Source of the DNA: a virus
Lineage: Duplodnaviria; Caudoviricetes
DNA length: 44,268 bases
IMG/VR virus record: IMGVR_UViG_3300031965_000061
Span: 1-44,268 of that record
Strand: one strand, 5' to 3'
Below are positions 1 to 44,268 of the stretch, in pieces (positions within the stretch are counted from its first letter, which is position 1; each line of letters opens with the position of its first letter). A program made the translations under genes and the position numbers. The notes beneath the pieces were generated by a model. The model had not been told where the DNA came from and did no database searches. It was given only the letters and a program-made list of their open reading frames with translations.

Positions 1-2161
1 TATCGTAGGCATCGTAGGCATCCCGAAGCCTCAGCCCACGGCGATAAATTGGTTTAGTTCCCTCCCTACTAAACCCAAACTCCTCAAGCCTATGAGCAAA
101 CCATTTTGCCGAATAGCTACCAGTGCCGGCATCCTCCGACCACTGCTTGAAACTGTCATAAAGGTGCCTGGACTGCTCTCTGAAAGCAGGTCCAATGATG
201 CACATTTCGGCCACAAATTGACCCACAACGTCCTCCGATTTGCGGTATTCAGCTGTTGCCGAGGTGACTATGGGGGGGCAATTCAGTGACTCTTTTTGCC
301 ACAGTAGACATCCTTCAAGCGCCCAGTTGAGGATACCAGACAGTTCCATTTTGAGCTTTTGATCGAGATTTCCATCCTTACGATCCTCAAATGAGACACT
401 GAATGGAATGAGTCGGACACGTCTCCAGAGAGCAGGATCGTCACTCGCCCGCGGCCGGTGGTTGGTGACGAGAATCAGCTTGTGGGTCGGTTGAAATTCA
501 ATGGGGAGCTTGCCGTAAACTCCCCTGGCATTGACCCTATCCTGCCCTGTTATCTGCTTCAGGAGCGACTCATTCAGGCGCCGGCCGTGGCTAGTCTCGG
601 TGCAGACCACCAGTCGCTTGCCCATCATCTGGAGTAGCCCTGGTTGGGCCTCGTCAGCTTTTCGGGCGTACTTGCTTTCGATCAGGAAGTCCGAATCGGC
701 ATGGAAGGCGAATTTCCCCAGAAGTTCTTCTAGGATGCCAATCAGGACGCTCTTGCCGTTGCATCCCGACCCGTAGAATATCGCAAACATTTGTTCTTTT
801 GTGGCACCAGTAAGAAAATATCCTACAAGCCTGTGCAAATAATTGATAAGTTCCGAGTTGCCGTCGAATATCTCCTCGAGGAACTGATGGAACCGAGGCG
901 CTTTGGCGATGTGATCGAATCTGATTGGGCTACGCTTGGTCAAACGATGGGAGGGGCTATGAGGTGAGAGTCGGCCCGTGGTGAGGTCGAGAACGCCATT
1001 TTCGACGGGAAGGGCAAAATGATTCTGGTCGAATTGGTGGATGGACGTGGCGATGGAGGATTCGGAGCGGGCCAGCTCGAGCATGTACCGAATTCCGTTG
1101 CGGGAATTGGACCGGACAGCGTGCTTGGCGAGGGCCTCTGAGCCGTTGCCGGCGAGGCGCTCCCACCATTGCCTGGCGGTAATTTTGCCGAGTTCCTGGA
1201 CCTGCAGACCTTCCACGTCGGTCTCCCAAATACCCGTTTCGGGGGAGTAAACGTACCATGACTTCGCCTCCGGCACGAACGCAACGCGATTTACATGCTG
1301 GAGGGAAAATTCCTTGGCGTTGGTCAGATCATTCCAATGCTCTTCTTTGACAAGTTTGTTGTTTTTTTCTACAAGTCCGTTGTAAGATATTGCATTATCA
1401 ATCATCTTAGCAAGCGCCTGAGCGCGATCTGTTTCCCGCTGAAGACGCTTGTCCAAGTCTTGGTCGAGCGGCGGGATAAACCGGACGCTACACCCTGCAC
1501 TGGTGAGGGCTTTTCCGAGCTGGTGTTTCCATTTTTCGCCGTCGGCGTCTGGATCTGGCGCCAGAACGCAATCCCTGCCCGCCAACAGGCTCTGGAGGCT
1601 CTCGACGACGTGCAGGCCGGGCTTCGCCCCTGGTGTCGCTATGACTGCTTGCATGCCTGCAGAGAGGGCCGCGGCCGCGTCCGCCTCACCTTCGGTGATC
1701 AGGATTGTTTGATCGGAGGGAAACGGCCAGGGCGAGATGAAGCCGTTTTTATCCCCTTTGTTGCAGATGGCCTTCTTACCGTTCCGGAAAGGCGTGTTGT
1801 CGGATCGGCGCTTGCGCTGGCCTGTCTGTTTCCCCTGGGCACCGCGCATGGGAAAACTGACTTCCCGGTGTGCGGGGCTGGACGTGGCGCCCAGGGCGCG
1901 CAAAGCGGAGGCTTTCCATCCCCGGATGGAGGCCAGCTCATCAACCGGATCAAGATTTGAGAGGTAGGACTGTGCCGGTGCTGGTGGAGGTGCGGGCTTC
2001 CTGCCGATCGATCGGGCAATCTGCCGGACCTCGCCAGCGGGAAGGCCGCAGCGCTCAGGGCAATTAAGCAGGTGCGCCTCGATTTCCTCGGGGCTCATTC
2101 CCTTCTTGCGGAGTGCGCCGGCGATCCTGGTGAGTTCTACGTTGCGGCCTCCGGATTCCAT
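1..2161 (-). CDS. Phage P4-family/D5-like primase-helicase (PriCT-1-like N-terminus, TOPRIM, D5_N, SF3 helicase); 3' end truncated at window edge
   Basis: Hand translation from ATG 2161: MESGGRNVELTRIAGALRKKG...; TOPRIM motifs ILITEGEAD and LAPDPDADG; Walker A FYGSGCNGKS; KRLVVCTE; LKQITGQD; LILVTNHRP; ALWRRVRLIPF. No stop before position 1, which explains its absence from the ORF track. Confidence 0.9.
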   Translation of the reverse strand, partial: MESGGRNVELTRIAGALRKKGMSPEEIEAHLLNCPERCGLPAGEVRQIARSIGRKPAPPPAPAQSYLSNLDPVDELASIRGWKASALRALGATSSPAHREVSFPMRGAQGKQTGQRKRRSDNTPFRNGKKAICNKGDKNGFISPWPFPSDQTILITEGEADAAAALSAGMQAVIATPGAKPGLHVVESLQSLLAGRDCVLAPDPDADGEKWKHQLGKALTSAGCSVRFIPPLDQDLDKRLQRETDRAQALAKMIDNAISYNGLVEKNNKLVKEEHWNDLTNAKEFSLQHVNRVAFVPEAKSWYVYSPETGIWETDVEGLQVQELGKITARQWWERLAGNGSEALAKHAVRSNSRNGIRYMLELARSESSIATSIHQFDQNHFALPVENGVLDLTTGRLSPHSPSHRLTKRSPIRFDHIAKAPRFHQFLEEIFDGNSELINYLHRLVGYFLTGATKEQMFAIFYGSGCNGKSVLIGILEELLGKFAFHADSDFLIESKYARKADEAQPGLLQMMGKRLVVCTETSHGRRLNESLLKQITGQDRVNARGVYGKLPIEFQPTHKLILVTNHRPRASDDPALWRRVRLIPFSVSFEDRKDGNLDQKLKMELSGILNWALEGCLLWQKESLNCPPIVTSATAEYRKSEDVVGQFVAEMCIIGPAFREQSRHLYDSFKQWSEDAGTGSYSAKWFAHRLEEFGFSREGTKPIYRRGLRLRDAYDAYD

Positions 2162-2235
2162 TATGGGCTTCTTTTGCTGGGGCTGGGGCTGGTACTGGTA
2201 CGGTGCTGAGAGCGGTGGCGGCGTGGCGGTGAGGG

Positions 2236-2979
2236 TTAGTCGGCCGCGTCTTCGAAGAGTTTCTCCTGAATTGGATTGGGTTGCTCCTGCTGGTGGAACA
2301 GGTCATTCTCCCTATCGTCCATCGCCTCGCTGATCCTTCTGACGGCGATCTCGAAATACTTGGGCTCTATTTCGATGCCCATGAAGGCGCGGCCGAGCTT
2401 GACGCAGGCGACGCCGGTGGTGCCGGAGCCCATGAAGGGGTCGAGGATGGTGCCCCCTGGTTCCGCCGCGATGCGGACGATTTGCAACATCGTATCAAGC
2501 GGTTTCGGGCATGGATGCTCGACACCATCTCCGAACATTCCTGCCACATTGCCTACATGGTAATCCCTATTCACCACGTCTAATGATGGCGAAGGCTTGC
2601 CGTTCTCCCAAAAAACTACCGGGTCCCAACTATGCCAGACACCGGTGGGCCTTATTTGCGCGAAGTTCTTGCATGCTGCGAAAATCCGCCATCCGGCCGG
2701 AAACCAGCTGTGGAATTGCCCACACTGAAGCATCGCTTGAAACACGAAGACCCGGCCTACCTGAATAATGTGCTGGCACTCAGACACAAGCACAGACATG
2801 AGTGCGGGGTAAGCAGATGGGTTGTCATCCCATGTGGCCCTGTCGAATCTAATACCGAATGGCGGATCAGTCACCACCGCGTCCACCGTCCCCGCCGGAA
2901 TCTCCGGCAGAATCTCTAGGCAATCGCCCAGCCACAGCCGCACGTTGCCGCGTTGCCAGTCGGGTTCCCTCAAAATCAC
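2236..2979 (-). CDS. Site-specific DNA methyltransferase (N6-adenine/N4-cytosine, beta class)
   Basis: GDCLEIL, catalytic DPPF, HPCPKP, SAM-binding DPFMGSGTTG, GIEIEPKYF. Confidence 0.93.
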   Translation of the reverse strand: MILREPDWQRGNVRLWLGDCLEILPEIPAGTVDAVVTDPPFGIRFDRATWDDNPSAYPALMSVLVSECQHIIQVGRVFVFQAMLQCGQFHSWFPAGWRIFAACKNFAQIRPTGVWHSWDPVVFWENGKPSPSLDVVNRDYHVGNVAGMFGDGVEHPCPKPLDTMLQIVRIAAEPGGTILDPFMGSGTTGVACVKLGRAFMGIEIEPKYFEIAVRRISEAMDDRENDLFHQQEQPNPIQEKLFEDAAD

Positions 2980-4208
2980 TTCGCCACCTCCGCCCTATTC
3001 CTCTGCATCCCCTCACACTTCGCCACGCGATATCCCAGCTTCCTGTACCCGCTGAACCGCGTCCAGCTCGCCCCCTCGCTGAAAGGATGCTGCCAATCGA
3101 AAAAGTCATAGATCAATGCACTCTCTTTTCCGTTGGAGGCGGTCAGGACGCGGGAGGAACGCTGCTCGATTCTTGCCGTCTGCCTGCGCTTGCCGTTTGT
3201 GTCTTCGGCCTTGGAGATACCTCTGCCGCCGCAGGCGTACACGAGGACATTGGCGCAGGGGACATCGAGCCCTTCATCGGCGAGGGATGTTGCAATGAGG
3301 CATTTCAAAATGCCGGCACGGAATTGCTCGATGAGGTCACTGCGCTTGCCCTCGCTGGCTTTCATCTTGGAATGCACCAGCTTGGCACCGTCGATCTTGC
3401 TGGCGATTGCGCGGCCCTGCTCGATACTGAACACCAGACAGAGGACTGAGTCCCCTTTCGCGGCATGATCTCGGCAGATTTCCGCCGCCAGGGTGTTCCG
3501 GTCCTCGTTTCCTGCGATGGCCAGCGACATCACCGCCTGCTGGGTGGCTCTCCTCAAGCATTCCTCCCTGATCTTGTCTTCGGGTTCGGGGTCGTAAAGC
3601 CTCTGACAAAGCCACTTCTTCTTCTGCCAGAGCCGCTCGACGGCTTCTGTTTCCGCCATGTGGTTTTCAACCGCCTCCACAAAAGCCCTTTCAGGGTTGG
3701 AGATTGTAAATCGCACCTCTGCTTCCACCCGATGCTCCCCCACCTCCTCGTGGGTGATTCGGCAGACGACAGGACCGATCAATTCTTCCACTGCAGGCCA
3801 TTGTTCATCTTCGCGATGGTCGGTGGCGGTTGTGCCCCACTTATCCGCCCCTGTGCATGCTTGAATGATCTCTGTCCAGGAGGGGGCTGCGGCATGGTGG
3901 CACTCGTCGATGATGAGAATGTCCACATTCCGGAACAGGATGCCTGCGGTGCCAGCGGGGCAACGCACCCAGCACCGGAATTGATCGCGGTAAGGTTTGA
4001 GGATCTGCAATGCTGCTTTGGCTTGGTCGATCTGCTCGGTGGTATTGGCAATCCAGAGGATGTTGAGGCACCATCCGTGCTCCAATCGTTGGCGAATTGC
4101 CTCCGCCATGATGATCGTCTTTCCCGATCTGGCCGGTGCCACAACGATCCCCCTGCTGCAGGAGGTGAGCTTGGCAGCGGCCTTGACCTGGTAGGGGCGG
4201 AGGATCAT
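2976..4208 (-). CDS. Superfamily 2 DEAD/DEAH-box helicase
   Basis: LRPYQ Q-motif, APARSGKT, IIDECHH, TAT, ADEGLDVP. Confidence 0.9.
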   Translation of the reverse strand: MILRPYQVKAAAKLTSCSRGIVVAPARSGKTIIMAEAIRQRLEHGWCLNILWIANTTEQIDQAKAALQILKPYRDQFRCWVRCPAGTAGILFRNVDILIIDECHHAAAPSWTEIIQACTGADKWGTTATDHREDEQWPAVEELIGPVVCRITHEEVGEHRVEAEVRFTISNPERAFVEAVENHMAETEAVERLWQKKKWLCQRLYDPEPEDKIREECLRRATQQAVMSLAIAGNEDRNTLAAEICRDHAAKGDSVLCLVFSIEQGRAIASKIDGAKLVHSKMKASEGKRSDLIEQFRAGILKCLIATSLADEGLDVPCANVLVYACGGRGISKAEDTNGKRRQTARIEQRSSRVLTASNGKESALIYDFFDWQHPFSEGASWTRFSGYRKLGYRVAKCEGMQRNRAEVAK

Positions 4209-4241
4209 GGCGGAGGTGTCCTTGTCTCGCTTGTTCGTGGT

Positions 4242-4817
4242 TCAGGCTGTTGCGACGGCCGCGGTGGACTTCTTGCTGCCAACGGGTTCTCTCAGCCCCT
4301 CCGCCACGTCGTCCCACACCTTCACCCTCACACCAAACTCCACCAGCAATTCAACCAAGCGATCCTGATTCTCCCTCCCCATTGCCACCGAGGCCGCTTG
4401 CACCAGGTGGCCCATGATGGCTCGCAACTCTGCGATTCGCTGATTCACGACATGGATCGTCGTCTCGGAAATCCTGAGCCGGAATTCCTCCTCGATCTCG
4501 CGCTCGTACTCAGCGAGAGGAGGTGTGTGAGGTCTTTCGGGTTCCTGAAATTCACTGCTTGGGGTTGAGAATGTTTTTCCATGATGTTCCAACGCTAGTT
4601 TTCTGATAGTGCCGCTCGACCTTCTTTCATGGTCGCGCTGGATGTCCTCCGGTGTGAGAGGCGGATTGTTCATCGTGGCGGGGGATAGGGTTTTCACCTT
4701 CTCCGTGGAAGCCTCATCGTGGCTTCTGCGGCGCGTGTCGGGTTGCATGCCGTGGCCGCCTGGTGGCAGGTATTGGTGGCTGCCGGAGGTGATAGCTGGT
4801 GGGAGGTGGGGATTCAT
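4242..4817 (-). CDS. Hypothetical phage protein
   Basis: ATGA-coupled to the upstream gene with GGAGG RBS; helical C-terminal half. Confidence 0.6.
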   Translation of the reverse strand: MNPHLPPAITSGSHQYLPPGGHGMQPDTRRRSHDEASTEKVKTLSPATMNNPPLTPEDIQRDHERRSSGTIRKLALEHHGKTFSTPSSEFQEPERPHTPPLAEYEREIEEEFRLRISETTIHVVNQRIAELRAIMGHLVQAASVAMGRENQDRLVELLVEFGVRVKVWDDVAEGLREPVGSKKSTAAVATA

Positions 4818-5383
4818 TTCGCGTCCTCCTTCCCGGCTTCCGCCTCGCGCTCGGCGAGGGTCTGGATGCCGCCACGTCCATGCGTTTCAAAATCGGTGAC
4901 TATTATGCTCTTCGCGATCTCGCCATACACGTCGATAACTTGCGGCGCGAACGAAGCGGCTAGACTGTGCATGGCGTCGTGGGCAGAATGAGTGCAAAAG
5001 ACTGCTACGTCCGCCCGAAGCTGGCCGATCATCTCTTGCCCGGCGCCAAAAATATAGGTCACATTGGCGGGCTTATGCTCATAGAAGACCTTGACAAAGG
5101 CCGACATCCAGAACGGATTCGCCTCTATTACATAGACGTGCTTGGCAAGGTGCGAAAGGTGGAGCGCAAGCAAGCCAATCCCGCCGCCAACATCCACGAT
5201 CGTCTTGCCTTTGATACGCTTGGCAAGATGCCTAGTGACAAGGTCGCCCGTTTCATCGTCAATCACAGTTAGGACCGCCGCTGATTCGATCCCATGCCTC
5301 TGGTCATAGCGCTCCATCATCCCTATCAGTTGCGGGTCATGCACCAAGTCGTAAACCTTTTCCAGGAGTTTCCCGACGCTCAT
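4814..5383 (-). CDS. Class I SAM-dependent methyltransferase (substrate unknown)
   Basis: Motif I IVDVGGGIG followed by VYVIEANP. Confidence 0.75.
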   Translation of the reverse strand: MSVGKLLEKVYDLVHDPQLIGMMERYDQRHGIESAAVLTVIDDETGDLVTRHLAKRIKGKTIVDVGGGIGLLALHLSHLAKHVYVIEANPFWMSAFVKVFYEHKPANVTYIFGAGQEMIGQLRADVAVFCTHSAHDAMHSLAASFAPQVIDVYGEIAKSIIVTDFETHGRGGIQTLAEREAEAGKEDAK

Positions 5384-5637
5384 GCCTTCTCTCCTTTCTT
5401 TTGGGCTTCGTACTCCGCCAGCGCCGCGCGGCCAGCGGGGGTGATCGTGATTGACACCTGACGATCATCAAGCAAACGGCGAATGATGAGCAAGCCCACG
5501 GTGTCCTTGCGCCTGCGCCCCTCCATCCCCGATTCGCTGTGCAGGAAAAACGAATGATCCCAATTGTCCCACTGAAGCCACTTATCGCCGTTCCTTAGCT
5601 CCGCCAGCACCCTCGCCTGCGCGTCACTGATTTTCAT
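5380..5637 (-). CDS. Hypothetical protein, possibly winged-helix-like
   Basis: Start re-called at MKISDAQARVLAELRNG; C-terminal ITPAGRAAL. Confidence 0.6.
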   Translation of the reverse strand: MKISDAQARVLAELRNGDKWLQWDNWDHSFFLHSESGMEGRRRKDTVGLLIIRRLLDDRQVSITITPAGRAALAEYEAQKKGEKA

Positions 5638-6190
5638 CGCGGGCCTCCGTGGGGGCGGTTGCGAACATGCAGCCCTGAACTTCAGGCGGCTTTTGCTGCA
5701 CCACAATAATCGTGTCGTTGTGCGCACCGCCGTGGCAAAGCAGATGCGTTTCCAGCGTCTCATACTGCTTGCCCATGCCGGTCGAGTTCCACCCAAATGA
5801 AATGGTAATGCCGCCTGGTTTCAGGATGCGGTCAATAATTTTGCGGCAATCGCGATAGAGAACGGCGCTTTGTGTATCAGTCATACCTGTGCCACGGCCT
5901 ACCTGCTGGTAGCATTCCGCAATCTGGCGCGGCGAATAGGGAGGATCAAAAAGCACGGCATCGGCCACGATTCCGTTCGACTCCATCAGCGCAAGAAACT
6001 CCCTAGCCTCCATGTGAAAGTGCGCCGCTGTCTCCGGGTTGAGATCGTTGCGATGCGTCCCCCATTGGGAATTGCGGGCGAACGGGTCCACGATCACGGC
6101 ACAACCGTTGAGTACGCGAGCAAGCAACGCCTCGACCGGAGGCATGAGAAAGGTTTCCGAGTTTGGCATACACCAGGAGCGATGGATCAC
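5624..6190 (-). CDS. Phage adenine-specific DNA methyltransferase
   Basis: IVDPFARNS SAM motif, catalytic LFDPPY, ILKPGG, HGGAHNDTI. Confidence 0.85.
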   Translation of the reverse strand: MIHRSWCMPNSETFLMPPVEALLARVLNGCAVIVDPFARNSQWGTHRNDLNPETAAHFHMEAREFLALMESNGIVADAVLFDPPYSPRQIAECYQQVGRGTGMTDTQSAVLYRDCRKIIDRILKPGGITISFGWNSTGMGKQYETLETHLLCHGGAHNDTIIVVQQKPPEVQGCMFATAPTEARDENQ

Positions 6191-6561
6191 TTCCCGCCCT
6201 CCCCCCGCAGCGCGAAGGCCGCGTCGAAGGCGGCGAGATACTCCAGCGCCTCGCTGCGGTCATACCGTGCCTGTGCGATGCCATGCTCGATAGCCGCCTC
6301 CCGCCCGGTATGCGCCTGCTGCCAGAGTGCGTCCACCAGAGCACAGAGATATTCCTCCGTGACCTCGCGCGTGCCGGGGGCGGGCTCCGGCGCTGGCGCG
6401 GCGCCGATGTCGGAGAGAACCATCTTGGCGGTTTCAGCCCACACATCTTCGCAATCGTCACCACGGTCGATCGCCTCCTCGTGTACGTATTCTTTCCCGC
6501 GCCAAAAGCCGTAATCAATCAGGCGCGCTATCTGCGGCAGCGTCAGCGTGTAGTGCTCCAT
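6187..6561 (-). CDS. Hypothetical protein
   Basis: Coupled ORF in the early operon. Confidence 0.6.
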   Translation of the reverse strand: MEHYTLTLPQIARLIDYGFWRGKEYVHEEAIDRGDDCEDVWAETAKMVLSDIGAAPAPEPAPGTREVTEEYLCALVDALWQQAHTGREAAIEHGIAQARYDRSEALEYLAAFDAAFALRGEGGK

Positions 6562-6562
6562 G

Positions 6563-6748
6563 TCAAAACTCCTTCTCTATCAATTTCACGCACCGATCAT
6601 AATACTGTATGAGATAAGACATTGTCATATCATCAAGGTAAATAGTGTTAGTCGATCGAACACCGTTGCTCGTGGTCAGGACGATTCCGCCGCAGTTATC
6701 TGGTTCTACATAGACGCCATCTCCAAGGTATTGTTTTGTCTGTTTCAC
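6563..6748 (-). CDS. Hypothetical protein (low GC)
   Basis: GTG start coupled to upstream stop with GGAG/GAGG RBS; YLGDGVYVE segment. Confidence 0.6.
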   Translation of the reverse strand: MKQTKQYLGDGVYVEPDNCGGIVLTTSNGVRSTNTIYLDDMTMSYLIQYYDRCVKLIEKEF

Positions 6749-7125
6749 GTTTCCTCTCCTTTCTCGGCTTCGGCCTTGGCCTCCGCCAGCGCGCGGCGGG
6801 CGGCGTCCCTTTCATTGATTACCTGATCGAGCACTACCCTGACAGGATAGACGCGCACACCATCCACAGTCGAGCTGGCAAACAGCTCGTCCGTGAGATC
6901 ACAGGGTAATGCGTCTTCGAAAATAATAGTCTCGCCCCTCCTCGCCTGCTCCTCCGCCAGCGCCTTGCGCGTCGCGGCGAGCCACCTGAGAGAACCTCGA
7001 ACTGCCCATGCGCGTAAGCTCACGGCTTCCTCATACCACGATTGCTCGGTATCCGTCAGCCAATCTAAAACCTCTGCATCGGACCCGGTGGGCTCGACCT
7101 GCGGCAACTTCGGGGTGTCAGTCAT
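6745..7125 (-). CDS. Hypothetical protein
   Basis: Start re-called at MTDTPKLPQ, overlapping the upstream stop. Confidence 0.6.
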   Translation of the reverse strand: MTDTPKLPQVEPTGSDAEVLDWLTDTEQSWYEEAVSLRAWAVRGSLRWLAATRKALAEEQARRGETIIFEDALPCDLTDELFASSTVDGVRVYPVRVVLDQVINERDAARRALAEAKAEAEKGEET

Positions 7126-7504
7126 TGTCGGCCTCGCTTCCCTTCTTCTCGGCCGCGCGCGCGGCCCAGGCCTTGTTGAAGGCGTCCGCGAAGGGCTCTC
7201 CGAACTTCCGATCTTCGGCAAAACCGATAAGCCCTTGCTGGATTGCGTTGTGGTTACTGGAGTCACGCCATGATGCTGCGTTGGCTGCGATTGCCAACTT
7301 GACGGCATACTCTCTCCGCTCCTCGCGCTCGCGCTCCAGCGCGGCCTCGGCGGCGGCCAGGCGCGACTCAAGGTCGGCGATGACTTCGTTGGCCTTGGCG
7401 ACGGCGGAGTTGTAGCCCTCCGCCCACCAGCAGTCATGGTTGGTGGTTGCTGGCGCGTCGAACGTCGGAATGGGTGCCTTTGCGAGTTGCCGTGTCTCAC
7501 TCAT
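7118..7504 (-). CDS. Hypothetical coiled-coil protein
   Basis: Start re-called at MSETRQLAK with GAGG RBS; heptad-rich middle. Confidence 0.6.
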   Translation of the reverse strand: MSETRQLAKAPIPTFDAPATTNHDCWWAEGYNSAVAKANEVIADLESRLAAAEAALEREREERREYAVKLAIAANAASWRDSSNHNAIQQGLIGFAEDRKFGEPFADAFNKAWAARAAEKKGSEADND

Positions 7505-7730
7505 CGCCCACCTCCCCCGCGCCCGAGGACAGGGCGGTGCGGTCAGATTTTCCCACCTTTCTGATGGCATCTCGGACTTCCTGAGTCAGCCTATCCTGCT
7601 GATCCTCAAGCGCCTCAATGGACTTCTGCTGGATTTCAATGATGCTTATCATCTTGTATAATATACCGCGCACCGTCTCGTTCGGCACAGAATCCAGCGT
7701 CACCATCCGGCGTTTTGGAAAGATTCGCAT
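7497..7730 (-). CDS. Hypothetical coiled-coil protein
   Basis: ATG preceded by AAGGAG RBS; coupled to the next gene. Confidence 0.6.
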   Translation of the reverse strand: MRIFPKRRMVTLDSVPNETVRGILYKMISIIEIQQKSIEALEDQQDRLTQEVRDAIRKVGKSDRTALSSGAGEVGDE

Positions 7731-7756
7731 CGCTCTTCTCCTTTCGCTTCGTTGTG

Positions 7757-7795
7757 CCCCGCCCCGGCGAGGCTATCCCCAGCGCCAGGGCGGGG
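7757..7795 (-). other. GC-rich intergenic stem-loop
   Basis: CCCCGCCCTGGCG...CGCCGGGGCGGGG, a 13-bp stem with one G-U pair on the minus strand; no U-tract. Confidence 0.5.
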
Positions 7796-7861
7796 TCGGC
7801 CACTTCAAGGACACTCCAACTTGTGAATTGAAGCCTGCCCATACGAGCCCGGCGGGACTGC

Positions 7862-8311
7862 CTACCGCAGCACGTCCACACAGATTCCCATTTTCTCCAG
7901 CAGGAGTCGGCGCTTGTTTTCCCATTCTCTCGTTGGCGCGGCGCCCTTCGTGTCAAAGAACCGTGCGACGAAACGTCCATCGTCCTGTGTTTCGAGGATT
8001 GGCATGTGATCTATCCGCATCCGCACCGGCTTGTCGCCGTCGATCAGAATCAGAGACACCTGGCGAAGCACTTTGCCATCAAATTCACTTTCTAGCCTGA
8101 GCTGATTCCTCCTCTCCGCCTTGGAATCGAACCACCTTCCGCGATCGTCTTGGCATCTTACGTTTCCGTATTTCGTTTCGACACGAGGAACGATAAGCAT
8201 TGGCCCGACGCCCAACTCGACCGGCTGGCCTGATGAGTCGCAAACCCGCCGCCCAGCTTGCAGCGTTTTCCGCACGAGTTCTGAACTGATCTTGTTGGAA
8301 CGTCGGGCCAA
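7862..8311 (-). CDS. DUF1064-like PD-(D/E)XK endonuclease
   Basis: TKYGNVRC...WFDSKAE and FFDTKG motifs. Confidence 0.7.
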   Translation of the reverse strand: MARRSNKISSELVRKTLQAGRRVCDSSGQPVELGVGPMLIVPRVETKYGNVRCQDDRGRWFDSKAERRNQLRLESEFDGKVLRQVSLILIDGDKPVRMRIDHMPILETQDDGRFVARFFDTKGAAPTREWENKRRLLLEKMGICVDVLR

Positions 8312-8326
8312 GACACGTCACCTCGC

Positions 8327-8938
8327 TCAAGGGAATTTCAGATCATCAGCCGGCATGTTTGGATCCTCGTATGCGTCTCCCGCATTCTGGGGGACTGTGG
8401 CGGCGGCACGCGGCGCGGCAGTTGGCGCCGGCCGATTGGCAGGCATTGCCGTTGGCTTCGGCATCGCGGCGCGAAACGTCGAGCCCCACTGGCTCTTGAG
8501 ATTGCGCATCGTGTTGTCGTCGGCCTTCTGGACGCCCGCACCAGATGACGGCGCTCCATCGGACACAGGGCCGATGCTCTGCACACGCATGTTGGTCTGG
8601 CCGTTGTAGGTTTCCTTGATGCAGAATGCCTGCATCGGCTGGTCCATGAGCGCGTCCTGGCTGGAGTGATCCCAGTCCATCGTGTAGGTCGGGAACGTCT
8701 GGCGGATTTGCTCGAGCCGGAACTGGAGCGGAGCGCCCTTATTGTCGGCCAGGATGAAGTAAGCCGTGATCTCGGGCTGGAGCCCGCCATGCTCTTCTGC
8801 AGTGTCGTACCAGCCCTCGTGCTCTGGGAACCAGCGCGAGTGGAAGGCCATTCGCAAGACAAGCTGCGGCTTTCTATTCTTCTCCTGCAGCGCGGCATCC
8901 AGGATGACGCCTTGATAGTGTCCCTCGGTCTTGACCAT
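8327..8938 (-). CDS. Putative ssDNA-binding protein (DUF669-like)
   Basis: Follows the Sak4-like ATPase; ETYNG motif, flexible linker, acidic tail DDLKFP. Confidence 0.65.
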   Translation of the reverse strand: MVKTEGHYQGVILDAALQEKNRKPQLVLRMAFHSRWFPEHEGWYDTAEEHGGLQPEITAYFILADNKGAPLQFRLEQIRQTFPTYTMDWDHSSQDALMDQPMQAFCIKETYNGQTNMRVQSIGPVSDGAPSSGAGVQKADDNTMRNLKSQWGSTFRAAMPKPTAMPANRPAPTAAPRAAATVPQNAGDAYEDPNMPADDLKFP

Positions 8939-8941
8939 CTC

Positions 8942-9862
8942 TCAGCTCTCCTTTGTGGTGTTGAAGATCGCCTGCCAGATGCGGGCGTCGGTTGGGGTGT
9001 CGAAATACATGGGGCCGGGCACGTCGCGGTTCTTCGCCATGCAGTAGGGCGATTCCGCCGTGTAGATCGTCCGGGTGGAATTGCCCCGGGCCTTGCCGTC
9101 CTTGACTGCGATGTCGTAAGCGATGAAGAACATCTGATCGCATTCTTCTTTGAGCTGGTAACGAATGCTGGTGTTCTTCGTGTGCTGCAACCGGGGTTCG
9201 TAGCGGTCGTAATTCTCGCCAAACGGATTCTTGATTTCCGTCAGGCACTCATGGGAAATCAGGATGACATTGCGCCCCGCTCGCGTGTGCGCGCGAAGAT
9301 CCGGCAGGAGACGCATGAAAGTTTCGTACAGGTGAGTGTAACCCTTGCCGTAGCCATACCCCTCGATACTCGTGACAGGCCGGCCGTTCTCGCTGGGAAC
9401 ATTTTCCAAAGTCCAGGCCTTGGCGAGATCTTCCGCTCTGGTAATGGTGTCGATGACGATGGTCCCGACGTCCTCCCAGCAATCGGAGCGGAGTACCTCC
9501 CGAATATTTGTCCAGCCCTTGGCGAGATTCCCATCCTCCACGATCTGTTCGTAGGGGATGACTTTCGGCAGGTCGATCTTGTGCGCGCCTGGTTCCGTTT
9601 CGATGAAACATGGATTCGGCGCGAGGCCCGCGAGAGTTGACTTGCCGATTCCGCCCGGCCCATAGAGCACCACGAGTTCGGCGCGGTGGCGCTTACCGCT
9701 AAGAATTGTGAATTTCTTGCCGCTAGCTTGGCCAATCGTGTTGCTCGTTGTCTGCGGTGGCGGCGCCTGCATGGGAGCGGGCCGATTGGAAATCAGCGGC
9801 TGGGTCCGTGGCGGTGCGGTTGCGGTTGCAGTTGCGGTTGGGGGCGGCGGTTTCGGTGTCAC
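8942..9862 (-). CDS. AAA_24/Sak4-like ATPase (ssDNA-annealing recombinase)
   Basis: YGPGGIGKSTLA, TIVIDTIT, GYGKGY, NVILISH, AKNR. Confidence 0.85.
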   Translation of the reverse strand: MTPKPPPPTATATATAPPRTQPLISNRPAPMQAPPPQTTSNTIGQASGKKFTILSGKRHRAELVVLYGPGGIGKSTLAGLAPNPCFIETEPGAHKIDLPKVIPYEQIVEDGNLAKGWTNIREVLRSDCWEDVGTIVIDTITRAEDLAKAWTLENVPSENGRPVTSIEGYGYGKGYTHLYETFMRLLPDLRAHTRAGRNVILISHECLTEIKNPFGENYDRYEPRLQHTKNTSIRYQLKEECDQMFFIAYDIAVKDGKARGNSTRTIYTAESPYCMAKNRDVPGPMYFDTPTDARIWQAIFNTTKES

Positions 9863-10962
9863 AGTTCATCTCCTTCCGACAATTCAGGATGCACATCGTC
9901 AACAAACTCGAATCCCTCCGGTGCGGCTTCCGCCCGCGAGGGCTTGATGCCTTGGCAGCACAAATCGAAATACGGGCACTTGAACGGCGAGAGGCACGCC
10001 TGAGTGTTCCGCGGCCAGCGGTTGAAGTGCCGCGCCTGCTGAATCGTCTTCTGCGTGTCCCACAACTCTTGGCGGTACTCGTCCAGGTCGCTCTCGAGAC
10101 GGGCGATCTCCATCCGCTGAAAGTAGAACTCCGGTCTGTTTTGAATGTCGTCGTGCAGGCGAGCGGCGTACTCCTCTGGCGACTCGACCCGTGTCACAAG
10201 CGACCACCCCTTGGCCTTGTCGGCCGACTGCCTCGAGGTGCCGTTCTGATTGAGAACGCGGGCGCCTGTTGTCTCCTCGATGACGATCTTGCAGCCCTCT
10301 TCATCTACTTCGGGGATCTGCCGCGGCTGAATCCCGGGCTTCCGGATCGCATCGTACAGCGTCGTTTCGACCGGGTAATTCTCCTCGTGGGCGGCAATGG
10401 TGTAGTGGCTCACTTGCTGATCCATCCGCAGGCGGCGCCAATAGTCCGAGTTGGGGTTGATGTCCTGTGACGTGGTTTTGTGCTCAACCAGGGCCATTCG
10501 GCCGTCTTGCAATTTCGCGATCTTGTCCACCTTGCCGGCAGCCTGCCACACCAGCGAAATGCCAGTGGTGCCAGGGTTCCGGATCTTGTGGCGGAAAGTA
10601 AATTCCGTTTGCACGAGTTCGAGCGGCTCCTCCTGATAAAACCAGCAGTAGCCATTGAGCAGTGTGGCGACGGTATAGGCTTCCACCATCCACTCGTGCT
10701 CGCTCAGATACTCTGGCTGAGCCGCGTCACGGTACATCTGGAGTACTGCACGGTAAATGTCTTCTGCCGGAACACCTTGCGCCCTCTGATCAAGCCCCCA
10801 ATGAAACACTTTTCCAAATCGAAGGGGCCGCGTGGTGTCCTTGGGGCGGAGGCCCAGCTCGTAAGAATAGAAATGCTTGCGGGGGCAGGTGCGGAACGCC
10901 TGCATGCGGGAATGAGTGAGGAGATTGGAGAGCGAGGCAGTCGTGGCGGCTTCGGCGGTCAT
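9859..10962 (-). CDS. PD-(D/E)XK Cas4/AddB-like exonuclease
   Basis: Start re-called at MTAEAAT; SRMQAFRTCPRK, GKVFH, GKVDK...VEHKT, QVSHY, C-terminal CLSPFKCPYFDLC. Confidence 0.85.
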   Translation of the reverse strand: MTAEAATTASLSNLLTHSRMQAFRTCPRKHFYSYELGLRPKDTTRPLRFGKVFHWGLDQRAQGVPAEDIYRAVLQMYRDAAQPEYLSEHEWMVEAYTVATLLNGYCWFYQEEPLELVQTEFTFRHKIRNPGTTGISLVWQAAGKVDKIAKLQDGRMALVEHKTTSQDINPNSDYWRRLRMDQQVSHYTIAAHEENYPVETTLYDAIRKPGIQPRQIPEVDEEGCKIVIEETTGARVLNQNGTSRQSADKAKGWSLVTRVESPEEYAARLHDDIQNRPEFYFQRMEIARLESDLDEYRQELWDTQKTIQQARHFNRWPRNTQACLSPFKCPYFDLCCQGIKPSRAEAAPEGFEFVDDVHPELSEGDEL

Positions 10963-11387
10963 GTCTCGGACACCTCGGGCGCGGGGATGCGGTTGCCGTC
11001 GGCGTCGTAGTAGTAGGATTGTTTCTGCGAAGCAATCTCGCGGATTTCTTTCTCGGCCTGCCGCAAAGTCAGCGTTGTGCAAACCAGCCCATCCTCTTGC
11101 AGGTCTTTCGCGGCCCAAGTATTCTTTCCAACATATGCGATCTTGTACCGCGCCACCGGCTTCTGAACCGTTGCATTTTCTGCAACAGTTGGCGCCTCGC
11201 GCTCCTCCTCCTCCTCATCTAGTGCCGCCGCAGCGCGCGACTCGATCGCGGCGAGCACTCCATCTATGATCAGCCGTTCGGTTTTCATCGGCCAACACGG
11301 CCATTCTTCCAATCCGCGTTGCATGCGCCAAGCATCAAGCGCCAATAGCGCCTTCCTCATCTGCTCAAACTGCTCGTCGCGAGTCAT
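10959..11387 (-). CDS. Hypothetical protein
   Basis: Coupled ORF with GAGGAG RBS; begins MTRDEQFE. Confidence 0.6.
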   Translation of the reverse strand: MTRDEQFEQMRKALLALDAWRMQRGLEEWPCWPMKTERLIIDGVLAAIESRAAAALDEEEEEREAPTVAENATVQKPVARYKIAYVGKNTWAAKDLQEDGLVCTTLTLRQAEKEIREIASQKQSYYYDADGNRIPAPEVSET

Positions 11388-11914
11388 GTTCTCACTCCTC
11401 TATTATCAAGTGGATTCACCTCTGCCCATCGGTTTACATTGATGGGAGCGCGCAGGCTCTCCCATTCCTTGAGTTCTTCGGTTGTTGGGGGCTCCCATTT
11501 TATCGACATATCGGCAATGATCGGAGCAATCTCAGCGTCATTCTCCACCTCGGCGCGCTGGAGACACACGTCCGGCGGAGTATCGACCACCACAAAAAGC
11601 CTATCCCACATGGGGTTGGCCCAACGATCACGCCGCTTTTGTGTTCCATTTGTCGCATCAAGGATCACCGTCCTGTGATGAGCCAAGAAGAGCGCCTTGA
11701 CCATGTATTCGGCTATTGCCCACACTATCGGCTCGGCATCGGGGACAAACCTTTGCCCATGTAATGCGAGACGGATGGCGTCTGGGCAGACAATGGGGTA
11801 GCCCTTTTGCAAAGCCCACGTCGTTTTTCCCGACCTCGGCAAACCGCACATCATTATCAGGATGCCTTTGTACGGCGGCTCTGGCATCGCCTCAAACTGC
11901 TCGTCGCGAGTCAT
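11384..11914 (-). CDS. AAA_33-family P-loop kinase (polynucleotide-kinase-like)
   Basis: MCGLPRSGKTTWA, PDAIR, VILDATN, VCLQR. Confidence 0.85.
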   Translation of the reverse strand: MTRDEQFEAMPEPPYKGILIMMCGLPRSGKTTWALQKGYPIVCPDAIRLALHGQRFVPDAEPIVWAIAEYMVKALFLAHHRTVILDATNGTQKRRDRWANPMWDRLFVVVDTPPDVCLQRAEVENDAEIAPIIADMSIKWEPPTTEELKEWESLRAPINVNRWAEVNPLDNRGVRT

Positions 11915-11915
11915 G

Positions 11916-12020
11916 TCAGAATCCTTTCGCCTTCCGAAATTTCTTCTTCAACCGTGCCACAACGCTTGCCGCGGCAAAAATTCCAAACGCCCAGCTGAAC
12001 AACGATCCTGGATCAATCAT
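11916..12020 (-). CDS. Small membrane peptide
   Basis: MIDPGSLFSWAFGIFAAASVVARLKKKFRKAKGF; GGAGG RBS; hydrophobic stretch plus basic tail. Confidence 0.5.
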   Translation of the reverse strand: MIDPGSLFSWAFGIFAAASVVARLKKKFRKAKGF

Positions 12021-12021
12021 G

Positions 12022-12225
12022 TCAGCAAACCTCCGAATCGAAATTGGGGACGGACTTGCGCTCCCCCGCCGGCACCAGCACGCGATAACGTGAGCGGCAT
12101 GAGGAGACCGTGCGCCCCCCCAACCGCTGGGAGATGACCTCCCAGTTGAGTCCCTCATCGACCATCGCGAGAAGGCGGTCATCCTCGTAGCTGCTCCAAC
12201 TGCGGTTGAGTCCTCTCGAAATCAT
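12022..12225 (-). CDS. Myb/SANT-like DNA-binding domain protein
   Basis: WSSYEDDRLL...GLNWEVISQRLGGRTVSSCRSRY matches the Myb repeat pattern. Confidence 0.8.
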   Translation of the reverse strand: MISRGLNRSWSSYEDDRLLAMVDEGLNWEVISQRLGGRTVSSCRSRYRVLVPAGERKSVPNFDSEVC

Positions 12226-12319
12226 GGTGGCGGCCTTCTGGGGAGAGTTGCCGGTTCCGGGGCTTCCCCTGCACCGGCGGGCAGGGCAGGGTGGATGGTT
12301 CCGAGCGAAATCGCTCTGG

Positions 12320-12670
12320 TTAGCGAGCGCCCGGTACGCTGTCGGATTGACTGTCGGCGAGTCCCTCGGCGGACCAGATCGCCTCGACCTGGGCGCGGAG
12401 GACAGCGTCCTTGGCCATCAGCCGTTGGAGAGCGCCGATGATGCGCCCCAGCGTGTGCAGGTACGGATTCCCCTCGCGAGAGATCGCCCGACGGATGGTC
12501 GCCAAGCTGACGGAGTGTTTAGGCTGCTCCGCCGTCTCCTCGGCGATCCGATGGTCCAGCCCGCGGACCCGAAGGCAGGCGGCTATGACACGCTCCAGAT
12601 CCCGGTTGATGGGCGATTCCGGGTTGACATCGTTCCCCCCGAAATCGGAAGAAGTTGAGTTTTTTGTCAA
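12320..12670 (-). CDS. Cro/CI-type HTH transcriptional regulator (start uncertain)
   Basis: VSLATIRRAISREGNPYLHTLGRI; first gene of the leftward arm. Confidence 0.6.
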   Translation of the reverse strand: MTKNSTSSDFGGNDVNPESPINRDLERVIAACLRVRGLDHRIAEETAEQPKHSVSLATIRRAISREGNPYLHTLGRIIGALQRLMAKDAVLRAQVEAIWSAEGLADSQSDSVPGAR

Positions 12671-12817
12671 ATGTGCATTATCTACACTGCTCACTTTGCA
12701 TCCCGCCCTTGCTGGATTCTCGCCTGATTTCCACAGGCGATGATCAGATTCCCTACACGGGGCCTTTTCACCGGCGCAAGAAAAAAGTGACAGCTCTGAG
12801 CAAAAAAGAAACAGGCT

Positions 12818-12859
12818 TGTGTAAGCCCTGTGAAAAGCCTGTGGATAACCTGTGTAGAA
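12818..12859. promoter_or_regulatory. Array of four DnaA-box-like 9-mers at 11-bp spacing, one perfect
   Basis: TGTGTAAGC 12818, TGTGAAAAG 12829, TGTGGATAA 12840 (reverse complement TTATCCACA), TGTGTAGAA 12851. Confidence 0.6.
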
Positions 12860-12993
12860 TTCGCATACACGCGACAGTGGCAAAGTGCGCCATGCCAACA
12901 CTTTGTGCCTTGCTTTTTCTCCTCGCTTGCGGTGCCAGAATGTTGCCGGTGAAGGCGATCGGCGCCATGCTTTTCGATCCGGAGAAAGAGCCT

Positions 12994-13311
12994 ATGACAC
13001 GCGAAAGTGGACCTTCCACCGCCCTGGTGCTCGCCGCCGTCGAGCATGTGCTCATCTCGCGGCGGGCCTCCCTATGGTCGCTTCAGGTCCAGTTTCGCCT
13101 CGACCTCGGCACGGCCGGCCGGGTGATGGACAGGCTCGAGTACCTCGGCATCATCGGGCCGTTCCTGCGATCCGATGCGCGCCAGGTGCTTGTACCCGAG
13201 GCGGACGCACTGGAGATCCTACTGCAGATTGGTCGCTGGCGGGCGGCACGGGAAAAAAATGCGACGGCACACGCCAATTTGGATATTTTCACGATTCGGG
13301 CTAGTTTGTAA
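12994..13311 (+). CDS. Stand-alone FtsK gamma (winged-helix) domain protein
   Basis: AVEHVLISRRASLWSLQVQFRLDLGTAGRVMDRLEYLGIIGP...ARQVLV aligns by eye with the FtsK-gamma pattern; GGAG RBS. Confidence 0.8.
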   Translation: MTRESGPSTALVLAAVEHVLISRRASLWSLQVQFRLDLGTAGRVMDRLEYLGIIGPFLRSDARQVLVPEADALEILLQIGRWRAAREKNATAHANLDIFTIRASL

Positions 13312-13411
13312 CTCCAACAATATCAATGATCCATGATACACATGACCAGCTGGCCAGGCACGCTATTCCCACAGCACCTGCCAAGTCCAGTAGTATCAAT
13401 GCTGTACCATA

Positions 13412-13440
13412 TTTGCCTCAGGCTAATCTCAAGGTATAAT
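13412..13440 (+). promoter_or_regulatory. Sigma70-like promoter
   Basis: TTTGCC or TTGCCT -35 and perfect TATAAT -10 with 16-17 bp spacer. Confidence 0.55.
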
Positions 13441-13506
13441 CAGTCGCCTGGCGTCGAGATCGGCCAACCTAGGGCATCCTACGCGGTTTTTTAGGAGGCG
13501 CCAGAG

Positions 13507-13521
13507 TCCGAATTATTCGGA
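13507..13521. promoter_or_regulatory. Perfect palindrome, possible operator
   Basis: TCCGAAT-T-ATTCGGA between two predicted promoters. Confidence 0.4.
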
Positions 13522-13583
13522 ATCCTAAGCAAAGGAGCTGGCGGGCTATGACAAAAGAAATTGGCGCCAGCCGTCGATTTCTC

Positions 13584-13611
13584 TTGCATCCCGGCGGGGG
13601 TGTGGTAGGCT
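13584..13611 (+). promoter_or_regulatory. Sigma70-like promoter with extended -10
   Basis: TTGCAT-N16-TAGGCT with TG immediately upstream of the -10. Confidence 0.45.
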
Positions 13612-13661
13612 GTAACCAGATTCGAGGGCATGGCCCTCAGACCCAAATAGGAGACAGACCG

Positions 13662-14093
13662 ATGACCTACACCGCTGCCGATGCCGTGGAAATCGCCGAG
13701 ACCAGCGGAGTGTTCGATCCCGATGTTGATTGTGCCCGCCTAAGCCGCGCCCCGGCGCAACCCCTGACGGAAAGGAGCAGAGCAATGGCTACCAAAACCG
13801 CAGCAACCGAGCCTGGCATTCGCGCAATTGTATGCCCGCGCGGATTTGCAAACGAGTACAGCGAGTACCTGCTGCGCATCAGCGATGATGCACACATGGC
13901 GCAGCTCCAGAGCTGGCGCGAGCGCGATGCAAGCGATCCGGATTTTACTCTGCGCGAGGAGGCGATCAACCGCTCGCTAGCCCGCGACAATCAGGATGCC
14001 ATGATAGAGCAGGCTTGCCACTGGCAGGAGTTTGAGAATGCTGATGATATGGCCGCGATGGCCGCCAATGCGCGCAAGCATCTCCCCGCCTGA
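13662..14093 (+). CDS. Hypothetical early protein; second in-frame start at 13785
   Basis: ATG 13662 with AGGAG RBS and in-frame ATG 13785 with AAGGAG RBS. Confidence 0.6.
   Translation: MTYTAADAVEIAETSGVFDPDVDCARLSRAPAQPLTERSRAMATKTAATEPGIRAIVCPRGFANEYSEYLLRISDDAHMAQLQSWRERDASDPDFTLREEAINRSLARDNQDAMIEQACHWQEFENADDMAAMAANARKHLPA
13753..13780 (+). repeat. Copy 1 of conserved pre-gene motif
   Basis: CGGCGCAACCCCTGACGGAAAGGAGCAG. Confidence 0.75.
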
Positions 14094-14154
14094 CGCATCG
14101 CCTCGTGGGGCGGGTTGGCGCTCGCCCCTCGCACGATGGGCCAGACTGATAACC

Positions 14155-14184
14155 GCGCTCGGCGCAACCACTGACCGGAAACGA
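14155..14184 (+). repeat. Copy 2 of conserved pre-gene motif
   Basis: GCGCTCGGCGCAACCACTGACCGGAAACGA. Confidence 0.85.
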
Positions 14185-14192
14185 GCAGACCG

Positions 14193-14846
14193 ATGAACGC
14201 ATATACCGAAACGCACCCCCGGCGCTACACCGTGGACGAGATCATAGCGGCCAAGCCATGCGGCAAGTACACCCCATCCCGCGTTGGCGAGATCGTGGGC
14301 GACGGGCTGACCGCCCGAGAGATCGCCGCGCTGGACAACCTGCCCGACGCGGACCGCCTGTGGTGCTTGATCCATGTGTGTATGGACGACCGCCAGCGGC
14401 GGTATTTTGCCTGCGACTGCGCAGAGCGGGCGCTAGCGCTACTGGACAATCCCGACCCGCGCAGCGTGGAGGCGGTTGCTGTGACACGGCGCTTTGCTGA
14501 CGGGCTGGCGACTGATGAGGAGTTGAACGCCGCACGGGCCGCCGCACATGCCGCCGTACGGGACGCCGCACGGGACGCCGCACGGGACGCCGCACGGGAC
14601 GCCGCATGGGTCGCCGCACGGGCCGCCGCACGGGCCGCCGCACGGGCCGCCGCACGGGCCGCCGCACGGGACGCCGCACGGGACGCCGCATGGGTCGCCG
14701 CATGGGACGCCGCACGGGACGCCGCATGGGACGCCGTACGGGACGCCGCACAGGACGCCGCATGGGACGCCGCGAGAGAGTGGCAACTCGGCCGCGCCGC
14801 CGAGATCATCGAGACCGCCGAGGCCGGGAAGGAGGACGCGAAATGA
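14193..14846 (+). CDS. Imm5-like protein with AA(R/W)(D/A) tetrapeptide repeats
   Basis: FACDCAERAL...DPRSVEAVAVTRRFADG...EELNAARAAA followed by about 20 repeats. Confidence 0.75.
   Translation: MNAYTETHPRRYTVDEIIAAKPCGKYTPSRVGEIVGDGLTAREIAALDNLPDADRLWCLIHVCMDDRQRRYFACDCAERALALLDNPDPRSVEAVAVTRRFADGLATDEELNAARAAAHAAVRDAARDAARDAARDAAWVAARAAARAAARAAARAAARDAARDAAWVAAWDAARDAAWDAVRDAAQDAAWDAAREWQLGRAAEIIETAEAGKEDAK
14529..14768 (+). repeat. 12-bp tandem repeat, about 20 copies (consensus GCCGCACGGGAC)
   Basis: Seen directly in the sequence. Confidence 0.95.
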
Positions 14847-15148
14847 GCGAGCAACAATACGCCAATCTACATCCCATAATTGCGGCAATGGTCGCAGGCA
14901 AGACGGTCAGAGATCGCGCGGAAGTTTTCCCGCGCCGCCTGCCGAAACCAGGCGCGACCGTGACAAGCTATGCCACGGTTCGCGTGCAGCTGAAAGATCG
15001 CCCTGGTGCGCGTGTGCGCGAGGTTTTTACATTTGTGACTCTGTCAAATCTTTGGGTGGTTTTGCCTGGCGGAAGGGTCGAAGCGCGAGTGGACCCGCGC
15101 ACACCGGAGGGCCGCGAAGTACTCGATAGGTACAGGATTGTGGACTGA
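14843..15148 (+). CDS. Hypothetical protein
   Basis: ATGA-coupled start MSEQQYANL with GGAGG RBS. Confidence 0.65.
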   Translation: MSEQQYANLHPIIAAMVAGKTVRDRAEVFPRRLPKPGATVTSYATVRVQLKDRPGARVREVFTFVTLSNLWVVLPGGRVEARVDPRTPEGREVLDRYRIVD

Positions 15149-15150
15149 CT

Positions 15151-15207
15151 GCGCTCGGCGCAACCCCTGACCGGAAACGACGGAAACGACAGAAACGACA
15201 GAAACGA
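15151..15207 (+). repeat. Copy 3 of pre-gene motif with its 3' end amplified as a 9-bp tandem repeat x4
   Basis: GCGCTCGGCGCAACCCCTGACCGGAAACGA, with C(G/A)GAAACGA x4 at 15172-15207. Confidence 0.85.
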
Positions 15208-15208
15208 C

Positions 15209-15412
15209 ATGCCCACTCCCATGATCCCACTCTCTCAGCTCGCCCGCCAATCCGGCGTCTCACTCCGCTCCCTGCAGCGCCGATGCGCACGAGGGCAGAT
15301 CCCGAATGCTATCAAGCAGGGGCGGGACTGGTTTGTGCCCGCGGGCACGAAGGTCAAGCCACTAAAGCGGGGGCGGCCATCTCTTTCACAAGGACACGCC
15401 AATGCAATCTGA
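15209..15412 (+). CDS. Excisionase/MerR-like HTH DNA-binding protein with AT-hook-like tail
   Basis: LSQLARQSGVSLRSLQRRCARGQIPNAIKQGRDWFV; KRGRPS. Confidence 0.75.
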   Translation: MPTPMIPLSQLARQSGVSLRSLQRRCARGQIPNAIKQGRDWFVPAGTKVKPLKRGRPSLSQGHANAI

Positions 15413-15710
15413 ATGGAAAGAATTATGTCCATATCCAGAGGGATCATCTGAGCGGTTGGATTTTTCCCTGGCACCGCCACATCTGCAAAAGGCCGCAATC
15501 GACTATTACCGGTATCTAACTTATATCGATGGAATAGGCAGAATTACCTTCTCTGAGGCCGAATTCCTCGGCCACGGTTGGATACGATTGAATGGCATCG
15601 ATGAAGATGATCAAGAGCCACCATTCCCCCTTGCGAAATGGGGAGGATTGGGTCGAGGAATCGATGCCAGAATAGATTCGATCAAATGGATAATCGACGC
15701 AGATTCCTGA
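15402..15710 (+). CDS. Hypothetical protein (lower GC)
   Basis: Overlaps the upstream stop; converges on the late operon. Confidence 0.6.
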   Translation: MQSEWKELCPYPEGSSERLDFSLAPPHLQKAAIDYYRYLTYIDGIGRITFSEAEFLGHGWIRLNGIDEDDQEPPFPLAKWGGLGRGIDARIDSIKWIIDADS

Positions 15711-15711
15711 G

Positions 15712-18700
15712 TCATGCAATAGCCGCCGGCGGCGGCACCACCCCCAGCACCAACCGATCCACCACCGACCCAACCCGATACCGTACCTGCACGCTCACTA
15801 TCGTCAGGTCATCGAATTCAATGCGCGATCCAGAGGCGGTCCCCTGAATACCTCGCACCGTAGTCCAGAATGGTCCCGGCGTTGCTGTGCCAGCTAGGTG
15901 GTACGTGTCGGCGTCCGGATCAAAAACCTCCGTCCGGATCTGCGCCGTTGTAACCGGCAGCAATCCGTCCAGATATGCTGTCAGAGCATTCTCATTCGCC
16001 CCAAGCACAATTTCTCCAGGTGCCGGCCACAGTTGAAAATCCCGATACAGCCCCCTCCTGGCATCGGGATGATTGATCAGTGTTTGAATGGCCGGTGTGA
16101 TGTCCACCAGAGATGCCGTCCCGCTCTCCGCAGCGGAGCCGCCAATAGATAATCCCTGCCCAAAAACTTTCCAATCGTCCGCCCCAAACTCCGCCCACGT
16201 CTGCGGCCTGGGCAGGTACACTGGTGAGCTGTCCAGCCGCTTTCCCACTAGCACAAATCCCACGTTGCCGCCGACAACTGGCGACGCCGAGTTGAACACC
16301 TGAAAATGATTGCCAGACGTGCCGCCAGTGAACTGCCATTCCTCATGCCACGCAAGAACACCGTTGACGTGATGCTCGATGTACGAGTGCCTGACTAGCG
16401 GGTTGGGATCCTCGTCCGGGAAAATCCGCAGATCAAAGTATGTGAAGTTCCATTGCCAACTCTTCAGGTTCTCAAAGATAACCTCCGCCTTTGCCTCAAC
16501 GATCTCCGCACCGTCGGGGATTCTGGCCAGCAATCCGCGAATGTCGAGCGACACGCCGCGGAACTGATATGCAGCTTCAACTAGTATGTCAATTCCCTCC
16601 GTGATGTTGCCGCCCGCCACCCCGACGATCTGCTCGTAGGCACCCGCCCGGTTGACGCCTGAACCGTCCCCAATCCCACGATCCGGTCGGTGCCTCAACC
16701 GGTAAGACTCAGCGCCTTCAGCACTTTTTTCGAGGATTCCCCCGCCAGCGCAGGAAATAATCCCATCCAGGGTATCGCTGGTAAAAATCAATCCGTCGGC
16801 TTCACCCTTTGCGTCGACGATTGTGTGTGAACCAGTCTCGAAATGATGATAGGGAAATGTTCCGCCGCCAGCGATTAGTTCATCCGTTTCTGTACTCCAT
16901 TGCCCCTTCAGGCTTCCCCACCCTGCACTCGTCGCGCCGAGATACTGAAATCCTCCCGGCGGTGCAGGATACGTCACACAGGCATAATCGAGCCCAACCG
17001 GAATGATCGTCGTGTCGCCGGAAAGAGTGTCGCCAGCCGCGCCCAATTGAATCGTCGTCCAGCCCTGATCCCAACTCTCCACCACGCCGATCATCTTGTT
17101 GAGCAACCATTCCGGATGGTCATTCCTCAATGTTCTGAACGGACCAACGATTCGGATGCAAAGCGTGCCACCCGACAAGGCGGGCAGAAGAGTATCGTCC
17201 ACGAAAGATTTCTTGATCCAGAGCTTCCGTTCCTCCGGTATAAACACGTACTCACCAGAGGAAATCGTTGTCCAGTCGTGCCCCTCGCCTAGCTCGCGAG
17301 AATCCCACTGTACTGTAAAAGAATCTCTGGGATCGCCACCCGCATCGTTCCGAATCGCAAACTCGACGCCTGGCGTGGTAGGTAATGTGTCCTGTGAATC
17401 TACCACGATCAACTCATCATGCCAATTCGCGACATTCTCATTCACATTCGAGGTTGCAACACCTGAACCGACTTCAGTTTCCGTCCCCCAATTCACCTGC
17501 CCAACCGCACGCGGCGGCCTTCCCGGCGGAGTCGAATCACTAGTGGGAAGCTCATGCGCCACCTGAATCACATCGCCGCTGCTTTCCGCATAGAACGTGA
17601 ACTGCCACACGCCCCCCGTGAATGTTGACTGATAATGATCCCGTGCCGGCGTAGCACTAGATGTCATCGCCTCGCCTGTCGTCAAATTCTCGACTGACAC
17701 AATTGCCGTCGCCAGCGAGGTGACCACCCACGTCGATTCCAATTCATCGGCCACTACCTGAGTGATCCCCCACGCAAGGGAAGTCTCCGCGCCCAGGCGT
17801 GTCAACCGCCAGTCATGCACTGGCGTTGCGGCGGGCTGCTTCCATTTCACTCGATCAACAGTTGTAATTCCCAACTGCCACGGCTGGCTGGCCGTTCCGA
17901 TTACAATGGCAGGCTCGACAACCCACGACTCTCCACTGTCCTGCCGATGGCTGATCACCACATCGGTTCCCGCCCGCTGCACTCGCACCTGAAACGGATA
18001 ATCATAACTCGCCGCCGTCACGCTCACCGGCTGGATTGTTCCATTAGTGTTCGGGCGCCACCATCCGCCGCTCAGGTCTGCTTGTCCTGTCGTCACATTG
18101 CGCGCCCATTCCAAAGCCACCACGCGCGAACCTCTAGCCGGCGTTTCGCGCCACTCCACACCGCCAGAGCCGCCTTGCACATCGACGATATGATCTCCGT
18201 CCCCCAATTCACCCGACAGAGCCGAGACCAATGTATCGAATGATTCAGAGTATCCTGCACCTCCCTCCGGCGCTTCAAGCACCAGCGGCACGCCGAAGTT
18301 CGCCCCGATCGACAGCGTCTTCCCCTCCGTGGTGAATCGTTCGTAGTACGTCAGCCAGAATTTGTCGTAAGGTCCAGAGGCGATGTCTTCGCTGGCGAGC
18401 CGAACCCGCCAGAAATCAGTGTCGAAGTGGAAGCGCGGGCTAGCCCCCATGCTCCCCCAATCGGCATCATCAGGGTAAAATACAGGACCATCTGCATCGA
18501 AGATTTTTCGCTCCGCCAGCACAAGCGAACCGGCCCCCGCTTGGTAGGCGCCTCCTACGTCGCCCATCAGTGTGTCGGCCGTGTCAAACACTAATTCAGC
18601 CGTGTCGTCCGTTGGCGACAAGATGATTCCGCCAGCCACCGCCGCAGACCAAACATGCCCAGCGTCTCCTGTCGGGGTGAAATCTACATTGCTAGGCGCA

Positions 18701-19155
18701 ATGGCATAGGGTTTCGCCTCGTCGATGAACCAACCCCGTTCCACGCCAGCAACATCCTGCCAGATCATCATGCCTGGCAGCGCGCGATCCCCCGCATCCG
18801 GTCCCGCCAGCGCACGATCATTCGCGTGGCTGATTCCTCGTTCCGGTTCGGCAGTCGCGCAAACGTTCCCGCCGCCCTTCCATTCGTACTCAACCTCAAT
18901 GGTTGTGCCGACGACTTCCGGATCCGGATCAAATGTGAAGCTGGACTTCTGATTTCCACGCTCGCACTTGATCTGCTTCAGCCCGCCGCCCAGGTCCGTC
19001 ACCAAAACGATCTTCGCGGTCGTCCTCGTGTCCGACGAAGGTTCCCATGCCTTTGGCTTGCCGGTCCCTTCGAAATACAAGCTGTACTCTACCCCACCGA
19101 TGTCCGCCGGCGGATTCAGGATCGTGCCCTGCATCACGAAATCGTTCTGTGCCAT
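15712..19155 (-). CDS. Large virion/tail-tip protein of unknown function (1147 aa)
   Basis: Long G/T/S-rich ORF that looks beta-rich, at the end of the tail operon. Confidence 0.6.
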   Translation of the reverse strand: MAQNDFVMQGTILNPPADIGGVEYSLYFEGTGKPKAWEPSSDTRTTAKIVLVTDLGGGLKQIKCERGNQKSSFTFDPDPEVVGTTIEVEYEWKGGGNVCATAEPERGISHANDRALAGPDAGDRALPGMMIWQDVAGVERGWFIDEAKPYAIAPSNVDFTPTGDAGHVWSAAVAGGIILSPTDDTAELVFDTADTLMGDVGGAYQAGAGSLVLAERKIFDADGPVFYPDDADWGSMGASPRFHFDTDFWRVRLASEDIASGPYDKFWLTYYERFTTEGKTLSIGANFGVPLVLEAPEGGAGYSESFDTLVSALSGELGDGDHIVDVQGGSGGVEWRETPARGSRVVALEWARNVTTGQADLSGGWWRPNTNGTIQPVSVTAASYDYPFQVRVQRAGTDVVISHRQDSGESWVVEPAIVIGTASQPWQLGITTVDRVKWKQPAATPVHDWRLTRLGAETSLAWGITQVVADELESTWVVTSLATAIVSVENLTTGEAMTSSATPARDHYQSTFTGGVWQFTFYAESSGDVIQVAHELPTSDSTPPGRPPRAVGQVNWGTETEVGSGVATSNVNENVANWHDELIVVDSQDTLPTTPGVEFAIRNDAGGDPRDSFTVQWDSRELGEGHDWTTISSGEYVFIPEERKLWIKKSFVDDTLLPALSGGTLCIRIVGPFRTLRNDHPEWLLNKMIGVVESWDQGWTTIQLGAAGDTLSGDTTIIPVGLDYACVTYPAPPGGFQYLGATSAGWGSLKGQWSTETDELIAGGGTFPYHHFETGSHTIVDAKGEADGLIFTSDTLDGIISCAGGGILEKSAEGAESYRLRHRPDRGIGDGSGVNRAGAYEQIVGVAGGNITEGIDILVEAAYQFRGVSLDIRGLLARIPDGAEIVEAKAEVIFENLKSWQWNFTYFDLRIFPDEDPNPLVRHSYIEHHVNGVLAWHEEWQFTGGTSGNHFQVFNSASPVVGGNVGFVLVGKRLDSSPVYLPRPQTWAEFGADDWKVFGQGLSIGGSAAESGTASLVDITPAIQTLINHPDARRGLYRDFQLWPAPGEIVLGANENALTAYLDGLLPVTTAQIRTEVFDPDADTYHLAGTATPGPFWTTVRGIQGTASGSRIEFDDLTIVSVQVRYRVGSVVDRLVLGVVPPPAAIA

Positions 19156-21074
19156 CAGAGAAGTGCCGCCTTATCCCTCGCAGAATTCGCCAGTGTTGTG
19201 TTTTCCGTCGTCATGTCAAGCGTCACCCTCGTCACTTGCTGTTCCTCCCTTCTTTCCGATCTCCTGCTCCACCAGCTTCCCGAATGCCCGTAGCTGTAAA
19301 GGTGCAATCTCCCCAAAGGCATCAATCCGAATTTCTCGATTGCAGGCCTGACTCCCGGATCATTCTTGACCGTCTCCCAGCCTGACACCTTCGCTGGGAA
19401 GAATCCGTTTTCCCTCACGGTTCCAGCCTCCCAGTGATTGTCTGCATCCGTCGTGTACGGTTCCGCGGCCACCCACCCGTGCACGATCAATTGGTGATCT
19501 CCATCATCATCGGTCCATGTCACCCGCTGGCCCATTGACGGCAGGTGCATCGGGTCTCTGGTGGCGTAGAATCCCCCCGGCGTTTGAATCGCGAATGCGC
19601 CGAAGATGGACACCAGCGAAGGGTTGCCAACGCGGATGATCCGGAAGTTCGGCGTCGACGATTCGCCTGCAATTTGCTGTTCCAGAACGAGGTCCATCGA
19701 CGTAAACCACTTGCTCCACGCCGTTCCGTCCTGCGGGTTCTCGATGCCCATTCCTGCCGGTTCACCGTATCCGGGAAAGCCGAACTTGTCTCCATCCGTT
19801 TCCCAGCAGAGATTCCGGTATCTGCCTTCCTTGAATGCTGTGCACTCGACATTCATACATCGCCGCGACTGATCGCTTCTAGTACCAAGTTCTCCATGCA
19901 CATAGCTCCCTGACCAATCCTTCTGGTCGCTCCAGCAATGCCCATAGAAGGGCCGCTTCAGGATGTCTTCTGATCTTGCCAAGCACCAATATGTTACTTC
20001 GATTCGGTCAGTCGCTTCATCGGAGAGGATGTCTGTCACCAGCAAATCCGCCACGTTGTTTTCTGTGCGGATACGCTCCAAGATTTGACTATTTGACCAT
20101 CCTACACCCGCTCCCCCACCTGATGGAAAAGTCACAACCGACATTTCTGATTCACCCAGTCCCATCCCCGGATACAGGACAATCGTCGTGCCATCAGCCG
20201 AATTGCGAAACTCCCAACGCCCCTCCACCGTTAGTGTCGTCTCTCCAAATTTCAGCACCGCCGTCCGCTTCGTCCACTGGCGGTAATGCTGCGGCTGCCA
20301 GTTCGGCCAGCCAGGCGGAAAGAACCAGTACCAGTAGATGGTGCAATAGTATTTCCCATCAGCCGGAGGATACGCTCTATCAATGGGCTGCATCGCGTTC
20401 GCGACGTTCTCCCAGCACTCCACGAAGAACTCGACATCGTCAAGTTCCGTCCCCTCCCTTCCGTAATACGGCGTTGTGCTGGTGGGCGGAATCACTTTCA
20501 GGATTCGCGGCGTCAGCTTTTCAAACAGCACACTCGGCGGATTGAACTCGACCAACCCGCCAGCAGGAAGTGCGCATGCCTGCGGCAATTGCGAAAAACG
20601 AGGCTCCCCTGGGGCGGGCCAGTTCGGGTTCAGAATTGATTCACCTTGCTCAATCCTGATAGGATTCCGTCCCCTGAGTGTCAGCGTCTTCCCGCTGGCG
20701 TTTACGATCTCATACCCTACTGCCTGGGCGATGTTCGCCCCAGCCTCACCCGCATTGAATGCTGAATTTTTCAGGATGCCATTCTGGCAGAACGCCAGCG
20801 AATCCAGAGCACTCCACACACGCTGCACCGTATCGATGTTGACACGCTGCCGCTCCTGCAGCATGTCCCACCACGGGCGATGAATCGACGCGAGCTGCAC
20901 GCCGATCCACTCGCAAATACGATGCGACTCCTGCTTGTCGCAGGTCTTGCATCCATCCGCGTAATCGAGGATCTCCGGCCAACCCATCACCGGGAAATTA
21001 TGTAGGCGCTCTCCTTCGCTTGTTCGATCGGGAACGCCCTCCCTGAGTCTGCTCGCGAGTGGTGCCCATGCCAT
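19155..21074 (-). CDS. Putative virion/tail-tip protein, Cys/Trp-rich
   Basis: Coupled ORF in the tail operon; CKTC..C and C..CMNVEC..C clusters. Confidence 0.55.
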   Translation of the reverse strand: MAWAPLASRLREGVPDRTSEGERLHNFPVMGWPEILDYADGCKTCDKQESHRICEWIGVQLASIHRPWWDMLQERQRVNIDTVQRVWSALDSLAFCQNGILKNSAFNAGEAGANIAQAVGYEIVNASGKTLTLRGRNPIRIEQGESILNPNWPAPGEPRFSQLPQACALPAGGLVEFNPPSVLFEKLTPRILKVIPPTSTTPYYGREGTELDDVEFFVECWENVANAMQPIDRAYPPADGKYYCTIYWYWFFPPGWPNWQPQHYRQWTKRTAVLKFGETTLTVEGRWEFRNSADGTTIVLYPGMGLGESEMSVVTFPSGGGAGVGWSNSQILERIRTENNVADLLVTDILSDEATDRIEVTYWCLARSEDILKRPFYGHCWSDQKDWSGSYVHGELGTRSDQSRRCMNVECTAFKEGRYRNLCWETDGDKFGFPGYGEPAGMGIENPQDGTAWSKWFTSMDLVLEQQIAGESSTPNFRIIRVGNPSLVSIFGAFAIQTPGGFYATRDPMHLPSMGQRVTWTDDDGDHQLIVHGWVAAEPYTTDADNHWEAGTVRENGFFPAKVSGWETVKNDPGVRPAIEKFGLMPLGRLHLYSYGHSGSWWSRRSERREEQQVTRVTLDMTTENTTLANSARDKAALL

Positions 21075-21077
21075 TTC

Positions 21078-23405
21078 CTAGCCCGCCACGAAACCGAAAA
21101 GTTGGGTGGCGATCGCGAACTCCGAAACAGTACTCGTGCCGCCTCCCCCGCCACTGCCACCCGTCGCCCAACGCACCGGCACCTGCCCCATCGCGCGCAT
21201 CGTCTCCTCGCGAACCGCCTTCGAGATTCCGCTTCCAAGCCCCCCGGGATCTCCACCGCCCCCAGCGGCCGACATCCCACGGAACAGACCCGCCATGCTC
21301 TGGAAATCAATCTCGGAATACGCCGTCTGGATCGACGTGACGCCCCCAATATAATCGACCGCTCGCTCAGTGATAACCGTCCCGATCAGTTGCCGCTGCA
21401 CAGTGCGAGACAATCTTCTAACCATCACACCAGGCGCCGGCAGTCCGCCAATCGACATCTGACGCACACGCACCAATGCGCGCGCCCTGGAATGCCATGC
21501 CTCCGCAAGGGCCGCCACCGCACGAAGCCACGCCCGATCATCCCTTGTGATCATCCCTTGCGATTCCTGCACGCGCACCAGTGTTCCATCCTCGCGCACC
21601 CCCACGACTGTTCCCGGTGCAACCCACCACAACTCGGCATTCTCGATCTCGATCACGAGGCCCTCGCTATCCTCCCCCGGCACGCCAGTCCCCGGAATTC
21701 GCCTCATGACATCAATATGCCTGTTAGTTTCCATCTGCACCGTGGCGATCATCTTTCGCCAATTCGACACGGGGCTGGCCACCGTGGGATTGGCATTCGT
21801 GCCCGGAATGAAATCAGCAGAGGCAATCAAGTGCGCCGGCGTCGCCGTAATCCATAGCGCCGCTTCCGTGTCGTCCGGCCGGACCTGCACGCTCGCCCAG
21901 CTCGAATGCCCCGGGCGACTCCCCTCATAATATCGCTGGATGATCCGGTTTCCCTCCTCGGCAGAACCGAGAAGGAACACAAGCGGAGGCATCACCTCGT
22001 CCACCGCATCGGGTTCTGCACCCGCGCCGTAGTCAATTCCCTTGAAGAGGCCGCAATGCCTCTCAATTCGTCGCCACCGCGGCACCTTCGGCTGACTTGT
22101 ACTCGTTAGGAGGTTGCCTTCAACGTCGATTTCCGGAAGCAACTTGACAGATGGCAGTTCCACGTCGCGCGTCGCCGGAAGAACGGTCGAAAATTCCCAA
22201 TCCGTGTAGGGCTCCTGAAACGTCCGCGCGTCCAGCTCCCAATCGAAATCATCCGGGATCTTGAATCGTTGGTAGACTTGCGCGAACTCCTGGCGCGTTG
22301 TGCGGATGACATCCGACACCGCCCCCTGAGAGATCACCGATGCAGCAGAGTACCCGAGAATGTTCGTCCCCGCATCCTTGTATTCCGTTTCGCGCTGGCT
22401 GCTCCACCCCGCCTCAAGCGTGTCGTCAACTTCGGTCAGCGAAAATGTCACTTTCAGCGGCGCGCCACGCACGATCACGAGCCCCACCTGCGGCAACCCG
22501 TCCACCTGCACCTGCGCGTCCTCGAGCAGCGAACCCGTCTCGACATCCAGATCCACCTGCCGCTCGTTCGCTTTCAGATTGAACCCCTCCGCCACGAAAG
22601 AAATATCGCTCGTGCTGAACAACCTGACGCGCACCGTGCTTCCCACGCCGTACCACTCACACCGAACGCCCATGCCTCGCCGGCGATCGATCAGCGCCTG
22701 CACAACCTGCCATGCACTTTTGCCTTGGGTGTCCAGCACTGGATGCCAATTCGCCAACGTCTCCAGATCGCCGGTCAACTCCCATGTAAATCCGCCCGGG
22801 ATGGGCGCGCGCGCGAGAACATACTCCAGCATCTGAATTGCGTTCCACCTCTCCCCCCCGCGAACGAAGACGTAGCTCGAACCAACCTTACTGTCAGATC
22901 GATTTCCAACAACTACGCCTCCGCTGGAGTAGACGTTGAACCTCGGCGACATGTTGATCCGTCGCGCTGTCGCCTCATCTTCCCACCATGAGCTGGCGAG
23001 CGGCGCACGGTCCAGGTTGAATTCCGGCCCCAACGCCACCAGCACCTGCGTACCGCTGGGGGCGACATCTCGCCCCATTGGCGCGTACTCCTCAGCCCGC
23101 AGAACGCCGGCCCACTGAGTGATGGCACCGCTCCCCACTTCCGCCGTCCGGATGCGGACGCGCCAATCCTTCAGCGCGCTCGGTCTCTCGATGACAAACG
23201 CCCCGCGATCCGCCCGCTTGAGCATCCCGTAATCAAATCGGACTCGTGCGTTTGAGTACCCCGGCGCTACCGCATCGACATGGCTCAGAGGGACTAGGTA
23301 AGGAGCGATCCGCCAGGAAGTCGCCCCCGGCGGCGCGACCTCGCACCACCGCCGTGTGACAGGCTCGATTCGTCTAGTGCGCTTGCCGACTGTGATCGTG
23401 GCCAC
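21078..23405 (-). CDS. Putative tail hub/baseplate-type protein
   Basis: 775-aa ORF in the tail operon; assignment is positional. Confidence 0.5.
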   Translation of the reverse strand: MATITVGKRTRRIEPVTRRWCEVAPPGATSWRIAPYLVPLSHVDAVAPGYSNARVRFDYGMLKRADRGAFVIERPSALKDWRVRIRTAEVGSGAITQWAGVLRAEEYAPMGRDVAPSGTQVLVALGPEFNLDRAPLASSWWEDEATARRINMSPRFNVYSSGGVVVGNRSDSKVGSSYVFVRGGERWNAIQMLEYVLARAPIPGGFTWELTGDLETLANWHPVLDTQGKSAWQVVQALIDRRRGMGVRCEWYGVGSTVRVRLFSTSDISFVAEGFNLKANERQVDLDVETGSLLEDAQVQVDGLPQVGLVIVRGAPLKVTFSLTEVDDTLEAGWSSQRETEYKDAGTNILGYSAASVISQGAVSDVIRTTRQEFAQVYQRFKIPDDFDWELDARTFQEPYTDWEFSTVLPATRDVELPSVKLLPEIDVEGNLLTSTSQPKVPRWRRIERHCGLFKGIDYGAGAEPDAVDEVMPPLVFLLGSAEEGNRIIQRYYEGSRPGHSSWASVQVRPDDTEAALWITATPAHLIASADFIPGTNANPTVASPVSNWRKMIATVQMETNRHIDVMRRIPGTGVPGEDSEGLVIEIENAELWWVAPGTVVGVREDGTLVRVQESQGMITRDDRAWLRAVAALAEAWHSRARALVRVRQMSIGGLPAPGVMVRRLSRTVQRQLIGTVITERAVDYIGGVTSIQTAYSEIDFQSMAGLFRGMSAAGGGGDPGGLGSGISKAVREETMRAMGQVPVRWATGGSGGGGGTSTVSEFAIATQLFGFVAG

Positions 23406-23408
23406 ATC

Positions 23409-24194
23409 CTACTCCCTGTAAGCCGTCACGCTCGTTTCCCAAATTCTCGCGGTGCCCGCAGCCAGCTCATTGCCCGGCACGTCCACCGTCACGCTCGAAA
23501 CCGGCCCATCCGTCTCCGATGCGTCATCCTCCACGCGCCTGGCCCAGCACTCGATCAGCACCTCGCCCGTCTGGCTGGGCAATGCCGTGTCGTCGAGCAT
23601 GATCAGCGTCACCGCCAGTTTCGCCATGCCGTCCGACCAGTCCATCGCGATCGTGGTCGGTCCCTGCACGTCATCTGGCGTCGCAAACTGCGTCGAGCGC
23701 AGCACAAAATGCGTCGGCCGTTCCCCGCTGGTGGGCTCGCCCGCGAACGCCTCCACCAGCACGTTCCATCCGCTGACGCTGGCCCGCAGCTCGAGCAACG
23801 CCTCTGGCGGCACAGGGCCGGACGCCCCCGAATCGATCACGATCCTCTCACTCTCCGTGTTTTCCGAAACGACGTTGTAGCCGTTTCTCTGGCGGACAAC
23901 CACTCGCCAGTCTCCATCGGCCAGAGACACGACAATCGGAAACGAGGTGTCGGCCGCCACGAGGTCTCCCGATGGCACCGCCGGCACAGTTCCGCTCTCG
24001 GGGAAAGTCGGCTCGATGCCATCCGCGGCGTACACCTCAAACCTGCGGAGCGCATCGTTCTCGACCCCACGATTCCGGCCACGGAACTGTAACTGGTACG
24101 GCTGCACAAAGCCGCCAGCACCCCGCGCCTCCAGATGGAAGGGGTCGCGCACGTCCTGCCCATCGACGAATGTCCCCCCCACCAGCGCAATCAA
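23409..24194 (-). CDS. Putative virion protein (possible Ig/FN3-like domains)
   Basis: LADGDWRVVVRQRNGYNVVS segment is FN3-like. Confidence 0.5.
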   Translation of the reverse strand: MIALVGGTFVDGQDVRDPFHLEARGAGGFVQPYQLQFRGRNRGVENDALRRFEVYAADGIEPTFPESGTVPAVPSGDLVAADTSFPIVVSLADGDWRVVVRQRNGYNVVSENTESERIVIDSGASGPVPPEALLELRASVSGWNVLVEAFAGEPTSGERPTHFVLRSTQFATPDDVQGPTTIAMDWSDGMAKLAVTLIMLDDTALPSQTGEVLIECWARRVEDDASETDGPVSSVTVDVPGNELAAGTARIWETSVTAYRE

Positions 24195-24478
24195 TCTTCC
24201 TGCTCCTCCGTTTCACAAGATGTTTCACGGGAAACAACTTGTTCATTTTTTTTACAAGTTCCCGCCTGCCTCACTGCTTTCAGCGCTTTGCAAATCGGTT
24301 GCTCCATTGCCTCCAGCGCCTCCTCTATCAATCTGGCCGCGTGCCGCGGATTCTCGCCCGTCCCGTGCCGAGTGGGCATATTGGGTTGACTGACGCGCCA
24401 TAGGTGCAATCCATGGTAGGGCCCTGCAATCAGCAAGTCTAGCCCGTTGGCGGGGTCCTGGTACTCGAACACGATCAT
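24191..24478 (-). CDS. Hypothetical protein; 3' end contains the parS-like site
   Basis: ATGA-coupled ORF; VSRET peptide is the translation of parS. Confidence 0.5.
   Translation of the reverse strand: MIVFEYQDPANGLDLLIAGPYHGLHLWRVSQPNMPTRHGTGENPRHAARLIEEALEAMEQPICKALKAVRQAGTCKKNEQVVSRETSCETEEQED
24221..24236. promoter_or_regulatory. parS-like centromere site
   Basis: TGTTTCACGGGAAACA, 15/16 match to canonical TGTTTCACGTGAAACA; extra half site GTTTCAC at 24210. Confidence 0.75.
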
Positions 24479-24798
24479 AGTTCCCTCGCTCCGTTGATCT
24501 GGCCCACTGCCTTGCGCGCGACTTCTACCAGCGGCCCGGCCGCGGCCTGCACCTCGGCAAGCCCAGCGAGAAATTCCGCGAGGTCAACCTCCAACCACTC
24601 CTGCACCGCTGCGGCCGCAAGGTCTGCCTGATCTTTCTCGGCTGGCGTGCCCTCCGCAACGCGCAGATAGTAGTCAAGCTTCTGACTCTGCTCGATCTTG
24701 ATCCTGAGCGCTTGGGCTCTGGACTCGATTTGCAAGAGCAACTCGGTTGCTTGGTTGGCCGCGAGGGCCGCTTGTCTCCACTCGGGTGTGAGTGCCAT
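24475..24798 (-). CDS. Hypothetical helical protein
   Basis: GGAGG RBS; coupled ORF. Confidence 0.6.
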   Translation of the reverse strand: MALTPEWRQAALAANQATELLLQIESRAQALRIKIEQSQKLDYYLRVAEGTPAEKDQADLAAAAVQEWLEVDLAEFLAGLAEVQAAAGPLVEVARKAVGQINGAREL

Positions 24799-24799
24799 C

Positions 24800-25147
24800 T
24801 CAATTCACCTCCTGGATAAATGGCATGAGGTCCGCCAGAATCGCCGGCGACGTGTCCTGCTGTAAACTCTCCACCTCGTGCGCCGTCACAAGGTATCCTT
24901 CCCACGGCACATCTTGGTCGAGCAAGGCCGCGACTTCCTCGTTTGCCGCTATCACTTGCTCGGGCGGCACCTTGCCGTCGATAGTATGGCTCTTGATCAC
25001 GGCGTCGCGCGCCGTCTCGAAATCCTCGACGTGCCCGCGGATTTCTCTGACGCGTCGCGCAATCTCCAGCGCCCGCTTTGCGGGAAACTTCAGCCCCGCA
25101 AACTCCTTCGCGGCGCCCCACGCATTTACCATGTCTCGCATCTTCAT
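24800..25147 (-). CDS. Hypothetical protein, possible tail-fibre chaperone
   Basis: Directly downstream of the fibre gene; AAGGAG RBS. Confidence 0.55.
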   Translation of the reverse strand: MKMRDMVNAWGAAKEFAGLKFPAKRALEIARRVREIRGHVEDFETARDAVIKSHTIDGKVPPEQVIAANEEVAALLDQDVPWEGYLVTAHEVESLQQDTSPAILADLMPFIQEVN

Positions 25148-25192
25148 TGCTGTCTGCTCCTTCTGGGGGTGAGTGCCATCAGAGTCTCCTTG

Positions 25193-27046
25193 TCATGATG
25201 AATCTTCAATCAGGCCGTGTCCGCCGGTCGCACGCATTCGCGCGAGAATCGCATTTATCGCCGTTGCATTGTCCTCCGCATTTGCACTTTCCTCAGTTGG
25301 TACATCTAGAATCATCGCGCCCTGCGCACCGACAACCTGCGTGCCGTTGACCTTGTAGACCTTGCCGCTGGCGACATCAACGTTGCTGACGAAATCGGCA
25401 TCGCCGGACGGATTAATGACCAAAGCATCCACGAAACTACCGCCACTCAGAGTCCGTATGGTCCGCTTGGCTGTTTCGCTTCCCGACGTTCGACTGACCC
25501 AAGCTACCTTGTCGTATGCGCAAATCGTGTTTACAGAAGCAGAATTTATAAGAGACCATCCAATGGACTCTTCCGTTGCAGCATTGTCCCAAAAATTCCG
25601 AAGGAGAAGGTGATGGGAATTGCTTGCGGTGTTGGTCTGATTCGCGTTGATCTGAGAGTTAGTTGCCATGATCGTGTTGACGGTGAAAAGACTATTCGTC
25701 ACCGTCAGCCGCGCCGTCCCGCCGGTTACGACCGCACACTGATCCGCGACAGGAAAATAAATGCCGGTGTTCGCGTCACCAATCGCCTGTAACGAACAGC
25801 TTGATGCTGAACCAAGTGGAGCAACAAACGCCGCATTTGCAGTCACGTTATTTGTCCCTGTAACGTCCGTTACGACAAAGGCGCCATGGTCATCAAACAT
25901 TAGCCAATTTTCTACCGCACCAGAAACCTTGATTCGCAGTTCTTGTGAATCACCATCAAGAAAAATAAGGCATGTGTTGCCGCCATTCACGTCATTGAGT
26001 AGTATACCTGGCAAAAATCCAGCTTTGACTTCTGCTACTTGCACAGGCGTGATATCGTCACCGGACGACGCATTTCCGAATGTGCCGGTTGACGATGCCG
26101 ATACAGTCGTAAAGCTACCAGCCGCAGGAGTTGTACCGCCGATGGTTGTTCCGTCAATCGCGCCGCCAGTGATCGCTACGCTATTAGCATTTTGTGTGGA
26201 GATGGACCCAAGACCCAGGCTTGTCCTAGCTGTAGCGCCTGATTCCGCCACCCATGTTGAACCATTTCCAACAACGAAATTACCGTCTGTCGTAGCAAGT
26301 CCGGCGATGGCAGATAGGTCGGCGTCAAAGGCCTGCACGTTGGTGCCGATTGCTAGACCAAGATTCGTCCGTGCTGCGCTGGCAGTACTCGCCCCGGTCC
26401 CGCCGTCTGCAACGGCCAAATCGGTAATACCTGAAATTGACCCACCTGTTATTGTTACGGAATTGCTGTTCTGCGTCGCGATGCTCCCAAGCCCCAGCGA
26501 TGCCCTCGCCGTCGCCCCGCTCTCCACAACCCACGTCGAGCCGTTTCCAACAATGAAGTTGCTGTCGGTCTTGGCAAGCCCCGAAAAAACCGACAATTGA
26601 GATTGCGCATTCTCCAATTCCTTGAACAATCGCCCCGCCAGCGCCGGAGGCAATCCCGTCCCCCGCCCCGTGTACGAGAACAACATCAATTCCGAGGCAT
26701 TTCCCGCCGTGAACTCGCACTTGCCCGTCTCCCAATCTACTCTAACGGAAGTGGCACCAATCGCGGCCGTGGGACTCGTCACGATCGACATCGCCTGAGA
26801 ATCCGAATCCCTGACGACAGTCAAGGAACCTGCCTTCGGAACGAAATCGAGAACCAGCGCATATTTCCCCTCGGGATCAGCCGATGCCGGAACGGTCCCC
26901 TGTTCATCCACCACCGCAAGCTCGGGCACAAACTCATTCGCGCGCGCCCGCATCTCCGGCCAATCGTTGAACACCGAACCAGCAGAGCCGTCAAACCCCG
27001 CCGGAAGTTCCGCCTTTGTGCCTGTCGTCCATGCCCGTGCCATCAC
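25193..27046 (-). CDS. Tail fibre/receptor-binding protein
   Basis: Duplicated repeat (F(I/V)VGNGSTWV.ESGATAR.SLGLGSI.TQN), DLAVADGGTGASTASAARTNLGL, YKVNGTQVVG. Confidence 0.8.
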   Translation of the reverse strand: MMARAWTTGTKAELPAGFDGSAGSVFNDWPEMRARANEFVPELAVVDEQGTVPASADPEGKYALVLDFVPKAGSLTVVRDSDSQAMSIVTSPTAAIGATSVRVDWETGKCEFTAGNASELMLFSYTGRGTGLPPALAGRLFKELENAQSQLSVFSGLAKTDSNFIVGNGSTWVVESGATARASLGLGSIATQNSNSVTITGGSISGITDLAVADGGTGASTASAARTNLGLAIGTNVQAFDADLSAIAGLATTDGNFVVGNGSTWVAESGATARTSLGLGSISTQNANSVAITGGAIDGTTIGGTTPAAGSFTTVSASSTGTFGNASSGDDITPVQVAEVKAGFLPGILLNDVNGGNTCLIFLDGDSQELRIKVSGAVENWLMFDDHGAFVVTDVTGTNNVTANAAFVAPLGSASSCSLQAIGDANTGIYFPVADQCAVVTGGTARLTVTNSLFTVNTIMATNSQINANQTNTASNSHHLLLRNFWDNAATEESIGWSLINSASVNTICAYDKVAWVSRTSGSETAKRTIRTLSGGSFVDALVINPSGDADFVSNVDVASGKVYKVNGTQVVGAQGAMILDVPTEESANAEDNATAINAILARMRATGGHGLIEDSS

Positions 27047-27056
27047 CGTCCCCCTT

Positions 27057-28166
27057 TTATCCTACCGCTTCCCAACCGATCTTCGCCCGCCTCAGCGCCG
27101 GGGCCGCAGTCGCCACCGCTCCCGCAGGCACGCTCCACCGCAGCCACACGCCCAGAAGTTCCCCATTTTTCAAACTGCCCCGCGTCAGCAATTCCTCTCC
27201 AGCCTCCCGAGGCACTCTCCACGTCAGCCCCGCGGGCGCCTCGAAGTCAGTCCCGCTCCACCCCGAGAACTCCCCGCTCGGCTGCGCGTCGGGATCCTCG
27301 AAAGCCATCGTCAACCCGGGCCACGGCGCCAGCACATCCGTCCCCGCGCCCGCCCGCGCCGAAGTTCCGCCCAATGCCCGGCCCGCCGTCGGCACCGTCA
27401 GCGCCGTCCCAGACCTCGAGGAGTAGTACGCCAACTCCCGCGCCGATCCATCTGCCGACACAATCAGCACCCACCCCTGCTGCGGCCAACTCGCAAACGT
27501 GCCCGGCTGGCCGCCCCCCAGGGTGATCGTGCCCGCGCCGCTCGCCCCCAAGTTCCCCGCGTGCGCCCCATCAGCACCGTCCACCACCGTCGCCCCCTCG
27601 ATGCCCTCCAGGTATCCCTCCAATTCATAAGCGATCACTCCCAGCACGTTCTCGTTCCGCACCACGATCAGCCGATATTGTTCCAGCCCGGCCGCCGCCT
27701 GGGCAGATGTTACTGGGTCCATGCCCACCGAATTCTGGAACACATCGCCCAGCTCGACGGCCATTGAACCCGACAGCGCACTCGCGCTCGTCCGCGTCAC
27801 GCGCACATAGCGGCCCGGCAAATCCGAGGGGTCCAAGCTCCCGAGAACCAATCCGCTTTCGAGTACTTTGGTCTGCCCGTTCGAAATCGCCACGCCCGCC
27901 CCGAAATCACACCCCGGCGCCGCCCACCGAACGGTATCATCATCGACAGCCTCTATGGTTCCCGTGCCCGCGCCGTTCTCCCCTGCGGCAAAATCGAGCT
28001 GCAGACCCGGAATTGTCACCGCCACGAACATCGCTAGAAATTCCGCCTCGCTCGAGCTGCGAAACCGCCCGAGGCTTTGCGACGAATCAGCCTGCGCGGC
28101 CCCATCGCTCGATGCGCCGCTCAGGTAAATCCGCAGGCCGTCTGCCCTGGTTTTGATGTCGCCCAT
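27057..28166 (-). CDS. Putative minor tail/virion protein
   Basis: Gly/Ala-rich ORF in the tail operon. Confidence 0.55.
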   Translation of the reverse strand: MGDIKTRADGLRIYLSGASSDGAAQADSSQSLGRFRSSSEAEFLAMFVAVTIPGLQLDFAAGENGAGTGTIEAVDDDTVRWAAPGCDFGAGVAISNGQTKVLESGLVLGSLDPSDLPGRYVRVTRTSASALSGSMAVELGDVFQNSVGMDPVTSAQAAAGLEQYRLIVVRNENVLGVIAYELEGYLEGIEGATVVDGADGAHAGNLGASGAGTITLGGGQPGTFASWPQQGWVLIVSADGSARELAYYSSRSGTALTVPTAGRALGGTSARAGAGTDVLAPWPGLTMAFEDPDAQPSGEFSGWSGTDFEAPAGLTWRVPREAGEELLTRGSLKNGELLGVWLRWSVPAGAVATAAPALRRAKIGWEAVG

Positions 28167-28687
28167 TATGCTTCACTCACCGTCAAGTCGCCCGCCGCCA
28201 CCGCCAGCGAAACGAGCGGCACGTCGGGCACCCGCACCACCATGGCGCTCGTCTCCGCCGCCAGCAGTTCCTCGCCCGCCGCGTCGATCGCGTACACCCT
28301 GGCGGTCACCACCGTTTCATCCGGCAATCCCGTCAGTCGGAATTCCCAGCCGTCCCGCGACCCATCATCATTCAGGTGCCCCACCGCCTCGAAACCCTCG
28401 CCGATGTCCCGCTCCACGCGGTACGCCACTGCGTTCGCAACATCCAACCAGCGCAGAGTCAGCGCCCCGTCGATGCCAGGCGCCGGCGCCGGATGGTCCT
28501 CCGTGTCAAACACCGCCACCCGCGTCGGGACCGTCCGCTCCACGATGTCGATGAAATCGGCCGTCTGCGTCCCCAGGAAAATCCCGTCGACGTAAATCCA
28601 GTACGTCACCGGGGGAGTGGCATCGCTCTCCCAGAGGACGCGGGTGATGAACCCATTGACCCGCTCTGTCCAGATCCGCGTGATCAC
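28166..28687 (-). CDS. Putative virion protein (FN3-like)
   Basis: LTLRWLDVANAVAYRVER...LTGLPD...ARVYAID is FN3-like. Confidence 0.55.
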   Translation of the reverse strand: MITRIWTERVNGFITRVLWESDATPPVTYWIYVDGIFLGTQTADFIDIVERTVPTRVAVFDTEDHPAPAPGIDGALTLRWLDVANAVAYRVERDIGEGFEAVGHLNDDGSRDGWEFRLTGLPDETVVTARVYAIDAAGEELLAAETSAMVVRVPDVPLVSLAVAAGDLTVSEA

Positions 28688-29083
28688 TCAGACCACCTCC
28701 ACGATCAGCTCGGTCCACAGGTGGAAATTCCCCGTCGCCCCCGAAGTTACTGCCGCGACAAGCTCCCGGGCGTGACGGACCTCCCACACAAAAACACTGA
28801 ATACGATCCCCGTTCCATCCGTAAGGAGGGCGATGGAGGCTTGCAGGTTCGTAAACGCCCGTTTTCCAGTGGTCCGGTTGGCCGCCGTCGTGTACGTCGT
28901 CAGGCAGCGGTACACTCCCGCCGCCGGCTTCCGCCCAATCTGGCGGTAGTCGTGCCCATCCGAGCCGGGGCGAGAGAGCACCTCCGGGCGCATTCCCGCC
29001 TCGATGACGGGAACCTCCCAGTTGCCGATCGCGAAGCTGATTGACCCGATGCCGCCTGCCATTTCACCCTGCCTCGTTCTCAA
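28688..29083 (-). CDS. Putative distal tail protein
   Basis: Small ORF downstream of the tape measure; SRPGSDG motif; assignment is positional. Confidence 0.5.
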   Translation of the reverse strand: MRTRQGEMAGGIGSISFAIGNWEVPVIEAGMRPEVLSRPGSDGHDYRQIGRKPAAGVYRCLTTYTTAANRTTGKRAFTNLQASIALLTDGTGIVFSVFVWEVRHARELVAAVTSGATGNFHLWTELIVEVV

Positions 29084-29106
29084 ATCCTTTTCGAGAGGTC
29101 ATCCAC

Positions 29107-29364
29107 ATGAAACACGTAGCCGGGCTTTTCATCACACTGGCCTGTTTCGCCTCTGTCGCCGCTGTTTACTGCATTTTTGCTGGCGATACGGCTGCCGCCT
29201 CTTCTTGTGCCACTGGCGCTTTTCGGTTCTTCCTCCTTGGCCTCATCTGCCATGGAATTGACGAAATACAATCCTTCATCAGTTGCTCATGTGCCGATTC
29301 ACCCCAATCGTCGCCCCGCTCTTCGAGTTCATCTCGCGAATGGAAACTAACACCTCCTCATTGA
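29107..29364 (+). CDS. Small two-TM membrane protein on the opposite strand (moron-like)
   Basis: GAGAGGT RBS; two hydrophobic segments; antisense to the tail operon. Confidence 0.45.
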   Translation: MKHVAGLFITLACFASVAAVYCIFAGDTAAASSCATGAFRFFLLGLICHGIDEIQSFISCSCADSPQSSPRSSSSSREWKLTPPH

Positions 29365-30826
29365 TCGACACCAACCTCTCCATCAATTCTTCCACCCGGA
29401 CTCCTGCCTGGGTTTCTCCCGCGTCTGTAATGTGAGAGCGGAAATTCCTTCCCGGCTCAAGTCCGGCGGCTTTCACAATTCCGACGTTTTCTCTTATGCC
29501 TTCCAATCTGGAAGACCCGGAACGAAGTCCAAATACAGACGCCGCTGTTTCGGGATCGAAACCCATACCAGTGGCCCGGTTGAAAGCAAAGCGCCTTGGT
29601 GCGACATTCAGAAAATTCAACTTTCCGGGACGCTCTAACAAGGTGTTGTATTCACCCTGAAACAATTGTCTTCGTAAGTCGAAATTTTCTCGTTCAGATC
29701 TGATTTTGTCACGCGCCACTGCGCCACTGGCAATCGAAGCAGCGCGTCGACCGCGGGCCGTCATCATTCCTTCTTCAAGACGTTGCGCAAAAATATCCTC
29801 TCCCTCCACACCAGCAAAAAACTCCTCACCTGTCGCCAGAGGCCGCTCCCCTAGAAATGCACCCACTACCGGCCGACGGCGAGCAGGGATACCGCGCAAG
29901 TCACCACCAAAAAGCGCCGCCTTCCGTTGTTCTGGCGTCAAGCGCCGGAATGCTTCTTCAGCGTTTGCTGGCGGCTTCACAGTCCAAACACGATTGCGAG
30001 CTGTCGCCTCCGCATCGACCTCCCCTTCCTCCACATCAGCACCAATCGCTTCGATCACACCGCGCAATGCTCTTGTTCCCTGTTCACTACGCTGCGCAGC
30101 CGCGCCCAATCCCACAATCTCCGCACCAGAAAACACCCCCAACTCCTTCATCTGCTTCGCCTGAGTCATGAACTCGCCAATGTTGATTCCCATGCTGCGA
30201 AGCTGAAGTGCCGCATCACTCAGATCGGCCGTGTTTAGTCCCCCGAATATCTCGCTCAACTGCACCATCTGCACGACAAATTCATCCGCGTCCGGAACAA
30301 TCGCCTTCGCATTGGCCGCGCGCTCGGTAAACTGAAGCACCTGTTCATTCGCCAAGTTCGGCTTCGCACCACGCGCCGCAAGCGCGATATCCAGCCGTTC
30401 TTGGCGTGTCGCCAATGGCGTTTCGAGAGCCTCCAACTGTCGCATCAATGCCGAGCCCATCGCAGGCCCGCCAAATTCCAGCCGCATCGAATCCTGAATT
30501 CGCTTGCTCGAACGTTCCGCATTCTCAGTTGCCAGTTTCATCTGGCGATCCATCTCCTGGCGAAACACACTCGCCAGTGCACCAACCGAAAGAAGACTGG
30601 CGCCAATGCTCAAGACTTTAGCATTCAGCGCCCCCACCACCTTCTCCGCTCCGCTCAACTCCCCCCTCATCTTCCGCCCGGAACTCTCCCCCCGATCCCC
30701 CGCCCGTTGCGCGCTCTTCCCCAACTCCTCATACTTGTTGATCACAGACACAAGACCGGCCACCGCCTTCGCGGCATCCGCGGAAAGCACAAACTGCACA
30801 TCAGTCTTTGCACCGCCTCGGCTCAT
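29279..30826 (-). CDS. Tail tape measure protein (short, 515 aa)
   Basis: Follows the frameshifting chaperone; N-terminal VLSADAAKAV; helical and Ala/Gly-rich. Confidence 0.7.
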   Translation of the reverse strand: MSRGGAKTDVQFVLSADAAKAVAGLVSVINKYEELGKSAQRAGDRGESSGRKMRGELSGAEKVVGALNAKVLSIGASLLSVGALASVFRQEMDRQMKLATENAERSSKRIQDSMRLEFGGPAMGSALMRQLEALETPLATRQERLDIALAARGAKPNLANEQVLQFTERAANAKAIVPDADEFVVQMVQLSEIFGGLNTADLSDAALQLRSMGINIGEFMTQAKQMKELGVFSGAEIVGLGAAAQRSEQGTRALRGVIEAIGADVEEGEVDAEATARNRVWTVKPPANAEEAFRRLTPEQRKAALFGGDLRGIPARRRPVVGAFLGERPLATGEEFFAGVEGEDIFAQRLEEGMMTARGRRAASIASGAVARDKIRSERENFDLRRQLFQGEYNTLLERPGKLNFLNVAPRRFAFNRATGMGFDPETAASVFGLRSGSSRLEGIRENVGIVKAAGLEPGRNFRSHITDAGETQAGVRVEELMERLVSINEEVLVSIREMNSKSGATIGVNRHMSN

Positions 30827-30890
30827 TCAACCCTGCTCCACACCGCGAATTCGGCCAGCGTCGGCCAGTATCCCGTCCCAGTTCTCTCCA

Positions 30891-31622
30891 TCATTCGGAG
30901 CCACCATCGCTCCTCTTTTTTTTTACATGCTCCAGCGCACCAGGCTCGTCAACAATTGCCCCCAGCGCCTCGCGCATCCGGTCATCGCGCACCAGACCCA
31001 GCAGGTTCGCTTCCGCAATCTCCACGCGATAGTTGATTCCCAACGCCCCAACGATCATCTCAAAGGATTCCACCCAACTGATCGCCGCATCAGGATAGGC
31101 AACCTCACCATCTCCCTTCACATTCAGATACAGGAATTCGAAAAGCCGCTCCCCCACCGCAGAGAAATCCGCGAATTCCTTCAACACCTCGCCTTCAAGC
31201 ACACCATCCCTCAACCGCAGCGTCATGGGCAATGCTGTTCCTGCAGGAAACTTCCGCGCCATTGGAATCAACCATTTCCGCTCGTCACCCATCCGCACCA
31301 AATGCCCATCAATCATTCGCCTGCGCTTCAACTCCTCCGGTGTCGTCTCCCCCCATTCCGACATCCAGCACTTCACGGTAGGAGCCGGATTCTCAATGCG
31401 CTCCTCCCACTGCAAATACGCCAGCGGAACATCCTGCAGCTTCACCGGCCCCCTGCCGTCCTCTGCCAGGAGCAACCCGCGAACGGTTCCCTCCCCGCCC
31501 CCAACTCTCTCCGCCGGCAATTCCACAGACACGCTGGTTGGCGCCTCCAGCACGCGCGAAAGCCCCGCCGATTTCACTATCTCGGCAGGGCCGCCCGCGT
31601 CCTCCACAAAGTAAACGATCAT
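30891..31622 (-). CDS. Tail assembly chaperone (gpG-like); -1 frameshift extension to 30823
   Basis: Lies between tail tube and tape measure; slippery GTA AAA AAA AAG near the 3' end. Confidence 0.75.
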   Translation of the reverse strand: MIVYFVEDAGGPAEIVKSAGLSRVLEAPTSVSVELPAERVGGGEGTVRGLLLAEDGRGPVKLQDVPLAYLQWEERIENPAPTVKCWMSEWGETTPEELKRRRMIDGHLVRMGDERKWLIPMARKFPAGTALPMTLRLRDGVLEGEVLKEFADFSAVGERLFEFLYLNVKGDGEVAYPDAAISWVESFEMIVGALGINYRVEIAEANLLGLVRDDRMREALGAIVDEPGALEHVKKKRSDGGSE

Positions 31623-31652
31623 CGTTTCCCTTTCACCTCATTCGGCACTTGC

Positions 31653-32540
31653 TCACGCGATTGCTTGGTCCGCCGTGTACGTCACGATTCCCGTCGCTCC
31701 GTCCTTCCGCGTGTCGATTCTCAGCCCCTTCGTTGCCGCGTAGTTCCACGAAACGTCCGTGTCATTCACCACGCCGCCCGCGACGCCGAACGCGATATGC
31801 GCCAGTTCCACATCTGCTTCCGGCCCGCCACCCGTTGCAATTGAGCGCAGGAACATCGTCGCATCCGTCAGCACCGCCGGCGCATCGTAGGCATCATCTG
31901 CATGCTCGATGTCCACCGTCGGCGCCTCCTGCTGCACCGACGCGAACTGCACGAAGGGCTTGCCGTTGTCAGTATCCTGAAAGAATTGGAAGCCCAGATT
32001 GAGCCGCCACGTCTTCACGCTGCTCAAGAGCGTGCTGTTGATGTTGACGCCGCCAAGCGTGAATGCCTGCCCCCACGGCGTGGTAATCGCCGGCAGCGCA
32101 CCCGTCGCCTTATCTACCGGATCCGTAAATCCGTCACTGGAAATCGGAATCACCTGCACTGTCGCCTGGCTCAATCTGCCGTCGTCGGCCGGAATCGCCG
32201 TGATTGCAATAATCCCGGCTGTCACCGTCCGCAGCAAATGCGTGGTGCCCGACGCCCTCGCCACTGGCCCCTGATCGGCGCTGATCAGAATCACCCCGCC
32301 AGAGATCGTCGAGATGTCCTTCGCCAGCAGCGTCACCGCGCCGATGATGCCGGGAATGTCGTGCGTCACGAACTCAAAACCGCGCACCTTGCGCAGCGTG
32401 GCCGCCACGGTCGGATACGGCCCGCCGTCCGTCACCGGAATCTCCACCTCGCCGTTTGGCGTCGCCCGCTGGCTTGCCGTGCCGGCCAGCACCGTCGTGC
32501 CGATCTTCACGGCATGCAGCGTGTACCTCTTTGCGCCCAT
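31653..32540 (-). CDS. Major tail (tube) protein
   Basis: About 295 aa, Thr/Gly/Ala-rich, upstream of the chaperone and tape measure. Confidence 0.65.
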   Translation of the reverse strand: MGAKRYTLHAVKIGTTVLAGTASQRATPNGEVEIPVTDGGPYPTVAATLRKVRGFEFVTHDIPGIIGAVTLLAKDISTISGGVILISADQGPVARASGTTHLLRTVTAGIIAITAIPADDGRLSQATVQVIPISSDGFTDPVDKATGALPAITTPWGQAFTLGGVNINSTLLSSVKTWRLNLGFQFFQDTDNGKPFVQFASVQQEAPTVDIEHADDAYDAPAVLTDATMFLRSIATGGGPEADVELAHIAFGVAGGVVNDTDVSWNYAATKGLRIDTRKDGATGIVTYTADQAIA

Positions 32541-32555
32541 TTCTCCGTCCCTCCT

Positions 32556-33047
32556 TTAGGTCGTCCTGAACCGTTTCTTCTTCGCCAGCTCGCCGCTCGA
32601 CTCCAGATGCCTCGCAGCGGTCTCCCTCACGATCTCGCCCAACTCCTCGGCTTCTTCCTTCCTCAGCGTTGTCAACTCCTCCGGGATGTTCGGCAGCTTC
32701 GGATTCTTCTTCACCATCTTCGCGTACCACGGCACGCGCATCGTCGCATGAACCCGATCGCTGATCGTTCTGACCGTCGCGCCGCTGATTGCATCACGCT
32801 TCAAGTCCCCCATCCACACCAGCGCCGGCGGCCCGCCCCTCCGCCGCTTGCGCTTCTGGTACGCGGCCGAACGAGACTTGAAGTTGTACCGCCGCGCCGC
32901 CCCCAGAACAAAATGCCGCGGCAACATCTGCCGGTGCCAGGTCTTCGCCGCTTCCCGCAGGCCGATCTTCGTCGAGGCGTTCTGGAATGACTTCAGGAAC
33001 TCATTCCAGTCCGGTCCATTTCCCTCTGTCTGGATCTTCACCGCCAC
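32556..33047 (-). CDS. Basic virion morphogenesis/tail-completion protein
   Basis: SAAYQKRKRRRG, LVWMGDLKR motif; position. Confidence 0.55.
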   Translation of the reverse strand: MAVKIQTEGNGPDWNEFLKSFQNASTKIGLREAAKTWHRQMLPRHFVLGAARRYNFKSRSAAYQKRKRRRGGPPALVWMGDLKRDAISGATVRTISDRVHATMRVPWYAKMVKKNPKLPNIPEELTTLRKEEAEELGEIVRETAARHLESSGELAKKKRFRTT

Positions 33048-33048
33048 G

Positions 33049-33555
33049 TCACGCCTCCAGTCCCCAGTTCACCAGGAAGCCCGCCACCACGAAATCCACG
33101 CCGCGCCCGCTCTCACTCACCTCGAAAATACCGTTCGAGTATGCCCGAATCCACGCGAACCCCTGCCGCTCGGCAATCTCCGTCATCTCGTCGAGAATCG
33201 CTCCCGTCTTGCTCTTCACATTTCGCAGCCCCGTCCGCTTCTGCGCCCCCGTCAACTTCTCCCACCGATCCGGAAGATCCTCCTCGAATACCACCATCAG
33301 CCGGCCATTCGGCACGAATGGAAACGGACTTCCACTGCGAACGACATCGAGCGAATCCGCACTCGGCGTCGTAACAATCGCCAAAGGCCGTGCCGATGTC
33401 GCATCATCAATTTCTTCCCAAACCCTCAGTAATGCGGCCGTTTGCTGATCCTCCTCCGGATCAAGAGGATCGATCCCCACCCACAACCGGAACGTCGCGC
33501 TCTTCGCCACGAGCGCGCGCATCTGATCCAGTGCAGTAACCCATGCAACGCTCAC
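33049..33555 (-). CDS. Putative tail terminator protein
   Basis: Size and position; RPLAIV segment. Confidence 0.45.
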   Translation of the reverse strand: MSVAWVTALDQMRALVAKSATFRLWVGIDPLDPEEDQQTAALLRVWEEIDDATSARPLAIVTTPSADSLDVVRSGSPFPFVPNGRLMVVFEEDLPDRWEKLTGAQKRTGLRNVKSKTGAILDEMTEIAERQGFAWIRAYSNGIFEVSESGRGVDFVVAGFLVNWGLEA

Positions 33556-33929
33556 CGCTTCCAGCCTCCCGCCCGGCCGCGCTCTTCAGCCGCATACAAC
33601 ACTGCTTCCACATGTAGCGTCCCCTCATTCTCCCCCGCCGTGCCCGTCACGATGAATTCCGCAGTGCTTCCGCGAAACGGCAGAACGATCGTGTCCTTGC
33701 CAGGCTCAACCGCTCGCGTCTTGATCAGCACAACCGCCTTCGCGATGATTGCCCGCCCATCGATCGTCCCCTCATACACGCGCGAATCAATCTTCGGCAC
33801 AGCCTTGATCGTCGTTCCGGGCGAAGCCCCACCGGCGCGATACTCGACATCCAAAGCGAGTGGACCCGCCAGGATCGCCGTCACCAGCGATCCATCGACC
33901 CCAAATATCTCCGCGCGCGTCGGGCTCAT
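33552..33929 (-). CDS. Putative head-tail joining protein
   Basis: 125-aa beta-rich ORF; assignment is positional. Confidence 0.45.
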   Translation of the reverse strand: MSPTRAEIFGVDGSLVTAILAGPLALDVEYRAGGASPGTTIKAVPKIDSRVYEGTIDGRAIIAKAVVLIKTRAVEPGKDTIVLPFRGSTAEFIVTGTAGENEGTLHVEAVLYAAEERGRAGGWKR

Positions 33930-34249
33930 CCCCCCCTCCCGATTGCGAGCAAGCCTTCCCTCAAATCGTCATTCTTCGTCATCAGGCGGAAGCCCAGGTT
34001 GGAAATCGCGAACAATCCAGATTCATTCAGCAGGTCCGATAAATACGCCATGTCCGCCCAGTCCTCGATCTCGAACAGCAGAACATCCGTCATCAAATAC
34101 CCCACATCAATAGCACGATCGGCAATCTGATAGGAAGCCAAGCCGGCAAACCTCGTCCGTGCTCCATGAAGGCGCAGTGGGCACGGCGTCAGCAGTTCCT
34201 TATACTGCTTCGTGCGCCGGGCGATCCGCTCGCATTCCTGGGCTTTCAT
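33926..34249 (-). CDS. Hypothetical protein
   Basis: Coupled ORF with GGAGG RBS. Confidence 0.6.
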   Translation of the reverse strand: MKAQECERIARRTKQYKELLTPCPLRLHGARTRFAGLASYQIADRAIDVGYLMTDVLLFEIEDWADMAYLSDLLNESGLFAISNLGFRLMTKNDDLREGLLAIGRGG

Positions 34250-34252
34250 CGA

Positions 34253-34591
34253 TCATCCTCCACCAACAAGCGTCTTGATCAGATAGCCGCCAAGTCCGCC
34301 GGCCGTTCCTGCAGAACCGGCAATCACCACCATGATCTTCACGAGCGCCTTGTTCAGGGCCTCCATCTTGTCGGAGATCGTGACATTCATTTCTTCCATC
34401 TGTTCGCGAAGAAGATGGACTTCTTTCAGGGATTCATGCCTCATCTTTTCCAGTACCCCCGGCTGTCCGTTTCCATCCAGACGCTTGCAAAGTCGATCCA
34501 ACCTTCCGTTGAGTTGTTCGAACAAGGATTCCAATTTGATCAGACGCTCCCGCTCCGAAAGCGGGAAAGGTGTCTCGTTGACCGACATCAA
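34253..34591 (-). CDS. Holin-like (XhlA-type) membrane protein
   Basis: Coiled coil, LDGNGQPG, single C-terminal TM segment. Confidence 0.5.
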   Translation of the reverse strand: MMSVNETPFPLSERERLIKLESLFEQLNGRLDRLCKRLDGNGQPGVLEKMRHESLKEVHLLREQMEEMNVTISDKMEALNKALVKIMVVIAGSAGTAGGLGGYLIKTLVGGG

Positions 34592-34608
34592 TCAATCTCC
34601 TCATGTCG

Positions 34609-34893
34609 TTACGGCACCGGCGACCCGGCCCTCTGTCCCGCCTCGAACATCATCTGCATCATCCGCACCTGCTGGCTCGAATTCTCCTCCGTCTGCCGCT
34701 CGATCCAGTATCGCTTCATCGTGCCGGTGCTTCCTTGATCCTGAACCTCCACAATGAAGCCATCCTTCCGATCCAGCAGCGGTGCCCCCGTCGTCTTCAC
34801 GACGACGCCATCAGGCAAATATACCTCGAACGTCGAGCACCCGATGCCGCTACCCATCAGCACCGCTGCCAGGACCGAAAGAATTCTCTTCAC
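34609..34893 (-). CDS. Predicted lipoprotein (spanin-like?)
   Basis: GTG start coupled to upstream stop; MKRILSVLAAVLMGSGIGC lipobox-like signal. Confidence 0.6.
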   Translation of the reverse strand: MKRILSVLAAVLMGSGIGCSTFEVYLPDGVVVKTTGAPLLDRKDGFIVEVQDQGSTGTMKRYWIERQTEENSSQQVRMMQMMFEAGQRAGSPVP

Positions 34894-35186
34894 GGCTCTT
34901 CCCTCACTACAAACTCCAGCACATACCTCTCGCCAGAATAGAAAACGCGGCCTTCCACGCCACCCTCCGGCAACCCGCCAGCCTGCTTGCGCAACACCTC
35001 TTCCGTCCACGCAGCATCGGCGGAAACATGCCAGACACCGTCAGCCGTCAGCGGAGGAACCACATTCAGCCGCGGACCAGTCGCGCAGCCCGTCATCAGC
35101 ACCGCGGCAAGAACCAATGCCACCAGTATGGCCGCCAGCAGAAGCATTGCACGCAGGCGTTCCATTTCAATCATCCTGGACATCAT
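34890..35186 (-). CDS. Predicted lipoprotein (spanin-like?)
   Basis: Hydrophobic signal ending LMTGC; AAGGAGG RBS. Confidence 0.65.
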   Translation of the reverse strand: MMSRMIEMERLRAMLLLAAILVALVLAAVLMTGCATGPRLNVVPPLTADGVWHVSADAAWTEEVLRKQAGGLPEGGVEGRVFYSGERYVLEFVVREEP

Positions 35187-35207
35187 TTCGACCTCCTTGT
35201 CGCCTGT

Positions 35208-35240
35208 TGAAAAGCCCGGCCCGCTTCTCTGGGCCGGGCT
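35208..35240 (-). terminator. Rho-independent terminator after the capsid genes
   Basis: AGCCCGGCCC-8 nt loop-GGGCCGGGCT followed by TTT. Confidence 0.7.
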
Positions 35241-35275
35241 CCCCCATCAATGATGCGATCACTCGACAACTAGGA

Positions 35276-35962
35276 TTATGCGATCTCGCTGTCCACGAGG
35301 ATCCACGCGGCGCCGGTGTTAATGAACAGCGCCGTGTCTTTGTCCGCATCGATCGTCGCATGCGTTGCACTGCCCGCGATCGTTTCCGAACCGGCCGGAT
35401 CGATCGTCACAGCAGCTGCATCCGCCGTGGTTTTCCGCACGCGCAGCAATGCACCGACAGGCACATCAAGCACAGTCGGAAGATTCAGCGTGGCCGCCGC
35501 GGTATTCGGCGCCAGCACCAGGAGCAGCCCGCCGCTCGAGAAGTCGTACAAGCTCAGAGTAGTCGCACCGGTCGCCGCAATCGTCAGAACGCGATTACCC
35601 TCGCCCGTGAACTTATCCAAGCGAACCTTGCAGGTCGTTGCCGCGGAGGCCTTGGCAACCTCGGCATGCCCGATGTAGATCAGGCCGCTCGCGACGGTCT
35701 TGTCCACACGCGCATTGACGGGATCCCAATAAACCTTCTGGCCGGCCTTGATCGCCTCGGTTGTTTCGTGCGCCTTCGCCGTCAAGACGTGAACGCCGGT
35801 CACATCGATCTCACCAACCCCTCCGTCCACCGTGTCCACCGTCAACACGCCGGCACGCTCAAGGGTTGCCTGGATCGACCCGCTCAACTTCGTGGATCCG
35901 CCGGAACCAGTTCCATTCGTCCAGGGGATGACATTTCCCCACTTCAGCCTCGATGTTGCCAT
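35276..35962 (-). CDS. DUF2190-family capsid decoration/cement protein with C-terminal extension
   Basis: GEIDVTGVHVL.AK, AIKAGQKVYWD, IG.A...KAS...CKVRLD; directly after the major capsid gene. Confidence 0.8.
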   Translation of the reverse strand: MATSRLKWGNVIPWTNGTGSGGSTKLSGSIQATLERAGVLTVDTVDGGVGEIDVTGVHVLTAKAHETTEAIKAGQKVYWDPVNARVDKTVASGLIYIGHAEVAKASAATTCKVRLDKFTGEGNRVLTIAATGATTLSLYDFSSGGLLLVLAPNTAAATLNLPTVLDVPVGALLRVRKTTADAAAVTIDPAGSETIAGSATHATIDADKDTALFINTGAAWILVDSEIA

Positions 35963-35994
35963 GATCCTGTCCTTTCATTTTTTACTGCGAGTCA

Positions 35995-36025
35995 AAAGGT
36001 GAAGGGGCGGATTTCTCCACCCCCC
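35995..36025 (-). terminator. GAAA-tetraloop hairpin after the major capsid gene (weak terminator or stabiliser)
   Basis: GGGGTGGA GAAA TCCGCCCC followed by TTCACCTTTT. Confidence 0.45.
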
Positions 36026-36031
36026 GATTCA

Positions 36032-38425
36032 TTATTCACCCGGTCCCGTGTATGCGTTCTTCGCCAGGCCACGATAATCGATCGGCGCAGCCGCGACATC
36101 GAGCCGGACCTTCATTCGAAGACCGTCGATCTCGAAGCCCTCCTGCTCCTCGAAGAACGGAGCATCCACGCCGTCCAGGAACGCCACTTCGATCGTGTCG
36201 ATCTGGCTGGTGTCGGCAGCAACCGCCCATTCATACTGCCATGCGCTGGTGCCCTGCTCCAGTTCCGCGTCACTTACAACCTGGAGCTTATTGAAGAACG
36301 GGTTGATCACATTGGCATTCGTCTTCGCCGGATCGCCCGCCGAGCCGATCACCTGCTCGGCAGTCGTTGCCATCGTCGGCGTCGTGATCAGATAGCGAGG
36401 CGTGATGTTGAGCATCACCTTCTCGCCATCATCGTTCGCCGGCTGCATGCCCGCCTGCTTCTGCATCAGGGCGCGCAGTTCGGAGATGGTAGCCACGGTG
36501 ATGTCGCCGGCCGTCCCAAGATTCGCGTGCGTCGAGTGAAACAGCGCCACGGTATCCGACAAGTCCGGATTGGCCTTCAAGATGCGGTACACCAGCCGGT
36601 TCGGAAGCCGGCGGGCAGCCGCACCCATCATGCGCGGAATGCGCGTCAGGCCGTCCAGATCATCGTTGCGGATCGTCTGGCGAGTGACCGAGAGAATCCG
36701 GCCGAAGGTGATGAGGCGGTATTTCTCCTCTTCATCGCTCAGCTTGCCTTCCGTGAATTCGCCATTCTCGCTCACCTGCAGGAGATCGGGCGATTCCGAA
36801 AGGCGGATGACGTGGCGATCTTTGAAGTCGCCAATGGACACCTTGCGCGTCCAGACCTGGTAGGTCGTCGGCGCTTCCTCGTACCCCGTCTGCAGGGCTT
36901 TGTTCTGCACATCGGCCAGCAGCAGGGGCAGATCGCTCGTCGTGTGGCTGAACGCCGCATCGGCGCGTGTCAGGAGCTGACGCCCGGCGAAGCGAAGGCG
37001 AGGACGATTCGCGCGACTCAACGCCGTCTCGATCATCTCCTCCATGTCGGCTCCGCGGTGGTAATTGCCCGCGACTTCCAGGCTCTCGCGAACGAAATCG
37101 CGAAGCGTGTAGCCACGATACTTCATCCATTCCGGCGAGGGGTCCTTGACCGCGATGCCACCACGGATCAGGATCGCATCGACCGCGCCCTTGCGGAACG
37201 TGTCGCGCTGGTCCCGCGTCACCTGCACGCGCTGCCCCAGAGGCTGCGTGGCAGAAGCCGCCTGCGCCACGTCCTTTGCCCGCTGGATCGTCCAGACCTC
37301 GGACACCGCGCGCTCTTGGATTTCCGAGCCACAAGCCGCCAGCGCCAAGCGCACGCCCTCAATGCGAGTGCGCTCGCGCAACGCCGCAGCCTCACGCTCC
37401 GCTTCGACATCGACCACATTCGCTGCCTTGCGCTTCTTCGGGGTGCGCCGAGACTTCTTCTTGGACTTCTCGTCCTCGTCTTCGTCCTCATCGTCCATCA
37501 TGTCCTCGGCGCGTTCGTCCTTGTCTTCGTCCTCGTCGTCATCGTTGGCGCGTTTGCCGGCGCCATTCAGCGCCTTCAGCACCTCGCCGGTTTCGATCAC
37601 CGTCACGGACTGGCCGCCACGCCGCAGCGCATCGATCTCACTCCACGACAGCTCACATTCTGTTCCGTCTGATTTCCGCACCTTCACCTTCATCTTTTCC
37701 GTCCCTCCTTTGTGGGCGCTCCGTCCCTTCTCGACAAACAAAGTATTCAACACGGCCAGTTTCCCGCGGTCGTCCAGTTCCGGCGACCCGAGCACCTGCC
37801 CCTTTGTACGAAATCCGCTGCGCGGATCTGCGGGCACCGCCACCAATGATACTTCTAGCGGTTCCCAATCGACGGCAACCAGCGCGGGACCGTCAAACAG
37901 ACGGCCATCGACCTCCGCACTCTCGCCCTCGCCAATGCGCTGATATTTGTGCACCTGGTATCCGACACTTGCCTTCCTCAGATGCCCGCCATCCACCAGC
38001 TCAAAAGCATTCTTTGCCCGATCCGTCTCCGCAAAATGCGGGACGCCGAGCAGCTCGTCATCATTTACATTCAGCCCATCGACATGCCCAAGCGTGTCGG
38101 CCACAGTCATCCGGCTGTGCGAATCCTGGAACGGCAGGTAATCCTCCGCCGGCATTCGTGCTCCCGTCATCAAGAGCACTTCGGGCATTTCGCTCCATGT
38201 CTCCCAGTCCCAGATCCGCACCGGCGCTTCCGTCGCGATCACCATCTCCAAGTCGCGATGATCACCCCCTCCCGGCTCCCGACTGGCCCCAACGCGAACG
38301 CGAAGCTTCCCCGTCGATCGCATGCGCGAGTCGCTGCCGCGGCGCGCAAGTTCTCGGCGTGCTTCTGCGTCCCCAGATTCCGCCAATTGAACCAGCCGCT
38401 TCAGGTCGAGATCGCCGTAGTTCAC
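36032..38425 (-). CDS. Fused prohead protease-major capsid protein (HK97 fold)
   Basis: Protease: FQDSH, ASVGY, WEPLEVSLVAVPADP; capsid: HTTSDLPLLL, TFGRILSVTRQTIRNDDL, KVRLDVAAAPIDYRG. Confidence 0.92.
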   Translation of the reverse strand: MNYGDLDLKRLVQLAESGDAEARRELARRGSDSRMRSTGKLRVRVGASREPGGGDHRDLEMVIATEAPVRIWDWETWSEMPEVLLMTGARMPAEDYLPFQDSHSRMTVADTLGHVDGLNVNDDELLGVPHFAETDRAKNAFELVDGGHLRKASVGYQVHKYQRIGEGESAEVDGRLFDGPALVAVDWEPLEVSLVAVPADPRSGFRTKGQVLGSPELDDRGKLAVLNTLFVEKGRSAHKGGTEKMKVKVRKSDGTECELSWSEIDALRRGGQSVTVIETGEVLKALNGAGKRANDDDEDEDKDERAEDMMDDEDEDEDEKSKKKSRRTPKKRKAANVVDVEAEREAAALRERTRIEGVRLALAACGSEIQERAVSEVWTIQRAKDVAQAASATQPLGQRVQVTRDQRDTFRKGAVDAILIRGGIAVKDPSPEWMKYRGYTLRDFVRESLEVAGNYHRGADMEEMIETALSRANRPRLRFAGRQLLTRADAAFSHTTSDLPLLLADVQNKALQTGYEEAPTTYQVWTRKVSIGDFKDRHVIRLSESPDLLQVSENGEFTEGKLSDEEEKYRLITFGRILSVTRQTIRNDDLDGLTRIPRMMGAAARRLPNRLVYRILKANPDLSDTVALFHSTHANLGTAGDITVATISELRALMQKQAGMQPANDDGEKVMLNITPRYLITTPTMATTAEQVIGSAGDPAKTNANVINPFFNKLQVVSDAELEQGTSAWQYEWAVAADTSQIDTIEVAFLDGVDAPFFEEQEGFEIDGLRMKVRLDVAAAPIDYRGLAKNAYTGPGE

Positions 38426-39987
38426 GCGCCACCCCCGTTTACGGCCGCGATTCCTGCCGCGATCTCATCACCCGTGGCCGGCAATTTCGCGGGTTCCCAC
38501 GCAATTCCCGGAGTCTGCAAATTGAATTCTTCATCAAGCTCGCGCTGCCGCAGGATTGCTTTTCGCTGCTCGCGCGGATCCTTCCCTCTGGATGCCACCA
38601 TCTGATCCCACGTCATTTCACCAGTCCGGAGAGCCATTTCCAAAGCCTGCCGATCTTTCACAGGATCGATCAGCGGACGCGCCGGCATCTGCCATTCCAA
38701 GCCCGCCAAGATACTTTCCGCCGTCCGGTTCTTCAGCTTCACCTCGCCAATCATGACCGCCCACTCCAACCAGTCCTCCACAATCGGCCGGCAAAGCATG
38801 TCGATCATGTCGTCCTGCACCTCTTCATAGGTGGGGACGCTCATGTTTTCCGACATCTTCGCGCTCGAATAGTTGACCTTCGAGAAGTCCCCCGTCACGA
38901 CATGCGGCGGGATTCCCATGTTCACCGCCCAATCGTGATAGAAGGAAAGCAAGAGCGCCTGAAACTCAGGCGACGGAGTATTGGATGTCAGAAGCGACAC
39001 CTCGCCATTGTATTCGATCGCCTGTCCCGGCTCCATCTTATGCTCGAAAACAGTCTGCCCTGTCTCGCTATCGAGCGTCTCCACCTGCACCTGTCCGTCA
39101 TCAGCGGAAACATCAAAGGCGCCACCAGGTGAATCCATCGCGGGCTTGAAGTGCATTCCAGCATAGCTCTCCATGCGCTTGCGCGTCAGCTCCGCAGTCT
39201 TCGCATCCGTCGCATCGAACAGCGAAAGCGCCCCCGCCGCGAAGTCCGGAGCACCACGCCACTGCAAGGGCCGCTCGATGTCGTAATAGTGATAAACCCT
39301 GTCGGCCGGGATCTCCTCCCAGTCGCTCTCCAGCCACGGAAGCCCTGGGTCCCCCTTGGAAATCAGGTAGCCGATCGGCTCGCCGATTGCATTGTACCGA
39401 ATACCCCCGACAATCTGCTCGCCCGGCCCCACGCTCGCCCGCGTGTCCGCCACCCGCGCGAGTTGCTCCGGCTCGATCATCTGCAACCGAAAACGTCCAT
39501 CCACGATCGAGCGAACCAGCAAGCCGCCGCCGGCCGTCATCTTGTCCAGCCCGGCAACCTGAACGACTTTCCGCCACGACAAACCGCGCTGGCCCTTCAC
39601 GCCGATCGCGCGCGCCGTCCGGCGCCATGCCGCATCAATGTCGTCATCTTCAAACTGAGGCCACGGCCCCAGCCTGCCGACAACCATGTGAATCAGGAAC
39701 TTCGCCGCCCGCTTGGCCTGCGGATTGTTCCGGAACAAGTACCGCCCGATGGCCTGCAGGCGCGCTTCATCCGCCAGAAGAAGGACTTCCCCGCTTCGCC
39801 GAAGCCCGGCAAGATTATGGAGTTTCGCCGTCAGCCGCCCGGGCTTCGCAACATCATAACCGGCGCGCCCCATGAGCGCCCGCCCGGCCGCCTTCAACCG
39901 TCCCCATAAAGAGAAAGAGCGGGTGGACGCGCCGCCAGGCGTCCCACCCGCTCTCCTCTGCCGCTTGGGGTTTCCGGGCCCTCCCAA
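38422..39987 (-). CDS. Lambda-family portal protein (start uncertain)
   Basis: RYLFRNNP, LQMIEPEQL, ERPLQWRG, TGDFSKVNYSSA, IDPVKD. Confidence 0.92.
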   Translation of the reverse strand: MGGPGNPKRQRRAGGTPGGASTRSFSLWGRLKAAGRALMGRAGYDVAKPGRLTAKLHNLAGLRRSGEVLLLADEARLQAIGRYLFRNNPQAKRAAKFLIHMVVGRLGPWPQFEDDDIDAAWRRTARAIGVKGQRGLSWRKVVQVAGLDKMTAGGGLLVRSIVDGRFRLQMIEPEQLARVADTRASVGPGEQIVGGIRYNAIGEPIGYLISKGDPGLPWLESDWEEIPADRVYHYYDIERPLQWRGAPDFAAGALSLFDATDAKTAELTRKRMESYAGMHFKPAMDSPGGAFDVSADDGQVQVETLDSETGQTVFEHKMEPGQAIEYNGEVSLLTSNTPSPEFQALLLSFYHDWAVNMGIPPHVVTGDFSKVNYSSAKMSENMSVPTYEEVQDDMIDMLCRPIVEDWLEWAVMIGEVKLKNRTAESILAGLEWQMPARPLIDPVKDRQALEMALRTGEMTWDQMVASRGKDPREQRKAILRQRELDEEFNLQTPGIAWEPAKLPATGDEIAAGIAAVNGGGA

Positions 39988-40033
39988 ATTACAATCCGTC
40001 CCTGATTCCCGGTCCCCGGTCCGGTCCTCGCGC

Positions 40034-40222
40034 CTACATTAACTTCATCCGAACTTGCCACACCCTCCCCGACTGGGCGATCTTCCTCAGCTTGATCAGC
40101 GATTCCACCTGGTCCTTCAGGCTCGCCGTCTCAACCGACGCGCCATTCGCAGACTGCTTCTCGATCAGCGCCTCCCCGCTCGTGATCGATTGCTCAATCT
40201 GCTCGACCAATGGGTCCGCCAT
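40034..40222 (-). CDS. gpW-like head completion protein
   Basis: Start re-called at MADPLVEQIE; 62 aa directly upstream of the lambda-type portal. Confidence 0.6.
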   Translation of the reverse strand: MADPLVEQIEQSITSGEALIEKQSANGASVETASLKDQVESLIKLRKIAQSGRVWQVRMKLM

Positions 40223-40399
40223 TTTCCAAACCCCCAGAAGATTGACAGGCGGCCCGCTACTATCCCGGGGAGGAAAGGCCAAGAGCCTGAAGGGGGCCGC
40301 CCGTCGCGTCAAGTCAGAGCCAGTTGGGTGGTGGCTGTCAAGTATCTGGGGCTGTCGGATGCTTGGAATCCAAGCACAACTTTTTCTACCCCTGGCGCC

Positions 40400-40449
40400 T
40401 GCACTTTTTCTCCACCAAAAGTTACCCACAAAGGGGGAGAAAAAGTGCA
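40400..40449. repeat. Perfect 14-bp inverted repeat
   Basis: TGCACTTTTTCTCC-N22-GGAGAAAAAGTGCA. Confidence 0.8.
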
Positions 40450-40665
40450 AACCGCCCACGGCTCCACTATTCCGAGGGCGGAAAGAGCCTCTTTCCGAGC
40501 CCGAAATATCCGATGGGGAAAAAGAAAACCGCCCCAGAGAGGGGCGTCCGCGACGTGACGGGCGACAAACCGGGTGCCGATTTTGCCGGTTCTGCCGAAT
40601 CTATTTTCTATCCTACGCGGGAGAAAAACGGGACAGATAGAAAAACAAACCCTATAGAGGGAAAA

Positions 40666-40701
40666 CAAACTCGGCAAACTCGGCAAACTCGGCAAACTCG
40701 G
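40666..40701. repeat. 9-bp tandem repeat x4 (CAAACTCGG)
   Basis: Seen directly in the sequence. Confidence 0.95.
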
Positions 40702-40736
40702 CAGGAGGAATGTCCAGACTGGATCCCCACCAGTCC

Positions 40737-41027
40737 TCATTCCGGAGTTGCTCGCTTGGAGTAGTCCCTCACATCAAATTCTTTCAAGCACGCCTTGCAT
40801 TTCCGCCGCTCCTGCCTAAATCCCCTCTGGAGTCGCGAATACCGCAAGACCGACCGCACGCTCCCGCAATGGGGGCATTTCTGATAGACCTTCCCCACAA
40901 CCGGCACCGGCGTCGAGGGCTTGATCGCCGCCGGCGGATCGCCTTCAGGCATTCGCTCCTCCACAATCGGCTCCCGCCACTGAATCTCAACCCCTCGCTT
41001 GCCGCGACGCCTGGTCATCATCGTCAC
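40737..41027 (-). CDS. Zinc-ribbon protein (Ogr/Delta- or NrdR-N-like)
   Basis: CPHCGS...ERRKCKACLKEF. Confidence 0.7.
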   Translation of the reverse strand: MTMMTRRRGKRGVEIQWREPIVEERMPEGDPPAAIKPSTPVPVVGKVYQKCPHCGSVRSVLRYSRLQRGFRQERRKCKACLKEFDVRDYSKRATPE

Positions 41028-41803
41028 TCCTTTTCGGTGTCTTCTTCGATTCGGATTGGATATCCCGACAGCATCCCTTTTTTCTTCAGGTCCCTTCCAA
41101 CGCGCCGCAAATGATTCCCCAGCTTGATCAATTCATCGCCCAAGTCGGACATGGATTCATCGGCGCTGGAACCAGACCCAATAATGATATCATCTTCAAA
41201 ATGATAGGTTGCAGTAAAATCTTCCCCAAACTGGAAGCCAGGACCGTACAAGATTATCTCATGCGGATGACGCCACTCCACAAGACTACGCTCATGCATG
41301 AGTTTTTCCAGATCATCAATGCATACCTCTCCGGTCTCTTTTCTCCTGACAATCTCAGCCCGCCTTTTCTCATTGTGATTTGAAATCAGGAGGTTCAGAA
41401 TTTTGCGAGTCATACTGTATCTGAGAGCGGCATCGAAGGAATCCATCCATAGAGCTTGATCAGAACGCACATTGGAGAATGGGCTGGTCAACCTAATCCT
41501 GCTTCCTATGTTTCTCGTATTTTCGATAAACCCCTCGAAGGTCAGCAGTGACACCACTTCCCATTCAGAAACATGGTTTTTCTTGAACTTGTTCCAAGTC
41601 CACAAATAAGGAGACTGGCGAGGAGATTCCCCCACCAACCCGGAAAGAAAAACTTTCATGTCCCATTCATGATGACATTCCTGATCCAAAGCCCAACAGC
41701 GAACAGAAAAACAAAATGACTTCGGGTCAAGCATCGAACAACCGGAAAAATCCAAACGACTCACATGGTTGAACCACTGCACTGGATTCACTTGATCTTC
41801 CAT
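41024..41803 (-). CDS. Hypothetical low-GC protein inserted after terL
   Basis: 259-aa ORF visibly more AT-rich than its flanks; GAGGTGAGAG RBS. Confidence 0.65.
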   Translation of the reverse strand: MEDQVNPVQWFNHVSRLDFSGCSMLDPKSFCFSVRCWALDQECHHEWDMKVFLSGLVGESPRQSPYLWTWNKFKKNHVSEWEVVSLLTFEGFIENTRNIGSRIRLTSPFSNVRSDQALWMDSFDAALRYSMTRKILNLLISNHNEKRRAEIVRRKETGEVCIDDLEKLMHERSLVEWRHPHEIILYGPGFQFGEDFTATYHFEDDIIIGSGSSADESMSDLGDELIKLGNHLRRVGRDLKKKGMLSGYPIRIEEDTEKE

Positions 41804-41814
41804 CTTCTCTCACC

Positions 41815-43680
41815 TCACACCTTGATTCGCCCCAACGTCCTCACCCCCCGCCTCGCCCGCACGGGCCCCTGAACCAGCCCGGCAGACACTCCCACCCCCA
41901 ACGCGATGATCAGCGCATCCCACCAGTGATTCTCCCCCTCGTATCCATCACGCGGTTGCCAGTACACCTGCTCCTGTCCATTCCGCTGCCGCACCCGCTG
42001 GCGCTCCTCGGAAACAATTCCCCGCTGGAAGCGCAGATCCTCCGCCGCCTCCGATGCAAACACCACCGCGTTCGGATCGCCCGGCGAACGGGCAAACCAG
42101 CCCGCGAACAAATCCTTCAATGCCACCGTCCCCAATCTCAGTAATTCCACCCGATGATCACTCTGTGAAGTTTTCGACCACGCCACCAGGCCGCCGCCTC
42201 CGATCACCCGCTCGCCCTTTGTCGGCAGCACCTTCCGCCCCGCCTTCCGCTGCAAAGCCCACTTCCGTGCGTAGGCATACACGCGATCGCGATGCAGGCC
42301 GGACCCGGAATCAAATCCCACCCGCAAGAGAGGCAACTCACGCCCCTCGGGCAAAGTCAGTCCCGTCGTCACCAGCGCGTCGAGCGCACCATGCATCCCT
42401 TCGAAGTCGCCCTGCAGGAATCCCCAATCGCTCACCGCTACTCGAGGGCCGTGGCGATTGACACCCAACTTGATCCAGAATACTCCATCATCCTGCACAT
42501 CACACCCCAGCAGGGCTGCTTCCGTCCCCGTCGGCACCGTCCCTCGCGCTAGCCCCGGGTTGCACCGATCGACCACCGCCCTTTCCGCCATGACCATCTT
42601 CCGCGGCTGGTACGGCAGCGCCAAAAAATGATTGCGAAAGATCATCATCGGCTCCTCGTGCCGGCGCTCCTCCGCGGCCTTCGCCTTCAGAAACTCCGCC
42701 GCGATCTCCCGCATCGTCACATCCGGCGATGCGAACGCATTGAGATGGAAGCCCCAGAACTCACGGATCTCCGGCGCCCGCGCCTTCCAATCACCTCCCC
42801 TGTTCATCTCCATCCGCACCCGGTCATCATCCACCTCGTGCCCGCACGCGGGACATTGCCACCAGACGCGCACGCGGCCCTCTTTCACTGCTTCAGCGTG
42901 CGCCTCCAGCGCCATCTTCACACCATCAACAACCGGCCGCTCTCCCCAATGCAGATCCCCCAGTGCCCACTCCTTCCGCGCGCCGCATCCCAAACACGGG
43001 ACCTCCCACTCGCACCGGTTGCTCGATTTAAATTCCCGCCATAGCGGCCCGTCGAACGTGGTTGGCGTCCCAGATCCAACCTCCCGCCGCGTATGCCGGA
43101 ACGTCCTCTGGCGCGCGCGGGCCTGATCCTGGGGGCTGCCCTCCTTCTGCGTCTTCGATGGGAACTTGTCCTCCTCCTCGAACACGATCAGTTCGCAGTC
43201 GCGTTGCGAGAGATCCTGCTCGCTCTTCGCCAGCGCCAGATATGTCGATGAATTCCGCCACCTGATTTTCGAGAACGTCAGCGCGACATCAGGTTGGCCA
43301 GCAAGCTCCTTGCGCCACCGCGGGCTTCGCAAGATCGCCCGCCCCAGTTTGTCCTCCTTGTAATCCTTCAGCGCCTTCTCGCCCGGGAACACGATCAACG
43401 AATTCGTTGGCCGCGAGCACACATGCGATTGTAGCATCATCAGCACTACCGTCGTTTTCCCCACCTGTGAGACCCACACCAGCCTGATTTTCCGGACCTC
43501 CGGCCGCGAGAACACCTCGAGCGGCAATCGCTGATAGGGCCGATCGTCCGTCCGGAAGCCCCACGCTCTCACCCCGGAGGGCACCACCCCGTGCGCCTCG
43601 GCAAACATTCGCGCGTCGAGCGGCATCGGCTTCTTCCACTCGCCGAATTCCGCAACCTGGGCAACCTGAGCGACGGTCAC
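41815..43680 (-). CDS. terL: Terminase large subunit (lambda GpA family)
   Basis: Walker A SQVGKTT, Walker B IVFEEEDKF, GTPT, two CxxC, GFHLNAFASP, GCDVQ, NHWWD; GTG start overlaps the terS stop. Confidence 0.93.
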   Translation of the reverse strand: MTVAQVAQVAEFGEWKKPMPLDARMFAEAHGVVPSGVRAWGFRTDDRPYQRLPLEVFSRPEVRKIRLVWVSQVGKTTVVLMMLQSHVCSRPTNSLIVFPGEKALKDYKEDKLGRAILRSPRWRKELAGQPDVALTFSKIRWRNSSTYLALAKSEQDLSQRDCELIVFEEEDKFPSKTQKEGSPQDQARARQRTFRHTRREVGSGTPTTFDGPLWREFKSSNRCEWEVPCLGCGARKEWALGDLHWGERPVVDGVKMALEAHAEAVKEGRVRVWWQCPACGHEVDDDRVRMEMNRGGDWKARAPEIREFWGFHLNAFASPDVTMREIAAEFLKAKAAEERRHEEPMMIFRNHFLALPYQPRKMVMAERAVVDRCNPGLARGTVPTGTEAALLGCDVQDDGVFWIKLGVNRHGPRVAVSDWGFLQGDFEGMHGALDALVTTGLTLPEGRELPLLRVGFDSGSGLHRDRVYAYARKWALQRKAGRKVLPTKGERVIGGGGLVAWSKTSQSDHRVELLRLGTVALKDLFAGWFARSPGDPNAVVFASEAAEDLRFQRGIVSEERQRVRQRNGQEQVYWQPRDGYEGENHWWDALIIALGVGVSAGLVQGPVRARRGVRTLGRIKV

Positions 43681-44225
43681 TTGGCGTACTCCATCGGCAG
43701 CTTCTCCGCAAACGACTGGAACTCCTCGCACATCTGGCGAACCTGCGCCCCGTACTTCTCGCGATCGGCCGGCTCCATCCCCGCCTCGAACGCCTCCAGC
43801 CGGTTCAGAATGAATTGGCGCATTTCCCGCCAGGCATGCTCAACACTTGCCCGCTCGAAAAGCTCTTCGCGCATCCTTCGGACTTTCAGCTCGCGCTCAT
43901 CAGCCAGGGCCTTCTGCTTCCGCGCCTCGTCAATTTCTCGCAGCATCCGGGCGCGCACAACCTGAGCGCCGAGGTCATCTCCCACCGCGCCGGCCTCGGC
44001 CGCCACAGCGTAGGGCGTCCGCCGCGCCCGCTTCGTCGCCACATGCTCCCGGTGCACGGCCAACGCTTCACGCGCCTTCTCGATGTCGTACCCGTTCGCT
44101 CCCTTCCGGATGTCACCGCGGGCAGTTAGCATTTTTGTGGTGGAGAGGCTGATGCCCAGCGCGGACGACAGTGCGTCGAGAGAGGAACACCAGCGGGCAC
44201 TTCCTGCGAGCAGCGGCCGATTCAT
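43677..44225 (-). CDS. terS: Terminase small subunit (Nu1-like)
   Basis: N-terminal HTH (LDALSSALGIS...YDIE), coiled coil; directly upstream of terL. Confidence 0.75.
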   Translation of the reverse strand: MNRPLLAGSARWCSSLDALSSALGISLSTTKMLTARGDIRKGANGYDIEKAREALAVHREHVATKRARRTPYAVAAEAGAVGDDLGAQVVRARMLREIDEARKQKALADERELKVRRMREELFERASVEHAWREMRQFILNRLEAFEAGMEPADREKYGAQVRQMCEEFQSFAEKLPMEYAK

Positions 44226-44268
44226 AAACGATCCCTTACACCGAGCGTTTTCCCGCGATCACCCCGCC

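Follow-up and report, generated by a model that had tools for sequence, protein, structure and literature searches.

Host-type parS and DnaA-box sites and an altered stand-alone FtsK-gamma gene in a partial lambda-like phage genome

Does a phage that carries signals of the bacterial chromosome cycle use them as one system, or are they separate borrowings? The question is raised by a viral contig of 44,268 nucleotides (the whole stretch analysed, here called the window), in which a sequence-only reading had seen a candidate four-part mimicry system of the host chromosome, which might serve episomal persistence or integration by host machinery alone, or act as a decoy for the host cell cycle. 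The elements concerned, and the open reading frame (ORF) that holds one of them, are as follows.

12279..12291, plus strand: two overlapping KOPS octamers (starts 12279 and 12284), intergenic, probably due to chance
12818..12859, minus strand: four DnaA-box-like 9-mers with a period of 11 bp, in the divergent early control region
12994..13311, plus strand: solo FtsK-gamma-family winged-helix gene (Pfam PF09397, E 1.4e-9)
24191..24478, minus strand: 95-amino-acid ORF of the late (tail) operon, called as a protein by three sources
24221..24236: parS, from a palindromic consensus search, one mismatch

The reading that we favour, with a probability of about 0.55, is that of a partial lambda-like phage with two separate host-type docking sites and a repurposed gamma regulator, and no integration or episome system.

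The near-canonical parS is present as claimed: it differs from the consensus at one position, and dinucleotide shuffles with at most one mismatch numbered 0 of 300 (two at two mismatches). Its minus-strand 16-mer is identical in all letters to the chromosomal parS of T. thermophilus, and the accessible part of the Thermus report describes specific binding of ParB to a probe of this same 16-mer (PMC4409726). Like the Thermus parSc described there, the phage site lies within a gene, encoded in the C-terminal tail of the 95-amino-acid ORF (the 3' part of 24191-24478), a product with no match in Pfam or NCBIfam; unlike it, the phage site stands on a contig without parAB genes and without an oriC context. 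Of 151 genomes from the phylum tentatively assigned to the host, 61 hold the same kind of parS (reversed control, 4). Among IMG/VR stretches, approximately 5,700 hold the exact parS and approximately 420 the present variant, compared with 2 for the reversed palindrome, which places parS roughly 3,000-fold above the reversed control. The array also stands up to scrutiny. Its 9-mers (12818, 12829, 12840 and 12851) deviate from the strict box at 4, 3, 0 and 2 positions, so that 12840-12848 is the sole perfect one, and by inspection the imperfect three depart from a relaxed consensus at 2, 1 and 1 positions; with a summed mismatch of 9, the array is better than all 300 shuffles, the lowest of which reached 11. 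Coincidence of every motif would be in keeping with the coding location of parS, which is surrounded by an extended inverted repeat (24215-24242, with a half-site at 24211-24217) that folds as RNA on the coding strand (z -3.6), and with the imperfection of three of the four boxes; set against the shuffles, none of 300 matching either element, and the IMG/VR enrichment, it is highly improbable. Because parS and the DnaA array exceed chance, host ParB and host DnaA, respectively, are likely to dock at them, as judged from sequence.

For both sites there is a phage precedent. Host-type parS (Spo0J) sites occur on the lytic Bacillus phage phi29, and the portion of that work available suggests that host ParB moves the phage DNA (PMC2731898). 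The likeness has its bounds, phi29 having five sites and a sporulating host (PMC2731898, same portion), whereas the lambda-like phage described here, with its cos-like end, carries a single site in 44 kb and probably infects a host that does not sporulate. Boxes arranged like those of the array are found in approximately 260 IMG/VR stretches that match the phased-array pattern and in 392 INPHARED phage records, among them T5-like phages and a Przondovirus, although the search pattern, with its 2-bp spacer, misses the 3-bp-spaced boxes of T5 itself. In T5, DnaA boxes lie away from the replication origins, an in silico result, and the accessible text describes for its injection-stop region what is also seen here, namely phased boxes, perfect and imperfect and all of one orientation, in a non-coding stretch of a phage that encodes replication genes of its own (bioRxiv 10.1101/866236). 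In T5, however, the boxes are paired with a 3-bp spacing and belong to the terminal repeat, whereas the four boxes of the present phage, spaced by 2 bp, occupy a mid-genome position flanked by divergent early genes. The boxes are clustered and helically phased, as in an oriC, but as a replication origin the array makes a weak candidate: the longest trio-like run adjoining it is 1 (by a DnaA-trio motif), and nearby there is no AT-rich unwinding element, the AT content of 50-bp windows being 46-64% and A-tracts numbering just two. Its placement exactly between divergent genes suits regulation.

What we propose about binding and function draws on these sequences and their statistics, on residue changes and on the spread of the elements in phages. 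After injection, host DnaA would occupy the phased array, which separates the two divergent early genes, and might thereby couple early transcription to the replication state of the host, and copied phage genomes would also absorb some DnaA. Host ParB would load at the single parS and position the phage DNA or bring it into a daughter cell, a placement comparable to that for which the available part of the phi29 work gives suggestive evidence (PMC2731898). Replication itself would be carried out by the phage's own primase-helicase, and the elements were probably acquired independently of one another. An alternative, in which the amplified genome titrates DnaA and ParB while the gamma protein disturbs FtsK, so that the host cell cycle stalls during lytic growth, gains from the frequency of arrays in lytic phages, from the many copies in some phages (as many as 6 parS in record G019, and in G041 arrays at 4 separate locations) and from the early position of the gamma gene. 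Nevertheless, we consider it unlikely, since 44 kb with a single parS and a single mismatch-free box make a small sink, gamma is altered in the very surface needed to compete for KOPS or XerD, and the array is placed as for regulation; nor is the decoy idea specific to the present phage.

The features around the array, and those at the contig ends, give this picture its context.

2..2161, minus strand: D5-like primase-helicase, cut by the left end of the contig
12022..12225, minus strand: Myb-like DNA-binding protein (Pfam PF00249, E 9e-10), head of the recombination/replication operon
12320..12667, minus strand: candidate XRE/Cro-like helix-turn-helix gene, transcribed divergently to the gamma gene, start uncertain
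13413..13440, plus strand: sigma-70-like promoter (10/12), upstream of a small rightward early operon
15209..15412, plus strand: Cox/excisionase-like helix-turn-helix (phrog_575, E 2.8e-5)
44244..44268, minus strand: lambda-like cos left end, at the right end of the contig; the small terminase gene starts 43 bp downstream of its end

The Cro-like identity of the 12320-12667 product is a lead only: its atlas cluster is HTH_3 (0.92, few shared features), it has no Pfam match, and its predicted fold (pLDDT 60) has no structural match. An 11-mer repeated at 12583 and 12992 was rejected as an operator and remains a lead, because it is not enriched genome-wide (10 versus 10.0 at 2 mismatches). None of the 30 ORFs scanned against NCBIfam scored above cut-off. 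The gamma gene is real, PF09397 scoring 38 bits against a curated cut-off of 30.6, and it is stand-alone as had been stated, with 105 amino acids (123 from an upstream start) and no motor. It belongs to the same winged-helix family as the FtsK gamma domain (PDB 2VE8, 2J5P, 5DCF), and the atlas cluster nearest to it is a family of 104-amino-acid gamma proteins. Its helix 2-3 surface is altered. In FtsK gamma, RQFRIGYNR (1289-1297) makes the XerD and KOPS contact, with R1289 critical, and with contact residues taken from this source (PMC5052618) the phage protein has VQFRLDLGT instead, three of nine positions being identical and six changed; the equivalent of R1289, which is retained in 139 of 148 homologues, is a valine, and that of N1296 is lost too. 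Solo or fused gamma genes have already been noted in phages, with their role given as unknown in the part of the report available (PMC8190038). Having lost the contact residues for XerD and KOPS, the present protein is likely a repurposed DNA-binding regulator. The regulatory part of this likely role is taken from gene position only, which is presumably the usual place of a lambdoid repressor gene. A gamma domain with a swapped KOPS/XerD surface in a repressor-like position would, if confirmed, be a new use of the fold.

The KOPS octamers are present at 12279, 0.7 kb from the gamma gene, but their significance as a host signal fell away. Genome-wide, 9 octamers are observed versus 10.0 expected, split 3 plus and 6 minus, and are thus neither enriched nor polarised; an overlapped doublet arose in 3 of 100 shuffles (p ~0.03, for a pattern picked post hoc), and the region folds as RNA no better than shuffles. 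The doublet is probably due to chance. A dif-like site was sought on the contig with an E. coli-type motif and gave 0 matches at three or fewer mismatches, a search that a divergent dif, or a dif in the missing part of the genome, could escape. Because KOPS are at chance level, no dif-like site is found and gamma is without the XerD and KOPS contact residues, the dimer-resolution arm fails. With that arm gone and the origin arm weak, the host-signal reading holds for parS and the DnaA array and is given up as a coordinated four-part system and as an account of episomal life or integration. The parS lies 11.4 kb away from the array, the gamma gene and the KOPS doublet.

Close relatives were not found through the large terminase (38% identity or less), Sak4 (50% or less) or gamma, and the capsid gave one locus at 33%. 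A search with the Sak4 module yielded 80 viral loci and 50 from genomes, none of them above 53% identity, and in the 123 neighbourhoods scanned (80 viral, 43 genome; flanks up to 10 kb; 7 weak matches left out) there was no credible gamma gene and no tandem DnaA pair, the one short gamma match (locus L540, E 1e-4) lying on the Sak4 frame itself. parS at two or fewer mismatches occurred in 2 of the 123. The Sak4 relative L433 has an identical parS 4 bp beyond the stop codon of a tyrosine integrase. The proposed co-occurrence in other phages was not borne out either: tandem boxes were seen in 2/24 parS records versus 2/37 controls (p 0.64), parS in 1/25 array records versus 0/37 (p 0.40), and FtsK-gamma in 0/49 parS or array records. 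Three records (G009, G023, G044) carry parS and array together, and with samples this small a weak linkage of the two may exist. What does set such records apart is a scarcity of integrases, tyrosine integrase being present in 2/49 versus 13/37 controls (p 0.0003), the controls being 37 distant terminase relatives and biased, with 19 of the 37 proviruses; serine integrase (2/49), ParA (0/49) and ParB-N (4/49) are also few. This fits a lytic life and also non-integrating persistence.

How much of the phage is in view bears on the absence of lifestyle genes. With a gpA-type terminase, a lambda portal and a cos end beside terS, it has the marks of a lambda-like cos phage. The cos sequence agrees with the left end of lambda in 17 of its first 25 bases, contigs of runs X1, X2 and X4 end at 44268, and this position is likely the physical genome end. 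At the other side, the contig end interrupts the primase at position 1. Contigs extending beyond position 1 or 44268 were not found in the runs examined, and the gap at the left end is uninformative. CheckV gives a completeness of 55%, a weak estimate for so divergent a phage, and the longest other assembly seen of the same phage is 44,529 bp, with genes from 2236 to 41803. Six-frame searches of the contig with PF00589, PF00239, PF07508, PF02195 and PF13614 returned 0 each, and ParA, ParB or plasmid Rep were not recognised on the incomplete contig; the lack of integrase, ParA and ParB asserted earlier is thus true of the contig and does not carry over to the whole phage, with the contig 55% complete and the primase cut. 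An ordinary temperate phage, with its integrase in the unassembled part and the host-type sites as accessories, is a tentative alternative, in keeping with the incomplete contig, the Cox/excisionase-like gene and the integrases of the control relatives, and also with the integrase beside parS in L433 and with Gordonia phage Bowser, which has a gamma-containing gene and two integrases. Less in its favour, the gene downstream of the Cox-like one (15402-15710) adjoins tail genes, leaving the early/tail junction without an integrase, the other assembly reaches only 44,529 bp, and the completeness estimate is weak. The alternative is a question of lifestyle and is compatible with docking sites and a gamma regulator.

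Very unlikely, by comparison, is an episome or integrase-free lysogen run by host machinery, with the array as origin, parS for partition, and gamma with KOPS resolving dimers or driving XerCD integration. A gamma domain on its own is able to activate XerCD at dif, according to the accessible part of one report (PMC3130261), the control region looks lambdoid, the Cox/excisionase-like gene has no neighbouring integrase, and integrases and Par proteins are rare in parS or array records. Several points nevertheless stand against it: there is no dif-like site and gamma has lost the R1289 and N1296 equivalents, KOPS are unpolarised and at chance, the array has neither a trio run nor an AT-rich block, a primase-helicase is encoded by the phage itself, contigs of two samples end at the cos-like end with none beyond, as for packaged linear DNA, and lytic phages carry the same sites. 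Persistence without an integrase of its own, the idea of the sequence-only reading, recalls integrative mobile elements exploiting Xer (IMEX) and the phage-plasmids N15 and P1. The present contig differs from these in having no dif-like site and no recognised ParA, ParB or plasmid Rep. We also find doubtful an integrase-free carrier state, with gamma as immunity repressor, DnaA boxes sensing replication and ParB at parS partitioning the unintegrated genome; if true, it would be one case of a large and overlooked class, with thousands of IMG/VR records without integrase or Par genes in which host chromosome-cycle proteins are borrowed solely through cis sites. For a single genome, the preferred reading of docking sites and a gamma regulator is a modest result, each real element having a precedent (phi29 parS, T5 DnaA boxes, solo phage FtsK-gamma). 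In the literature found, where phage-wide surveys of parS or DnaA arrays were absent (most subscription papers lay outside the search), the role of such sites was studied in phi29 only. The wider point is that parS is enriched in viral contigs, and that long records with parS or an array are mostly without integrase and Par genes.

The control-region and parS signals most likely represent two docking sites for host proteins that are independent of each other, plus a repurposed winged-helix gene, in a divergent cos phage. From the sequence comparisons, DnaA would likely modulate the early promoters, ParB would likely position the phage DNA and the gamma protein would likely act as a regulator. 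Each element has known precedents (phi29 parS, T5 DnaA boxes and solo phage gamma genes); no literature survey of parS or DnaA arrays across phages was found, most subscription journals being outside the search.

Sites located in the window
24221-24236: parS, differing from the consensus at one position
44244-44268: lambda-like cos left end, from the match to the lambda left end and the contig ends

In Pfam and PHROG scans of 60 ORFs, the right side of the window encodes a lambda-type terminase, portal, fused protease-capsid and tail proteins; an exonuclease, Sak4, a helicase, methyltransferases and a D5-like primase are encoded on the left. The right end, 43 bp upstream of the small terminase gene, has 17 of its first 25 bases identical to the lambda left end. 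Contigs from three sequencing runs (X1, X2 and X4; two samples, X1 perhaps being the source) all end at exactly 44268 and none continues past it; the packaged DNA therefore likely has a physical cos end here. The lambda-like cos end is kept although the terminase is only ~25% identical to those of cultured phages. The left end cuts through the primase, and no contig passes beyond it; IMG/VR classes the record, all of which the window covers, as linear, CheckV estimates its completeness at 55%, and another assembly of the phage measures 44,529 bp. At least three methyltransferase-like genes surround the helicase (2236, 4814 and 5624; region 2236-6190), three large ORFs closing the tail operon (1147, 639 and 775 aa; 15712-23405) have no Pfam, PHROG or NCBIfam matches, and assemblies break (14587-14707) in an ORF with an Ala/Arg/Asp repeat tract (14193-14846). 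The runs containing the phage DNA are soil and sediment metagenomes. Among 43 strong relatives of Sak4 (a recombination gene used for finding distant relatives) in named genomes, 18 have planctomycete titles and 10 belong to Verrucomicrobia, Lentisphaerae or Kiritimatiellae, which is only a hint of the host because Sak4 identity is no more than about 50%.

The parS call is upheld: its one-mismatch score was reached by none of 300 shuffles, and its minus-strand reading equals the Thermus thermophilus chromosomal parS, for which specific ParB binding is reported and which also lies within a gene (PMC4409726). The window site is inside the tail of a 95-aa ORF, itself present in three sources, and lies 11.4 kb from the other elements. 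Of 151 genomes from the phylum to which a planctomycete Sak4 relative belongs, 61 have a site within one mismatch (4 for the reversed palindrome, our chance baseline), and one listed genome has the exact window variant. Host-type parS is common on phage DNA, because the exact consensus occurs in ~5,700 IMG/VR stretches (an estimate based on 2 of 64 parts) and the window variant in ~420, compared with 2 for the reversed palindrome, and because the flanking ORFs are of phage type: 62 of the 119 listed were scanned and 45 match PHROG families, with capsid, terminase, tail and polymerase the main ones. Of 139 such loci, 80 were examined, 37 being intergenic and 43 within ORFs as called by a crude ORF caller. 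Such sites are already documented in phi29, with five parS sites and reported use of Spo0J for prespore entry (PMC2731898). Many 8-18 kb phage contigs carry parS, often in several copies, and have protein-primed-type polymerase or phi29-like terminase matches (L089, L096, L105, L116, L124, L128, L134, L153, L159 and L161); these are possibly gut relatives with the phi29 strategy. In a Sak4-relative locus (L433:4460-4503), the window variant is flanked on one side by the stop codon of a tyrosine integrase gene and on the other, by eye, by a tRNA 3'-fragment-like stretch, a possible attP.

The phased DnaA-box array (12818-12859) also stands. Its four 9-mers have an 11-bp period and differ from the strict box at 4, 3, 0 and 2 positions, a sum of 9 against a lowest value of 11 in 300 shuffles, and it lies between the gamma gene and a putative minus-strand Cro-like gene (a lead only). 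An oriC role is unlikely because there is no trio-like run or AT-rich block beside the array and the phage encodes its own primase-helicase. A tight pattern with the array geometry occurs in ~260 IMG/VR stretches. Of 120 such loci, many being related contigs, 80 were examined and 52 are outside ORFs; among 129 flanking ORFs, 92 were scanned and 28 match phage families, including terminase, tail, primase and RusA, in a PHROG-only scan that is an unreliable indicator of host dnaA or dnaN. Searching INPHARED phage records with a similar array gave matches in 392 of them (E up to 1, in many cases over 20-25 bases only), including T5-like phages and a Przondovirus. For the T5 injection-stop region, an in-silico preprint reports eight DnaA boxes and argues against an origin there (10.1101/866236); their spacing is mostly 3 bp, outside the search pattern built on the window array.

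The solo FtsK-gamma gene (12994) passes the Pfam cut-off and can be aligned with solved gamma domains, but its XerD/KOPS contact surface is not preserved. This surface comprises nine residues, 1289-1297, with R1289 chief for XerD (PMC5052618), and the window protein keeps three of them. It has valine, aspartate and threonine at R1289, G1294 and R1297, where arginine, glycine and arginine occur in 139, 132 and 111 of 148 aligned homologues, many of them probably host FtsK ends. An isolated gamma domain can activate XerCD (PMC3130261); the window protein probably cannot, as judged from its residues, and a search for a dif-like site found none. Solo phage gamma genes have been noted, with role unknown (PMC8190038), and in Gordonia phage Bowser a gamma-containing gene shares the genome with two integrases. 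Many of the top gamma homologues (P0002-P0024) have at least two tandem gamma domains and no motor-sized body. KOPS-like octamers do form an overlapping intergenic doublet near the gamma gene (12279), found in 3 of 100 shuffles for a pattern picked post hoc, and this counts against our own reading; their genome-wide number, however, is at chance and unpolarised between strands. An exact 11-bp repeat (12583-12593 and 12992-13002, the second copy covering the gamma start codon), with weaker copies in the two intergenic regions (similar sequences at 12862 and 13546), is a possible operator, with no genome-wide enrichment at two mismatches. A stand-alone Myb-like DNA-binding domain (12022-12225; Pfam E 9e-10) heads the recombination/replication operon.

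The sequence-only reading joined these elements into a candidate host-chromosome mimicry system, which is not supported as a four-part unit. No close relative of the phage was found, and co-occurrence was therefore tested on whole records (24 of the 25 longest with parS, the 25 longest with arrays, and 37 of 38 distant terminase relatives as control). Gamma was in 0/49 parS or array records, tandem boxes in 2/24 parS records versus 2/37 controls (p 0.64) and parS in 1/25 array records versus 0/37 (p 0.40), these being small samples. Among 123 Sak4-relative loci there were no credible gamma genes or tandem boxes, and two loci with a parS, one of these being identical to that of the window and adjoining a tyrosine integrase.

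The claimed lack of integrase and Par genes is borne out for the contig by six-frame searches for tyrosine or serine recombinases, ParA and ParB, and no integrase follows the Cox/Xis-like gene at 15209, which is directly preceded by a 9-bp tandem repeat (15174-15209); it cannot be extended to the whole phage because the left part is missing. Tyrosine integrase was present in 2/49 parS/array records versus 13/37 controls (p 0.0003; the control set is skewed to proviruses, 19/37), serine recombinase in 2/49, ParA in 0/49 and ParB-N in 4/49. Phages with these sites therefore normally have neither integrase nor Par; this fits lytic phages and, alone, does not point to an episome. Two near-complete phage records have both an array and parS: G023 (17944-18007 and 23145), in which six phased boxes occur without integrase or Par matches, and G044 (21899 and 22652), with a partial serine-recombinase match.
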